Positions 1 through 51,912 of a stretch of DNA of 51,912 nt are shown here, one piece after another. Source of the stretch: a virus (lineage: Duplodnaviria > Heunggongvirae > Uroviricota > Caudoviricetes). The notes beneath the pieces are model-generated. The model had not been told where the DNA came from. It saw only the letters and a list, made by a program, of their open reading frames with translations, and searched no databases. How positions within the stretch are numbered: position 1 is the first letter of the stretch; each line of letters starts with the position of its first letter. The stretch lies in the IMG/VR virus record IMGVR_UViG_2718218100_000010; one strand, given 5' to 3'. Both the position numbers and the translations under genes were made by a program.

Positions 1-29533: not shown

Positions 29534-31383
29534 TATGCTGCCGGTGCATTTATCTCCAGCACCAGACTTTCTATCTCAACGCCATACGCTGCATTTTTTG
29601 TAACATCCGTCAGCGTCAGCGCATTCAGCCCCAGTGTCAGACTGTCTTTTATAACCTGGAATGCCGGGCCAGCCACTCCATTCAGTTTCGGAGTAACCGT
29701 GGCACTGCCGGCGGTGAACACCAGCTCCAGCGTCTGCCAGTCGTTACCGTAATCGCCGAACTCCCCCAGCTTCGTGTTTCCGGCTTTCCTGTGATGCATC
29801 AGATTCACTCTGCCGTCAGTGGTCTGAGTGAAGTACGACATCAGGAACGGATTACCGGTACCCGTCATCGCCACACCATCAGGAACGGGAGCATCCGTAT
29901 ACAGATAAATCCCCAGCCCGAACTGATTGTTGGTCAGCGCGCCTGACAGGCGGAACTTACAGGTCAGTCTGCCGCCCTGTGTCAGCAGGGTAATTGCGTC
30001 ATCCACCGGATGCGTCAGGGACCAGGTTTTATTGCTCTGCCTGGTGATCTTAAATACACCATCTGACAACTGAATTCCGCCATCCTTAATGCTCCAGCCC
30101 TGCGCAGCAGCCTCTCCGTCTGCCGGCAGCAGGGAGATTGTGCGAACGGACGTATCTGCAGACGGACCCGATGGCGTGTTGCCGCCGGGCGAGGGTTTGA
30201 TTTCCGGTGCCTTACCACTGATGAAGGCTGAGGTGCGCCCGGCTGCGTTCAGAATAGCGGTTGCCAGACGATCCGGAATAATGCTCCTGCGCGCCCATGA
30301 ACTGAAATGTGTCGGGCGGTTTGATGATACCTGGTTTCCATTCGTTCTCGATGCCGCACCGTAATATCCTGATGCCGGAATATCCGGATCTTCTGCCGGC
30401 GCGTTAGTGGCGGTATTGACGCCGTTACCGTCTGTCATGAAGGGCACAAAATAAACGCCCTCACTCTCCCTGTTTTTATACCCGCCGTACACGGTGTCGT
30501 ACTGGGTAGCGTATGTATTTTTCCAGTAATACGTCGTGTCACCACAAATCCACGGCACATCTGCAGCACTGCCACCATGGCACTGCGCGTTAAACACGGA
30601 GAGGTCAGCACGAAACTGTGTCAGCATGGCTGTAAACAGCGCAGGTTGCTGTGCGTGGGTGGCGGCGCTCATGTCAAACTCACCCTGCATCCAGCAGACG
30701 GCCAGCAGAACGTTTTTGGGATTTTTCTGCAATGCCGCTTTTGTGCGGGAAATCAGATCCTGATATAACGGCTTGCCCCCCCCCCAGCGTGCCGAATCCT
30801 GACTGGCCCCCGTGGACTCGCTGAATGTCCCCTCCGCGCCCTGGGTAAATGCCGAACCACCACGACAGCATGGTACCAGCAGGATCCCCGCGTTATTCGG
30901 GATATACGGGAGCAGTTTTTTGGCAATATGTAAGCCCTGGCCGACACAGCCGTACTGCCCTTTGCTCAGGTCTGCCTTCGGATGATTCAGCGTACTCATA
31001 TCCTGCACATCATGCAGGCAGTGGTCGGCCGGAATAATATCGTTATATCTGTAGGCAGCCCCACCCGGCGTCACTGTACTGCGGCGCGCCAGCTGTTTAA
31101 TGCGCGGATCCGGAGCATCGTATGAATCCGGCAGCGGAAGCCCTTCACCGTAAGCCATGGCATTGGACTGCCCGGCCAGTACGATGACGTAGTACCAATC
31201 CGGCTCAGTTGCACCACTGACCACCACATCACCTTCTGCTGTAATCGCCTGCATCAGGGTATAAGGGGTTATGGCCACCGGACTACCAAACGGCTGCCAG
31301 CCCTCTTTCAGTTTGTGTGTCAGCTTTTCCGCAAGGTCTGACGGCGACGCCGCCCTGACAACATCATAATGTTTAAATGTCAT
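29533..31383 (-). CDS. Prophage sialate O-acetylesterase NanS-p-like, 616 aa
   Basis: SGNH-like GQSNAMAYG active-site motif; size and position between Q/tRNAs and holin as for nanS-p in Stx-type phages; GGGAGG RBS. Confidence 0.75.
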   Translation of the reverse strand: MTFKHYDVVRAASPSDLAEKLTHKLKEGWQPFGSPVAITPYTLMQAITAEGDVVVSGATEPDWYYVIVLAGQSNAMAYGEGLPLPDSYDAPDPRIKQLARRSTVTPGGAAYRYNDIIPADHCLHDVQDMSTLNHPKADLSKGQYGCVGQGLHIAKKLLPYIPNNAGILLVPCCRGGSAFTQGAEGTFSESTGASQDSARWGGGKPLYQDLISRTKAALQKNPKNVLLAVCWMQGEFDMSAATHAQQPALFTAMLTQFRADLSVFNAQCHGGSAADVPWICGDTTYYWKNTYATQYDTVYGGYKNRESEGVYFVPFMTDGNGVNTATNAPAEDPDIPASGYYGAASRTNGNQVSSNRPTHFSSWARRSIIPDRLATAILNAAGRTSAFISGKAPEIKPSPGGNTPSGPSADTSVRTISLLPADGEAAAQGWSIKDGGIQLSDGVFKITRQSNKTWSLTHPVDDAITLLTQGGRLTCKFRLSGALTNNQFGLGIYLYTDAPVPDGVAMTGTGNPFLMSYFTQTTDGRVNLMHHRKAGNTKLGEFGDYGNDWQTLELVFTAGSATVTPKLNGVAGPAFQVIKDSLTLGLNALTLTDVTKNAAYGVEIESLVLEINAPAA

Positions 31384-31426
31384 TATTCCTCCCGGCCGGG
31401 ATAGTGTATTAAATCAGATATGGAGT

Positions 31427-31471
31427 GGGCTGTAGTCCGGAAGCCTGAATGACACACGGGGACTACAGCCC
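31427..31471. promoter_or_regulatory. Perfect 12-bp inverted repeat with 21-bp spacer upstream of nanS-p
   Basis: gggctgtagtcc at 31427-31438 and ggactacagccc at 31460-31471, about 45 bp upstream of the nanS-p start. Confidence 0.5.
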
Positions 31472-31789
31472 AAGAAATGAAAAAAGGCCACGCAGTTGCG
31501 CAGCCTGATAAACCCTGGTTAAAATCCACACGATAACAACACAACAATATCAGTATCTCATGCTATTGCCCGAACCCATTCGGGCATTTTTTACCCATAA
31601 AAAAGCCCCTCCGGAGAGGGGCATGTTTGCATGCACATTCTTTTTCTTGCATGGTGCCGGGTGCCTCCCGGTGAATTCAGTATCAGCACCTGAATCCGCG
31701 ATTATCCCATATACCTGGTTGCTGATCGCCCCTCCGCACAGGGGGATTCACCATGCAGAAGTGTTTTTAATAAACAGCAAACAAAAAAA

Positions 31790-31957
31790 TCAAGCATTAT
31801 GCAGGCTGTTTCTTTTTATCACCGGCCACAGCAATACCACAATGCCGCAGACCAGCACCCCATCCGCCAGCACCGACATGATTCTGCTGGTGAAATCCAC
31901 CATCACCACCAGAAACAGCAGGAGTGCAGCCACAGCCAGGCGCAGTTTTACCGTCAC
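31790..31957 (-). CDS. Candidate 55-aa two-helix membrane protein, translationally coupled to the TerB-like gene
   Basis: GTG overlaps the TerB-like stop (GTGA) with GGAG upstream; hand translation VTVKLRLAVAALLLFLVVMVDFTSRIMSVLADGVLVCGIVVLLWPVIKRNSLHNA. Confidence 0.35.
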   Translation of the reverse strand: MTVKLRLAVAALLLFLVVMVDFTSRIMSVLADGVLVCGIVVLLWPVIKRNSLHNA

Positions 31958-32385
31958 AGGTGATTCTCCAGACGAAGACCCAGAACACCGGCAATCTCTT
32001 CCAGCACCTTGCGCTCTTCCGGCTCAATTTCGCCGTCTGCCTCCGCAATGGCCACCGCCACATCCAGCACATCTTCCGCTTCACGCGTATCGTGTTTCAC
32101 ATCCTCAATCTCGCGTAACGCGGCACGACGACCAATTTTAAAATTGGTATCCAGCTGACCGATAATAGTTGCGCTAATCGCATTAATTTCCGAGGTAAAC
32201 GCAGACAACGCAGGCTGATTACGTAAGACCTGTTCGATCTTCGCTTTCTCGGATGCCTCGCATTCACCATCTGCACAGGCCACCAGGTATGCAGCGTTAA
32301 TCACCGCCTGTGCCAGATCGCGTTTCTCAAACTTTTTAATTTCCGCTGCCGCTCTGCGGGTTTTCTTTTTGAAGATTCCAAACAT
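31954..32385 (-). CDS. TerB-like (tellurite-resistance TerB fold) protein, 143 aa
   Basis: Internal ATG of ORF 31954..32457 with AAGGAA RBS; acidic helical protein with ...AVINAAYLVACADGECEASEKAKIEQVL...AIAEADGEIEPEERKVLEEIAGVLGL pattern. Confidence 0.55.
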   Translation of the reverse strand: MFGIFKKKTRRAAAEIKKFEKRDLAQAVINAAYLVACADGECEASEKAKIEQVLRNQPALSAFTSEINAISATIIGQLDTNFKIGRRAALREIEDVKHDTREAEDVLDVAVAIAEADGEIEPEERKVLEEIAGVLGLRLENHL

Positions 32386-32512
32386 CGTGACGTTCCTTTG
32401 GGTGGGTGAGCCAACGCCCGGGAGCGATCTGCCCACAGAGAAAGTCACACTGACCACTCCGTAAGCTCACCCCCGAAAGGCTCTGTGGTTGATATGCGCC
32501 GGGCGTGGCGCG

Positions 32513-32540
32513 GATACAAAAAAGGCCGCCAATAGCGACC
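32513..32540 (-). terminator. Intrinsic terminator after the two-gene cassette
   Basis: Minus strand ggtcgc-tatt-ggcggcc (one G-U pair) followed by TTTTTTGTATC; homologous to 33110-33138. Confidence 0.5.
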
Positions 32541-32563
32541 TCAGTTACGGGATTATTCTGGGG

Positions 32564-32785
32564 TTAAACGACTGTTACTCCCCCCCAGACAAAATCATCA
32601 CTTCCTGTTCGATGCGAGCCATAGTGAACCTCGTACTTATCTCCCATCTTTCTTGCTTCCGTTTCTGCGTCTCCCTCTGTCGCAAAAACCCCAACAAGAT
32701 GCCAGGGCGAGCTTCTTACCACAGCCCAACCTTTAACCCATCCTTTGTTGTCCTTATCTTCCATTAACACTTCAGAAACAAACAT
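32564..32785 (-). CDS. Uncharacterised small protein, 73 aa (cassette gene 2)
   Basis: Strong RBS AAGGAGATAAAT-ATG; Trp-rich (GWVKGWAVV...PWHLVGVF...); no signal peptide. Confidence 0.5.
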   Translation of the reverse strand: MFVSEVLMEDKDNKGWVKGWAVVRSSPWHLVGVFATEGDAETEARKMGDKYEVHYGSHRTGSDDFVWGGVTVV

Positions 32786-32837
32786 ATTTATCTCCTTGTG
32801 GGTACCCGGAGATATTTTATGATTGCTCCCGGTCAGA

Positions 32838-33062
32838 TCAATAAAGTGGCTTCAATTTTGCCTTAATGATCAAATCAGGGTGATTGACGGAATCGTACAC
32901 CACCTCAATATTTTCATCCGTGGCGTCGATAAGATATTCTTTTACATAAGGACCTGTTGATTTTCCATGAAATACATCTTCAACAAGTACACTCTCCCCC
33001 TGAACAACACGAAAACTAACTTCTGTTTCGAACGGACCAATCGTCACCATCAGTTTTTTCAC
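32838..33062 (-). CDS. Uncharacterised small protein, 74 aa (cassette gene 1)
   Basis: GTG start preceded by AGGAGG; MKKLMVTIGPFETEVSFRVVQGESVLVEDVFHGKSTGPYVKEYLIDATDENIEVVYDSVNHPDLIIKAKLKPLY; no signal peptide. Confidence 0.5.
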   Translation of the reverse strand: MKKLMVTIGPFETEVSFRVVQGESVLVEDVFHGKSTGPYVKEYLIDATDENIEVVYDSVNHPDLIIKAKLKPLY

Positions 33063-33109
33063 ATAGCCTCCTGATAAGCACTCGATTTATTAGTTAATGG
33101 TGTAACGCA

Positions 33110-33138
33110 GATACAAAAAAGGCCCGCAAAAGCGAGCC
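33110..33138 (-). terminator. Intrinsic terminator after the tRNA cluster
   Basis: Minus strand ggctcgc-tttt-gcgggcc followed by TTTTTTGTATC. Confidence 0.55.
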
Positions 33139-33151
33139 AGGTAAATAAATA

Positions 33152-33228
33152 TGGCGCGTTGTACTGGATTCGAACCAGTGACCGATTGCTTAGAAGGCAA
33201 TTGCTCTGTCCGGCTGAGCTAACAACGC
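33152..33228 (-). tRNA. tRNA-Arg (anticodon UCU), 77 nt
   Basis: Cloverleaf folded by hand: acceptor GCGTTGT/ACAACGC, D-arm GCTC..GAGC, anticodon stem ATTGC/GCAAT with loop CTTCTAA, T-loop TTCGAAT, 3' GCCA. Confidence 0.85.
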
Positions 33229-33241
33229 AGGGTACGGATAA

Positions 33242-33318
33242 TGGACCGCCATCGAGGACTCGAACCCCGCGCAACCAGCTTCGAAGGCTGGCGCTCTATC
33301 CCGATGAGCTAATGGCGG
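33242..33318 (-). tRNA. tRNA-Arg (anticodon UCG), 77 nt
   Basis: Cloverleaf folded by hand: acceptor CCGCCAT/ATGGCGG, anticodon stem CCAGC/GCTGG with loop CTTCGAA, T-loop TTCGAGT, 3' TCCA. Confidence 0.8.
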
Positions 33319-33325
33319 TATGTGA

Positions 33326-33401
33326 TGGTGGCCCTTGCTGGATTTGAACCAGCGACCTGGCGATTATGAGTCGCTCGCTCTCACCACTGAGCTAAAGGGC
33401 C
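33326..33401 (-). tRNA. tRNA with CAU anticodon (Met, or Ile2 if lysidine-modified), 76 nt
   Basis: Acceptor GGCCCTT/AAGGGCC, anticodon loop CTCATAA, T-loop TTCAAAT, 3' ACCA; first tRNA after Q as in many lambdoid prophages. Confidence 0.8.
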
Positions 33402-33435
33402 GGGCGCAGAATAATAACGGTCCGTAATTAATTCC

Positions 33436-33465
33436 GCAATAAAAAACCCGCTCAATGGCGGGTTC
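33436..33465 (-). terminator. Candidate tR' late terminator (Q target) downstream of Q
   Basis: Minus strand cccgccattgagcggg followed by TTTTTT, between Q and the tRNA genes. Confidence 0.5.
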
Positions 33466-33547
33466 TGGTAAAGTTCATGCGCTTGGTTCGCCTCGCGATA
33501 CAGCTTTGCGAAGCATACCGGAATTGAAGCAGTTTATGCGTAAAAAA

Positions 33548-34090
33548 TCAAGCTATTTTTTGAGCAAATGATTCTCGCATGGGAATATATAGGGCATACT
33601 CAGCAACAGCCAACCAATTAGCAATTCGCTTTTCGCATGTGCTAAAACACCACTCAGGATGTGCATCATTTAGCAATTCAGCCATTTTGCGCTTAGTCAT
33701 CCCCCGACCTTCATACCGTTGCTGGAGGACACTAATCAATCCCGGATGTTCTGCCAGCACCTCACTTATAACCCGATCAACACATAACGCCTCTGCATCA
33801 GTACAATGCGCCAGCCAGCTCTTTTGCTTACCATTGATCATCTCTCGCAAAAACGCTTCCAGCTCAGGTTTCTCTATTCCCGCTTTTTTCATCCTCCGGA
33901 GCGCCTCGTTAATTGCCGTTTTTGTCAGCTTTTTAGAGGTCAGTAATTGGTTGAACATATTTCCCGTCTTACCGCCGCCAATATACGACCAACGCCCCCA
34001 CATACGCAGTTTCCCCTGGAGCCAGACACTTTCCAGCGTGGTGAGACGAAGGTGTTCCCCGCTTTTTCCTGTATTCGTTGGGTAAATCAT
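33548..34090 (-). CDS. Putative late-gene antiterminator Q, 180 aa
   Basis: Internal ATG (MIYPTNTGK...) with GGAGAAAGGAGGG RBS, overlapping the upstream stop (ATGA); last gene before tR'/tRNAs/late genes; assignment by position, not strong motif. Confidence 0.55.
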   Translation of the reverse strand: MIYPTNTGKSGEHLRLTTLESVWLQGKLRMWGRWSYIGGGKTGNMFNQLLTSKKLTKTAINEALRRMKKAGIEKPELEAFLREMINGKQKSWLAHCTDAEALCVDRVISEVLAEHPGLISVLQQRYEGRGMTKRKMAELLNDAHPEWCFSTCEKRIANWLAVAEYALYIPMRESFAQKIA

Positions 34091-34377
34091 AAATATCCCT
34101 CCTTTCTCCAGATTTCTTGTGTGCGAAAAACACCTTCTGCATGCATCAGGCGTAATTCTTCTTTGGTGTAATCGCTGGTTTTTACCCGCCCGTCGATTAA
34201 ATCGTGGCACGAGCTACAGGCAATCGCGGCCTGCATATCGTGTGGCTTTATCGCTGTTCCGCACGTTCCCGCCAGTCGGTAATGCGCCAGCACAGACGTT
34301 TCGGGATTGTGATTGCAGTAGCCAGGAATTCTGACCTGGCACATCTGGCCCCGCGCCGCTTTACGTAAATCCACCAT
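34087..34377 (-). CDS. Cys-rich small protein in the nin region (possible zinc-binding nuclease-like), 96 aa
   Basis: Cys/His-rich CNHNP...CSSCHDLIDG; position immediately upstream of Q. Confidence 0.45.
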   Translation of the reverse strand: MVDLRKAARGQMCQVRIPGYCNHNPETSVLAHYRLAGTCGTAIKPHDMQAAIACSSCHDLIDGRVKTSDYTKEELRLMHAEGVFRTQEIWRKEGYL

Positions 34378-34988
34378 TACGCAAACTCCAGCAGCTGCAC
34401 GGCCACATTTTCGACTTGTTCCGGAGAGGAAAATTTACGGAACAGAATCCAGTTCCACAGCACATTCAGTACAGATTTATAAACCTGCTGAAACTCGGTT
34501 TCGTCCATATTCGCAAACGCGATAGATTTCGCCCGACGCCCACGACTACCATCAGGATAAAGATGCTCGGTGTAAAATCCGGCCTGAATGGTTACCCACT
34601 CGCGGAAAGCCTCAAACGACTTTAGCAATGCTGTATCTCGGGTTCTGCGTGTCGCAACTGTATTCAGATATTGCTCTGCGGCTTCGCTCAGAGCTGGCGT
34701 ATGTTCCCGGCCTACTGATTCGCACAGATAATCAACGAAACCGGACACCAGTTTTCGCTCGCGAGGAGTGATCGCCCCACCGACCGGAGTCCAGTAATCG
34801 AATCCGAGTTGCAGAAGTTTGAAAAAACGCTTATGGAATGCGTAGTTACGAACGCGCTTAAAATCAGCGTGTATCCACTCGCCTATTTTGATTTGATGCA
34901 GAAAATCACAACTCTCCGGCGTCGCCGGGAGAAGTAATCCGGAAGAGGTTTGTTTGACCAGTTGTATATGCGCCATTGCTGTCTCCAA
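34377..34988 (-). CDS. Phage nin-region protein of unknown function, 203 aa
   Basis: Conserved position upstream of Q; overlapping stop/start with the downstream gene. Confidence 0.45.
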   Translation of the reverse strand: METAMAHIQLVKQTSSGLLLPATPESCDFLHQIKIGEWIHADFKRVRNYAFHKRFFKLLQLGFDYWTPVGGAITPRERKLVSGFVDYLCESVGREHTPALSEAAEQYLNTVATRRTRDTALLKSFEAFREWVTIQAGFYTEHLYPDGSRGRRAKSIAFANMDETEFQQVYKSVLNVLWNWILFRKFSSPEQVENVAVQLLEFA

Positions 34989-35035
34989 TGGCGCTGTAGG
35001 TTGCCAGTTGTTCAGGCTGGCTTACGAATTATAAC

Positions 35036-35209
35036 TCATTCCCGAACCACCTTGAAACCGAGCCTTTCCAGGTATTCAATGAATGCCTCGATAGATAAAA
35101 TCACATGATCATCAGGAATTAACGTTGTGTAGATAACGTCTCCATTCTCAACGCGCACAGCATAGAGGCCATTTTCACTAAAAATTTCACGCAATTCTTC
35201 GATTTTCAT
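35036..35209 (-). CDS. Candidate 57-aa acidic small protein
   Basis: GGAAGGA RBS 7 nt before the ATG; hand translation MKIEELREIFSENGLYAVRVENGDVIYTTLIPDDHVILSIEAFIEYLERLGFKVVRE; below track cutoff. Confidence 0.35.
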   Translation of the reverse strand: MKIEELREIFSENGLYAVRVENGDVIYTTLIPDDHVILSIEAFIEYLERLGFKVVRE

Positions 35210-35371
35210 CAACAGAATCCTTCCAGATAAATAGCACTCCCCTGTTCGGGGTCCATCCCTCTTCTCCCTGCGCGCTAATTAAGTGAATCGATTCTAGTCA
35301 GGCATACCAGCTAATCAACAAACCCTGGTCGGTTAAATAGAAGGATTGGCTAAAATTTACCCCATTAAAAT

Positions 35372-35395
35372 AAAAAACCCGCCGAAGCGGGTTTT
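35372..35395 (-). terminator. Bidirectional intrinsic terminator (copy 1 of an identical 23-nt repeat)
   Basis: aaaaaacccgccgaagcgggttt; identical 23-mer at 36214-36236. Confidence 0.6.
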
Positions 35396-35409
35396 CATTG
35401 GAAGCACCT

Positions 35410-35895
35410 TTAGTTTTGCTGTTCTATTTTAAGCTTGATAGTTTCATACAAAACAATAGTTGCGCCTGTTTTACATAATTCCCGGCTGTCATACGCGCGA
35501 GACCAATAACACAACCAGTTCTCGAGATCTTCTCGGGTATAGGTTTTGCAGGCCAGCCCCTCTGCCATTTCCACGATTTCATCGCCTGGTGCTGTTAACT
35601 CATAGCCATTCAACAACAAGAAGACGTAACCAGCCATCATAGCTGTTCGTTTGTTCGCATTAGCAAACGGATGATTCTGAATCAGACTTTCAATCAATAC
35701 CGATGCCAGTACAAACATGTCATTGATCTGTTCATACCATCGAACCATGCTGGGACGGGCCTGAGAAGAACTTAAGTTATCTGGACTCAGAACACCAACA
35801 GGTTCATCTGGTGTTTGAAGCTCAATTAAAAGGCGATTGATTTCAGTAAGATCATCAACCGAAAGATAGTGCACTCCTTCAACAATCTCAGCCAT
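35410..35895 (-). CDS. Doc-family (Fic-fold) toxin-like protein, 161 aa
   Basis: Doc-type active-site motif HPFANANKRTA; ATG MAEIVEG in frame with the track's TTG start at 35904. Confidence 0.65.
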   Translation of the reverse strand: MAEIVEGVHYLSVDDLTEINRLLIELQTPDEPVGVLSPDNLSSSQARPSMVRWYEQINDMFVLASVLIESLIQNHPFANANKRTAMMAGYVFLLLNGYELTAPGDEIVEMAEGLACKTYTREDLENWLCYWSRAYDSRELCKTGATIVLYETIKLKIEQQN

Positions 35896-35913
35896 AGAGC
35901 ACAATACCCATTA

Positions 35914-36093
35914 TTACACTTTTGAAAGTTCTTCCATTGCCTTCTCGTAACGAGAAAAACCGAAATCGAAAGCATTTTTCACCTGCTCACGATGCGTGCA
36001 ATTTTCATCAATAGCCGGGCGCGGAGCTGCCACAACGCTTTTATCGCGAGGGGGAATAGTCAATCGCGGGTGTTTTTTTAGTGCGTAGCTCAT
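35914..36093 (-). CDS. Candidate antitoxin partner of the Doc-like toxin, 59 aa (not Phd-like)
   Basis: Hand translation MSYALKKHPRLTIPPRDKSVVAAPRPAIDENCTHREQVKNAFDFGFSRYEKAMEELSKV; stop about 18 nt before the Doc ATG; imperfect inverted repeat aggctaatgttgttagcatagcct upstream. Confidence 0.4.
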   Translation of the reverse strand: MSYALKKHPRLTIPPRDKSVVAAPRPAIDENCTHREQVKNAFDFGFSRYEKAMEELSKV

Positions 36094-36213
36094 TGGGTGT
36101 ACCCTTACTTCTCCGTCCTGTTCTTTAACAAAAAATCAAGTCAATACAAAATTAGTCAGGCTAATGTTGTTAGCATAGCCTAATACCAATCGTATTCACA
36201 ACCACAGTACGTG

Positions 36214-36236
36214 AAAAAACCCGCCGAAGCGGGTTT
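36214..36236 (-). terminator. Intrinsic terminator after hok (copy 2 of the identical 23-nt repeat)
   Basis: aaaaaacccgccgaagcgggttt, identical to 35372-35394. Confidence 0.6.
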
Positions 36237-36303
36237 AGTGCGGGTGCGTTGAGGATGCCTGACACATGAGAGGTGGCGAGGGATTTCTCCCCCGCCTGGT
36301 CTC

Positions 36304-36459
36304 TTACTCCTCAGATTCGTAAGCTGTGAAGACAGCGACCTCCGTCTGGCCGGTTCGGATTCGTACCTCGCAGAGGTCTTTCCTCGTTACCAGTGCCGTC
36401 ACTATGACGGTTAAACAGATGACGATCAGGGCGATTAACATCGCCTTTTGCTGCTTCAT
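36304..36459 (-). CDS. hokD: Hok/Gef-family type I toxin, 51 aa (HokD/RelF-like)
   Basis: MKQQKAMLIALIVICLTVIVTALVTRKDLCEVRIRTGQTEVAVFTAYESEE; AAGGAG RBS; the track ORF 36304..36516 includes the upstream mok-like extension. Confidence 0.8.
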   Translation of the reverse strand: MKQQKAMLIALIVICLTVIVTALVTRKDLCEVRIRTGQTEVAVFTAYESEE

Positions 36460-36704
36460 AGCCTGCTTCTCCTTGCCTTTCGGCGCGTAAGAGGCTAACC
36501 TACATGTGCAAGTCATAGATATGGCCTCAGATTAATGTTAAGCGTCTTGCCGGACGCGTAATGTTAACTGGGGCTTTTCTCTATCTGCCGTTGGTGTTCA
36601 TGCCCGAGGCAGATAGCCTCAAGCACCCGCAGCAATTCTACTTAACTCTCGCTTTACCGCAAACCGTTTTTACCCGATATGGGAATTCCCATATCGTAAT
36701 GAAT

Positions 36705-36809
36705 TCAGTTCCCTAGTCGATCCATCAAAAACACAACCAGGCAGTAAACGCCCACAACAGCAATAACAGCCAGCGCACCTTCCATTGCCAGTGAAATATC
36801 ATCCGACAT
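36705..36809 (-). CDS. Candidate 34-aa hydrophobic peptide
   Basis: Strong SD AAAGGAGGGAAT-ATG; hand translation MSDDISLAMEGALAVIAVVGVYCLVVFLMDRLGN with a single TM helix. Confidence 0.35.
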   Translation of the reverse strand: MSDDISLAMEGALAVIAVVGVYCLVVFLMDRLGN

Positions 36810-36844
36810 ATTCCCTCCTTTGGTGTTAATCCCGGCGAACGTTT

Positions 36845-36928
36845 TTACCCCCACCGACAAATAACATATACTAAAAAAGCGATAGCCATAGCAACGCCTG
36901 TAATTGCAAATGCTTCAGGCCAGTTCAT
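36845..36928 (-). CDS. Candidate 27-aa hydrophobic peptide, translationally coupled to the upstream 220-aa gene
   Basis: GGAGGT RBS; ATG overlaps the upstream stop (ATGA); hand translation MNWPEAFAITGVAMAIAFLVYVICRWG. Confidence 0.3.
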   Translation of the reverse strand: MNWPEAFAITGVAMAIAFLVYVICRWG

Positions 36929-37587
36929 TGGCGCACCTCCTGCGGCGGTTCTGGTAGCGGCATCCAGTCGGTTACATTGCGGCTCTGTGTTTCGAAAAAT
37001 TCATCACCATCACGGACTACATCAAAAAACTCACCGTCTCGATATTGCGCATAAAGAACGAATGCGCCATCACATAAAATAATTACGTGCTGACCGTCAT
37101 CCGGCATTCGCTCACTACAGCTTATCCAACCATCCAGAGTTACCGGATAGTTGGTTGACGTTTCCGAGATTTCCCGAAAATTATTGGTTGACGAATCTTT
37201 ATTTTCCCGAAAGTTTCCGGACTGAAGCATGGCTTCGCGGCAATCGTTCCAGCCTGTAGCGTATGCAGCCGCTTTGCTGCTGCCTTCAACTGGCGCATCC
37301 TGCCAATACATTTCTTCCGGCACTATCGGCGCTGGAGGGGCGGCAAATAGATATCCGCCAAAGTCAGGAAGCTCTCCAATGGCCTGTACGAACTTTTGTT
37401 TGCCTACGTCAACTCCTAATGGGTAATGAGCTATAATCTTTGCCACCGGCTCTGCTTCCAGCGATACCAGTGCAATTCGTGCCAGTTCTTCCGCTTCTTC
37501 TGCTGGCAGTACAACGTTGCTACCCGGTCCGTATGTTTCGCGCCACTGCTTGATTGTCAGCAGTCGCCCTTTGGTAATAGTGATCAT
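36925..37587 (-). CDS. Phage protein of unknown function (DUF551-like C-terminus?), 220 aa
   Basis: Acidic C-terminal region ...DGEFFDVVRDGDEFFETQSRNVTDWMPLPEPPQE; family assignment from memory only. Confidence 0.5.
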   Translation of the reverse strand: MITITKGRLLTIKQWRETYGPGSNVVLPAEEAEELARIALVSLEAEPVAKIIAHYPLGVDVGKQKFVQAIGELPDFGGYLFAAPPAPIVPEEMYWQDAPVEGSSKAAAYATGWNDCREAMLQSGNFRENKDSSTNNFREISETSTNYPVTLDGWISCSERMPDDGQHVIILCDGAFVLYAQYRDGEFFDVVRDGDEFFETQSRNVTDWMPLPEPPQEVRQ

Positions 37588-38099
37588 GCCGCGTTTCCTT
37601 CTTTCTTATTAACAATCACACCGTCATATATTTCATTAAGGTGCCCTCTCAACTCCATGCGCCTTAATGCAGATAACATGTAATCGCATTCAACCTGCTT
37701 ATTCCCAGTAAATGGCTTATCGTCAGGATTACCCCAACAGCAATTACCCTTGGGCCACCCATGTACTTTCCGTACTCTTCCGTTAACAACGTGAAGTAAT
37801 CCCCAGCCAGGTGGTAAATCCTCAATTGAAATAATTCCCGGCTCACTAATAAAGAATCGCCAGTCGCCCATTCCAAGAGACGGATTTTTACGAAAACGCT
37901 TTTTTCTATCTGCCAACAAGTCAGCACGAGAACATTTCGCCTCTATCAGGCATGATGCTGAATTTCTGAATCCCATAGCATCTGGCTGTTCTCCGGTACT
38001 GGTTACAGCTATAAAGCGGTCATGAAAACAAACCTTGAACCCGTTGCGCTTAAGGAACTTGTACGCAATCTGACAGAGTTCGCGGTGTGTTAACGCCAT
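37584..38099 (-). CDS. Hypothetical protein, possible PD-(D/E)xK-type nuclease, 171 aa
   Basis: ATG at 38099 (MALTHRELCQ) with strong SD AAAGGAGAG; FHDRF ... LIEAKCS resembles a D...ExK motif. Confidence 0.4.
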   Translation of the reverse strand: MALTHRELCQIAYKFLKRNGFKVCFHDRFIAVTSTGEQPDAMGFRNSASCLIEAKCSRADLLADRKKRFRKNPSLGMGDWRFFISEPGIISIEDLPPGWGLLHVVNGRVRKVHGWPKGNCCWGNPDDKPFTGNKQVECDYMLSALRRMELRGHLNEIYDGVIVNKKEGNAA

Positions 38100-38100
38100 A

Positions 38101-38986
38101 TCACTCTCCTTTGATGCGAATGCCAGCAAGCCAGTTTCTTATGCCGATATATTCAGCGTTCCTGAAACCGCTTTTTACATATATAAATGGCAAGCGAAGA
38201 TTGTGACCATTGACTGCCAGGTAGTCTTTACAACCCTGTTCGGTGAAACAGCAGGTAACGAATTCATCAATATCTTTCACAGCAACGCGCCGCCATTTTT
38301 CTGGTGGCTCTCGAAAGTTTTCATGAAGTAGCTCGAGACGACGACTATGGCGTTTATTGGCTTCATTGCCATCTTCGTCAACCCAGACAATCCGGTCATG
38401 GTCATAATCAGCATCAACAACGATTTCGCGCTTTTGATACACACAAAACATGGGATCTGACGTTATTCGATTGTCCTGTGTTCGAATATTTTCACCGATG
38501 ATGCCAAACGAATCTGGTGCAGATTTTGTCTGCATCTCTTCGATACGTTCAGCCATCGCAGCACACTCTTCAAAGTTGCTTAATGCTTTTCGCTCCCATT
38601 CGGCGCATTGTTTTTCCAGTTCTGCTATGCGCTTACTTCCATCCGCGATTACTCCCTCGTAATATTCACGCTGCTCGTTGAGTTTTGATTTTGCTGCTTC
38701 AAGCTCAACGCGCAGCTTCCCTACCGTTAGCGCAATATCCTCGTTCTCCTGGTCGCGGCGTTTGATGTATTTGCTGGTTTCTTTCCCGTTCATCTAGTAG
38801 TGCCAGCACGGTTTCTGGTCCGGCCAGAAATTTGAAGGCGTTGAGCGCATCAATATCCACACCGTAATCCTTAAGTTCCTGTTCAGTTAACAAATCATCA
38901 TCAACTGGCAACATTAACAGGCGTTCCATTGCCGGGATTGCACGTTCTGCCGCCTCACGCAACTCCTGATAGTCAATCTCGCTCAC
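38101..38986 (-). pseudogene. Ea22-like early protein, apparently frameshifted (ORFs 38705..38986 and 38101..38793 overlap by 89 nt)
   Basis: N-terminal module VSEIDYQELREAAE...VLALLDE parallels the intact paralogue at 39465-40193, then continues as coiled coil in another frame. Confidence 0.4.
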
Positions 38987-39468
38987 TGGTTGCCCTCCTT
39001 CATAAAAATAATCCAGTGGGTCTTGTCACCCTTTCCTGTTCGTTGACCGATAACAGGCTTTCTGTCGGTCAGTGCCAATATTTGGCGAACAGGTATTTGC
39101 GTTTCATTCCATTTAAAAATCAGAACGCCGTATGGCCACAACACACGAAAGGCTTCTTTAAATCCCTGCCGCAAATCATCACGCCAGGTATCTTTATTCA
39201 GCCGTCCATATTTCTTTCCCATCCAGGCGTTATCACCAACACGCTCAAGATGCGGAGGGTCGAATACAACAACCGGAAACGATGCGTCTGCAAATGGTAA
39301 TGCACGAAAATCTGCTATCAGGTCAGGGCTAATTATCAGCCGTCGTCCATCACACAATGTGTGCTCTTCCTTTCTGATATCGCTAAATATCGCCCGGTCG
39401 TCCTTCTTATCGAACCAGAACATGCGACTGCCACAGCACATGTCGAGGATTGCTGCATGTAAAGTCAC
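38983..39468 (-). CDS. Small orphan DNA methyltransferase (amino-MTase DPPH motif), 161 aa
   Basis: Motif I-like ILDMCCGS and motif IV FDPPH; GTG start overlapping the upstream stop in the GGAGGCAACCAGTGA junction. Confidence 0.65.
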   Translation of the reverse strand: MTLHAAILDMCCGSRMFWFDKKDDRAIFSDIRKEEHTLCDGRRLIISPDLIADFRALPFADASFPVVVFDPPHLERVGDNAWMGKKYGRLNKDTWRDDLRQGFKEAFRVLWPYGVLIFKWNETQIPVRQILALTDRKPVIGQRTGKGDKTHWIIFMKEGNQ

Positions 39469-40193
39469 TGGTTGCCTCCTTTGCTAATCTGTTCCGCCCA
39501 TTCTTCAAGGGATTTCTCCGCATATTCACCAGACAGGCCATCAATCGGATGCGCTTCATTAGCCAACTCTTCTTTCGCTGACAAAATCATGCGTGTAACG
39601 TCGAAAACTTCACGCAAAGACTTATTGATAAATCCGTGATTGAACGCAGCAGCAAGACGGCTGGCGGTATAGTTAATCCCCTCGTTGCGTGCTTCCGCAC
39701 GAATTTCAGCCAGAAAAGCATCGGTAGCTGGAGTTTCGCTGTGGTGTAGGGCATCGTTGATAATCATTGCAGCAACACCAGCCTGCCCTGCATCCGTGAC
39801 CGACACATGCTCAAGAGTTACGGCCATTGCGTGTTTCAGTCCGGCGTTCTCTGCCACCAGCGCCGCGAGATTAGTCTCAAGCTCTGCAATACGGCACATA
39901 GCATCAATATTTGTGTCTTCCAGCCGCTTAATTTCATCCAGTAGTGCCAGCGCAACATTTGGATTAAAAGCAGCAATAAATTCAGCGTTTGCATAAGCCT
40001 GAGCATCTGATTCAATCAGGCAGTTAACATGACATTCCGCAATCACGCCACCGGGTTCTCCTTTCCATTTTTGACAAACAAAAACTCCTGTTAAATTGCC
40101 GTGCTGGTTAACAGATGTATGCCCTACGATGTAGCTTCCTTTAGTTGCTTTCTCTGCCTTTTCACGCAGTGCCTGGTAGTCAATCTTGCTCAC
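39465..40193 (-). CDS. Ea22-like early-region protein, about 242 aa
   Basis: GTG start ([15 protein letters not shown]) preceded by GGAGGCAACCA; coiled-coil middle; track ORF extends to 40223. Confidence 0.5.
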
Positions 40194-40932
40194 TGGTTGC
40201 CTCCTGGCAAAGCTGGGCGACAATATCGCGATATTTATTCAGCTCCCGCAGCGCGACACAGACTCGCTCCCATTTCCGGATATCACTTTTCGCCCGACGC
40301 AGTTCGCGGTTTGCCTGTCGCAGCGATGGCAGAACCAGATTATCCACTCGCTTCTCAAGCGGCTGCACAATGTCTGCCACAGTTTCTGTTTTAATATCTT
40401 CCTGTGTTGCAGCTTCCTGTCCCGGTAACGCAGCACCTGCTGGCTGAGGAAAGGCCTTACCATCACTTTCCGTTACCAGCGCGGCTTTCGGCTCTGCTGG
40501 TAAATTATCGCCCGGCATGCAGTAACGAAATTTACCGTTCTGATTAACGCGTGCCAGCCGCCCCGTTGCGGTTACCACCGCCAGCGTGGAAGCAACCTTG
40601 CGAGTACTGACACCGAACTTACCCGCCAGTTCCTCACACGTTTTAGCCCCATCCTGACCGATAAACTCAATCATCATGTCTGCGGTAACTTTTTGTTCGA
40701 CCTCCCCGGTCAGCATATCCTGTGCTTCAGATTTTACTGGCCGCTCTTCGGTTACCCGGGATTCACCTTCGCCAGCCAGAAACCAGGTGTGACCAGTTTT
40801 ATCAACGACGCCATTTCTTTTGAGTTCCCACAGCTCGTTGACAGCCTCTTCACGACTGATATCAAGTCGCGCAGCCAGTTCTACCGACGTGGCTTTTCCC
40901 ATTGCTTTCAGTGCGTCAAATACAGTTTCCAT
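40180..40932 (-). CDS. Hypothetical protein with N-terminal winged-helix-like segment, 250 aa
   Basis: ATG at 40932 ([30 protein letters not shown]) with GGAGG RBS; directly downstream of the DnaC-like gene. Confidence 0.45.
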
Positions 40933-40953
40933 TAAAACGTCCTCCAACAAAAA

Positions 40954-41700
40954 TTACTTCGCAATTCCTGGCTGACCAACATTCGGACGCCAGCTCTCCC
41001 AGTTAAAATTCACCCATCGCCCGCCGTTCATGGTCATGCGATCCATAATCCGCTCACCGAGCAATGTTTTCATGGCCTCATAGTTCAGGTTTGTCAGCAT
41101 CCCCACGCTGCGCATCGACGCTGTCCGGCGATCAACAATCTGATGCAGCACCACCTGCTCGTTTTTCGTCTCGCGCTGAATGCCAATTTCATCAAGAACC
41201 AGCAGATCCACTTCGCACAGCTCCCGCAAAAATTTTTCGCCTGACTGCCCGTCGTCATAGCTGGCGTGCAGGGCGCTCATAACATCAGCCACGGTAACCA
41301 CAATCACTGTCTGACCGTCTTTCAGCAGGCGATTCCCGATAGCTGCCGCTAAGTGATTCTTCCCGGTACCAGGTTTTCCGCTGAACGAAAAATTTGTACA
41401 CCCGGTCATCAGTTCATCGGCGATGGATTTCGCCTGGCTTAACGCGTATCGCTGGCCGTCGTTCTGCACCTGGTAATTCGCAAACGAGCATTTACGGTGC
41501 AACGGCTGGATGCCAGAGCGATTCAGAATTTTTTCCACCCGCAACTGACGATTCAGGCGGTTGATCTCCTCGCAACGTTTCTGTCCTTCAGCAAGTTGCC
41601 ACTCACGCCACTCCGCAACCGTTCTGAATGGGGCGGTTACATGTGGTGGGGTCAGTCTGCGGATACGCTCCAGAACGCCGCCTGTCGCAATATTTTTCAT
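40954..41700 (-). CDS. DnaC-like helicase loader (IstB-like AAA+ ATPase), 248 aa
   Basis: Walker A GKPGTGKNHLAAAIG and Walker B LLVLDEIG; position after the O-like gene. Confidence 0.85.
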   Translation of the reverse strand: MKNIATGGVLERIRRLTPPHVTAPFRTVAEWREWQLAEGQKRCEEINRLNRQLRVEKILNRSGIQPLHRKCSFANYQVQNDGQRYALSQAKSIADELMTGCTNFSFSGKPGTGKNHLAAAIGNRLLKDGQTVIVVTVADVMSALHASYDDGQSGEKFLRELCEVDLLVLDEIGIQRETKNEQVVLHQIVDRRTASMRSVGMLTNLNYEAMKTLLGERIMDRMTMNGGRWVNFNWESWRPNVGQPGIAK

Positions 41701-41706
41701 GGTCTG

Positions 41707-42513
41707 TTACCCCCTGAAGCCTGGCGGGATCGCACTATCCGGTAGCGAAACGGTGTTAACCTGTCGGAGTAACGTCTCAGGTCGAACACCTTTCGGCGCG
41801 AACAAGCCCTGGTATTCATTGGCGATGCTGTGTCGAATCACCTGCTCAGGTGAAAAACCCTGCTGGCGGAATTTTTCCAGCTCCCGTATCGCCCCGTTAG
41901 CGCCCTGCTCCGTTCGAATCGGTTTACGCAATGCCTGGCGAAATTCAACCCACTCACGCCAAAGCGAGACAGAAATCCAGTTCGGCAAAGCAATATCCAG
42001 AGGGTCAAACTTTTTGACACCTCGATTCCCCCGGGGGGGATTTAGGGGGGGATCTGTTTTTAGATCTTTATCTGTATCTTTATTAGTTGCCTTTGTGTTG
42101 ACATCATGTTCAAACACCACTTCAACATCTGTTTGAACACCTGTTAAATTTCTCTCTTGTTTTTTTTGAACATCTGCTTCCTTTCTGCTTCTTCTGGCCT
42201 GAACAGATGCTTTTCCTGCGGCTGATTTTTTGGTTAATTTTTCCCTGACTGATGCCAGATCTTCCTCAATCCGAAGATGCACCCATTCCTCGCCGTTATC
42301 GCAAAAAAACTCCTGCAAGGATGGTTCAACATCAGCCCATCGCTCGTTAGTCAGACGGGCAATTTTTGCCAGTCTGTTTTTAGGTATTGGCTTTCCTGTT
42401 TGCCAGTAATTGAACATCAGCAACAAATACGCACCATGCTCCTCTGCTGACAAATGCATGGTGTCAGCCAAGTAATCAGCTATGTACAGTTGCATGTATG
42501 GTAATGCGGCCAT
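41707..42513 (-). CDS. Replication initiator (O-like / YdaU-like), about 268 aa
   Basis: ATG at 42513 (MAALPYMQLYIADYL...); basic low-complexity middle region coincides with iteron-like DNA repeats. Confidence 0.6.
   Translation of the reverse strand: MAALPYMQLYIADYLADTMHLSAEEHGAYLLLMFNYWQTGKPIPKNRLAKIARLTNERWADVEPSLQEFFCDNGEEWVHLRIEEDLASVREKLTKKSAAGKASVQARRSRKEADVQKKQERNLTGVQTDVEVVFEHDVNTKATNKDTDKDLKTDPPLNPPRGNRGVKKFDPLDIALPNWISVSLWREWVEFRQALRKPIRTEQGANGAIRELEKFRQQGFSPEQVIRHSIANEYQGLFAPKGVRPETLLRQVNTVSLPDSAIPPGFRG
42000..42180. promoter_or_regulatory. Candidate replication origin inside the O-like gene
   Basis: Two G7 tracts, palindrome gatctgtttttagatc, repeated tgttcaaacacc / tgtttgaacacc / ttgaacatctg motifs, and a T8 A/T-rich stretch. 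Confidence 0.4.
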
Positions 42514-42576
42514 AATTGCCCCGTATGATGCTGCCCGGTGGCTTAGAATAAGCACAAACAGCATGGAAACTTTTGC

Positions 42577-42999
42577 TTAATGAACAATGACAGAATCTTC
42601 GGAAGACCCGCCGCCGCTGAAATGCGCTTTCCGGTAAACGGCCTGGACTGCATCATCATGCGCATCAATTGCCGTACTCAACGCTTCCTGCGCCGCCAGT
42701 AATGCACGGCGTTCCAGGGTATCGAAGATGCAGAGTCGGTGACGCAGCTCGCGCGGAATAATTGCCAGAACCGCAGGGATCAGTTTCTGAATTTTTTCCC
42801 TTTGCGCTTTCGTTTCACCTTTCAACCAACGGTGATAGATATTCTGCTGATTGTTCCAGTCCTTGCCTGGTACCAGGGGCAATTCGCCGCCCCCCTGGCG
42901 CAGATATTCTTCAGTAATTGCGTTAGCGACCCACGCCTGCCCTTTTTCGGCTGCCAGGGCTAACAACACTGATTCGATGTGCTCATGCCTGATTTTCAT
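42577..42999 (-). CDS. ydaT: YdaT-like early protein (cII-position), 140 aa
   Basis: Size and position between the Cro-like gene and the replication genes, as in Rac. Confidence 0.55.
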   Translation of the reverse strand: MKIRHEHIESVLLALAAEKGQAWVANAITEEYLRQGGGELPLVPGKDWNNQQNIYHRWLKGETKAQREKIQKLIPAVLAIIPRELRHRLCIFDTLERRALLAAQEALSTAIDAHDDAVQAVYRKAHFSGGGSSEDSVIVH

Positions 43000-43258
43000 G
43001 AATCAACTCCTGTGCATTTTGCGTGTTAGCCTTACATCCAACAGGTAAACCATCGGTCGGATTAGGGTAGATATCAGGCCGGAGTTCATGAGGTGTAACC
43101 TCGAAATTCGTAGCCTCTGCGATACGCAATACCTTTTCAGGGCTTAACTGACTACGTCCAGTAGCAACGAGGCTAATCATTGATTGCGAACAACCAGCCA
43201 GCGCGGCCAAACAAGACTGTCGTACACGATTTTTTTTCAAATATTCATCTAATGTCAT
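42983..43258 (-). CDS. ydaS: Cro-like HTH regulator (YdaS-like), about 91 aa
   Basis: ATG MTLDEYLKKNRVRQSCLAALAGCSQSMISLVATG has an HTH_XRE pattern; divergent from the repressor gene. Confidence 0.6.
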   Translation of the reverse strand: MTLDEYLKKNRVRQSCLAALAGCSQSMISLVATGRSQLSPEKVLRIAEATNFEVTPHELRPDIYPNPTDGLPVGCKANTQNAQELIHENQA

Positions 43259-43362
43259 AATGGTCACCTTAGTAATGCTCACAAAAATATTAACCATACT
43301 AATTTAAATGATCAATACCTATATCAGTTTGAGATTATGAACTGTATTCATAAGATGGTGGT
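43259..43362. promoter_or_regulatory. Immunity-region divergent promoter/operator interval
   Basis: AT-rich 104-bp spacer between the divergent Cro-like and repressor genes; operators not resolved by eye. Confidence 0.45.
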
Positions 43363-43827
43363 ATGAGAAGAAAACGCGAAGAAATCGCATCGCCGGAAGC
43401 TACGCAACGTCTGCGCGCAATCTGGGATGCAAAAAAAAGAGAGCTCAAACTGACTCAGGAGCTTGCTGCCGAGCTAATGGGTTTTGAGGCGCAATCTGCG
43501 GTTAGCCATTATCTCAACGGAAAGGCTCCACTTAATACTGATGCGGCATTAAAATTCGCTGTATTACTAAGAGTTAAGCCTGAAGAGTTGAGGCCTGATT
43601 TAGCTGATCTGATGAATTACGTCCGTTCCTCAGGAACTTATGACGAAAGTTTCGAAGGCGAAGGTTGGCGGATGGTTAACAAGCAACAAGCTGATTTACT
43701 AGATCTTTTTGATATCCTTCCCGAATCAGAAAAAGCAAAACTAATCGAAAGACTTAAAGGTCAGAATGAACTCTACAAAGAAGCATTTGAAAATATGCTG
43801 GCAGCTCAAAAACGCATGAAGAAATAG
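43363..43827 (+). CDS. racR: Prophage repressor (RacR-like HTH), 154 aa
   Basis: N-terminal HTH ...LKLTQELAAELMGFEAQSAVSHYLNG...; divergent to the cro-like gene; terminator hairpin aaccgccatttttggcggttttttt at ~43848-43872. Confidence 0.65.
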   Translation: MRRKREEIASPEATQRLRAIWDAKKRELKLTQELAAELMGFEAQSAVSHYLNGKAPLNTDAALKFAVLLRVKPEELRPDLADLMNYVRSSGTYDESFEGEGWRMVNKQQADLLDLFDILPESEKAKLIERLKGQNELYKEAFENMLAAQKRMKK

Positions 43828-44062
43828 CTCCCACCATCTCGTAACTAAACCGCCATTTTTGGCGGTTTTTTTGTCCCCTCCGCCCGCCCCCGCCTTACTT
43901 TTTATCAAAAAAACACTAAAAATTTCATTAGGATAGTACATTTTTATCAACGAAATGCATATTTGTGTTGATCATTAATATGAACATAACTAATATTATT
44001 ACAGAAGCAGCACGGCGCTGTAGGTTTTAGTTCCGCCACCCGGCGTTAAAGGGAGAGATAAA

Positions 44063-44197
44063 ATGGTGCATTACGAAGTAGTTCAGTATTTGATGGATTG
44101 TTGCGGTATCACTTACAGCCAAGCTGTACAGGCTCTACGCAGCAACGACTGGGATCTCTGGCAGGCAGAAGCCGCTATATGCAGCAACAAGATGTGA
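44063..44197 (+). CDS. ydaG: Small protein YdaG-like, 44 aa
   Basis: RBS agggagag; hand translation MVHYEVVQYLMDCCGITYSQAVQALRSNDWDLWQAEAAICSNKM. Confidence 0.45.
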   Translation: MVHYEVVQYLMDCCGITYSQAVQALRSNDWDLWQAEAAICSNKM

Positions 44198-44207
44198 GAT
44201 TCGCAAA

Positions 44208-44360
44208 ATGCAAAAAATCGACCTCGGCAACAACGAATCCCTAGTGTGTGGCGTGTTCCCCAACCAGGATGGAACGTTCACCGCCATGACGTATACCAAA
44301 AGCAAAACATTTAAAACTGAAACAGGCGCACGTCGCTGGCTTGCCAAAAATACCAGCTAA
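44208..44360 (+). CDS. ydaF: Small protein YdaF-like, 50 aa
   Basis: Hand translation MQKIDLGNNESLVCGVFPNQDGTFTAMTYTKSKTFKTETGARRWLAKNTS; weak RBS. Confidence 0.4.
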   Translation: MQKIDLGNNESLVCGVFPNQDGTFTAMTYTKSKTFKTETGARRWLAKNTS

Positions 44361-45082
44361 ACCATTTATTGGATTAATTCAATATTCTTGCTGTAGGGGT
44401 ATAGCCGAGGCCACCAAAGCCCGGAGGTGGTGAAATAAAACCGGGCACAACACGAAGGCGCATTTCCGGTATCCATAAAGAGTCGGTCTTGTCTGTCAAA
44501 TTTAAATGGTGGGAGTGCGCCTCCGGTTGTGAATAACAACACTGCTGTGTGTAGTCTTGGCGGCATCAGTTTTTTCTTGAAGTTCGACTGATGTCCGCCC
44601 TTTTTAAAGTGAATTTTGTGATGCGGTGAATGCGGCTAAGCGCACGCGGAACAGTTAAAAAGCTATTGTCCTTCGTAGCAGAGTTATGGGTGAAATATCC
44701 GGCGTTAATTGTTAACTGGTTAACGTCACCTGGAGGCACCAGGCACCGCATCAACAAAGTTCACTTCAGTGATGAAAGGTGAGAGAAAATGTTGAATGTA
44801 GCTATTGAAAACCAGAACGGGTGGAATTATAGTGCACCTGCACCTCATAAAACGGGTGCCGGGATTTGCACCCCGATGATCACTAGAGCGCATAACCGCG
44901 CCAAAGCGGTTTTTTTATGCGTAAAGCGCAGCCACATTCAGATTATGGTGGGGCGTATGGGGCCGTTTTCGGGCGGGCCGGATTCTCTAGTGACCGGTAG
45001 TGCAAACCCTGTACGTCTCACCACCCATGAGATTTGCACCTCCGGTGGTGAGTTTACCAACTTATCACTAGAGGCTGCCATC
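44361..45082 (+). other. Structured non-coding leader upstream of the rha-like gene
   Basis: No convincing ORF; hairpin gcccgg..ccgggc at ~44419-44446; GTTAACTGGTTAAC at 44711-44724; intrinsic terminator aaccgc-gccaaa-gcggtt+T7 at ~44894-44918; direct repeats gatttgcacc...atcactagag. Confidence 0.4.
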
Positions 45083-45637
45083 ATGGCTACTATCCCTACC
45101 CTTTCTCACCCTGACGTAACCATCGAAAATGGTCGTGCTGTCACTACGTCTGTTGCAGTTGCAGAGTTTTTCCGCAAGCTGCATAAAAACGTCATTCAAA
45201 AAATTGAAGCTCTGGAATGTTCCTCAGAATTCACTGAGCTTAATTTTAAGCCAAGTGAATACACCGACTCAACCGGGCGCAAACTCCCAATGTACCAAAT
45301 CACCAAAAACGGCTTCGTTTTCCTGGTGATGGGTTTCACTGGCAAAAAAGCCGCTGCATTCAAAGAGGCCTACATCGCTGAGTTCGACCGCATGGAAGCA
45401 GAGCTACGCCAGAATAATACCACTCCCACAAACAAAATCATTCCGGGCGATGGGCGCACTCTGGTTGTTCGCTTCGACAAATTCGGCAACGTCGAATTCA
45501 CTGAAACCGTTCCTGATGGCGCTCTCGTCTGTACCCTGGACACTTTCCGCCTTTATCTGGAGAAACAGGGCTGGACTCTTGTAAACCGAAGCGCAATTAA
45601 AAATATGACCGTCGAGCAGTTGCTGAGTATTAAATAG
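45083..45637 (+). CDS. Rha-family phage regulatory protein, 184 aa
   Basis: ATG at 45083 with GAGG upstream; Rha-domain pattern ...VTTSVAVAEFFRKLHKNVIQKIE...ITKNGFVFLVMGFTGKKAAAFKEAYIAEFDRME. Confidence 0.65.
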   Translation: MATIPTLSHPDVTIENGRAVTTSVAVAEFFRKLHKNVIQKIEALECSSEFTELNFKPSEYTDSTGRKLPMYQITKNGFVFLVMGFTGKKAAAFKEAYIAEFDRMEAELRQNNTTPTNKIIPGDGRTLVVRFDKFGNVEFTETVPDGALVCTLDTFRLYLEKQGWTLVNRSAIKNMTVEQLLSIK

Positions 45638-45683
45638 TTTTCTGGAATTTTCTTAATACGAGAAATTTATTAAGGAGATAATT

Positions 45684-45905
45684 ATGATTGCTCATCACTT
45701 CGGAACTGATGAAATACCACGTCAGTGTGTGACTCCTGGCGATTATGTTCTTCATGAAGGCCGGACATATATCGCCTCGGCAAACAATATTAAAAAGCGA
45801 AAACTTTATATTCGTAGCCTGACTACAAAAACATGCATTACTGACTGCATGATTAAAGTCTTCCTCGGTCGTGATGGTTTACCTGTAAAGGCGGAGTCAT
45901 GGTGA
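45684..45905 (+). CDS. kilR: KilR-like cell-division inhibitor, 73 aa
   Basis: [32 protein letters not shown]...; position upstream of ydaE/racC/recE as in Rac. Confidence 0.7.
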
Positions 45906-46075
45906 TGACTAAGAAAATAAAATGTGCTTACCACCTTTGCAAAAAAGACGTTGAAGAAAGCAAAGCTATTGAAAGAATGCTTCACTTCATGCACGGGACT
46001 TTATCAAAAGACGAACCGAGAAAATATTGCAGTGAAGCTTGTGCCGAAAAAGACCAGATGGCACACGAACTTTAA
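45905..46075 (+). CDS. ydaE: Small Cys-rich protein YdaE-like, 56 aa
   Basis: ATG overlaps the kilR stop; hand translation [56 protein letters not shown]. Confidence 0.5.
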   Translation: MTKKIKCAYHLCKKDVEESKAIERMLHFMHGTLSKDEPRKYCSEACAEKDQMAHEL

Positions 46076-46148
46076 TTAATTGACTATTCGAAACTGAATT
46101 TATGCCAGCAATGGCAGGGATTCGCTCAACCTTAATTAAGGAGAAAAA

Positions 46149-51912: not shown

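Follow-up and report, generated by a model that had tools for sequence, protein, structure and literature searches.

A prophage gene pair identified as the tciA-tciB cassette: a TerB-family gene overlapping a small membrane-protein gene

The gene pair at 31,790-32,385 of the window, the whole 51,912-nt stretch of prophage DNA analysed here, is almost certainly the tciA-tciB cassette that was first named in phage P1, as judged from sequence comparison. The pair has carried these names since P1 was annotated, so it is no new discovery; it is a genuine and widely distributed cassette with existing annotation, and thus already known. The gene names tciA and tciB are used in the annotated genomes of JLK-2012, PPyecE_EH1910, P1 and Pollock, and RefSeq labels the identical E. 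coli DNA as 'tellurite resistance TerB family protein' and 'DUF3927 family protein'. At least 80% of window 31700-32500 was found in 788 of 5426 complete E. coli genomes (~15%). Our literature search found no experimental work on tciAB function, and the pair is absent from the text of one paper on a phage accessory-gene screen. CRISPRi knock-down of tciA, tciB and tciC in P1 caused no plating defect, and the genes were scored as non-essential (PMC10695390); this result demonstrates dispensability in the laboratory and says nothing about function. New in the present analysis are the stop/start overlap and gene order across divergence, the spread over phage types, the lytic-growth placement where it is informative, purifying selection on both genes, the invariant residues of TciB, the position in the stx slot and the STnc100 small RNA directly after the pair.

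Table 1 Features of the tciA-tciB region and other RNA matches in the window
Feature	Position	Strand	Description
tciA	ATG 32385 to TGA 31954	-	143 aa, MFGIFKKK...LRLENHL, single-domain TerB-family protein
tciB	GTG 31957 to TGA 31790	-	55 aa, DUF3927, predicted small inner-membrane protein, two hydrophobic segments
Coupling junction	31954..31973	-	GGAG, 8-nt spacer, GTG overlapping TGA; cTGGAGaatcaccTGTGAcg
Leader upstream of tciA	32386..32560	-	conserved, ~170 nt
Terminator-like hairpin in tciA leader	32542..32522	-	from promoter/terminator scan
Two small ORFs upstream	32564-32785, 32838-33062	-	73 and 74 aa, no Pfam match
tRNA genes	33152-33401	-	adjoin tciAB
STnc100 sRNA	31593..31785	-	Rfam RF02076, full length, 145.8 bits (gathering score 47)
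Intrinsic terminator of STnc100	31622..31605		
AgvB anti-GcvB sRNA	31531-31592	+	96.5 bits
Holin	29158..28883	-	own lysis gene of this prophage
sok antitoxin RNA (hok/sok)	36454-36628	-	Rfam match
C4 antisense RNA	44840-45028	+	Rfam match, beside isrK
RalA antitoxin RNA (ralR/ralA)	50178-50356	-	Rfam match

Proteins encoded by tciA and tciB

The first-pass annotation had called the product of the first gene TerB-like, and this assignment held in an HMM search, in which TciA matched Pfam TerB (PF05099) over residues 26-138 of 143 with 55.9 bits (cut-off 24.4; E=6.4e-15). TciA also matched PHROG 632 ('tellurite resistance') over its full length (E=2.9e-69). It has a TerB-like helical fold, and the closest structure is that of ter-operon TerB, 2JXU, to which the profile match again covers the full length (E=2.4e-17). 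The description of an acidic protein ending in LENHL was likewise correct, with an overall pI of 5.09; the two parts of the protein differ, a basic N-terminal tail (residues 1-22, pI 11.2) being joined to an acidic TerB core (pI 4.4). The amphipathicity of the N-terminus was not significant when compared with shuffled sequences (fraction 0.083). Within the core, two acidic ADGxxxxxE motifs (A-x-A-D-G...E), D39/E46 and D117/E124, align with the corresponding motifs of 2JXU. Among 27 aligned homologues, A36, E46, A114, D117 and E124 are invariant and D39 is kept in at least 90%. A longer tciA, the 167-aa ORF from GTG 32457, is not supported, because every one of the 27 homologues begins M-[FL]-G.

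TciB matched Pfam DUF3927 (PF13064) over residues 3-51 with 62.3 bits (cut-off 25; E=4.3e-17) and PHROG 1470 ('TciB-like inhibition of cell division or resistance to colicin') over residues 1-54 (E=4e-30). The DUF3927/TciB family is small, comprising only 62 clusters (50% identity) in a set of 1.84 billion representative proteins. The two-helix membrane prediction made from the ORF was reproduced by the hydropathy profile, in which two hydrophobic peaks (stretches ~7-20 and 26/33-47) are flanked by K/R at both ends of the protein. Because of these terminal K/R residues, we infer that both ends of TciB are cytoplasmic. In 24 distinct sequences, D21, S28 and D32 are invariant and R6, F15, F22, T23, S24, W44 and P45 nearly so, and an AlphaFold2 model places a turn at A31-D32-G33 with low confidence. 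These features suggest that TciB is an N-in/C-in hairpin with a conserved polar face located either at the membrane or inside it. No similarity of TciB to TerC was detected in the Pfam search. Close relatives of TciB have the first ~36 residues in common and end in one of three C-terminal variants, ...VCGIVVLLWPVIKRNSLHNA, ...VVGIVVVLFPLVKKDMPGS and ...VAGVVVVAFPLLKKKASGD (window 31790-31850, minus strand), suggesting a recombination breakpoint inside tciB.

The overlapping junction and co-inheritance of the two genes

At the junction, the reading of a TGA stop overlapping a GGAG-preceded GTG start was confirmed: the two genes have the 4 nt GTGA in common, and GGAG lies 8 nt upstream of the start codon. 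To place this junction among its relatives, two sets of loci were used. The scan of viral contigs yielded near-identical E. coli prophages and served to define the cassette boundaries, and the scan of genome contigs was the source of diversity; the resulting diverse set of 38 loci comprises 32 from species-representative bacterial genomes and 6 from phages, with TciA homologues down to ~28-35% identity. The small ORF, the conservation of which had been at issue since the first-pass annotation, proved to be conserved in both sets. A DUF3927 ORF was present in 78 of the 80 near-identical viral loci, the other two contigs ending ~170 nt past tciA, and an HMM-detectable DUF3927 ORF lay directly 3' of the tciA homologue in 26 of the 38 diverse loci. 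The gap between the genes was -1, -4 or 0 nt in 22 of these 26 (P1, Pollock and 20 species-representative genome loci); the other four were tabulated by a longest-ORF start further upstream, so that the true start is not fixed. All 24 tabulated diverse junctions overlap or abut, in the form CTGTGA, TAATG, TGATG or TAAATG, and the overlap of -1 or -4 nt is kept, together with the order of TerB gene and then small membrane-protein gene, down to ~30-40% TciA identity.

The partner itself varies at greater distance. Three more loci (an Erwinia jumbo phage, Pantoea and Rosenbergiella) have a divergent two-segment hydrophobic ORF of 49-59 aa at +3, -8 or -1 nt, and in Pseudomonas juntendi and Paracoccus the gene of an unrelated 67-68 aa protein with one transmembrane segment overlaps the TerB gene (gaps of -4 and -8 nt). 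Therefore, the constant feature is a small membrane-protein gene coupled to a TerB gene. The small proteins of Pseudomonas juntendi (L101 4441-4644) and Paracoccus (L112 4398-4604) are visibly alike, with an N-terminal transmembrane helix, a C..YGY...GC motif and no Pfam match, and look like an alternative membrane partner for phage-type TerB. No small membrane ORF followed tciA in Pseudomonas phage PMBT3, Vibrio phage K480 and two Marinomonas genomes, and phage 434 carries tciB without tciA. The partnership is therefore strong, not obligatory. In phage 434 (L124 1612-2844), tciB is flanked by the genes of two other membrane proteins, one polytopic (247 aa, no Pfam match) and one small, and it lies upstream of the esterase gene that is also present in the window.

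The median pairwise dN/dS was ~0.27 for tciA and 0.28 for tciB, values that are rough because dS is near saturation; on these sequence comparisons, both genes are under purifying selection. Structure prediction for the pair, which had been proposed at the outset, was carried out through the natural frameshift fusion P0125 and succeeded in part: the TerB portion was modelled by AlphaFold2 with pLDDT ~75-89, and the TciB portion reached only ~50, so the model is uninformative on any TciA-TciB contact. The TerB+DUF3927 fusions P0125, P0186 and P0292 were also considered as Rosetta-stone evidence and were discarded, because their junctions read as frameshifted translation of the overlap region.

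Genomic context in the prophage and in other phages

The gene order agrees with the original placement of the pair between small-protein ORFs and nanS-p in the late region. On the minus strand, the order begins with the DUF1367 and YbcO genes, the DUF1133/Q-like antiterminator, tRNA-Met, tRNA-Arg, tRNA-Arg and a terminator, and it continues with the two small ORFs, the terminator-like hairpin, tciA, tciB, STnc100, the nanS-p type SASA esterase, holin, lysozyme and Rz. No sigma-70-like promoter for tciA was found by the promoter scan on the minus strand of 32386-32560, and no riboswitch or other known RNA was detected in the 170-nt leader at E<=0.01. This leader occurs together with tciA and tciB in all 80 close viral loci, irrespective of the upstream DNA. 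The two small ORFs are present in only ~16 of 80 otherwise near-identical loci and therefore make up an optional insert of their own, placed between the tRNAs and the leader of tciA.

STnc100 begins 5 nt past the tciB stop codon, ends in an intrinsic terminator and follows tciB in most of the close viral loci. It is a neighbour of the pair and might be derived from the 3' UTR of the tciAB mRNA. The AgvB small RNA is convergent to STnc100, and a bidirectional terminator is common to both. The remaining Rfam matches lie elsewhere in the window (Table 1). In an Stx1 phage, stx1AB occupies the same position as tciAB, between Q and STnc100-like DNA with the esterase. The slots compared were window 31790-32560 and L126 (Shigella phage 75/02 Stx) 4001-5443, with Q or the tRNAs on one side and the nanS-p esterase on the other. 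The tRNA genes that adjoin tciAB in the window have counterparts flanking the pair in P1, JLK-2012 and an Erwinia jumbo phage (L002, L001 and L005). As a defining feature, tRNA linkage was rejected, because a tRNA gene lies within ~4 kb in only 9 of the 38 diverse loci.

The cassette was found in five unrelated phage types: lambdoid, P1/D6, P2/186-like, N4-like and jumbo. P1 carries it in the ban operon, downstream of Pban, a promoter under control of the C1 operator, and P2/186-like prophages carry it in the early lytic operon after cox, between the Phage_186_Fil gene and a Dam-type methylase gene (L122 7687-8611 and L123 2298-3222). The virulent N4-like phage Pollock has the pair, and in Erwinia jumbo phage genomes it is located at the left end. 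Where placement is informative, namely in the lambdoid, P1 and P2/186-like phages, it points to transcription during lytic growth, which argues against a purely lysogenic-conversion role.

Possible functions and comparison with known systems

We propose, with a probability of roughly 30%, that tciAB encodes a TerB complex that is tethered to the membrane and protects or conditions the infected cell's inner membrane. The membrane-stress or exclusion module put forward in the first-pass annotation is supported in part. In the proposed scheme, TciA, a cytoplasmic protein, and TciB would be made from one mRNA through coupling at the stop/start overlap, and TciB would insert as a hairpin with both ends in the cytoplasm and with a polar face (D21, T23, S24, K/R25, S28 and D32) at or in the membrane. 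TciB and the basic N-terminal tail of TciA would together keep TciA on the cytoplasmic side of the membrane, and its two ADGxxxxxE motifs may bind a divalent cation, as was reportedly proposed for TerB by Anantharaman and co-workers in 2012. The complex would then condition or guard the membrane, its target being phage DNA entering the cell, pore-forming colicins or host defences that depolarise membranes, so that its role would belong with the phage inhibition and colicin resistance of the Ter phenotype and not with tellurite resistance. Tethering by TciB is suggested by the literature: TerB has been described as an amphitropic peripheral membrane protein, TerB proteins of the Dionysus defence system act with membrane partners (10.1101/2025.09.30.679545), DjlA has a TerB-like domain beside its membrane helix (PMC11709261), and the phenotypes of the ter operon include inhibition of phages, resistance to colicins and resistance to tellurite. 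The co-inheritance of the two genes, the purifying selection and the lytic-growth placement also count in favour of this proposal; the P1 CRISPRi result, the low-confidence TciB model, the lack of a PADLOC match, the non-significant amphipathicity of the TciA N-terminus and the loci that have one gene alone count against it. A bolder version, which we regard as a long shot, takes the pair as a minimal phage unit of TerB and membrane partner in which D21 and D32 of TciB and the acidic dyads of TciA would form a cation-responsive inner-membrane switch, used in lytic growth by many lineages against membrane-acting immunity, including the phage inhibition of ter islands, or against competitors. 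If true, this switch would be a counter-defence or exclusion device of a new class, acting at the level of the membrane, and a first handle on what TerB domains do.

Several other functions were weighed against a protective membrane complex. Small phage membrane proteins often inhibit division, and TciA and TciB might serve host take-over by acting on the division machinery or the envelope so that the infected cell filaments, as the 'inhibition of cell division' in the tci name implies. The pair directly follows the Phage_186_Fil gene in P2/186-like prophages and lies downstream of a dicF-like region in the P1 ban operon, and in both Y. pestis and E. coli filamentation results from terZAB, of which terB is a part, terCDE being responsible for tellurite resistance (PMC4633105). 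This effect of terZAB keeps division inhibition alive as a rival, but filamentation was mapped to terZAB as a block and not to terB alone, and lethality to terZA (PMC4633105); moreover, we found no division-protein-like motif in TciA or TciB, and the P1 CRISPRi screen gave no phenotype (PMC10695390). We consider a division block possible but rather improbable. Tellurite resistance by lysogenic conversion, the function implied by the database name, is argued for only by the family name and automatic annotation. It is very unlikely here, because resistance is carried by terCDE and is left intact by deletion of terZAB in Y. pestis (PMC4633105). No other ter genes lie beside tciAB, terminators precede the pair, whose leader showed no promoter in the scan, and virulent phages carry it as well. 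The authors of the phage papers themselves call such predicted resistances doubtful or still to be tested (PMC6799933; PMC8421299). A role in the timing of lysis, with TciB as a holin- or antiholin-like protein and TciA as its cytoplasmic regulator, would fit the lambdoid position between Q and the holin-endolysin-Rz cassette as well as the size and two-segment layout of TciB, which resemble those of a class II holin. However, the pair is away from the lysis genes in P1, P2/186-like, N4-like and jumbo phages, TciB matches no holin family in Pfam at E<=1, and this prophage has a holin of its own, all of which makes the lysis role decidedly improbable.

The two remaining alternatives involve conflict with the host or with other phages. 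Phage TerB might act as a mimic that disturbs host TerB functions, such as those of ter-operon phage inhibition or of Shango, Bunzi and Dionysus, or might neutralise membrane-depolarising abortive-infection effectors. The full-length similarity of TciA to ter-operon TerB, the presence of tciAB in both virulent and temperate phages of Enterobacterales, the implication of ter operons in phage inhibition and the recurrence of TerB proteins as components of defence systems are consistent with mimicry as purely contextual evidence, but no anti-defence family match was obtained, and simple mimicry leaves the small membrane partner unexplained; we regard this counter-defence role as unlikely. The gene order, with a soluble protein first, a small hydrophobic protein second and a 4-nt overlap, is like that of toxin-antitoxin operons, and ghoST and rexAB are analogous to tciA-tciB in this respect. 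Dionysus, too, joins a TerB protein with a pore-forming membrane protein. TciB might thus damage the membrane while being checked or triggered by TciA, in a sensor-effector exclusion or toxin-antidote pair comparable to lambda RexA/RexB, GhoS/GhoT or DinB/DinC of Dionysus. The carriage of tciAB by strictly virulent phages argues against abortive infection, and phage 434 has tciB alone, without an evident antidote, which leaves a toxin-antidote pair similarly doubtful.

Whichever function applies, stress operons often contain TerB domains, as do DjlA and several anti-phage systems described recently, and tciAB is the simplest natural setting for such a domain, with one TerB domain and one 55-aa membrane partner. 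The simplicity of the cassette, its presence in ~15% of complete E. coli genomes and its position in the stx slot in this prophage recommend it as a model in which TerB function can conveniently be studied and as a reasonable target for experiments on TerB domains. It is also a model for the cargo-slot content of lambdoid prophages in pathogenic E. coli.

Among known systems, the closest is tciA-tciB(-tciC) of P1 (NC_005856 70233-70929), around the proteins of which PHROG 632 and 1470 were built. It shares both families and their order with the present pair, and it has overlapping stop and start codons and tRNA genes nearby; TciA is 41% identical over its full length, and P1 TciB matches the DUF3927 profile. 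The P1 pair belongs to the C1-controlled ban operon, whereas the present pair lies in a presumably Q-dependent late region and is followed by STnc100, and a tblastn search of the window with P1 TciC returned nothing better than E=1.3. The TerB of the ter operon (2JXU) is of the same size and single-domain architecture as TciA and has the same two acidic motifs. In contrast to terZABCDE, tciAB is a stand-alone cassette without TerZ, TerA, TerC, TerD or TerE neighbours, and its membrane partner is the 55-aa DUF3927 hairpin instead of the polytopic TerC. DjlA, a membrane-anchored DnaK co-chaperone, also has a TerB-like domain, which a transmembrane element keeps at the cytoplasmic side of the inner membrane. 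The match of TciA to the DjlA model NF006948 of NCBIfam (28.2 bits, cut-off 162) is restricted to the TerB-like stretch, no DnaJ/J domain was found in TciA with Pfam, and the anchor that is part of the same chain in DjlA would here be a separate polypeptide. PADLOC-DB v2, a library that predates Dionysus, contained no defence model for the pair; the best match of TciA was PDC-S48 (E=0.0022 over 35 residues), and TciB had none. Dionysus DinA/B/C, Shango and Bunzi resemble tciAB in that a TerB-type protein occurs with membrane proteins in a phage-related context. These systems have extra parts, namely a pore-forming toxin, a helicase or an ATPase, and are encoded by the host, whereas tciAB is encoded by phages, virulent ones included.

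What the first reader, a model, noticed from the sequence alone, without database searches (positions are those of the whole stretch)
32513..33138. Two-gene small-protein cassette in the slot where Stx phages carry stxAB, bracketed by duplicated terminators
Directly downstream of Q, tR' and three tRNAs sit two tightly spaced ORFs of 74 and 73 aa, each with a near-perfect Shine-Dalgarno sequence (AGGAGG and AAGGAG), no signal peptides, and no family I can recognise. The cassette is bracketed by two homologous intrinsic terminators (33110-33138 and 32513-32540, both ...GATACAAAAAAGGCC...), the signature of a moron inserted by duplication at a terminator. Moron slots at this position usually carry toxins, immunity or defence functions, so this is a candidate uncharacterised two-component module.
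Basis: partly seen in the sequence, partly recalled or inferred. Interest (0 to 1): 0.65.

Follow-up and report, generated by a model that had tools for sequence, protein, structure and literature searches.

The report
Two-gene moron in the stx slot
A 597-bp insert carrying two small, conserved genes of unknown function sits in an E. coli O157:H7 prophage at the exact junction where related phages carry the Shiga toxin genes; it is a real but ordinary kind of phage accessory cassette, and the second gene has an unusually well-conserved translation-control hairpin.

Summary
On the minus strand the order is a Q-position gene, a tR'-like terminator, three tRNAs, terminator T1, ORF1 (74 aa), ORF2 (73 aa), terminator T2, then TerB.

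T1 and T2 are homologous. Phage Evi and 786 of 5,426 complete E. coli genomes have the empty site, with T1 joined directly to TerB. About 92 genomes carry the insert intact. Stx2 phages start stx2A at the same junction. GC drops to about 0.40-0.44 inside the insert.

Both genes are under purifying selection (dN/dS about 0.05-0.3). Both belong only to PHROG families of unknown function. Neither has a Pfam, NCBIfam, PADLOC or PDB relative.

ORF1 models as a generic six-strand beta-sandwich. ORF2 models as a small alpha/beta protein with no structural match, and that model is not robust.

In Enterobacterales, ORF2 homologues nearly always follow an ORF1 homologue, usually just after Rz. ORF1 also occurs alone, and ORF2 occurs alone outside Enterobacterales, so this is not an obligate two-component module.

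A conserved hairpin sequesters ORF2's Shine-Dalgarno sequence and start codon. An invariant TAnnnT hexamer lies just upstream of it. This suggests ORF2 has its own promoter and is insulated from read-through translation.

Verdict: a new member of a known kind. Function remains unknown.

The parts
33548..34090 (-). Gene in the Q (late antiterminator) position; a DUF1133 family protein
   Evidence: Pfam DUF1133 at E=1.5e-107, with a weak Phage_antitermQ match. RefSeq annotation.
33436..33466 (-). tR'-like intrinsic terminator between the Q-position gene and the tRNAs
   Evidence: Hairpin GAACCCGC/GCGGGUUC followed by a U-run; -13.1 kcal/mol, z = -2.5.
33152..33401 (-). Three tRNA genes of the ileZ-argN-argO type: CAT, TCG and TCT anticodons
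   Evidence: ARAGORN, Rfam tRNA, RefSeq annotation. They are 95-97% identical to the tRNA block of Stx2 phages.
33110..33138 (-). Terminator T1, the resident terminator that ends the tRNA block. It is the shared left junction for this insert, for stx2AB in Stx2 phages and for TerB in phage Evi.
   Evidence: -14.8 kcal/mol, z = -3.5. Homology to Stx2a_WGPS8 and to Evi ends at 33106.
32509..33105 (-). The 597-bp insert itself: ORF1, ORF2 and its own terminator T2
   Evidence: Boundaries come from comparison with Evi (empty site), with L056 (different downstream context; homology ends at 32512) and with Stx2 phage. GC is 0.40-0.44 inside against 0.50-0.55 in the flanks.
32838..33062 (-). ORF1, 74 aa, GTG start, AGGAGG Shine-Dalgarno at 33072-33067. 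PHROG 2571 family; predicted six-strand beta-sandwich.
32836..32841 (-). -35-like hexamer TTGATC; overlaps the ORF1 stop codon
   Evidence: Promoter scan, 9 of 12 matches with a 16-nt spacer. TTGnnn at a 16-18 nt spacer also occurs in other subfamilies.
32814..32819 (-). -10-like hexamer TAAAAT. Positions 1, 2 and 6 (T, A, T) are invariant in 32 distinct homologous intergenic regions.
32783..32821 (-). Conserved hairpin that sequesters ORF2's ribosome-binding site. The outer stem CAUA/UAUG includes the start codon; the inner stem UAUCUCC/GGAGAUA includes the Shine-Dalgarno sequence. The loop carries the palindrome GGGUACCC (32807-32800).
   Evidence: -11.4 kcal/mol, z = -2.9; RNA starting at about 32808 is unstructured. 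All 35 distinct homologous sequences fold the same way. 81% of cells paired against 41-59% in slid controls, and compensatory changes keep the palindrome.
32564..32785 (-). ORF2, 73 aa. PHROG 4280 family; conserved SPWHL...YGSHRxGSDDF motif; small alpha/beta model.
   Evidence: Model pLDDT 84 in only one of five models. No structural match. dN/dS 0.05-0.14 at moderate divergence.
32512..32542 (-). Terminator T2, carried by the insert. Its 3' half (GGCCTTTTTTGTATCCGCG) duplicates that of T1.
   Evidence: A terminator follows ORF2 in essentially every subfamily.
31790..32385 (-). TerB-family and DUF3927 genes: resident cargo of the same slot, adjacent to T1 when the site is empty
   Evidence: Pfam; RefSeq; Evi.
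31531..31785 (.). Convergent sRNA pair: AgvB (31531-31592, plus strand) and STnc100 (31593-31785, minus strand). It marks the distal end of the known PR' moron insertion site.
   Evidence: Rfam gathering-threshold hits. The architecture is described in PMC4104026.

Best explanation
The feature is a 597-bp accessory ('moron'-type) cassette. It was recombined into the late-operon cargo slot of a lambdoid prophage at a shared terminator sequence. That slot lies downstream of the Q-position gene, tR' and the ileZ-argN-argO tRNAs, and it is the same junction where Stx2 phages carry stx2AB.

The cassette encodes two small, soluble, mildly acidic cytoplasmic proteins of unknown biochemical function. 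Both are maintained by purifying selection.

Shown: the insertion, its boundaries, the duplicated terminator, the conservation of the gene pair, and the selection signal.

Inferred, expression of the two genes:
- ORF1 has no promoter of its own. It would be expressed only when Q-modified RNA polymerase reads through tR' and T1, that is, late in lytic growth, as for stx2.
- ORF2 appears to be the true self-contained unit. A conserved -10-like TAnnnT hexamer sits so that transcription would start just 3' of the anti-Shine-Dalgarno arm, and the gene is followed by its own terminator.
- On read-through transcripts that include the 5' arm, ORF2's Shine-Dalgarno sequence and AUG are locked in a conserved hairpin. 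This resembles IS10-type fold-back inhibition (recalled from memory).
- The result would be that ORF2 is made mainly from its own promoter, probably in the lysogen, and not from late transcripts.

The most likely role is a host- or phage-interaction accessory function. It is not a secreted toxin.
For: Anatomy.

Empty site and frequency: phage Evi and 786 of 5,426 genomes are empty; 92 carry the insert intact and 109 carry at least part of it.

Same junction as stx2A.

GC dip.

Known PR' moron site, bounded by the AgvB/STnc100 pair.

Moron definition.

Purifying selection on both genes.

Gene-pair linkage:
- 77 of 78 informative viral loci and 9 of 10 enterobacterial genome loci have an ORF1 homologue 39-75 nt upstream of the ORF2 homologue (one of the nine is a weak partial hit).
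- This amounts to 50 distinct pairs, some with ORF1 only 36-45% identical.
- Most sit in a different slot, just after Rz.

Hairpin:
-.
- The TAnnnT hexamer is invariant in 32 distinct sequences. A12 and T16 are invariant even though their pairing partner varies or they are unpaired.
- TTGnnn -35-like hexamers at 16-18 nt spacing occur in several subfamilies.
- The hairpin and TAGCAT are retained in L083 and L010, where ORF1 is absent.
- A terminator follows ORF2 in all subfamilies.
Against: - No expression data exist. The promoter is a 9-of-12 consensus match, and the scan found 5 such sites against 3.3 expected by chance.
- The mEp237-type subfamily lacks a recognisable -35.
- T11 of the hexamer is also explained by pairing with the A of the AUG.
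- Covariation in the stems is modest: 5 pairs with double changes, and RNAalifold on the MAFFT alignment returned no consensus structure.
- If ORF2 were fully autonomous, its near-universal linkage to ORF1 in Enterobacterales would need another explanation, such as shared ancestry or a functional partnership.
- No function is demonstrated for either protein.
Confidence: 0.5

Rival explanations
1. ORF1 and ORF2 form an obligate two-protein module, such as a toxin-antitoxin, toxin-immunity or stoichiometric complex. The hairpin would couple ORF2 translation to ORF1 translation, with ribosomes terminating at ORF1 melting the structure.
For: - Two adjacent co-directional small genes that are linked in 50 distinct enterobacterial pairs across two genomic slots.
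- A hairpin over the second gene's ribosome-binding site is the classic device for translational coupling.
- In the L116-type subfamily the ORF1 stop codon lies only 3 nt from the outer stem.
Against: - ORF1-family genes are stable on their own after Rz in a large Stx-like lineage, with no ORF2 remnant.
- ORF2-family genes stand alone in 17 of 17 non-enterobacterial loci, including one next to groEL, and in L083 and L010.
- The distance from the ORF1 stop to the ORF2 start varies from 39 to 75 nt. A terminating ribosome therefore cannot reach the stem in most subfamilies, whereas the spacing between hexamer and hairpin is constant.
- No hit to any toxin-antitoxin or defence model.
Confidence: 0.17
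2. Both genes are late-expressed phage-benefit genes, for example counter-defence, lysis-timing or morphogenesis accessories. Both would be transcribed only from PR' under Q antitermination. The conserved hairpin and palindrome would be an operator for a translational repressor, in the manner of MS2 coat protein (recalled from memory), rather than part of a promoter arrangement.
For: - The family's usual position is inside the late operon, directly after Rz. In Stx-like phages the ORF1-like start overlaps the Rz stop as ATGA.
- Orientation is always co-directional with late transcription.
- The loop palindrome GGGUACCC keeps its self-complementarity through compensatory changes to GGUUAACC and GAGUAUUC. 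This points to a specific ligand or to an RNA-RNA contact.
Against: - The invariant TAnnnT hexamer with variable positions 3-5 fits a sigma-70 -10 element better than an RNA operator does.
- Every subfamily has a terminator directly after ORF2, which is typical of autonomous morons.
- No similarity to any known anti-defence or lysis protein.
Confidence: 0.2
3. The ORFs are non-functional filler: chance ORFs or decaying remnants in a cryptic prophage.
For: - 17 of 109 genomes carry copies disrupted by IS3/IS600 or truncated.
- The C-terminal tail of ORF2 varies between 69, 73 and 76 aa at a G7 run.
- Within the near-identical window-type lineage, ORF2 dN/dS is 0.4-0.9, based on very few substitutions.
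Against: - dN/dS is 0.05-0.3 over moderately diverged pairs for both genes.
- Homologues occur from E. coli to Xenorhabdus, and for ORF2 also in Pseudomonas, Ralstonia and alphaproteobacteria.
- The ORF1 model is confident, at pLDDT 91.
- Both genes have strong Shine-Dalgarno sequences.
Confidence: 0.03

Closest known systems
Morons at the PR' (Q-to-S) insertion site of lambdoid/Stx prophages, e.g. stx2AB in Sp5/933W-type phages (Juhala et al. 2000 as cited in PMC4104026; Cumby et al. 2012, PMC3594210)
   Same: - Same slot and the same nucleotide junction after the tRNA-block terminator.
- Present or absent between otherwise homologous phages.
- Deviant GC content.
- Carries its own terminator.
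- Lies upstream of the convergent AgvB/STnc100-type sRNA pair and the nanS-p esterase gene.
   Different: - The cargo is two cytoplasmic proteins of about 8 kDa with no known function, not an AB5 toxin.
- No promoter precedes the first gene.
- The cassette co-resides with the TerB-DUF3927 cargo rather than replacing it.
PHROG 2571 and PHROG 4280 (phage protein families of unknown function)
   Same: ORF1 matches phrog_2571 (E=1.9e-26) and ORF2 matches phrog_4280 (E=2.2e-40, full length).
   Different: ORF1 covers only positions 100-171 of the 291-position phrog_2571 profile. Some members, such as YDC107_5380 (198 aa), P0070 and P0075, carry extra helical extensions.
Post-Rz hypothetical gene of Stx1a/Stx2a/Stx2c phages and H-19B, and the gene pair mEp237_060/061
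   Same: - Homologous proteins: ORF1 is 39-41% identical and ORF2 is 65% identical.
- In mEp237 the gene order, spacing, hairpin and downstream terminator are the same.
   Different: - They sit at the end of the lysis cassette, not at the Q-tRNA junction.
- The Stx-phage version has ORF1 only, and its start overlaps the Rz stop.
IS10 fold-back inhibition of transposase translation (from memory: Davis, Simons and Kleckner 1985)
   Same: The logic is the same. Transcripts that enter from outside contain a 5' segment that pairs with the ribosome-binding site. The gene's own transcript starts downstream of that segment and can be translated.
   Different: This is purely an in-silico inference here. 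The element is a phage moron, not an insertion sequence, and the loop contains a conserved 8-nt palindrome that the IS10 model does not explain.

Membership tests
Moron (Hendrix/Juhala definition, as summarised in PMC3594210) | Extra DNA lying between genes that are adjacent in related phages | tested here: met
   T1 is contiguous with the TerB leader in phage Evi and in 786 E. coli genomes. The insert is exactly 597 bp.
Moron (Hendrix/Juhala definition, as summarised in PMC3594210) | [quoted passage not shown] | tested here: met
   0.40-0.44 inside the insert against 0.50-0.55 in the flanks.
Moron (Hendrix/Juhala definition, as summarised in PMC3594210) | Own factor-independent terminator | tested here: met
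   T2 at 32542-32512. A terminator follows ORF2 in all subfamilies. This is an in-silico result only.
Moron (Hendrix/Juhala definition, as summarised in PMC3594210) | Own promoter that allows expression from the repressed prophage | tested here: inconclusive
   No promoter-like site lies between T1 and ORF1. A conserved -10-like TAnnnT hexamer, with TTGnnn at 16-18 nt in several subfamilies, precedes ORF2. No expression data.
[quoted passage not shown] 2014, PMC4104026) | Downstream of Q/PR', with a convergent sRNA pair between the moron coding sequence and a conserved phage ORF | tested here: met
   The Q-position gene, tR' and tRNAs lie upstream. AgvB (plus strand) and STnc100 (minus strand) at 31531-31785 lie between DUF3927 and the SASA/nanS-p esterase gene.
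[quoted passage not shown] 2014, PMC4104026) | Same junction as stx2AB | tested here: met
   Stx2a_WGPS8 homology ends at window 33106. stx2A begins 46 nt after the same ...TATCTGCG sequence.
Type II toxin-antitoxin pair | Strict co-occurrence of the two genes | tested here: not met
   ORF1 stands alone in 59 of 79 ORF1-seeded loci. ORF2 stands alone in 17 of 17 non-enterobacterial loci and in L083 and L010.
Type II toxin-antitoxin pair | Homology to a known toxin or antitoxin family | tested here: not met
   No Pfam, NCBIfam, PADLOC or PDB hit.
Type II toxin-antitoxin pair | Toxicity of one partner that is neutralised by the other | not testable with these tools
   Requires expression experiments.
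Known anti-phage defence systems (PADLOC-DB v2) | Match to a model of a defence-system component | tested here: not met
   ORF1 has no match. ORF2 has only a chance-level Cas7c match at E=0.036.
PHROG 2571 / PHROG 4280 | Significant profile match | tested here: met
   E=1.9e-26 and E=2.2e-40. Both families are annotated 'unknown function'.
Fold-back inhibition (IS10-like) of read-through translation | A 5' segment pairs with the Shine-Dalgarno sequence and AUG on long transcripts | tested here: met
   The minimum-free-energy hairpin covers the Shine-Dalgarno sequence and/or the AUG in 35 of 35 distinct sequences. In the window it is -11.4 kcal/mol with z = -2.9.
Fold-back inhibition (IS10-like) of read-through translation | The gene's own transcript starts 3' of the inhibitory segment | tested here: inconclusive
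   The predicted -10 ends 6-7 nt before the loop in all subfamilies. RNA starting at about 32808 is unstructured. No transcription start site data.

The most novel reading that the evidence does not exclude
ORF1 and ORF2 are an uncharacterised two-protein phage-conflict module, either exclusion/defence or counter-defence. Its second gene would be governed by an RNA switch: a hairpin that masks the ribosome-binding site, with a conserved self-complementary loop (GGGUACCC, GGUUAACC or GAGUAUUC) that serves as an operator for one of the two proteins or as a kissing-loop contact. ORF2 production would then be restricted to one phase of the phage life cycle.
Probability: 0.15. Interest if true: 0.6.

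Novelty: new member of a known kind. Interest (0 to 1): 0.35.

Why it matters
The cassette shows at nucleotide resolution that the Shiga-toxin slot is a general cargo junction. That junction is defined by a reused terminator sequence, and different cargoes (stx2AB, TerB-DUF3927, and this pair) are swapped in behind the same tRNA block.

The two proteins belong to families that recur in EHEC, EPEC and other enterobacterial prophages. ORF2 relatives extend across Proteobacteria. Neither family has any assigned function, so a phenotype would annotate hundreds of prophage genes at once.

The conserved hairpin and promoter geometry is a concrete, cheaply testable example of how a moron might be insulated from read-through translation in the late operon.

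None of this changes current understanding of phage biology. It is a well-delimited candidate, not a surprise.

Tried and rejected
Searches that returned nothing useful:
- Pfam, NCBIfam and PADLOC scans of both proteins and of distant homologues. The only signal was a weak DUF7336 match in 4 of 12 ORF2 relatives, best E=0.0022 and below threshold.
- PDB sequence and profile searches.
- Foldseek of the ORF2 model against BFVD, no match at E of 0.001 or better.
- The afdb50 library was not available.
- The exhaustive HMMER search with ORF1 found only 11 representatives. Its two multi-domain hits (P0072, P0073) look spurious.
- Literature searches by accession, locus tag, PHROG number and DUF7336 found no paper.

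Analyses that failed or were not significant:
I replaced it with per-sequence folding and pair counting on a structure I specified.
- I tested whether the convergent neighbour of ORF2 homologues in a Pseudomonas phage, Azotobacter and Pseudomonas saxonica is a remote ORF1 relative. hhalign gave probability 3.7% and P=0.011, which is not significant.

Hypotheses rejected:
- A toxin-antitoxin reading, because each gene occurs alone.
- Single-gene variants of the cassette in E. coli. They turned out to be IS3/IS600 disruptions.

Full report
**What is there**

The window is a lambdoid prophage that is 100% identical to ones in E. coli O157:H7 strains 2571 and F6321 and two other strains. All relevant features are on the minus strand. 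In order they are:
- a DUF1133 protein in the Q position (34090-33548);
- a tR'-like terminator (about 33466-33436);
- three tRNAs of the ileZ-argN-argO type (33401-33152);
- terminator T1 (33138-33110);
- ORF1 (33062-32838; GTG start; 74 aa; Shine-Dalgarno AGGAGG);
- ORF2 (32785-32564; 73 aa; Shine-Dalgarno AAGGAG);
- terminator T2 (32542-32512);
- TerB and DUF3927 genes;
- a convergent sRNA pair, AgvB and STnc100 (31531-31785);
- the SASA/nanS-p esterase gene, followed by the lysis genes.

T1 and T2 share a 37-nt direct repeat at 81% identity, 597 nt apart.

**It is an insertion, at the stx junction**

- Phage Evi has the same tRNA block and T1 followed directly by ...GTATCTGCG|CCACGCCCGGCGCATATC... 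and TerB. In the window, that right-hand sequence follows T2 instead.
- BLAST places the homology breaks at 33106 and 32538/32509, so the insert is window 33105-32509, or 597 bp.
- L056 shares the cassette but diverges immediately after T2 (32512). L057 and L059 share it behind different tRNAs. T2 therefore travels with the cassette.
- Stx2a_WGPS8 is 97% identical up to 33106. After the same ...TATCTGCG it continues into stx2A.
- Among 5,426 complete E. coli genomes, 786 contain the empty junction at 80% coverage or better. 92 contain the cassette nearly complete and 109 contain at least part of it.
- The partial copies that I checked are IS3/IS600 disruptions.
- GC falls to 0.40-0.44 in the cassette, against 0.50-0.55 around it.
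- The layout matches the published 'moron insertion site at PR'', in which the cargo lies between PR' and a convergent sRNA pair (PMC4104026). It also meets most of the moron definition (PMC3594210).

**The genes are real, but anonymous**

- Both match only PHROG families of unknown function: phrog_2571 (E=1.9e-26) and phrog_4280 (E=2.2e-40).
- Pfam, NCBIfam, PADLOC and PDB sequence and profile searches gave nothing.
- ORF1 relatives are confined to Enterobacteriaceae prophages.
- ORF2 relatives reach Xenorhabdus, Yersinia, Pseudomonas and its phages, Azotobacter, Ralstonia, Bordetella and alphaproteobacteria. One alphaproteobacterial copy lies beside groEL.
- Nei-Gojobori dN/dS over 49 distinct gene pairs is 0.15-0.29 for ORF1 and 0.05-0.14 for ORF2 at dS above 0.05. 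Only within the nearly identical window-type lineage is ORF2's ratio higher (0.4-0.9), and that rests on a handful of substitutions.
- ORF2's beta-beta-alpha-beta-beta model reached pLDDT 84 in only one of five models. It matches nothing, so I treat it as uncertain.
- Both proteins are soluble, have pI of about 5, and lack a signal peptide or transmembrane segment.

**Is it a two-component module?**

I seeded searches with ORF2 and then scanned the flanks with a profile of the ORF1 family.
- 77 of 78 informative viral loci have an ORF1 homologue on the same strand, 39-75 nt upstream.
- So do 9 of 10 enterobacterial genome loci, one of them only as a weak partial hit.
- This gives 50 distinct pairs, with ORF1 as low as 36-45% identical and ORF2 55-70% identical to the window proteins.
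- Most of these pairs sit in a different slot, directly after Rz/Rz1 and before the terminase genes, as in mEp237_060/061.

The pair is therefore an old, mobile unit. The linkage is not obligate, however.
- ORF1-seeded loci show ORF1 alone in 59 of 79 cases. These are mostly one Stx-like lineage, in which the ORF1-like start overlaps the Rz stop.
- ORF1 also occurs fused to extra helical segments.
- ORF2 lacks any detectable ORF1 partner in 17 of 17 non-enterobacterial loci, and in L083 and L010.
- These facts, plus the absence of any toxin-antitoxin or defence homology, argue against a toxin-antitoxin or toxin-immunity reading.

**A conserved control element upstream of ORF2 (new here)**

- The 25 nt before ORF2's ATG are far better conserved than the proteins would predict: aTCTCCGGGTACCCAaAGGAGAtaa-ATG, from E. 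coli to Xenorhabdus.
- All 35 distinct sequences fold into a two-tier hairpin. The inner stem pairs UCUCC with the Shine-Dalgarno GGAGA. In most of them the outer stem pairs CAU(A/G) with the AUG.
- In the window the hairpin spans 32821-32783, at -11.4 kcal/mol with z = -2.9.
- On a 32-sequence alignment, 81% of cells pair in my specified structure against 41-59% when the partner is slid. Five pairs show double changes.
- Sequences without ORF1 keep a hairpin through different base pairs: UCCUC/GAGGA in L010 and CCUUUG/CAAAGG in L083.
- The loop holds an 8-nt palindrome, GGGUACCC. It becomes GGUUAACC in one subfamily and GAGUAUUC in L012, and self-complementarity is preserved each time. I cannot explain the palindrome. 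A dimeric protein operator and a loop-loop RNA contact are both possible.
- Immediately 5' lies a hexamer in which positions 1, 2 and 6 are invariant (T, A, T) and positions 3-5 vary: TAAAAT, TAGCAT, TAGAAT, TAACAT, TAATCT. This is the signature of a sigma-70 -10 element.
- A TTGnnn hexamer at 16-18 nt spacing occurs in several subfamilies. In the window it is TTGATC, overlapping ORF1's stop codon.
- The hexamer ends 6-7 nt before the loop. A transcript from it would start at about 32808-32806, lack the anti-Shine-Dalgarno arm, and be unstructured.
- The distance from the ORF1 stop to the hairpin varies (gap of 39-75 nt), while the hexamer-to-hairpin geometry is fixed. I therefore favour a fold-back-inhibition arrangement over ribosome-mediated coupling. 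In that arrangement ORF2 is translatable from its own transcript and masked on read-through transcripts.
- This step is inference only.

**Verdict**

- The 'moron in the stx slot' reading is supported.
- The 'two-component toxin/immunity/defence module' reading is not supported and remains untested.
- I classify the feature as a new member of a known kind: an accessory cassette at the PR' moron site. It carries two conserved proteins of unknown function and a noteworthy, testable translational-control hairpin.
- Interest is moderate to low.

Noticed in passing
window 31531-31785: A convergent sRNA pair. AgvB (anti-GcvB, plus strand, 96.5 bits) abuts STnc100 (minus strand, 145.8 bits) between the DUF3927 gene and the nanS-p-like esterase gene. 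This is the arrangement described for EHEC prophages by Tree et al. 2014.
   Followed up: partly
window 26479-26499: The usual home of the ORF1 family, directly after Rz, is empty in this prophage. About 20 nt here replace a 274-nt segment of phage Stx2_EH1846 (L002 2967-3241) that holds the ORF1-like gene. The flanks are 92-99% identical.
   Followed up: partly
window 32580-32586: A run of 7 G near the 3' end of ORF2. Near-identical copies in other genomes have ORF2 lengths of 69, 73 or 76 aa that differ only after the conserved ...DDFVW. This suggests slippage changes the C-terminal tail.
   Followed up: partly
window 32800-32807: The 8-nt palindrome GGGTACCC in the loop of the ORF2 leader hairpin. 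It is conserved across genera and is replaced by other self-complementary octamers (GGTTAACC, GAGTATTC). Its purpose is unexplained.
   Followed up: partly
window 31480-31489, 32518-32527, 33115-33124: The terminator core AAAAAAGGCC (plus-strand reading) recurs at three module boundaries in the late region. This is consistent with terminators acting as recombination junctions between cargo modules.
   Followed up: no
L004 3188-3454, L019 4201-4479, L025 4197-4463: In a Pseudomonas phage, Azotobacter and Pseudomonas saxonica, the ORF2 homologue has a conserved convergent neighbour of about 90 aa. It carries a motif (F.G+...GY.+.Y) reminiscent of ORF1. The hhalign comparison was not significant (P=0.011, probability 3.7%).
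   Followed up: yes
window 50178-50356, 36454-36628, 44840-45028: Other regulatory RNAs in the prophage: RalA (antitoxin of RalR), sok (next to hokD), and the isrK / C4 antisense RNA pair.
   Followed up: no
L032 about 2074-4168: An ORF2-family gene lies just downstream of groEL in a Caulobacteraceae metagenome-assembled genome. The family is therefore not restricted to phage contexts.
   Followed up: no
L194, L195, L196 (E. coli O145 RM8988-C1, strain 7_26_9A, strain 2013C-3492): IS3-family and IS600 elements have inserted into or next to the cassette in several genomes. They remove ORF1 or truncate ORF2.
   Followed up: yes
window 33548-34090: The gene in the Q position is a DUF1133 protein. 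Its match to the Pfam Q antiterminator model is below threshold (25.7 bits against a cutoff of 26). RefSeq does not call it Q.
   Followed up: no

Follow-up and report, generated by a model that had tools for sequence, protein, structure and literature searches.

A Rac-like lambdoid prophage of Escherichia coli has in its nin region a two-gene, Doc-type cassette, which lies on the minus strand between two identical terminators, and the first of the cassette genes encodes a 59-residue protein of no named family. The locus raises the question of whether this small protein serves as the antitoxin of the Doc-family toxin encoded directly after it, and of how the cassette came to occupy its site. 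We addressed both by a computational analysis of the window, the whole 51,912-nt stretch of viral DNA in which the cassette lies, following up an earlier reading made from the letters of the sequence alone (the sequence-only reading).

Organization of the locus and assignment of the toxin

The cassette is preceded by hokD (36304–36459; minus strand, as for all features given here), a type I toxin gene identified by Pfam (HOK_GEF, 2.9e-23) and by its RefSeq annotation, which lies directly upstream and is context outside the module. The upstream boundary of the cassette is terminator T2 (36214–36236), an intrinsic terminator that closes the hokD locus on its 3' side. It is followed by a 120-nt spacer (36094–36213), presumed to hold the promoter and leader of a two-gene operon. 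The gene of the 59-residue partner, the presumed antitoxin (35914–36093; WP_000119356.1, phrog_2208), is then followed by the gene of a 161-residue, Doc-family toxin of the Fic fold (35410–35895), and the operon's own intrinsic terminator T1 (35372–35394) forms the downstream boundary. No third gene was found beside the pair at the loci inspected. The link to hokD was seen in 44 of the 49 E. coli-type viral loci and was absent from all 31 diverged ones. Furthermore, the module is also encoded outside lambdoid nin regions: in Morganella it adjoins tail genes and a gene for a restriction enzyme, and in Arsenophonus it adjoins CRISPR-Cas. These settings argue that it acts as an independent unit.

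The sequence-only reading had described the downstream gene as a 161-residue protein with a Doc-type Fic motif, and both the length and the motif were borne out. The gene starts at an ATG, and its protein matched TIGR01550 with 127.1 bits (3.9e-37; cut-off 38.65), the Pfam Fic family PF02661 with 45.4 bits (1.5e-11; cut-off 24) and phrog_577 with 8e-51, and its relatives in the PDB include 9vzc_A (6.8e-14) and P1 Doc (3k33, 1.2e-5). Residues 75–83, HPFANANKR (codons at 35647–35673, read from the sequence), fit the Doc kinase signature HxFx(D/N)(A/G)NKR (PMC13034048), and the key residues of this motif were invariant in 30 homologues. By its motif and profile matches, the toxin therefore belongs to the Doc (death-on-curing) subfamily of Fic proteins. 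Its clade carries a conserved C-terminal extension, WLCxWSRxYDSRxLC, which is missing from P1 Doc. An AlphaFold model of Doc alone, built with 30 homologues, was uninformative (mean pLDDT 49), as was a Foldseek search with that model, which ranked P1 Doc first at E = 0.14. PADLOC returned no matching defence system, with weak matches of Doc to Fic-domain candidate models (E 0.002–0.04) and none of the partner.

A conserved small gene paired with doc

We then investigated the 59-codon ORF upstream of doc. As the sequence-only reading had placed it, it ends about 18 nt before the toxin gene, with exactly 18 nt between its stop codon and the Doc ATG. The ORF had also been called unannotated, which turned out to be incorrect, since RefSeq lists its product as the 'hypothetical protein' WP_000119356.1; elsewhere, the gene was overlooked by gene callers in two of seven other loci and is labelled 'hypothetical' or 'bacteriophage protein' where annotated. 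A lack of conservation had been named as a point that would count against the ORF, and the opposite was found, with a dN/dS of 0.05–0.14 in unsaturated pairs, a conserved Shine-Dalgarno site (AAGGG, 8 nt before the ATG) that is stronger than that of Doc in 17 of 17 loci, and obligate pairing with doc. These conservation data identify the ORF as a real, translated gene.

Indeed, the partner gene was immediately followed by a Doc homologue in 80 of 80 viral loci and in 9 of 9 species genomes, as well as in all seven loci that were reached from three Doc homologues. The same pairing was found in the Pseudomonas phages Sirocco and LPPA56 and in three further loci (L020–L022). The gap between the two genes was 0–18 nt. 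The trees of the two proteins mirrored each other with r = 0.89, a value that none of 5000 permutations in a Mantel test reached, while the three weakest matches to the partner family had no adjoining Doc. As judged from this gene order and co-divergence, the 59-residue protein is an obligate upstream partner that has diverged in step with Doc.

The partner family itself is small and poorly described. Scans against Pfam and NCBIfam yielded nothing at E <= 0.1, a profile search of the PDB gave chance matches only (ribosomal protein S25 and a RES-domain protein) and no Phd, and the sole family match was phrog_2208, of unknown function. A search of 1.84 billion representative proteins returned only 39 clusters, nearly all of them small stand-alone proteins; the family members all stand alone, with 38–95 residues and no fused domains. 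The N-terminal linear motif of the partner is RLxIPPRDKS, in which IPPRDK is invariant and resembles no part of Phd, and its C-terminal helix (residues 34–57) carries QVKNAF-F-RYEKAMEELSKV. Literature searches with the RefSeq accessions, with Doc and prophage, and with novel antitoxins found no study of the Doc/59-residue pair, and no mention of the pair turned up in main-text passages of a Klebsiella survey of new antitoxins (PMC7192599).

Cassette boundaries and empty sites

The cassette is bounded by two terminators. The 23-mer AAAAAACCCGCCGAAGCGGGTTT, reported by the sequence-only reading at 35372–35394 and 36214–36236, was confirmed as exactly two identical copies, 842 bp apart; with up to three mismatches allowed, no other copy was present in the window and none occurred in 100 shuffles. 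The proposal that this 23-mer is itself a terminator also held, since it forms on the coding strand a GC hairpin followed by a T run; the terminator scan listed the copy at 35372–35396 but not T2, which is identical in sequence. A comparison with related prophages that lack the cassette, which had been suggested as a check, gave a clear result: those of E. coli A41 and OkiPb01679 share the flanks and retain a single terminator copy, with 98–99% identity across the junction (94–99% identity of empty sites to the window flanks overall). The single copy kept at the empty sites is T2. The presence and absence of the cassette at the same site in close relatives is a feature of a 'moron'.

The sequence-only reading had further explained the two copies by duplication of the terminator upon insertion, and this part was not upheld. 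The hok-side copy is resident in cassette-less phages, and the doc-side copy travels with doc: the T1 hairpin core follows doc in Citrobacter, in Xenorhabdus and in 21 of the 31 diverged viral loci, which lack hok. As the downstream terminator thus follows doc in other genera, the two copies are not a duplication made by insertion. In many cassette-less phages that carry hok, homology begins at T2, and in O104:H4 the left flank switches exactly at T1. Both T1 and T2 are resident terminators, alike in type, and they probably provided a recombination point for the cassette; the module probably entered or left the site by recombination inside their shared sequence.

Alternatively, the occupied form may be ancestral, with the empty prophages arising through a deletion that joined the 23-bp direct repeats and removed the cassette. 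Exact repeats at 842 bp would be a good substrate for such a deletion, the empty sites are nearly identical to the window flanks, and in E. coli-type loci the cassette usually does have hok upstream. However, hok and its terminator without the cassette are far commoner than the occupied form: among 5426 complete E. coli genomes, 119 carry the cassette and match most of the query, including O157:H7 strains and the O104:H4 lineage of the 2011 outbreak, against 3541 genomes that match part of it, and 63 phages match the hok end only. Moreover, different downstream flanks can adjoin the cassette, the joint lying exactly at the terminator, as in O104:H4, and in other genera the cassette is found without hok. 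This history is thus possible, but we consider it the less probable one.

Structure of the partner and its likeness to Phd

AlphaFold modelled the partner protein as a single helix spanning residues 34–57 (block pLDDT 82–93) and left residues 1–33 without secondary structure, which argues that the partner has no DNA-binding fold. PF02604, the N-terminal dimerisation and DNA-binding domain of Phd/YefM, was not detected in it, and hhalign aligned it with P1 Phd at a probability of only 0.2%. Together with the lack of Pfam and NCBIfam matches and of an N-terminal fold, this places the partner outside the Phd/YefM family.

The sequence-only reading had gone further and seen no resemblance to Phd; it was right as to the family, but too strong, because the C-terminal helix fits the hydrophobic register of Phd. 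The residues of Phd that contact Doc are F56, I59, M60, H63, L67 and L70 (PMC9207808). With the two proteins aligned without gaps from their C-termini, five of these six positions are hydrophobic or aromatic in the partner, the sixth being the glycine at position 45, which corresponds to I59/L59 of Phd. The end-anchored offset was the best of 15 offsets of the partner against the Phd neutralising segment. A match as good arose in 26 of 20,000 shuffles with the anchor (p = 0.0013) and in 596 of 20,000 at any offset; the likeness was spotted first and tested afterwards, and it is weak when the register is not fixed (p ~0.03). The partner helix may thus resemble the Doc-neutralising segment of Phd, if tentatively. 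Residues F42, F46, Y49, M53 and L56 would take the positions of the C-terminal Doc-contact residues of Phd, and the partner would then work like a lone Phd neutralising segment. Such a segment of Phd is known to neutralise Doc by itself once a SUMO tag stabilises it (PMC10440598).

The same register could mean that the partner descends from Phd, as an antitoxin of that family which lost its N-terminal DNA-binding domain and left a reduced Phd-Doc module. The anchored alignment sets it against F56, M60/F60, H63/L63, L67 and E69-L70 of Phd, both proteins end three residues past their last leucine, and the nearest solved relatives of the window Doc all have Phd as their partner. However, no sequence or profile method connects the two proteins, the N-terminal 33 residues hold an invariant IPPRDK of their own that is foreign to Phd, and a short amphipathic helix could converge on the same register. 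All 39 family clusters lack the Phd N-terminal domain, and no intermediates were seen. We regard this descent as doubtful.

Two other ways in which the partner might act on Doc were tried and rejected. Considered as a pseudo-substrate, IPPRDKSVVA scored negatively against the phospho-threonine loop of EF-Tu (GGRTVGAG), which came 13th of 379 windows, and the best EF-Tu window for it was no better than for shuffled sequence. The inhibitory motif of FicA-type proteins, [S/T]xxxE[G/N], occurred in two of 54 family members, the level expected by chance, and not in the window protein.

Promoter region

The spacer upstream of the partner gene was examined for signals of transcription. A consensus promoter scan of this strand passed no site. 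Two otherwise different types of upstream sequence have GGTTGT(G/A)A and ATTAG(G/A)CTA boxes in common, and a third type has only the second; from these common boxes we infer a candidate -35 element, TTGTGA (36196–36201), and a candidate -10 element, TATGCT (36172–36177), 18 nt apart. As no convincing promoter was found, independent transcription of the module is assumed. The terminator of the module is clear and travels with it, while its promoter candidates are weak. Upstream sequences of the other types have different short palindromes at the position of the inverted repeat described next.

The sequence-only reading had proposed an autoregulatory operator here. The inverted repeat itself is present, as AGGCTA-N12-TAGCCT at 36158–36181, but the regulatory role is not supported: when the 120-nt spacer was shuffled 2000 times, 700 of the shuffles gave a perfect arm of 6 bp or longer, non-compensatory changes break the repeat in three variants (L036, L040 and L052), and the partner has no DNA-binding fold. 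Lacking such a domain, the partner is probably unable to repress its promoter unaided.

Proposed mode of action

Taken together, we consider it rather likely that the Doc/59-residue pair is a self-contained type II toxin-antitoxin module and an optional 'moron' add-on of the prophage, in which the partner is the antitoxin and uses its C-terminal helix. The partner would be made in excess over Doc and would bind it directly through this amphipathic helix. When resupply of the antitoxin stops, either because an infecting phage shuts off the host or because the prophage is lost, Doc would be set free, phosphorylate EF-Tu and thereby stop translation. The invariant IPPRDK may touch Doc at a second site or serve as a tag for a protease.

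This motif could also be given a larger part, as a sensor or degradation tag acted on by an infecting phage or by an infection-triggered protease; the pair would then be an abortive-infection cassette with Doc, traded among prophages, and the Doc-less homologues in phage-like contigs would be counter-defences by which phages neutralise it. We judge this extension unlikely. Finally, it is very unlikely that the pair is an accessory kinase which the phage uses on host or phage proteins for its own development, with the partner as a cofactor, chaperone, targeting subunit or timing regulator. In favour of this role, the module has the orientation of the early-right operon and lies in the nin region, so that it would be read in lytic growth, it has no evident operator or DNA-binding domain, the PHROGs category of Doc-like proteins is 'moron, auxiliary metabolic gene and host takeover', and this Doc clade has the conserved C-terminal extension that P1 Doc lacks. 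Against it, the gene order, small size, tight spacing and stronger upstream ribosome site are typical of type II pairs, as is a mostly disordered, one-helix partner, and the module is found outside nin regions too.

Relation to known systems

The preferred reading, a toxin-antitoxin module neutralised through the partner's helix, is closest to Phd-Doc as known from P1 and from Salmonella Typhimurium, a type II toxin-antitoxin system in which Doc phosphorylates EF-Tu. The toxin family and the kinase signature are the same, the antitoxin gene comes first with tight spacing, the systems are prophage-borne, and neutralisation probably relies on a C-terminal helix whose hydrophobic register matches that of Phd and which has an equal distance from the last leucine to the end. 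In contrast, the window partner lacks the Phd/YefM N-terminal domain, carries IPPRDK and has no evident operator, and the window Doc, with its extension, has 161 residues where P1 Doc has 126. The P1 prophage persists as a plasmid, while the window prophage is chromosomal.

The nearest solved relative of the window toxin is Doc of Enterococcus faecalis (9VZC), whose antitoxin helix ends in KELVT where that of the window partner ends in EELSKV. Doc is paired there with a complete Phd, which binds DNA through a beta-sheet domain, and the operator is palindromic (PMC13034048); the 59-residue protein is free of such a domain. In the PanA-Phd-C:Doc system of Corynebacterium doosanense, a short Phd-C neutralises Doc and works detached if it is stabilised (PMC10440598). 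Neutralisation by a lone Phd-C is the mechanism that we propose, by analogy, for the window partner; there, however, Phd-C is fused to a Panacea domain, whereas the window partner is a free 59-residue protein with an N-terminal motif of its own.

Two further systems share single traits with the pair. PaaA2, of the paaR2-paaA2-parE2 system in prophages of E. coli O157:H7, is likewise a small antitoxin, disordered over most of its length, that has no DNA-binding domain. Its system consists of a ParE-family toxin and a separate regulator gene, whereas the window module has Doc and no third gene. In FicT-FicA (class I Fic), a Fic-fold toxin is likewise inhibited by a small helical partner, but the window toxin has the Doc kinase motif in place of the AMP-transferase motif, and the inhibitory motif is absent.

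Significance

The Doc/59-residue pair is thus probably a modest variation on the well-known Phd-Doc system and not a new kind of system, and the understanding of Doc toxins in general is unaffected. The clean comparison of occupied and empty sites, with its junction at a shared terminator hairpin, provides a small case of add-on swapping among lambdoid prophages. If the proposed role of the partner is true, it would be a natural Doc antitoxin without a DNA-binding domain, which raises the question of how a module without such a domain is regulated. It would also fit the recent view that antitoxins are assembled from exchangeable linear neutralising pieces (PMC10440598). Naming the partner, which accompanies all examined members of this Doc clade, would set right how an apparently 'orphan' toxin is annotated in important pathogens.

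A conserved partner gene linked to a Doc-family toxin

The module is read on the minus strand, where hokD (36304-36459) comes first in the direction of transcription, followed by a GC-rich hairpin with a T run (the hok-side copy of a 23-mer, 36214-36236), a 120-nt spacer, the 59-codon ORF of the partner, a presumed antitoxin (35914-36093), an 18-nt gap, the 161-codon Doc gene (35410-35895) and a second, doc-side copy of the hairpin (35372-35394). As a toxin, Doc is unremarkable and belongs to a known family. Against TIGR01550 ('death-on-curing family toxin', cut-off 38.65) it reached 127 bits and against Pfam Fic 45 bits; the PHROG 'Doc-like toxin' was matched at 8e-51, and the closest solved relatives of Doc are the E. 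faecalis Doc (9VZC, 6.8e-14) and P1 Doc (1.2e-5). Residues 75-83, HPFANANKR, fit the Doc kinase signature HxFx(D/N)(A/G)NKR (PMC13034048), and the key residues are invariant in 30 homologues. Members of the Doc clade, which comprises over 230 clusters at 90% identity and occurs chiefly in Enterobacterales, have in common a C-terminal extension (WLCxWSRxYDSRxLC) that is missing from P1 Doc. The structure model of the window Doc (pLDDT 49) was too low in confidence to use.

The partner ORF had been taken as unannotated in the sequence-only reading; however, RefSeq holds it as the hypothetical protein WP_000119356.1. It falls in phrog_2208 (function unknown), matches nothing in Pfam, NCBIfam or PADLOC, and is labelled 'hypothetical' or 'bacteriophage protein' across sources. 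Judged from sequence conservation, it is a real protein-coding gene, since orthologues from E. coli to Pseudomonas phages retain 55-78% identity, dN/dS is 0.05-0.14 for pairs with unsaturated synonymous sites, indicating purifying selection, and a Shine-Dalgarno site precedes the gene in 17 of 17 diverse loci.

Furthermore, the partner is an obligate companion of Doc in every locus set examined. It adjoins Doc in all nine species-representative genomes (Serratia, Kluyvera, Citrobacter, Hafnia, Rosenbergiella, Yersinia, two Xenorhabdus species and an Orbaceae bacterium), in 80/80 viral contigs, in three metagenomic loci and in two Pseudomonas phages. The reverse search, from three Doc homologues, found the partner in 7/7 loci, in two of which the gene caller had overlooked the small ORF. 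The two proteins also co-diverge, as partner distances track Doc distances with r = 0.89, a value reached by 0 of 5000 Mantel permutations. A Doc neighbour was absent only at the three weakest partner-family matches (E 1e-4 to 3e-5), P0051 (L023:2100-2249), P0048 (L017:2354-2542) and P0046 (L024:1036-1194), which have no Doc gene downstream. All three retain the motifs IPxRD and F..F.RY..A..EL(S/A)K. Around P0051 is a phage-like series of small, overlapping genes; P0048 comes after an asparagine synthase gene and has a terminator 3' of it. Orphan antitoxin, phage counter-defence gene and false positive are all possible readings of these three matches.

In one metagenomic locus, L021:705-1920, the partner is followed by tandem Fic-domain genes of 145 and 242 aa; for the second, identity to the window Doc is only 29%. 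In Salmonella phage SW-37 (L005:2193-2991, CP051275.1), both genes are split by frameshifts, reflecting either decay of the module or sequencing errors in the record.

Architecture of the partner and its likeness to Phd

A profile search of 1.84 billion representative proteins returned only 39 partner-family clusters. All but two are stand-alone proteins of 38-95 aa, none of them fused to another domain; the two exceptions are long (2917 and 1274 aa) and gave several repeat matches, each weak and partial. One conserved element of the family is an N-terminal linear motif, RLxIPPRDKS, whose R16, D17 and K18 do not vary among close members; the other is a C-terminal stretch, QVKNAF-F-RYEKAMEELSKV, which extends to the final residue. 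AlphaFold, with 15 sequences, predicted no secondary structure for residues 1-33 and a single helix for 34-57, along which the block pLDDT climbs from 82 to 93. The prediction contains no recognisable DNA-binding fold, and the FicA inhibitory motif was not found in the partner.

By family criteria the partner is not a Phd: PF02604 gave no match, an hhalign comparison with P1 Phd gave a probability of 0.2%, and a PDB profile search with the partner did not return Phd. According to a Salmonella study (PMC9207808), the C-terminal segment of Phd contacts Doc through F56, I59, M60, H63, L67 and L70; F56 and L70 are the two critical contacts, and only three residues follow L70. When the two C-termini were aligned end to end without gaps, partner F42, G45, F46, Y49, M53 and L56 fell on these contact positions, with E55-L56 over Phd E69-L70. 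Scoring of the partner-family profile against P1-type and Salmonella Phd segments gave this register as the best of 15 offsets and the sole positive score, which was reached by 26 of 20000 column shuffles in the fixed register and by 596 of 20000 at any offset. Since the pattern was noticed before it was tested, the Phd-like register is only suggestive. It fits the finding that a C-terminal element of Phd by itself neutralises a Doc toxin once stabilised, and that in some antitoxins nothing but the neutralising part is present (PMC10440598).

Expression signals

At all 17 loci compared, the ribosome-binding site of the partner pairs better with the 16S rRNA 3' end (-5.0 to -10.3 kcal/mol) than that of Doc (+1.3 to -4.7), a translation bias towards the partner, and the genes are 0-18 nt apart; with this spacing and the stronger site, more partner than Doc would be made. 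In most loci (L008-L016, L003, L004 and L028), the partner's last codons, Lys-Val, are AAG GTG or AAG GTA and give a Shine-Dalgarno-like AAGGT(G/A) 6-13 nt before the Doc start, so that conservation of the partner's C-terminal end may in part reflect Doc translation. The window differs, with AAA GTG and the longer 18-nt gap.

No site in the 120-nt spacer passed a consensus promoter scan. The upstream region of E. coli-type loci is of three types, two of which have the boxes GGTTGT(G/A)A and ATTAG(G/A)CTA in common, while the third has only ATTAG(G/A)CTA; we infer that the two boxes may represent a weak -35/-10 pair separated by 18 nt. An inverted repeat in this region, proposed earlier as an autoregulatory operator, did not hold up, as its perfect 6-bp arms are equalled in 35% of shuffles and it is disrupted by non-compensatory changes in three loci (L036, L040 and L052) with intact genes. 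Since the other upstream types carry different short palindromes at this position, some form of regulation there is possible.

Terminators and the origin of the arrangement

The window (51.9 kb) contains exactly two copies of the 23-mer, 842 bp apart, with no third match at ≤3 mismatches and 0 in 100 shuffles. A terminator scan called the doc-side copy at 35372-35396; the hok-side copy is identical in sequence. Prophages without the cassette had been predicted to keep a single copy, and this was confirmed: a test sequence of the left flank, one terminator copy and the right flank matched in one piece in E. coli A41 (98.9%) and OkiPb01679 (97.8%), where the alignment shows one hairpin, against two with the cassette between them in the window.

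The accompanying proposal, that insertion duplicated the terminator, is contradicted by the wider distribution of the copies. The hok-side copy belongs to the hok locus in 63 phage records without the cassette, whereas the doc-side copy is borne by the module, sitting 3' of doc in Citrobacter and Xenorhabdus and in 21/31 diverged viral loci, none with hok upstream. Downstream of the O104:H4 cassette lies a RelE-type pair instead, and homology ends exactly at the hairpin. The simplest reading is thus of two units, each ending in the same common hairpin, which recombination within the hairpin joined or separated, through either gain of the cassette in the window lineage or loss at the empty sites.

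Prophage setting

With a 1-kb query, E. coli 2013C-3264 and several O157:H7 genomes were 100% identical to the window. The prophage is Rac-like and lambdoid, lies between uspF and intR, and carries the cassette in its nin region, with replication genes on one side and the late-gene regulator on the other. The identical RefSeq record shows frameshifts in the tail-tip gene J (window 9289-12764), the protease/capsid fusion gene (21312-23290) and the replication gene ydaU (40235-41091), and an internal stop in ralR (48512-48706). Unless these changes are sequencing errors, the prophage is probably defective, a point relevant to whether the cassette now benefits the host and not a viable phage.

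Just downstream of the cassette, a 58-aa ORF (35036-35212, minus strand) matches phrog_340 (3.4e-18, function unknown) and is also found at empty sites; RefSeq has there only a 78-nt pseudogene fragment (35132-35209). The late-gene regulator is a DUF1133 protein (33548-34090). The stretch 30895-33396, between this regulator and the lysis genes, holds a tRNA-Met (33326-33396) and the gene of a 648-aa DUF6645 protein (30895-32841). Since Shiga-toxin phages carry stx in this position, the DUF6645 gene is probably a further add-on under the control of the late promoter.

Proposed role

We propose that the C-terminal helix of the partner would bind Doc and keep it inactive; once partner synthesis stops, Doc would phosphorylate EF-Tu and translation would halt, with either the killing of prophage-losing cells or the abortion of an incoming phage infection as the outcome. 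A conflict-related role gets mild support, purely as context, from the surroundings of the module: hokD and the RelE-type pair in O104:H4, a restriction enzyme gene in Morganella, and CRISPR-Cas in Arsenophonus. The nin region of the O104:H4 outbreak strain (L002:3357-5085, E. coli O104:H4 2011C-3493) looks like a hotspot for toxin-antitoxin-type modules, with three units side by side: hokD, the partner/Doc pair and, on the opposite strand, a RelE/ParE toxin together with its helix-turn-helix partner.

Our literature search found no paper on the partner/Doc pair. The partner family is unnamed, with no known domain and no DNA-binding part, which is unusual among Doc partners, although parallels exist elsewhere. 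The pair would not surprise a toxin-antitoxin specialist; its value lies in annotation and in the partner as a putative minimal inhibitor of Doc.

Follow-up and report, generated by a model that had tools for sequence, protein, structure and literature searches.

A standard hok/sok locus preceded by two small genes for predicted membrane proteins in a lambdoid phage

The hok/mok/sok locus and related systems

Type I toxin mRNAs are translationally locked, and several enterobacterial type I toxins, such as Ldr, Ibs, ShoB, TisB, DinQ and ZorO, are similar in size and hydrophobicity to the products of the two small genes described here, which are called p27 and p34. MgtS, AcrZ, KdpF and CydX are membrane microproteins of another kind, which modulate larger membrane proteins. 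The closest described relatives of the toxin locus in the window, which is the whole stretch of 51,912 nucleotides that was analysed, are hokW-sokW of the Stx2 phage 933W and the Sakai prophage Sp5 and the chromosomal hokD (relF) lineage of the Hok/Gef family. They share with it a Hok protein of 51 aa, an in-frame mok extension, a sok antisense RNA lying over the mok start and an mRNA of about 415 nt with tac-fbi pairing. The toxin-antitoxin activity of hokW-sokW, in which Sok counteracts the toxicity of Hok, has been demonstrated experimentally in 933W (PMC8621323), and the locus in the window is 94% identical to it in nucleotide sequence over 436 nt.

In the window, hok is located at 36304-36459 on the minus strand (51 aa, ATG at 36457-36459) and is contained in frame in a mok-like frame of 70 aa (36304-36516, minus strand), which uses the same stop codon and has the layout of the annotated mokW of 933W. 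The Hok product matches the Pfam model HOK_GEF (PF01848) with E = 2.9e-23 and 81.6 bits against a cut-off of 22, is named HokD by PGAP and, in the sampled loci, has S49 where the commonest allele of the HokW lineage has P49, this being the sole residue difference. The Rfam sok/hok leader model (RF01794) scores 108.4 bits at 36454-36628, above its gathering threshold of 59. A predicted Sok-type antisense RNA, mapped by alignment from the annotated sokW of 933W, is located at 36508-36578 on the plus strand and overlaps the mok start; several positions in the first ~15 nt of the sok region differ between the window and 933W. The first-pass annotation of this DNA had recognized a HokD-like type I toxin with a mok-like extension and had suggested a search for a sok-like antisense RNA in 36460-36700, and both are borne out, with the mapped sokW position inside the suggested range.

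The hok mRNA covers 36212-36628 on the minus strand (~415 nt), with the tac element on its 5' side, mok/hok in the middle and the fbi element and terminator on its 3' side. Its fold has a z-score of -7.59, and in the minimum-free-energy structure the 5' GGGUGCUUGAGG pairs with the 3' CCUCAACGCACCC, which is the tac-fbi pairing. The candidate hexamer TAGAAT (36635-36640, minus strand) is the probable -10 element of the hok promoter, with a transcript that would start with GGGUGCUUGAGG at about 36628, as judged from the start of the Rfam model and from conservation in 933W and Tritos; a simple promoter scan did not report this promoter. Sub-threshold Rfam matches to isrK and rsmX at 36214-36301 correspond to the hok 3' end and the terminator. 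Within the HokW/HokD lineage, the hok/mok/sok locus is an ordinary, standard type I toxin-antitoxin system. Unlike in 933W, it lies in a rightward nin-type region, with a DUF551-domain gene on one side and a Doc-type toxin-antitoxin pair on the other, and it has p34 in front, which is missing from the 933W/Sp5 arrangement. The genes follow one another in the order replication genes, Ea22-like gene, DUF551 gene, p27, p34, hok/sok, Doc-type toxin-antitoxin pair, nin-like genes and Q.

The 27-codon gene p27

The DUF551-domain gene, which precedes p27, is found at 36925-37587 on the minus strand and encodes 220 aa (Pfam DUF551 E = 1.1e-20, with the same name given by PGAP). p27, which encodes the 27-aa peptide MNWPEAFAITGVAMAIAFLVYVICRWG, is located at 36845-36928 on the minus strand, and its start codon, ATG (36926-36928), and the DUF551 stop codon, TGA (36925-36927), overlap to form an ATGA. 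The Shine-Dalgarno sequence GGAGGT (36935-36940, minus strand) is placed 6 nt before the ATG, within the last DUF551 codons. Both signals, on which a coupling of the 27-aa ORF to the preceding gene had been proposed earlier, are present, and p27 is probably translated, its predicted product being a single-helix membrane microprotein coupled to the upstream gene via the ATGA.

Relatives of p27 and p34 were gathered by tblastn, exact cluster look-ups and locus scans. The p27 family is defined here by 27 codons, the pattern M-x-W-P-[ED]-A ... [IV]-C-R-W-G, the ATGA overlap and a Shine-Dalgarno sequence 6-8 nt upstream; p27 of the window shows all of these features and belongs to a set of 56 intact alleles that are distinct in nucleotide sequence, encode 36 protein variants and occur in 165 of 175 loci. 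All 56 have 27 codons, an A directly after the ATG and an identically placed stop, and 52 of them have a Shine-Dalgarno-like core within 20 nt upstream. The genes that precede p27 encode at least four unrelated proteins, and p27 forms an island of similarity between flanks that cannot be aligned, as exemplified by 933W, in which a 70% identity is limited to the ORF. Residues M1, W3, P4, A6, G11, C24, R25 and W26 are conserved or nearly invariant, and variation at the wobble position is seen in 24 of the 27 codons, the three that never vary including Met1 and Trp3. Arg25 is encoded by five synonymous codons, Gly11 by four and Ala6 by three, and the family has a dN/dS of 0.21 (NG86) with a dS of about 0.95.

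Both ORFs could instead be non-coding, being kept for nucleic-acid reasons, such as recombination joints, promoter or terminator signals and antisense transcripts, or being chance ORFs in a sequence rich in hydrophobic codons. This explanation would be consistent with the lack of a match to any curated protein family for either ORF, with premature stops in a few micro-ORF alleles and with the fact that the support for p27 translation comes from sequence. It would also fit the p27 antisense frame that shares the wobble positions, which stays open in every allele and matches the sense frame in dN/dS, so the dN/dS does not by itself fix the strand. The strand assignment follows from the conservation of start, stop and Shine-Dalgarno sequence, from the invariant Trp and Met wobbles and from the lack of a start-initiated antisense ORF in 35 of the 56 alleles. 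The retention of start, stop, length and Shine-Dalgarno sequence behind unrelated genes, the invariant residues written with up to five synonymous codons and the two never-varying wobbles at Met1 and Trp3 argue against a non-coding origin, as do the open frame and ribosome footprints of p34 given below, and we regard it as very unlikely. A lack of coding constraint had been named beforehand as a result that could refute the two ORFs; the dN/dS values and allele patterns support coding, and both are conserved as ORFs with amino-acid constraint across many diverged loci. On these sequence patterns, p27 is judged to be a real, conserved protein-coding gene.

Another possibility is that p27 is produced for the most part not as a free peptide but as the C-terminal membrane anchor of the DUF551 or Ea protein, to which a -1 frameshift just before the stop codon would join it. 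The p27 frame is indeed -1 relative to the upstream gene, is open for at least 16-18 codons upstream of the ATG in some alleles, as in the 43-45-aa calls of GenBank, and has an internal Shine-Dalgarno sequence just upstream. However, the conserved ...CAGGAGGTG(A/C)(A/G)(T/C)CAATGA contains no evident slippery heptamer, the upstream contexts are widely different, and the invariant ATG and the optimal Shine-Dalgarno spacing indicate independent reinitiation, so a frameshift product is hardly credible as the main role of p27.

Records of p27 include 92 from phages, among them the lytic Vequintavirinae phage Av-05, and 196 from plasmids, and its hosts are lambdoid and Stx prophages, one lytic phage, and E. 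coli and Salmonella plasmids. It is present in many phage-plasmid-like replicons that have no hok nearby, and it moves together with the 3' end of the gene before it. The p27 module would consist of its own Shine-Dalgarno sequence, the ATGA stop-start overlap and 27 codons, and would be grafted on the 3' end of different early genes, in most cases DUF551 or Ea-type ones. Such grafting suggests that p27 would be made by termination-reinitiation coupling whenever the gene before it is translated. p27 is absent from the RefSeq records examined, and no family for it was found in Pfam, PHROG or NCBIfam. A K-12 homologue was sought in CPS-53, downstream of yfdS, and none was found there, and the covered portion of the table of a published ribosome-profiling screen (PMC5597208) holds no ORF shorter than 93 nt. 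p27 is a conserved stop-start-coupled microprotein family outside curated families and the RefSeq records examined, which is the useful result of this analysis: widespread in phages and rarely annotated, unlike p34, which is already annotated, it is well suited as a test of small-protein annotation and may help in learning the roles of DUF551/Ea-type early genes.

The 34-codon gene p34 and its linkage to hok

p34 encodes the 34-aa peptide MSDDISLAMEGALAVIAVVGVYCLVVFLMDRLGN and is located at 36705-36809 on the minus strand. Its Shine-Dalgarno region AAAGGAGGGAAT (36810-36821, minus strand) stands immediately before the ATG, in agreement with the very strong signal noted in the first-pass annotation, and is kept in all p34 alleles of subfamily A except one single-base variant (L085). 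Both small ORFs had been called unannotated, which holds for the 27-aa ORF and fails for the 34-aa ORF: p34 is RefSeq WP_001278450.1, annotated in the identical RefSeq record, and has 100% identity over 34 aa to ECs_5710 (YP_009502606.1) of the Sakai prophage Sp6, where the same DUF551-p27-p34-hok arrangement as in the window is found. ECs_5710 was published as XECs145 (Huecker et al. 2017, PMC5597208), a small gene that RNA-seq and ribosome profiling revealed in E. coli O157:H7 Sakai. That study gives for XECs145 in LB a translatome RPKM of 346, a ribosome coverage value (RCV) of 4.35 and a coverage of 0.99, describes high-level translation in exponentially growing Sakai and predicts an inner-membrane protein with one transmembrane helix (PMC5597208). 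The published gene has 54 codons and begins at an ATG farther upstream, overlapping the end of p27, while p34 as described here has 34 codons; we favour the 34-codon start, in view of the PGAP call and the conserved Shine-Dalgarno sequence.

The alleles of p34 fall into subfamilies A and B, which share 44-50% protein identity and both keep the ORF and the Shine-Dalgarno sequence. The sense frame alone stays open throughout the alleles, bar a late stop common to two of them, and the dN/dS within subfamilies A and B is 0.22 and 0.42, respectively, and that between the two is about 0.33. With footprints over 99% of its length in the published profiling data (PMC5597208), p34 is a real protein gene that has its own strong ribosome-binding site. 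The AlphaFold2 model of p34 is a single helix of residues 3-33 with a pLDDT of 90.6. Searches of curated families gave no match for p34, and a single-sequence search of a representative library of 1.84 billion proteins gave only 7 close variants. The p34 family is found in Escherichia and Shigella prophages only. A scan of one genome per species returned five p34 loci, from E. ruysiae, S. flexneri and three short MAG contigs. The three MAG contigs bear the non-enterobacterial labels Collinsella, Scatousia and Haemophilus.

Between the p34 stop and the hok promoter there is a perfect 22-nt palindrome, CGATATGGGAATTCCCATATCG (36675-36696), which would form a hairpin without a U tract, belongs to the p34 module and is missing from 933W. 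A terminator-like match within p34 is at chance level.

Loci were gathered by homology to hok, DUF551, p27 or p34 and many are close relatives, so the linkage counts are biased by this choice: of the 103 hok loci whose upstream sequence was long enough, both ORFs are present in 28, p27 alone in 24, p34 alone in 14 and neither in 37. In the hok loci without p27 and p34, no other hydrophobic micro-ORF is consistently found upstream. About 45 p27 loci are without hok, p34 is missing from 61 of the 103 hok loci, and on these numbers the small ORFs are probably not parts of the hok system. Loci chosen by p34 alone have a full hok in 67 of the 69 cases that could be evaluated. In both subfamilies p34 precedes the hok ATG, at a distance of 214 nt in B and of 248-249 nt in A. 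In two loci (L122 and L182), the homology over p27 and p34 stops exactly at the hok promoter. Furthermore, p34 is kept where hok has been replaced (L122-124, L182), internally deleted (L163) or is absent (Shigella L168). The hok genes are about 95% identical between loci of which the p34 genes are only about 75% identical in nucleotide sequence, which indicates a recombination joint between p34 and hok, and the linkage is largely by descent, since one block, in near-identical copies, makes up most of the linked loci. By these comparisons, hok/sok, p27 and p34 are to be seen as separate mosaic modules, each of which is found without the others, with p34 usually just upstream of hok.

This position raises the question of a partnership with Hok, in which p34 would either be a membrane peptide acting on the insertion or toxicity of Hok or serve as an insulating element for the hok promoter, and which would account for the retention of p34 directly upstream of hok. 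The location right before hok in two subfamilies that are only 44-50% identical, the full hok in nearly all p34-selected loci, the confinement of the family to Escherichia and Shigella prophages and the perfect palindrome that separates p34 from the hok promoter are all in its favour. Nevertheless, a partnership of this kind is unlikely, because most hok loci lack p34, hokW-sokW of 933W/Sp5 is functional without it (PMC8621323), p34 persists where hok is replaced, internally deleted or absent, and the linkage is largely by descent with a recombination joint between the two genes.

Possible function of the two microproteins

A 19-residue stretch in p27 and one in p34 have mean Kyte-Doolittle hydropathies of 2.45 and 2.72, respectively, and, along with the one-helix model of p34, agree with the single transmembrane helices predicted at first. 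Small residues line one helix face in each peptide (G11/A13/A15/A17 in p27 and G11/A14/A17/G20 in p34). The mRNA around the two starts (36770-36960) has a fold z-score of -0.63, compared with -7.6 for the hok mRNA.

The first-pass annotation raised the possibility that the peptides are additional membrane-active toxins or modulators, and in the toxin reading one or both would be type I-like small membrane toxins or holin-like killers. Their shortness, strong hydrophobicity and single helix are those of such toxins, two toxin-antitoxin modules adjoin them, and weak sigma-70-like matches on the opposite strand (36785-36812 and 36844-36872) could drive antisense transcripts. These promoter-like matches are, however, at chance level (5 found, 2.4 +/- 1.4 expected). 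Strong Shine-Dalgarno sequences lie open in an mRNA that, as the folding scores show, does not sequester them, in contrast to that of hok, and p27, whose translation is tied to an ordinary early gene, is also found in a lytic phage and in many replicons without a nearby hok. No significant match to a toxin or defence family was obtained for either peptide in Pfam, NCBIfam, PHROG or PADLOC, and no RNA of Rfam, antitoxin RNAs included, lies over p27 or p34. Besides, XECs145 (p34) is densely translated in growing Sakai, according to the published profiling results considered here (PMC5597208). The toxin proposal was not upheld, and we consider it quite improbable. p27 and p34 differ from the type I toxins in that they match no toxin family, no antisense RNA was detected for them, their mRNA is not locked by structure and their translation is coupled or starts from a strong signal. 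On the coding strand, the promoter scan gave no sigma-70-like site, and it is uninformative on the transcription of p27 and p34, because even the hok promoter was missed.

The resemblance to MgtS, AcrZ, KdpF and CydX is closer, since p27 and p34 also have fewer than 50 residues, one hydrophobic helix, faces of small residues and ordinary translation signals; there is no sequence homology with these proteins, and the likeness concerns the likely mode of action only. The explanation that we consider probable is that this lambdoid early operon combines three independent modules, a standard hok/sok locus and two accessory inner-membrane proteins, p27 and p34, that are not killers. p34 would be translated from its independent strong ribosome-binding site, and both products would be single-span inner-membrane helices that pack against a larger host or phage membrane protein and alter its activity. 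By analogy with the microproteins named above, modulation of a larger membrane protein is the most likely function of p27 and p34, and we do not think that they are killers or components of the Hok system. A joint membrane toolkit in the early region of enterobacterial phages, in which p27 would be a membrane anchor or partner of the DUF551/Ea protein made in a fixed ratio to it and p34 would tune Hok, seems improbable. The understanding of type I toxin-antitoxin systems is unchanged by p27 and p34, and the hok/sok locus and the 34-aa gene, both already known, add little.

The PDB holds no relative of p27 or p34, and a full-text literature search for the two peptide sequences returned no paper. 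In clusters at 90% identity, p27 stood together with DUF551 proteins and p34 with xanthine dehydrogenases, as would be expected of fusions; the clustered sequences do not contain the peptides, and the fusions were therefore rejected as a clustering artefact.

Gene order and the p27 module

All relevant genes of the region are encoded on the minus strand, as read from the window sequence and the ORF list. A DUF551-domain gene of 220 aa (36925-37587; Pfam E = 1.1e-20) is followed by p27, a micro-ORF of 27 codons (MNWPEAFAITGVAMAIAFLVYVICRWG; 36845-36928), whose ATG overlaps the DUF551 stop as ATGA and has GGAGGT 6 nt upstream (36935-36940). After a 35-nt spacer comes p34, a second micro-ORF of 34 codons (MSDDISLAMEGALAVIAVVGVYCLVVFLMDRLGN; 36705-36809), whose ATG is immediately preceded by AAAGGAGGGAAT. 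About 75 nt separate p34 from the start of the hok mRNA, near 36628. On this mRNA the mok-like frame opens at 36516 and hok spans 36459-36304, with a terminator that ends near 36212. The coordinates and motifs that the first-pass annotation gave for this arrangement are all correct in the window sequence.

That annotation called both micro-ORFs unannotated, which holds for p27 in the RefSeq records opened, with sporadic GenBank calls such as ‘bacteriophage protein’ or ‘prophage protein’. No match to p27 is found in Pfam, PHROG, NCBIfam, PADLOC or PDB. Homologues with 55-70% identity are found by tblastn in 92 phage records, which include Stx phages, other lambdoid phages and the lytic Vequintavirinae phage Av-05. 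The gene is also present on 196 plasmid records, mostly 85-110 kb non-mobilizable replicons of E. coli and Salmonella, where it adjoins DUF551 or eaa genes. The plasmid records (H91-H115) resemble P1- or SSU5-like phage-plasmids.

In 175 loci with sufficient flanking sequence, p27 has 61 distinct nucleotide alleles, and the 56 intact ones (36 protein variants, 165 loci) all have exactly 27 codons, the ATGA start and a stop at the same position; 52 of them have a Shine-Dalgarno core at most 20 nt upstream. Residues M1, W3, P4, A6, G11, C24, R25 and W26 show little or no variation. Of the 27 codons, 24 vary at the wobble position; the exceptions are Met1, Trp3 and Ile23, and the Trp26 codon is altered in one allele only, which has Cys there. 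Arg25 is written by five synonymous codons, Gly11 by four and Ala6 by three, and the NG86 dN/dS is 0.21 (dS ~0.95). The antisense frame that has its wobble positions in common with p27 is also open, with the same dN/dS, as expected for such a frame; it leaves unexplained why the third bases of Trp3 and Met1 never vary, and a start-initiated antisense ORF is missing in 35 of the 56 alleles and in the window. The intact alleles and the low dN/dS speak for conservation and coding constraint, and p27 looks like a genuine gene family.

The conserved p27 unit begins a few codons ahead of the stop of the upstream gene, and its Shine-Dalgarno region reads CAGGAGGTG(A/C)(A/G)(T/C)CAATGA. The ribosome-binding region (36929-36943, and homologous positions in the sampled loci L002-L250) is at the same time the last five codons of the preceding gene, so that it writes the C-terminal ends QEVNQ*, QEVRQ*, QKVNQ* and KGMNQ*; unrelated early proteins end in the same five residues for no other reason than the presence of the p27 module. 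The upstream proteins can be sorted into at least four groups with no relation to one another: DUF551/Ea-type mosaics, the 933W L0139 type, an Av-05 protein and a 61-aa protein. Between the window and the Stx2 phage 933W only the p27 ORF can be aligned (70%), while its flanks cannot. Such a pattern marks a small self-contained module that, judged from its sequence, would be coupled to its upstream neighbour by termination-reinitiation. p27 is a new, well-supported phage small membrane protein with a modular, stop-start-coupled architecture.

p34, a known and narrow family

The label ‘unannotated’ does not apply to p34, which is already known: it is WP_001278450.1 (‘hypothetical protein’) in an identical RefSeq record and ECs_5710 in prophage Sp6 of E. 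coli O157:H7 Sakai, and it has been published as XECs145. Its exact sequence occurs in about 984 contigs, and the Sp6 order, ECs_1518 (DUF551-type, homologous to that of the window), p27, ECs_5710 and mok/hok, matches the window. Huecker et al. 2017 describe XECs145 as a novel translated gene, in a 54-codon version. In LB its footprint coverage was 0.99, with transcriptome RPKM 79, translatome RPKM 346 and a ribosome coverage value (RCV) of 4.35; in BHI the translatome RPKM was 150 and the RCV 1.14, and there was next to no translation under combined stress. The product is predicted there to be an inner-membrane protein with one transmembrane helix (PMC5597208).

The p34 family divides into two subfamilies. 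In subfamily A the protein is 34 aa long and starts with ATG behind the AAAGGAGGGAAT Shine-Dalgarno sequence; in subfamily B, of which phage Tritos has an example, it is 30 aa long and starts with GTG after CAGGAGG. The subfamilies are 44-50% identical, with invariant L7, L13, A14, V18, Y22, C23, L24, L28 and L32. Among 23 distinct alleles the sense frame is interrupted in two only, by a common stop two codons short of the normal end, and no other frame is open across all 23. The NG86 dN/dS ratios are 0.22 (within A), 0.42 (within B) and ~0.33 (between the two, at dS ~1.1). Both the open-frame pattern and these ratios favour coding; p34 is coding, in concordance with the published translation. 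An AlphaFold2 model gives a single helix at residues 3-33 (pLDDT 90.6). The family is narrow: a single-sequence search of 1.84 billion proteins finds seven close representatives, and a one-genome-per-species scan only E. ruysiae, S. flexneri and three short MAG contigs with non-enterobacterial labels.

Clusters at 90% identity that join p27 with DUF551 proteins (121-185 aa) and p34 with 789-aa xanthine dehydrogenases are artefacts of very short sequences, since the clustered proteins do not contain the peptides.

Toxins or accessory membrane proteins

The first-pass annotation suggested that the peptides could be additional membrane-active toxins or modulators, and its observation is confirmed and its interpretation as a whole partly supported. 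No support for the toxin reading emerges: neither peptide matches a toxin or defence family, no Rfam RNA lies over p27 or p34, and the mRNA near their start codons has no unusual degree of structure (z = -0.63), unlike that of hok. The p34 orthologue XECs145 is strongly translated in growing cells (PMC5597208). Plus-strand promoter-like matches are at chance level, and the upstream partner of p27 is an ordinary early gene. In both peptides small residues line faces of the helix, and a conserved Cys lies close to one of its ends. The absence of toxin signs and the small-residue faces favour a reading in which p27 and p34 would be inner-membrane microproteins with an accessory role, encoded in the phage early operon, and, by analogy, may act by binding larger membrane proteins.

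The hok/sok locus and its linkage to the micro-ORFs

The hok part of the region is ordinary, and the hok/sok locus is already known. The 70-aa frame matches Pfam HOK_GEF (2.9e-23), the Rfam hok-leader/sok model RF01794 gives 108 bits over 36454-36628, and in records 100% identical to the window PGAP names the gene hokD. The transcript, of roughly 415 nt, has a fold z of -7.6, and its predicted fold pairs 5' GGGUGCUUGAGG with 3' CCUCAACGCACCC, as in the usual tac-fbi pairing of hok mRNAs. The hokW-sokW locus of 933W is 94% identical over 436 nt, and its annotated sokW maps by alignment to the plus strand at 36508-36578. HokW-SokW is functional in the Sp5/933W arrangement, without p34 (PMC8621323).

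In a mixed sample of 103 hok loci that have 600 nt or more of upstream sequence, 28 have both micro-ORFs, 24 only p27, 14 only p34 and 37 neither; those with neither have no consistent replacement hydrophobic ORF upstream. About 45 p27 loci lack hok. The linkage of p34 to hok is tighter: the hok ATG follows at 248-249 nt (subfamily A) or 214 nt (subfamily B), and full hok is present in 67 of 69 evaluable loci picked by p34 alone, these loci being near-identical copies of one block. The linkage has exceptions: homology ends exactly at the hok promoter in L122-124 and L182, hok has an internal deletion in L163, and a Shigella locus (L168) has p34 without hok. Locus alignments place recombination joints between p34 and hok. 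Identity between Tritos and the window is 95% downstream from the hok promoter and only ~75% over the p34 core, and in 933W, where p34 is altogether absent, homology begins right after a palindrome that precedes the hok promoter. We conclude that p27, p34 and hok each form a mosaic module of their own; p34 could be linked to Hok in function.

This perfect 22-nt palindrome (CGATATGGGAATTCCCATATCG; 36675-36696), between the p34 stop and the hok promoter, has a central EcoRI site and forms a 9-bp hairpin without a U tract. It accompanies the subfamily-A p34 module, is not found in 933W, and could be a protein-binding site or a transcriptional insulator. A minority of p27 alleles are decayed (TAG at codon 3 or TGA at codon 26), and some p34 alleles have a late stop or are C-terminal remnants (...MDHLSD in L025), and hok is internally deleted in L163; this decay, seen in L150, L047, L163, L025 and some metagenome loci, is ordinary erosion of cryptic prophages.

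Sub-threshold Rfam matches at 36214-36301 (minus strand) to isrK (30.6 bits against a gathering threshold of 50) and rsmX fall on the 3' end of the hok mRNA, with the fbi element and terminator, and their similarity is probably that of the terminator hairpin only. A 51-aa plus-strand ORF (36561-36716) antisense to the hok leader, with a shorter version in Tritos, most likely mirrors the conservation of the hok leader/sok region and is not a gene. Directly downstream of hok, a second toxin-antitoxin pair (35410-36093, minus strand) encodes a 59-aa protein (phrog_2208, no Pfam match) and then a 164-aa Fic/Doc ‘death-on-curing’ toxin, so the nin-like region has two adjoining addiction-type modules.

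Follow-up and report, generated by a model that had tools for sequence, protein, structure and literature searches.

A conserved intercistronic linker at accessory-gene junctions of a Rac-like prophage, a probable lambdoid boundary sequence

Short conserved boundary sequences at the borders of lambdoid phage modules are attributed to Susskind & Botstein 1978 and Clark et al. 2001 by papers that cite them (PMC3029335, PMC2327257), and such sequences are missing from most mosaic joints (PMC3029335). A second familiar arrangement is the coupled ATGA or GTGA junction of phage operons, in which start and stop codons overlap and a Shine-Dalgarno sequence within the upstream ORF precedes the start by 6 nt. 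Genes of the Ead/Ea22-like family (PF13935; lambda ea22, P22 ead) combine a conserved N-terminus with a variable body and a conserved short C-terminal tail, and the Ea22 literature describes high sequence diversity and a common K/RGE ending (PMC7093339). Finally, studies of mosaicism mediated by Rad52-like recombinases (Martinsohn et al. 2008; De Paepe et al. 2014) offer a plausible enzymology (Red-beta, RecT, Erf) for exchange between phages, the homologies in these studies being 100 bp or longer. For pairing, PMC3945230 quotes minimal lengths of 23-27 bp (Red-beta) and 31-34 bp (RecA).

We analyzed a 51,912-nt stretch of viral DNA (the window; IMG/VR record IMGVR_UViG_2718218100_000010). The region of interest belongs to the rightward early operon of a Rac-like E. 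coli O157:H7 prophage, where it follows the replication genes, and every gene in it lies on the minus strand. Three consecutive gene junctions share a linker that reads GGAGG(G)CAACCAGTGA on the coding strand and TCACTGGTTGCC(C)TCC on the plus strand (Table 1). Two of the copies are an exact 15-mer (GGAGGCAACCAGTGA) and the third is a 16-mer (GGAGGGCAACCAGTGA); perfect identity extends over 12 nt between copies A and B, 14 nt between A and C, and 16 nt between B and C. With up to two mismatches allowed, the window contains three matches against 0.14 expected from shuffled sequence, and none of 100 shuffles reached three. The original prediction had placed the same ribosome binding site and GTG start at these three junctions, with the start overlapping the upstream stop at two of them, and both points hold. 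Its positions were right except at the low end, which fell 1 nt short because the A of the TGA was omitted.

Table 1. Linker copies, repeat copies and genes of the junction region
Feature	Position	Strand	Remarks
Linker copy A	38983..38998	-	GGAGGGCAACCAGTGA; encodes ..KEGNQ-stop tail of the methyltransferase, Shine-Dalgarno sequence, GTG of Ea22-like gene 1
Linker copy B	39465..39479	-	GGAGGCAACCAGTGA; encodes ..KGGNQ-stop tail of Ea22-like gene 2, Shine-Dalgarno sequence, methyltransferase GTG
Linker copy C	40190..40204	-	GGAGGCAACCAGTGA; DUF1627 frame ..QEATSEQD-stop; Shine-Dalgarno sequence and GTG (40193) of Ea22-like gene 2
Repeat copy 1	38946..38994	-	first ~13 codons of Ea22-like gene 1 (VSEIDYQELREAAE) and part of linker
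Repeat copy 2	40153..40201	-	first ~13 codons of Ea22-like gene 2 and part of linker
Ead/Ea22-like gene 1	38101..38986	-	two ORFs in window
Methyltransferase cassette	38983..39468	-	161 aa, GTG start; linker B 5', linker A 3'
Ead/Ea22-like gene 2	39465..40193	-	242 aa, GTG start
DUF1627 gene	40180..40932	-	upstream partner of linker C

The linker consists of a GGAGG Shine-Dalgarno sequence, the 6-nt spacer CAACCA and a GTG start codon. In a GTGA overlap, the TG of this start also belongs to the TGA stop of the upstream gene. This overlap joins the methyltransferase stop to the start of Ea22-like gene 1 (38983-38986) and the stop of Ea22-like gene 2 to the methyltransferase start (39465-39468). 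At the third junction, the DUF1627 gene reads the linker in a different frame and ends 10 nt later (TGA, 40180-40182), giving a 14-nt overlap with the GTG of Ea22-like gene 2. The features of a coupled stop/start junction are thus all present: a Shine-Dalgarno sequence inside the upstream ORF, 6 nt to the GTG, and overlapping start and stop. Translational coupling is the role most directly evident from the sequence, and we predict that the linker serves it.

One explanation for the recurrence is that selection for an optimal coupling signal has produced the same sequence convergently, with neither common descent nor recombination involved. The GGAGG, the 6-nt spacing and the GTGA overlap do form a canonical coupling arrangement. 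However, ordinary coupled junctions differ between unrelated gene pairs, whereas dozens of combinations share the linker as an identical stretch of 15-23 nt. Neighbouring junctions in the same operon and in the related phages P22 and HK620 differ from it in Shine-Dalgarno sequence, spacer and start, mostly showing ATGA overlaps. Moreover, both the functionally neutral CAACCA spacer and the weaker GTG are conserved, and conservation often reaches 6-20 nt beyond the motif on the upstream side. A scan for the 18-mer in one genome per species returned 23 matches, only 2 of them in Escherichia, against ~17 expected by our estimate. That matches in unrelated bacteria occur in about the number expected by chance can be cited in favor of convergence; this same chance level outside enterobacterial prophages also counts against it, and it rules out a universal bacterial motif. 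We consider convergence very unlikely. The linker is specific to an enterobacterial prophage lineage.

Other genomes provide a view of the genes that the linker joins. The exact motif was found in 126 unique contexts (viral contigs and E. coli loci), and nearly all of the enterobacterial ones sit at a stop/start border. A GTGA overlap with an upstream ORF ending ..GGNQ is seen in 85 of the 126. The best upstream ORF of the remaining 41 runs on to a later stop (offset +10, n = 29; +4, n = 9; other, n = 3), mostly in a second frame that ends ..EATSE(Q/R)(D/N/H) or ..EATSE. Since upstream genes use two frames through the linker, conservation is at the level of nucleotides rather than peptide. A selected ..KGGNQ tail can be ruled out on these grounds, as other upstream genes read the same nucleotides as ..EATSEQD. 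One caveat here is that the viral contigs were chosen by the exact motif, which builds conservation within the 15-mer into the set; the only results free of this bias are the reassortment of flanks and the independent searches of E. coli. In the latter, a 48-nt junction probe centered on the linker matched 2357 of 5426 complete E. coli genomes (~43%) in 4397 places, and almost all of the matches listed span two annotated genes. The linker is also found on phage-plasmids, and point variants of it occur (GGAAGCAGCCA, GGAGGTAACCA, GGAGGAAACCA).

Across the 126 contexts, ~17 upstream and ~16 downstream gene families meet in 37 combinations. The original prediction depended on enrichment of the motif at gene junctions of related phages; in related prophages it proves abundant at such junctions and joins many unrelated families. 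The alternative that weighs most here is pure paralogy coupled with illegitimate recombination. It holds that the repeats are merely the 5' ends of duplicated Ea22-like genes together with homologous C-terminal tails, that joints form at random and survive only at gene borders (the Hendrix/Juhala model), and that the motif has no part in exchange. Several observations are in line with it: two of the three copies in the window precede Ea22 paralogs, ~65% of downstream partners are Ea22-like, 59 of the 126 upstream partners share an ..AAQLRKGGNQ tail, and most mosaic joints, as noted above, lack conserved boundary sequences. Much of the linker's abundance does come with the Ea22-like family. Yet non-Ea22 genes adjoin the linker both downstream (methyltransferase, DUF7739, DUF7446, PAPS reductase and others) and upstream (DUF2737, DUF1627, Lar-like), and 16 of the 37 combinations lack an Ea22-like gene on either side. 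Conversely, Ea22 5' ends are also seen to follow junction sequences of quite another kind, and the linker is therefore separable from Ea22. The linker being simply an untranslated 5' part of Ea22 genes is rejected for these same reasons.

The larger repeat is where paralogy does apply. An imperfect direct repeat of ~55 bp had been reported to bracket the methyltransferase gene and Ea22-like gene 2, and we recovered it as 49 nt at 84% identity that runs on into the linker with a 1-nt indel. Both copies encode the PF13935 N-terminus (profile positions 1-81 for copy 1), and the family profile matches from position 1 at 39465-40193 (E = 1.3e-26) and 38705-38986 (E = 2e-17). A further paralogous block lies at 38789-38807 and 39933-39951 (95%). 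The ~55-bp repeat consists of the paralogous 5' coding ends of two Ead/Ea22 genes plus the linker, and its 49-nt part counts among the points in favor of paralogy. It would lengthen the homology open to exchanges between Ea22 genes. In the window, an A-run (38770-38772) with one A too many breaks Ea22-like gene 1, which is intact (885 nt) in strain F6321. The last ~13 codons of DUF1627 align to the extended linker (..AAQLRKGGNQ), save for a 1-nt frame-shifting gap. The known Ea22 ending also occurs in the window, as an ..IKGE tail with its junction at about 38097-38128; unlike that K/RGE tail, the ..KGGNQ tail given by the linker is attached to non-Ea22 genes as well. The gene between linkers B and A is annotated as a class I SAM-dependent methyltransferase and matches phrog_954 'DNA methyltransferase'.

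Evidence for reassortment comes from two four-gamete sets, in which reciprocal combinations of upstream and downstream genes have only 21-23 nt in common, (T)TCGCAAAGGAGGCAACCAGTGA. Flanks of the same type are 82-99% identical (one methyltransferase pair, 60% ungapped), whereas those of different types are 20-43% identical, mostly about 20-30%, which is near random. HSP ends accumulate at 38995-39000 (n = 77), 40204-40206 (n = 56) and 39465 (n = 14), and homology blocks stop at the linker edges. Part of this pile-up is expected under illegitimate recombination, because selection for intact genes alone clusters mosaic joints at gene borders. Three alleles share the same flanks: empty (L155), occupied by the methyltransferase (the window) and occupied by an Ea22-like gene (L156). 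Each insert is bounded by linker copies. An arrangement without the methyltransferase (Ea22-like gene 2 tail, linker, Ea22) exists naturally; for the predicted deletion product DUF1627/linker/Ea22-like gene 1, no contiguous natural example was found, the best matches being in two pieces (87.7%).

These data argue against paralogy and illegitimate joining as the whole account, which we regard as unlikely: four-gamete sets share just 21-23 nt, and independent illegitimate events would not repeatedly recreate the same spacer and rare GTG. For the 15-nt core, partners, four-gamete sets, block ends and alleles all speak against a motif that reflects only paralogous N-termini. Comparison shows 15-23 nt that are identical by descent at junctions of otherwise unrelated genes, with the limits of mosaic homology blocks coinciding exactly with those of the linker. 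Our preferred reading is that the linker is probably a conserved intercistronic boundary sequence of accessory-gene arrays in enterobacterial lambdoid prophages. The arrays that carry it contain Ea22-like, DUF2737, methyltransferase, DUF7739, DUF1627 and similar genes.

The resemblance to the lambdoid boundary sequences is close: a short conserved stretch lies at the borders of unrelated early-operon accessory genes and is proposed as homology for exchange. Among the features that define such sequences, conservation at gene borders, unrelated flanks, and reciprocal combinations together with presence/absence alleles are found here. In HK620, the phage of Clark et al. 2001, a linker variant with one mismatch (GGAGGCAGCCAGTGA) occupies the hkaH/hkaG(ead) junction. 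Kinship with the boundary sequences of Clark et al. 2001 is one of concept, drawn from the descriptions given in citing papers. Unlike the lambdoid examples, the present case comprises three consecutive copies beyond the replication genes in the rightward operon of a prophage that is Rac-like, a position that differs from the lambda-type exo-xis location.

Because the junctions have the linker sequence in common, recombination within it would bring together, in register, an upstream and a downstream gene of any kind. The coupling signal and the two ORFs would survive such joins, and cassettes such as the methyltransferase could be gained or lost between two linkers. Candidate agents are single-strand-annealing recombinases (the prophage's own RecET, Red or Erf) or RecA-independent short-homology events. 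RecE and RecT are encoded by the same prophage according to its annotation, and related loci encode Erf. The Rad52-like recombinase studies, in contrast, dealt with homologies of at least 100 bp, and the linker does not exceed the 23-27 bp quoted as the minimum for pairing. The 12-16 nt of identity between the window copies fall below the quoted pairing lengths and are too short for efficient recombination. We infer from the comparisons that the linker may nonetheless allow exchange. Of the original proposal of a recombination linker, the comparative part is borne out by partners, reassortment, block ends and alleles; the exchange role stays at the level of inference, and the idea itself was already known.

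Direct copies of a motif that bound cassettes superficially resemble gene-cassette systems, and we considered whether the linker might be a site-specific or structured element: an integron attC-like site, a site for a dedicated recombinase or nuclease, or a regulatory RNA hairpin. When the three junction RNAs were folded, none did better than shuffles (z-scores -0.9, +2.0 and -0.04), and they have no stable or common fold. The motif has no inverted-repeat architecture, point variants are tolerated (those listed above), and the RefSeq twin locus has no integrase or recombinase annotation in the 9 kb on either side of the array. An attC site is rejected on these grounds, and the general class of explanation is extremely improbable. 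Chi was likewise rejected, since the octamer GCTGGTGG is absent from the motif and its complement (TCACTGGTTGCCTCC). A bolder version of the boundary-sequence reading is that the linker forms a standardized, in-register 'plug-and-play' cassette array of enterobacterial prophages and phage-plasmids. Such an array would resemble integrons in function. Its operators would be phage single-strand-annealing recombinases, with the coupling signal also serving as their ~20-nt homology, and it would be kept by second-order selection for evolvability as well as for expression. We think this analogy decidedly unlikely to be correct.

The linker is a rediscovery of the known boundary-sequence concept and reveals no new mechanism. 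What it adds is a clean and very abundant natural case for the debate over mosaicism, in which exchange at conserved linkers is set against random joints plus selection. Its reciprocal combinations and empty and occupied alleles could become a direct recombination assay. The linker also explains the ..KGGNQ tail common to accessory proteins of unrelated families, the error-prone annotation of starts and of apparent frameshifts near Ea22-like genes, and orphan methyltransferase cassettes that move between leftward and rightward early operons.

Three consecutive minus-strand gene junctions carry the same short linker, as originally predicted; we shifted the coordinates of the copies by 1 nt and made the strand explicit (see table). 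GGAGGCAACCAGTGA occurs exactly in copies B and C, and GGAGGGCAACCAGTGA forms copy A. Allowing up to two mismatches, the window holds 3 motif matches versus 0.14 expected, and no shuffle reached 3. The linker is evidently a Shine-Dalgarno site, a spacer and a GTG start that overlaps the upstream stop, the classic arrangement for translational coupling. The overlap had been claimed for two of the three junctions, and there the TG of the start is indeed common to the upstream TGA; at the remaining junction, DUF1627 runs through the motif in a different frame and its stop lies 10 nt further on. There is no support for a structured or site-specific element: the three junctions give fold z-scores of -0.9, +2.0 and -0.04, the linker lacks inverted repeats, and no recombinase gene adjoins the array in the RefSeq annotation of the twin locus.

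Features of the array and its surroundings (genes and their order from the RefSeq annotation of the twin locus; the genes of the array all lie on the minus strand)
Feature	Position	Strand	Remarks
ydaS/ydaT-like genes			first in the annotated order
DUF1376 replication gene			after ydaS/ydaT-like genes
ydaV (DnaC-like)			between DUF1376 gene and DUF1627
DUF1627	40180-40932	minus	
Ead/Ea22-like #2 (Ea22#2)	39465-40193	minus	GTG start; PF13935
Class I SAM methyltransferase	38983-39468	minus	GTG start; phrog_954
Ead/Ea22-like #1 (Ea22#1)	38101-38986	minus	PF13935
Overlapping ORFs of Ea22#1	38705-38986, 38101-38793		extra A at 38770-38772
Hypothetical gene, then DUF551			after Ea22#1; DUF551 start 37587
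Linker copy A	38983-38998	minus	
Linker copy B	39465-39479	minus	
Linker copy C	40190-40204	minus	
Larger repeat	38946-38994, 40153-40201		
Second paralogous block	38789-38807, 39933-39951		
Second conserved junction	~38097-38128		Ea22#1 stop 38101-38103, next-gene ATG 38099
Third recurrent junction	~37570-37616		
Tandem copies inside DUF551	37151-37215		
tRNA cluster	33152-33401	minus	Arg-TCT, Arg-TCG, one with CAT anticodon

A Rac-like prophage of E. coli O157:H7, present in strains F6321, 2571 and AUSMDU00002545, matches this region with 100% identity. Replication genes precede the array in the RefSeq order, and recE/recT and kilR are annotated on the other arm of the same prophage; this places the array in the rightward early operon, after the replication genes, rather than at the exo-xis position of lambda. 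The gene assignments were confirmed by searches of Pfam and PHROG, in which PF13935 aligned with both Ea22 genes from its first profile position and the methyltransferase was assigned to phrog_954, 'DNA methyltransferase'. In the window, an additional A in an A-run splits Ea22#1 (CAGCAAATAC, versus CAGCAATAC in strain F6321, whose copy is intact at 885 nt); the extra base is either a true indel that makes the gene a pseudogene or a sequencing error in the homopolymer. AUSMDU00002545 (NZ_CP045975.1) carries an IS3-family insertion that the window lacks and is otherwise identical to 38600-40700. DUF551 contains two tandem 32-33-nt copies with 75% identity (TTGGTTGACG..TTCCCGAAA.TT), and the CAT-anticodon tRNA of the prophage's three-gene tRNA cluster is Met according to ARAGORN and Ile according to RefSeq.

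The larger repeat, put at about 55 bp in the original prediction, is present as 49 nt with 84% identity, and is explained by Ea22 paralogy: it codes for the first ~13 codons of both paralogs (VSEIDYQELREAAE is one N-terminus), which also share a second block. The 3' end of DUF1627 (40180-40240) aligns with the extended linker (DFAAQLRKGGNQ, then the stop) save for a 1-nt gap (GCCAGG vs GCAAAGG). Hence the last ~8 codons of DUF1627 are linker plus Ea22 start read in another frame, which accounts for its 14-nt overlap with Ea22#2.

To see the linker beyond the window, we scanned IMG/VR and the fetched E. coli loci for exact matches, obtaining at least 126 unique junction contexts with full flanks. 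In 85 of the 126 contexts listed, the upstream ORF ends in GGNQ (mostly KGGNQ) within a GTGA overlap. The remaining 41 have a best upstream ORF whose stop lies further downstream (+10, n = 29; +4, n = 9; other, n = 3), mostly in a second frame ending in EATSE(Q/R)(D/N/H) or EATSE. Since upstream ORFs use two frames through the motif, selection on the peptide tail is ruled out, and conservation is at the nucleotide level. Clustering of the flanking proteins, after trimming linker-proximal residues, gave at least 17 upstream and 16 downstream families in at least 37 combinations among the contexts listed. Ea22-like proteins make up ~65% of these downstream partners; among the others are the methyltransferase, DUF7739, DUF7446, several families without a name and a protein with a PAPS-reductase domain. 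The upstream side has, among others, Ea22-like C-termini, DUF2737, DUF1627, the methyltransferase and a Lar-like protein. In at least 16 junctions, neither flanking gene is Ea22-like, and Ea22 5' ends also occur behind unrelated junctions (for example, GAGAGGTTCGAA-GTGAGC in Stx phages and GGGGCGATGA-ATGAGC in other Rac-like prophages). The linker is thus separable from Ea22, a mosaic unit of its own.

Two four-gamete sets were found. In one, upstream EWAEQIR and CDELAAQLR each occur with a downstream 74-aa gene and with the methyltransferase; in the other, upstream DUF2737 and LVDFAAQLR each occur with DUF7739 and with Ea22. Flanks are 82-99% identical within type over about 140-150 nt (one methyltransferase pair excepted, at 60% ungapped) versus 20-43% between types, and all that the four members of a set have in common is (T)TCGCAAAGGAGGCAACCAGTGA, 21-23 nt. 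When window 36.5-43.5 kb was compared by BLAST with all fetched loci, HSP ends piled up at 38995-39000 (77 HSPs), 40204-40206 (56) and 39465 (14), with only 3-4 HSPs running through each motif; joined matches to complete E. coli genomes end at the same positions. Pure paralogy with illegitimate recombination explains these data in part: it accounts for the larger repeat and some of the pile-up, but leaves the non-Ea22 junctions and the four-gamete sets unexplained, so the motif does not reflect only paralogous N-termini. Comparison shows that unrelated gene pairs carry a linker identical by descent, and that it marks mosaic boundaries.

Related prophages also hold the alternative gene content that the original prediction proposed looking for. 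A synthetic methyltransferase-less junction (Ea22#2 tail, linker, Ea22#1 5' end) matches natural genomes in one contiguous piece at 92.6-95% identity, for example in a P22-like leftward operon of strain 01_3327. The window has the methyltransferase-occupied site (486 nt between two linker copies), and in O55:H7 strain DEC5D the insert between two exact copies is an Ea22 gene of 681 nt. The methyltransferase-plus-Ea22 cassette occurs in Rac-like rightward operons, P22-like leftward operons and ~90-100 kb plasmids. No contiguous match to the predicted DUF1627/linker/Ea22#1 deletion product was found in natural sequences.

Of 5426 complete E. coli genomes, 2357 contain a match to a 48-nt probe of the junction, at 4397 places (up to 13 per genome; 755 on plasmids); almost all matches listed span two annotated genes. 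With one genome per bacterial species, the 18-mer gave 23 matches, only 2 from Escherichia, versus ~17 estimated by chance. The linker is an element of enterobacterial prophages. Its chance-level occurrence outside that lineage contradicts convergent selection for a good coupling signal, as do the retention of a neutral spacer and the rare GTG and the different sequences at neighbouring junctions. The array and linker are also found on E. coli plasmids of ~80-100 kb, such as p2010C_5028-1, which are probably phage-plasmids.

Other junctions recur as well. A related eaE tail (AAQLRKGVQS) occurs in P22, whose eaF and eaD (25499 and 25855) share a junction and 5' end, CAGCCCA-ATGAGCAACATCGA, a P22-specific analogue of the linker junction. 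The second conserved junction, GGCATTCGCATCAAAGGAGAGTGA(T/G)ATGGCGTTAACACAC, yields an Ea22 tail, GIRIKGE, that matches the short C-terminal K/RGE tail common to Ea22 proteins in the literature (PMC7093339). It is also present in Stx phage AU5Stx1, Lys8385Vzw and several E. coli prophages; HK620 hkaG/hkaF has only the ..GGCATTCGCATCAAAGGAGAGTGAGATGG part, before a different gene. The third, ATTGTTAATAAGAAAGAAGGAAACGCGGC-ATGATCACTATTACCAAA, where ATGA overlaps the upstream stop, is common to p2010C_5028-1 and two further comparison loci (L001 and L002).

We infer that crossovers inside the shared 15-23 nt join genes in register, which would leave the coupling signal and the two ORFs intact. Where the downstream gene is an Ea22, the available homology would reach up to ~55+ nt. 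Such crossovers could produce the observed cassette gain, loss and reassortment, and phage annealing recombinases (RecET in this prophage, Erf in related loci) are plausible enzymes. Quoted minimal lengths for efficient pairing are 23-27 bp for Red-beta and 31-34 bp for RecA (PMC3945230). As the three window copies share perfect identity over only 12-16 nt, they are better seen as traces left by earlier exchanges than as substrates that would recombine efficiently today.

The idea of a modular linker was right in outline, with comparison backing reassortment at the linker and the crossover step resting on inference, but the concept was already known. The concept of conserved boundary sequences for module exchange is established: the relevant passage of PMC3029335 credits them to Clark et al. 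2001 (HK620) and Susskind & Botstein 1978, and a passage of PMC2327257 describes the same concept as 'flanking, short and conserved sequences'. HK620, the phage of Clark et al., itself carries a variant of the linker junction, GGAGGCAGCCAGTGA, at hkaH/hkaG(ead). The linker is a real finding, yet one that would not surprise a specialist.

Follow-up and report, generated by a model that had tools for sequence, protein, structure and literature searches.

In phages P1 and P4, the C4 and CI RNAs are repressor RNAs that RNase P releases from a longer transcript, and their pairing leads to Rho-dependent termination. In P1, the target pairs reportedly flank the RNA gene, with b2 lying over the ribosome-binding site of the first open reading frame (ORF) and the antirepressor encoded downstream, and the loop sequences are said to set the specificity, which forms the basis of P1/P7 heteroimmunity. 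In P4, the upstream promoter is said to be the late promoter PLL, and the two genes of the eta/kil pair reportedly have 65 and 197 codons, with which the P4 sequence agrees. In Gifsy-1 of Salmonella, IsrK activates the translation of a downstream antirepressor in trans (PMC4825925). Hfq binding and the trans-activation of antirepressor translation are experimental findings for Gifsy-1 IsrK only, and the orf45 of this locus is conserved in nucleotide sequence while being variable in amino-acid sequence (PMC4825925).

Here, we describe a locus of this kind in a Caudoviricetes virus (IMG/VR record IMGVR_UViG_2718218100_000010), of which a whole stretch of 51,912 nucleotides, hereafter the window, was analysed. 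An earlier note on this DNA had read positions 44361–45082 as a single 720-bp leader of the rha-like gene that follows. Every sequence feature listed in that note was found again, with coordinates slightly corrected, but the interval does not hold together as one cis-acting leader. It is very probably a composite, in which a Rac kilR leader (44386–44766) is joined to an inserted, self-contained immunity cassette starting at about 44767 and possessing its own promoter. Judged from its sequence, the cassette is of the P1 immI / P4 / Gifsy-1 isrK type and would span from about 44767 through rha to about 45671. It is an ordinary, although unannotated, member of the P1/P4/Gifsy-1 family, with two small RNA genes, a promoter of its own and an antirepressor-like cargo gene. 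In an identical genome, RefSeq/PGAP records, at this locus, a single "Rha family" protein of 282 aa and zero RNA genes. The same misreading recurs in many phage records, in which the product is called "Ash family protein", "transcriptional regulator" or "peptidase".

Architecture of the Immunity Cassette

The elements of the cassette, in the order of their first positions, are the following:

44789–45637, plus strand: long nested ORF of 282 aa, from the ORF list and the PGAP annotation, in frame with rha through both RNA genes
44805–44833, plus strand: predicted sigma-70 promoter (TTGAAA, 17-nt spacer, TATAGT; consensus match 10/12)
44840–44916, plus strand: IsrK-like sRNA gene, with two 5' hairpins, sites a1 and b1, and an intrinsic terminator
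44863–44872, plus strand: a1 target site (GATTTGCACC), the core TTTGCAC being exactly complementary to the C4 a' loop
44879–44888, plus strand: b1 target site (ATCACTAGAG), the core TCACTAGAG having exact 9-nt complementarity to the C4 b' loop
44894–44918, plus strand: intrinsic terminator of IsrK, also attenuator of the cassette transcript (6-bp stem in the terminator scan)
44941–45028, plus strand: C4-type antisense RNA gene, with the b' loop CTCTAGTGA at 44985–44993 and a' GTGCAAA at 45000–45006
45031–45040, plus strand: a2 target site on the read-through mRNA, with exact complementarity to a'
45064–45074, plus strand: b2 target site, overlapping the Shine-Dalgarno sequence GAGG (45071–45074) of ATG 45083
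45083–45637, plus strand: Rha-family antirepressor-like cargo gene of 184 aa, the short form under predicted C4 control (Pfam Phage_pRha, E 2e-31)

A covariance-based RNA structure search, which had been suggested as a check, places both RNA genes in known Rfam families above their gathering scores, and the expectation that a regulatory RNA is encoded upstream of ATG 45083 is borne out. The isrK family (RF01394) was matched over the full model (1–77) at 68.6 bits (gathering score 50, E 1e-12), and the C4 family (RF01695), likewise over the full model (1–87), at 78.1 bits (gathering score 45, E 1e-13). The two matches stand in the standard order and spacing. The isrK-C4 pair is also present in all 16 phage loci fetched (16/16) and in P4, and a related GenBank record, LC710660, annotates isrK and C4 and then a CDS starting at the aligned ATG. 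The C4-type RNA has a fold of −41.6 kcal/mol (z = −3.1), and its internal helices co-vary, with compensatory changes at 5/5 pairs of helix 6. Within 43800–45750, the best promoter-like site is the one at 44805–44833, with a predicted start at about 44840; its hexamers align with TTGAC/TTGAT and TATATT/TACACT of related loci. The intrinsic terminator noticed earlier at about 44894–44918 has its stem at 44894–44911 and a T run to 44918, in agreement with the terminator hairpin of the Rfam isrK model. The earlier idea of an attenuator or sRNA leader holds insofar as this terminator would end a short IsrK-like sRNA, but the main regulator appears to be a trans-acting C4-type antisense RNA with IsrK as its partner, and not a plain attenuator.

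Target Sites and Their Co-Variation with the C4-Type RNA

The direct repeats reported in the earlier note, GATTTGCACC at 44863–44872 and 45031–45040 and ATCACTAGAG at 44879–44888 and 45064–45073, are present, and they are indeed regulatory elements, namely two pairs of C4 targets, a1/b1 within IsrK and a2/b2. Repeats and terminator go beyond chance, since both Rfam families score above their gathering scores and each repeat is an exact complement of a C4 loop. All four target sites are matched exactly by a' and b', over 7 and 9–10 nt, respectively, and the b':b2 duplex comprises 10 nt (TCACTAGAGG, 45065–45074), ending 8 nt before ATG 45083.

Co-variation among related loci follows the same pairs. 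Across 47 sequences, pairing amounts to 97% in the a1:a' helix and 94% in the b1:b' helix, and compensatory changes occur at 6/7 and 8/9 of their pairs, respectively. Taken together, 14/16 pairs show compensation, and 403 cells have both sides changed, compared to 119 ± 11 in shuffles. Pairing at a2 and b2 was scored by a per-sequence duplex search in 46 non-redundant loci; counted on a MAFFT alignment, b2 pairing is poor (41%), because the spacing varies. In these 46 loci, the cognate a':a2 duplex is 7 nt long in 44 and 8 nt in the other two, while the cognate b':b2 duplex has a mean length of 10.3 nt and mostly ends 8–10 nt before the ATG. A match at both sites is found in 96% of the cognate combinations, as opposed to 7% of the non-cognate ones. 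The existence of many freely recombining a/b specificity types suggests how the co-resident prophages of a single STEC genome may escape cross-talk between their switches.

The Cargo Gene

Besides the Pfam match, the cargo has PHROG matches to Rha-like regulators and to the anti-repressor families phrog_373 and phrog_63 (E 7e-29 and 1e-17). Its ATG at 45083, with GAGG 8 nt upstream, had been put forward in the earlier note as a well-placed start, and it proves to be a conserved one, aligning with the cargo start in 46 related loci, with that of P4 kil and with the CDS start in LC710660.

The Rac-Type kilR Leader

The interval to the left of the cassette contains three features:

44386–44766, plus strand: Rac-type kilR leader, an older prophage segment outside the immunity cassette, with about 90% identity to Rac of K-12 MG1655
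44546–44606, plus strand: DicF-like RNA element, a terminator-like hairpin with its stem at 44559–44599 followed by a T run
44612–44758, plus strand: STnc100-like structured element, which terminates in two adjacent hairpins

These left-hand 380 bp, approximately, are homologous to the sieB-kilR intergenic region of K-12 Rac, which is unannotated there. Similarity to K-12 Rac stops at 44766 and restarts about 15 nt before the kilR ATG, so that, in comparison with K-12 Rac, the window has the immunity cassette between the leader and kilR; sieB is absent. A RacR-like repressor is encoded at 43363–43827. The DicF-like hairpin folds with −19.5 kcal/mol (z = −4.1), and its match to Rfam DicF (RF00039) stays short of the gathering score (42.8 bits, with 48 required); the hairpin fits the family, and the 5' 12 nt, which form the seed, differ. 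The homologous place is labelled DicF in a related phage record, and the order of DicF-like hairpin, structured spacer and cell-division inhibitor gene is shared with related phages in which DicF or dicB is annotated. The window is distinct from the dicF-dicB leader of Qin in its sub-threshold DicF match and different 5' seed.

The structured spacer matches Rfam STnc100 (RF02076) with 40.6 bits against a gathering score of 47, over model positions 22–154 of 206 only, and a full STnc100 copy is found elsewhere in the window, at 31593–31785. In the first of the two terminal hairpins, the 5' arm (44701–44708) and the 3' arm (44720–44727, containing most of the second of two GTTAAC hexamers) enclose a loop (44709–44719) that contains the first hexamer; the second hairpin is CCTGG-AGGCA-CCAGG (44729–44743). 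The same two-hairpin motif occurs in the true STnc100 copy of the window and in other loci. Between the window and K-12 Rac, hairpin 1, as read by eye, shows two compensatory changes. RNAalifold, applied to eight two-hairpin sequences, recovered hairpin 2 alone, because hairpin 1 is out of register between the groups. An antiterminator of the HK022 put type was considered for this motif and rejected, as the motif was not found in HK022 24000–40751.

Alternative Readings of the Locus

The GTTAAC pair of the leader had been taken in the earlier note as a hint of a regulator site shared with the cos region and with sequence near hok, with the proviso that a hexamer is expected to occur now and then by chance. 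The copies in question are GTTAACTGGTTAAC at 44711–44724, GTTAACTG...TGGTTAAC at 25281–25301 (cos region) and AATGTTAACTGG at 36560–36571. The hexamer is enriched, with 22 copies in the window versus 8.7 ± 3.0 expected, 11 of them within 35–45 kb; the count of the extended motif TGTTAACTGG, another check that had been proposed, gave 4 copies versus 0.08 expected, and ATGTTAACTG is the most repeated 10-mer of the window, with six copies, four at cos and the others at 36561 and 40021. Recurrence of this sort is common in the window, however, where 397 distinct 10-mers recur in at least three separate locations, versus about 122 in random sequence, and therefore a shared 10-mer chosen after the fact is weak evidence. 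Of the two hexamers at 44711–44724, one sits in the loop of a hairpin and the other in an arm, and in K-12 Rac, GTTGCA replaces the second GTTAAC while the opposite arm compensates. The copy said to lie upstream of hok is actually inside a hok/sok RNA match (36454–36628, minus strand), in a paired stem of the RNA model whose columns are variable within the family, and the leading A of the cos motif is not shared by the copy at 44710. A common DNA-binding regulator is thus not supported by these sites, and we consider it very improbable. Nor does it seem credible, except at a very low probability, that the cassette is an inactive remnant in a defective prophage. Rac-type prophages are often defective, and in the identical genome the adjacent ydaU carries a frameshift, but all the parts of the cassette are intact, including the 10/12 promoter, the terminator, the C4 and isrK matches over their full models and an rha ORF free of interruptions, and the locus's own a and b specificities match perfectly at the four target sites.

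The same cassette can also be read through its 282-aa ORF, which runs from ATG 44789 to 45637 as the earlier note had it and is so annotated by PGAP in the identical genome. It begins 16 nt ahead of the −35 hexamer and shares the frame of ATG 45083. The two AUGs of Gifsy-1 orf45 have their counterparts in ATGs of this frame at 44945 and 44957, which are not followed by a stop, so that the reading goes on into rha. A real protein with two domains, Ash and Rha, the RNA-family matches being incidental, would accord with the Pfam match to Phage_ASH (PF10554) at aa 14–108 (E 2.6e-15), followed by Phage_pRha at aa 119–203, and with the calling of the long ORF by PGAP and many phage annotators. We nevertheless attach hardly any probability to such a protein. 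Codon-position entropy across the supposed Ash domain is 0.614, 0.619 and 0.604 at positions 1, 2 and 3, respectively, without third-position bias; conservation tracks the RNA helices, compensatory changes included; and a promoter and a terminator lie inside the domain. Moreover, Phage_ASH also matches the obsolete P4 "cI protein" ORF, which overlies the CI RNA, while the true P4 epsilon/Ash derepression protein is assigned to another family, PF25738. The view of the earlier note, that the first 98 codons are non-coding, needs to be corrected. Equal variability at the three codon positions implies the lack of amino-acid-level constraint, yet stops are strictly avoided family-wide and an upstream in-frame ATG is found in 75/101 loci, and so these codons are probably not simply non-coding. 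A nested-gene reading, which complements the immunity cassette as the main explanation, has about an even chance of being right. On transcripts from the upstream early promoter, the extension would be translated and an extended Rha would be made that is insensitive to immunity, like P4 eta. The ribosomes, in this equally balanced proposal, would melt the IsrK terminator and the C4 fold and bypass the blocked Shine-Dalgarno sequence, and selection would act on translation and not on the peptide. Several lines of evidence favour it, with the caveat that the loci are related by descent and recombination and their counts are not independent. No stop is found in the rha frame in any of the distinct segment variants (0/214), in comparison with 45 and 73 in the other two frames. 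From IsrK +1 to the ATG, the cargo frame is stop-free in 12/17 loci and in 32/43 non-redundant loci, and the other two frames carry a mean of 1.8 and 3.7 stops. In the gap-free 243-nt group, a column-shuffle null predicts 12.4 ± 2.6 stops, and 0 are observed. Most insertions and deletions in the lambdoid group come in multiples of 3 (the modules measure 243, 246 and 240 nt), the in-frame ATG upstream of the −35 hexamer usually overlaps the preceding ORF as ATGA, and an AAGGTGA motif lies 8 nt upstream of ATG 44789. The same layout exists in P4, where the ORF 8812–8168 passes through seqA/isrK and CI/C4 into kil. On the other hand, the upstream in-frame start is missing in Oslovirus-type Stx phages, Gifsy-1 and P88-like phages, and transcripts from upstream must first pass the DicF-like terminator.

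The long ORF is best described as a candidate bypass form resembling P4 eta. As a tentative generalization, whose probability we place slightly short of even, the frame through the IsrK and C4 genes may be selectively kept open in most cassettes of the family, with ribosomes from the upstream early operon overriding the antisense block. If this is true, the mechanism of P4 eta extends to hundreds of lambdoid prophages, Stx phages included, and Pfam "Ash" is not a protein domain, but what two RNA genes yield when translated, with selection acting on nothing except the lack of stops. A frame kept without its peptide being kept would provide a tidy and testable example of DNA serving both as RNA genes and as a ribosome-transit tract.

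Proposed Working of the Switch

The data above show directly which elements make up the locus, that its promoter and terminator fit their consensus, that C4 is complementary to its targets and co-varies with them across related loci, and that the open frame is conserved. From these findings, together with the described systems, a scheme for the immunity cassette can be put forward. The constitutive promoter at 44805–44833 would initiate transcription at about 44840. Part of the transcripts would end at 44894–44918, yielding an IsrK-like sRNA that bears a1 and b1, while the rest would read through, and the C4-like RNA (44941–45028) would be cut out of them, by RNase P if P1 and P4 are a guide. 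The single-stranded b' and a' of C4 may then pair with the target sites a2/b2 on the read-through mRNA. Pairing of b' would mask the rha Shine-Dalgarno sequence, and therefore the Rha protein, a presumptive antirepressor, would not be made. The untranslated RNA would probably be ended by Rho, again by analogy with P1 and P4, which would keep the cassette promoter from driving the downstream kilR-recE. IsrK, carrying the same target sequences, could act as a decoy for C4, competing either for that RNA itself or for its segment of the long transcript. This division of labour between the two RNAs is an inferred one, since the published mechanisms differ, C4/CI being a repressor in P1/P4 and IsrK an activator in Gifsy-1. 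As for the ORF from ATG 44789, ribosomes on transcripts from the upstream early promoter might cross both RNA genes into rha and evade the block, as in the case of P4 eta. Such a cassette would explain how a lysogen can harbour an antirepressor-like gene, and possibly the toxic kilR-recE genes that follow it, behind a constitutive promoter.

Comparison with Gifsy-1, P4 and P1/P7

The isrK-orf45-anrP locus of Gifsy-1 (Salmonella; Hershko-Shalev et al. 2016, PMC4825925) has the same order as the window, consisting of a promoter, IsrK with its terminator, the C4-like STnc1160 and an antirepressor, and both Rfam families, isrK and C4, are present in each of them. AUGs at +106 and +118 of the window transcript are near those of Gifsy-1 orf45, at +107 and +119. 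In Gifsy-1, the 45-codon orf45 stops at the start of anrP, whereas in the window the orf45-like frame is fused to rha, which is the commoner layout among E. coli loci; since the fusion is in frame, translational control may differ from that of Gifsy-1. The window cargo is of the Rha family, and BLASTP detects no significant similarity between it and Gifsy-1 AnrP, so that the two cargo genes are analogous and not orthologous. The setting is also different, as the cassette of the window lies in the early-left operon of a Rac-like prophage and the Gifsy-1 locus downstream of Q, and the a/b specificity is unlike that of Gifsy-1.

The immunity region of the satellite phage P4 (PLE-seqA-CI RNA-seqC-kil, in which eta is a nested ORF) has isrK and C4 matches in the same order, the IsrK-like gene being the equivalent of P4 seqA, and the C4-type RNA that of P4 CI, as well as of P1 c4 and Gifsy-1 STnc1160. 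The context of the Shine-Dalgarno sequence and start is nearly identical (AGGAGGCTGCCATCATGGCTAC), and the first codons read MATTLTPSHPE in P4 and MATIPTLSHPD in the window. P4 and the window each have a long ORF that begins ahead of the immunity promoter and runs in frame across both RNA genes, and both long ORFs match Pfam Phage_ASH. The distance between seqA and CI is about 100 nt greater in P4 than the corresponding distance in the window. Cargo and purpose differ as well, P4 having a 65-aa Kil followed by replication genes, and thus controlling its own replication operon, and the window having Rha.

The immI operon of P1 and P7 (a1 b1, c4, a2 b2, icd, ant1/2) employs a C4 antisense RNA of the same Rfam family, and the c4-a1b1 model scores only 18.8 bits in the window. 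P1 possesses icd, while the window has no separate icd ORF, and its b2 site lies over the start of the cargo gene itself. Lastly, the window differs from P1 in that an intrinsic terminator between b1 and C4 gives a separate IsrK sRNA.

Gene Order and the IsrK/C4 Cassette

The interval 44361-45082, which the earlier note had read as a 720-bp structured leader of the rha-like gene, is composite: its right-hand part is an IsrK/C4 immunity cassette, with a Rha-type gene under its control, and this cassette is joined to the kilR leader of the Rac prophage. The window is a Rac-like lambdoid prophage of Shiga-toxin-type E. coli, and NZ_CP027544.1 is 100% identical to it over 44200-45700. RefSeq annotates no RNA genes in the interval. 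The features of the region are as follows.

Features of the region

43363-43827, plus strand: RacR-like repressor
between the RacR-like repressor and ydaF, plus strand: ydaG-like ORF
44208-44360, plus strand: ydaF
44396-44545, plus strand: conserved segment, ~97% identical to K-12 Rac; -51.3 kcal/mol, z = -2.5 against shuffles
3' of 44396-44545, plus strand: DicF-like terminator hairpin whose 5' seed differs from that of DicF; sub-threshold at 42.8 bits
within 44386-44766, plus strand: STnc100-like element, 40.6 bits, below threshold
44805-33, plus strand: sigma-70-like promoter TTGAAA-17-TATAGT, the best such site of the region; predicted start ~44840
44840-44916, plus strand: isrK, Rfam 68.6 bits (threshold 50), full model covered
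44941-45028, plus strand: C4 antisense RNA, Rfam 78.1 bits (threshold 45), full model covered
44789-45637, plus strand: "Rha family" CDS
3' of the Rha CDS, plus strand: kilR, ydaE and recE, in that order

The features named in the earlier note all exist, with slightly corrected coordinates, and the covariance-model search that it had proposed matched both isrK and C4 over their full models, above threshold. Its internal terminator (stem 44894-44911, T run to 44918) is that of IsrK, and its direct repeats, GATTTGCACC at 44863 and 45031 and ATCACTAGAG at 44879 and 45064, make up the two pairs of C4 target sites. Loop CTCTAGTGA of C4 (44985-93, segment b') is exactly complementary to TCACTAGAG at 44880 (b1, within IsrK) and 45065 (b2, 3' of C4), while GTGCAAA (45000-06, segment a') complements TTTGCAC at 44865 (a1) and 45033 (a2). 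The GAGG that had been noticed lies at 45071-74, 8 nt ahead of ATG 45083, and is taken in by the b':b2 duplex of 10 nt, including one G-U pair. The predicted transcription start is the base at which the isrK match begins, the predicted folds of both RNAs agree with their respective families, and the controlled gene, of the Rha family, matches anti-repressor PHROGs.

Elsewhere in the window, the RalA antitoxin sRNA of the RalR/RalA toxin-antitoxin pair is matched at full length (218 bits, 50178-50356, minus strand), consistent with a Rac-type left arm, and three tandem tRNA genes lie at 33155-33401, minus strand.

The Rac Leader and the GTTAAC Motifs

The stretch 44386-44766 shares ~90% identity with the unannotated region that separates sieB from kilR in K-12 Rac. 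This similarity ends at 44766 and restarts ~15 nt ahead of the kilR ATG, from which it follows that the cassette (~44767-45671) was inserted; this locus lacks sieB. The segment 44396-44545, which matches no Rfam family, sits just 5' of the DicF-like hairpin. Related phages have this leader in front of dicB or kilR, and DicF is annotated at that place in one record. A true, full STnc100 match (145.8 bits, minus strand) directly adjoins an AgvB anti-GcvB sRNA match (96.5 bits, plus strand) at 31531-31785, and shares a two-hairpin motif with 44690-44745. The STnc100-like segment is also partly present in P1-family plasmid prophages (P7, D6 and P1 records H152, H153 and H160): D6 and P7 match 44622-44750 at 81-86% identity, and P1 matches only 28 nt exactly (44622-44649).

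The GTTAAC pair in this leader, GTTAACTGGTTAAC at 44711-24, had been taken to hint at a regulator site shared with the cos region and with the upstream side of hok. The sequence is present, but its first GTTAAC lies in the loop and its second in the 3' arm of one hairpin; immediately beside this comes a second, conserved hairpin, CCTGG-AGGCA-CCAGG. In K-12 Rac the second GTTAAC is replaced by GTTGCA and the opposite arm, GGCGTTAA here, becomes GACTGTAA, with all eight pairs kept; elsewhere, the two-hairpin motif occurs with unrelated sequences in hairpin 1. On the hok side, the copy AATGTTAACTGG (36560-71) falls not upstream of hok but within the hok/sok RNA match, in a paired stem of the model; this hok/sok-type locus occupies 36454-36628 on the minus strand (sok model, 108 bits). 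The four copies of TGTTAACTGG (0.08 expected) are striking on the face of it, but 397 10-mers are found in at least three separate places within the window, where random sequence gives ~122. A shared regulator is unsupported. GTTAAC itself is in excess, at 22 copies where 8.7 are expected, and 11 of these fall in 35-45 kb. The cos-side intergenic region at 25279-25402 also holds a cluster of five ATGTTAAC(T/C)-type sites, which occur in both orientations and may be bound by terminase or another protein. ATGTTAACTG, with further copies at 36561 and 40021, is repeated more often than any other 10-mer in the window.

Distribution and Co-Variation of the Cassette

The IsrK-C4 module occurs in 218 phage records, among them Stx1 and Stx2 phages, ST64B, SfV, cdtI, P88, Gifsy-1 and a Hafnia phage, with isrK followed by C4 at equal spacing in all 16 fetched loci. 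LC710660 (GenBank) already annotates isrK and C4, followed by a CDS starting at the aligned ATG. Another 120 loci came from a pattern scan of viral contigs, and an alignment of 47 sequences was obtained after dropping three false hits and near-duplicates. In it pairing stands at 97% for the a1:a' helix and at 94% for b1:b', 14 of their 16 pairs have changed on both sides, and 403 cells show such changes, against 119 +/- 11 in shuffles; when the partner is shifted by one to three columns, pairing falls to ~40%. As their spacing varies, a2 and b2 were tested sequence by sequence. Both sites are satisfied in 96% of cognate pairs and in 7% of non-cognate combinations, and the family therefore comprises many specificity types that recombine freely, a known behaviour of P1/P7 c4 heteroimmunity. 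Cognate b':b2 duplexes average 10.3 nt; their ends fall within the Shine-Dalgarno sequence and, in most cases, 8-10 nt ahead of the ATG.

Some viral contigs carry two or three tandem cassettes, 656 nt apart in three of them (L030, L040, L078) and 869 nt in L081; those of L040 lie at 9785-11196, and at least two copies differ in sequence. Codons 1 to 10-12 of the controlled gene (MATIPTLSHPD/E) are kept across otherwise unrelated genes, including P4 kil (window 45083-45118; P4 record L138, 8365-8330; alignment loci), which places the recombination boundary of the cassette within this ORF. In Oslovirus-type Stx phages an sRNA-Xcc1 family match (79.6 bits) lies 3' of the antirepressor gene (L009, 2223-2306; L017, 2224-2307).

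The Open Frame Across the RNA Genes

The 282-aa ORF 44789-45637 has 98 codons ahead of ATG 45083, and Pfam Phage_ASH matches its residues 14-108, exactly the stretch from promoter through isrK and C4 to a2 and b2. Phage_ASH (PF10554, "Ash") also matches the obsolete P4 "cI protein" ORF lying over CI RNA and not the genuine P4 derepression protein epsilon (Ash), which falls in PF25738. Published work has taken PF10554 as an epsilon marker; the RefSeq P4 record (L138, 8168-8584) still names the ORF over CI RNA "cI gene product / transcriptional repressor". Variability at codon positions 1, 2 and 3 is equal in 19 gap-free sequences (0.614, 0.619 and 0.604), and hence the extension peptide is not under amino-acid selection and conservation acts at the RNA level.

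The frame is nevertheless kept open. In counts that are not independent, the loci being related by kinship, the frame of the controlled gene is stop-free from IsrK +1 to the ATG in 32 of 43 non-redundant loci, the other frames averaging 1.8 and 3.7 stops; no stops are seen against 12.4 +/- 2.6 expected from gap-free column shuffling; 214 distinct variants of 13 sub-segments contain none, where the two alternative frames have 45 and 73; and 75 of 101 loci have an in-frame ATG 5' of the -35 hexamer, usually one that overlaps the gene before it as ATGA. Most modules measure 243, 246 or 240 nt. This upstream start is absent in Oslovirus-type Stx phages, Gifsy-1 and P88-like phages. In the P88-like phages, the ORF from the 5' ATG of C4 stays open for ~148 codons (phage P88, L013, 1317-1763) and overlaps, out of frame, an annotated 76-aa derepression-protein gene (PF25738).

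P4 is alike: its ORF 8812-8168 traverses seqA/isrK (8692-8615) and then CI/C4 (8507-8420) before it enters kil, an ORF of 65 codons, and a 197-codon version begins at 8761, lengths that agree with those of two nested genes, kil and eta. Forti et al. 1999 are said to have found that translation of eta from the upstream promoter renders the transcripts made from that promoter insensitive to immunity. Given this likeness, the upkeep of the frame, and the position of ATG 44789, 16 nt 5' of the -35 hexamer and preceded by AAGGTGA, the chances are about even that the extension is translated, as a bypass, on transcripts from the upstream early promoter. That an otherwise unconstrained open reading frame across RNA genes is maintained family-wide is the one moderately new point.

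Proposed Mechanism and Known Systems

The cassette is an unannotated new member of a known family, of a kind already understood, and its nearest experimentally studied relatives are P1 immI, P4 immunity and Gifsy-1 isrK. P4 likewise has isrK followed by C4. In P1 and P4, the processed C4/CI RNA pairs with downstream sites and blocks translation of the first ORF, which lets Rho terminate. For the present locus, the geometry of the pairing and its co-variation are established from the sequences themselves. On the precedent of P1, P4 and Gifsy-1, we infer that C4, presumably after processing, would cover the Shine-Dalgarno sequence of rha and silence it, that IsrK, bearing a1 and b1, would compete for C4 as a decoy, and that termination, probably by Rho, would shield kilR-recE from the constitutive cassette promoter; Rha itself would be an antirepressor. 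The Rha-type protein shows no BLASTP similarity to AnrP of Gifsy-1, where transcripts from the isrK promoter either terminate, giving IsrK, or read through into an isrK-orf45-anrP mRNA that is translationally silent until IsrK given in trans activates it (PMC4825925). There, the stable RNA STnc1160, 3' of IsrK, is processed from the long transcript, and the mapped helix G28-C162/G31-C159 (PMC4825925) is the counterpart of a1:a' here.
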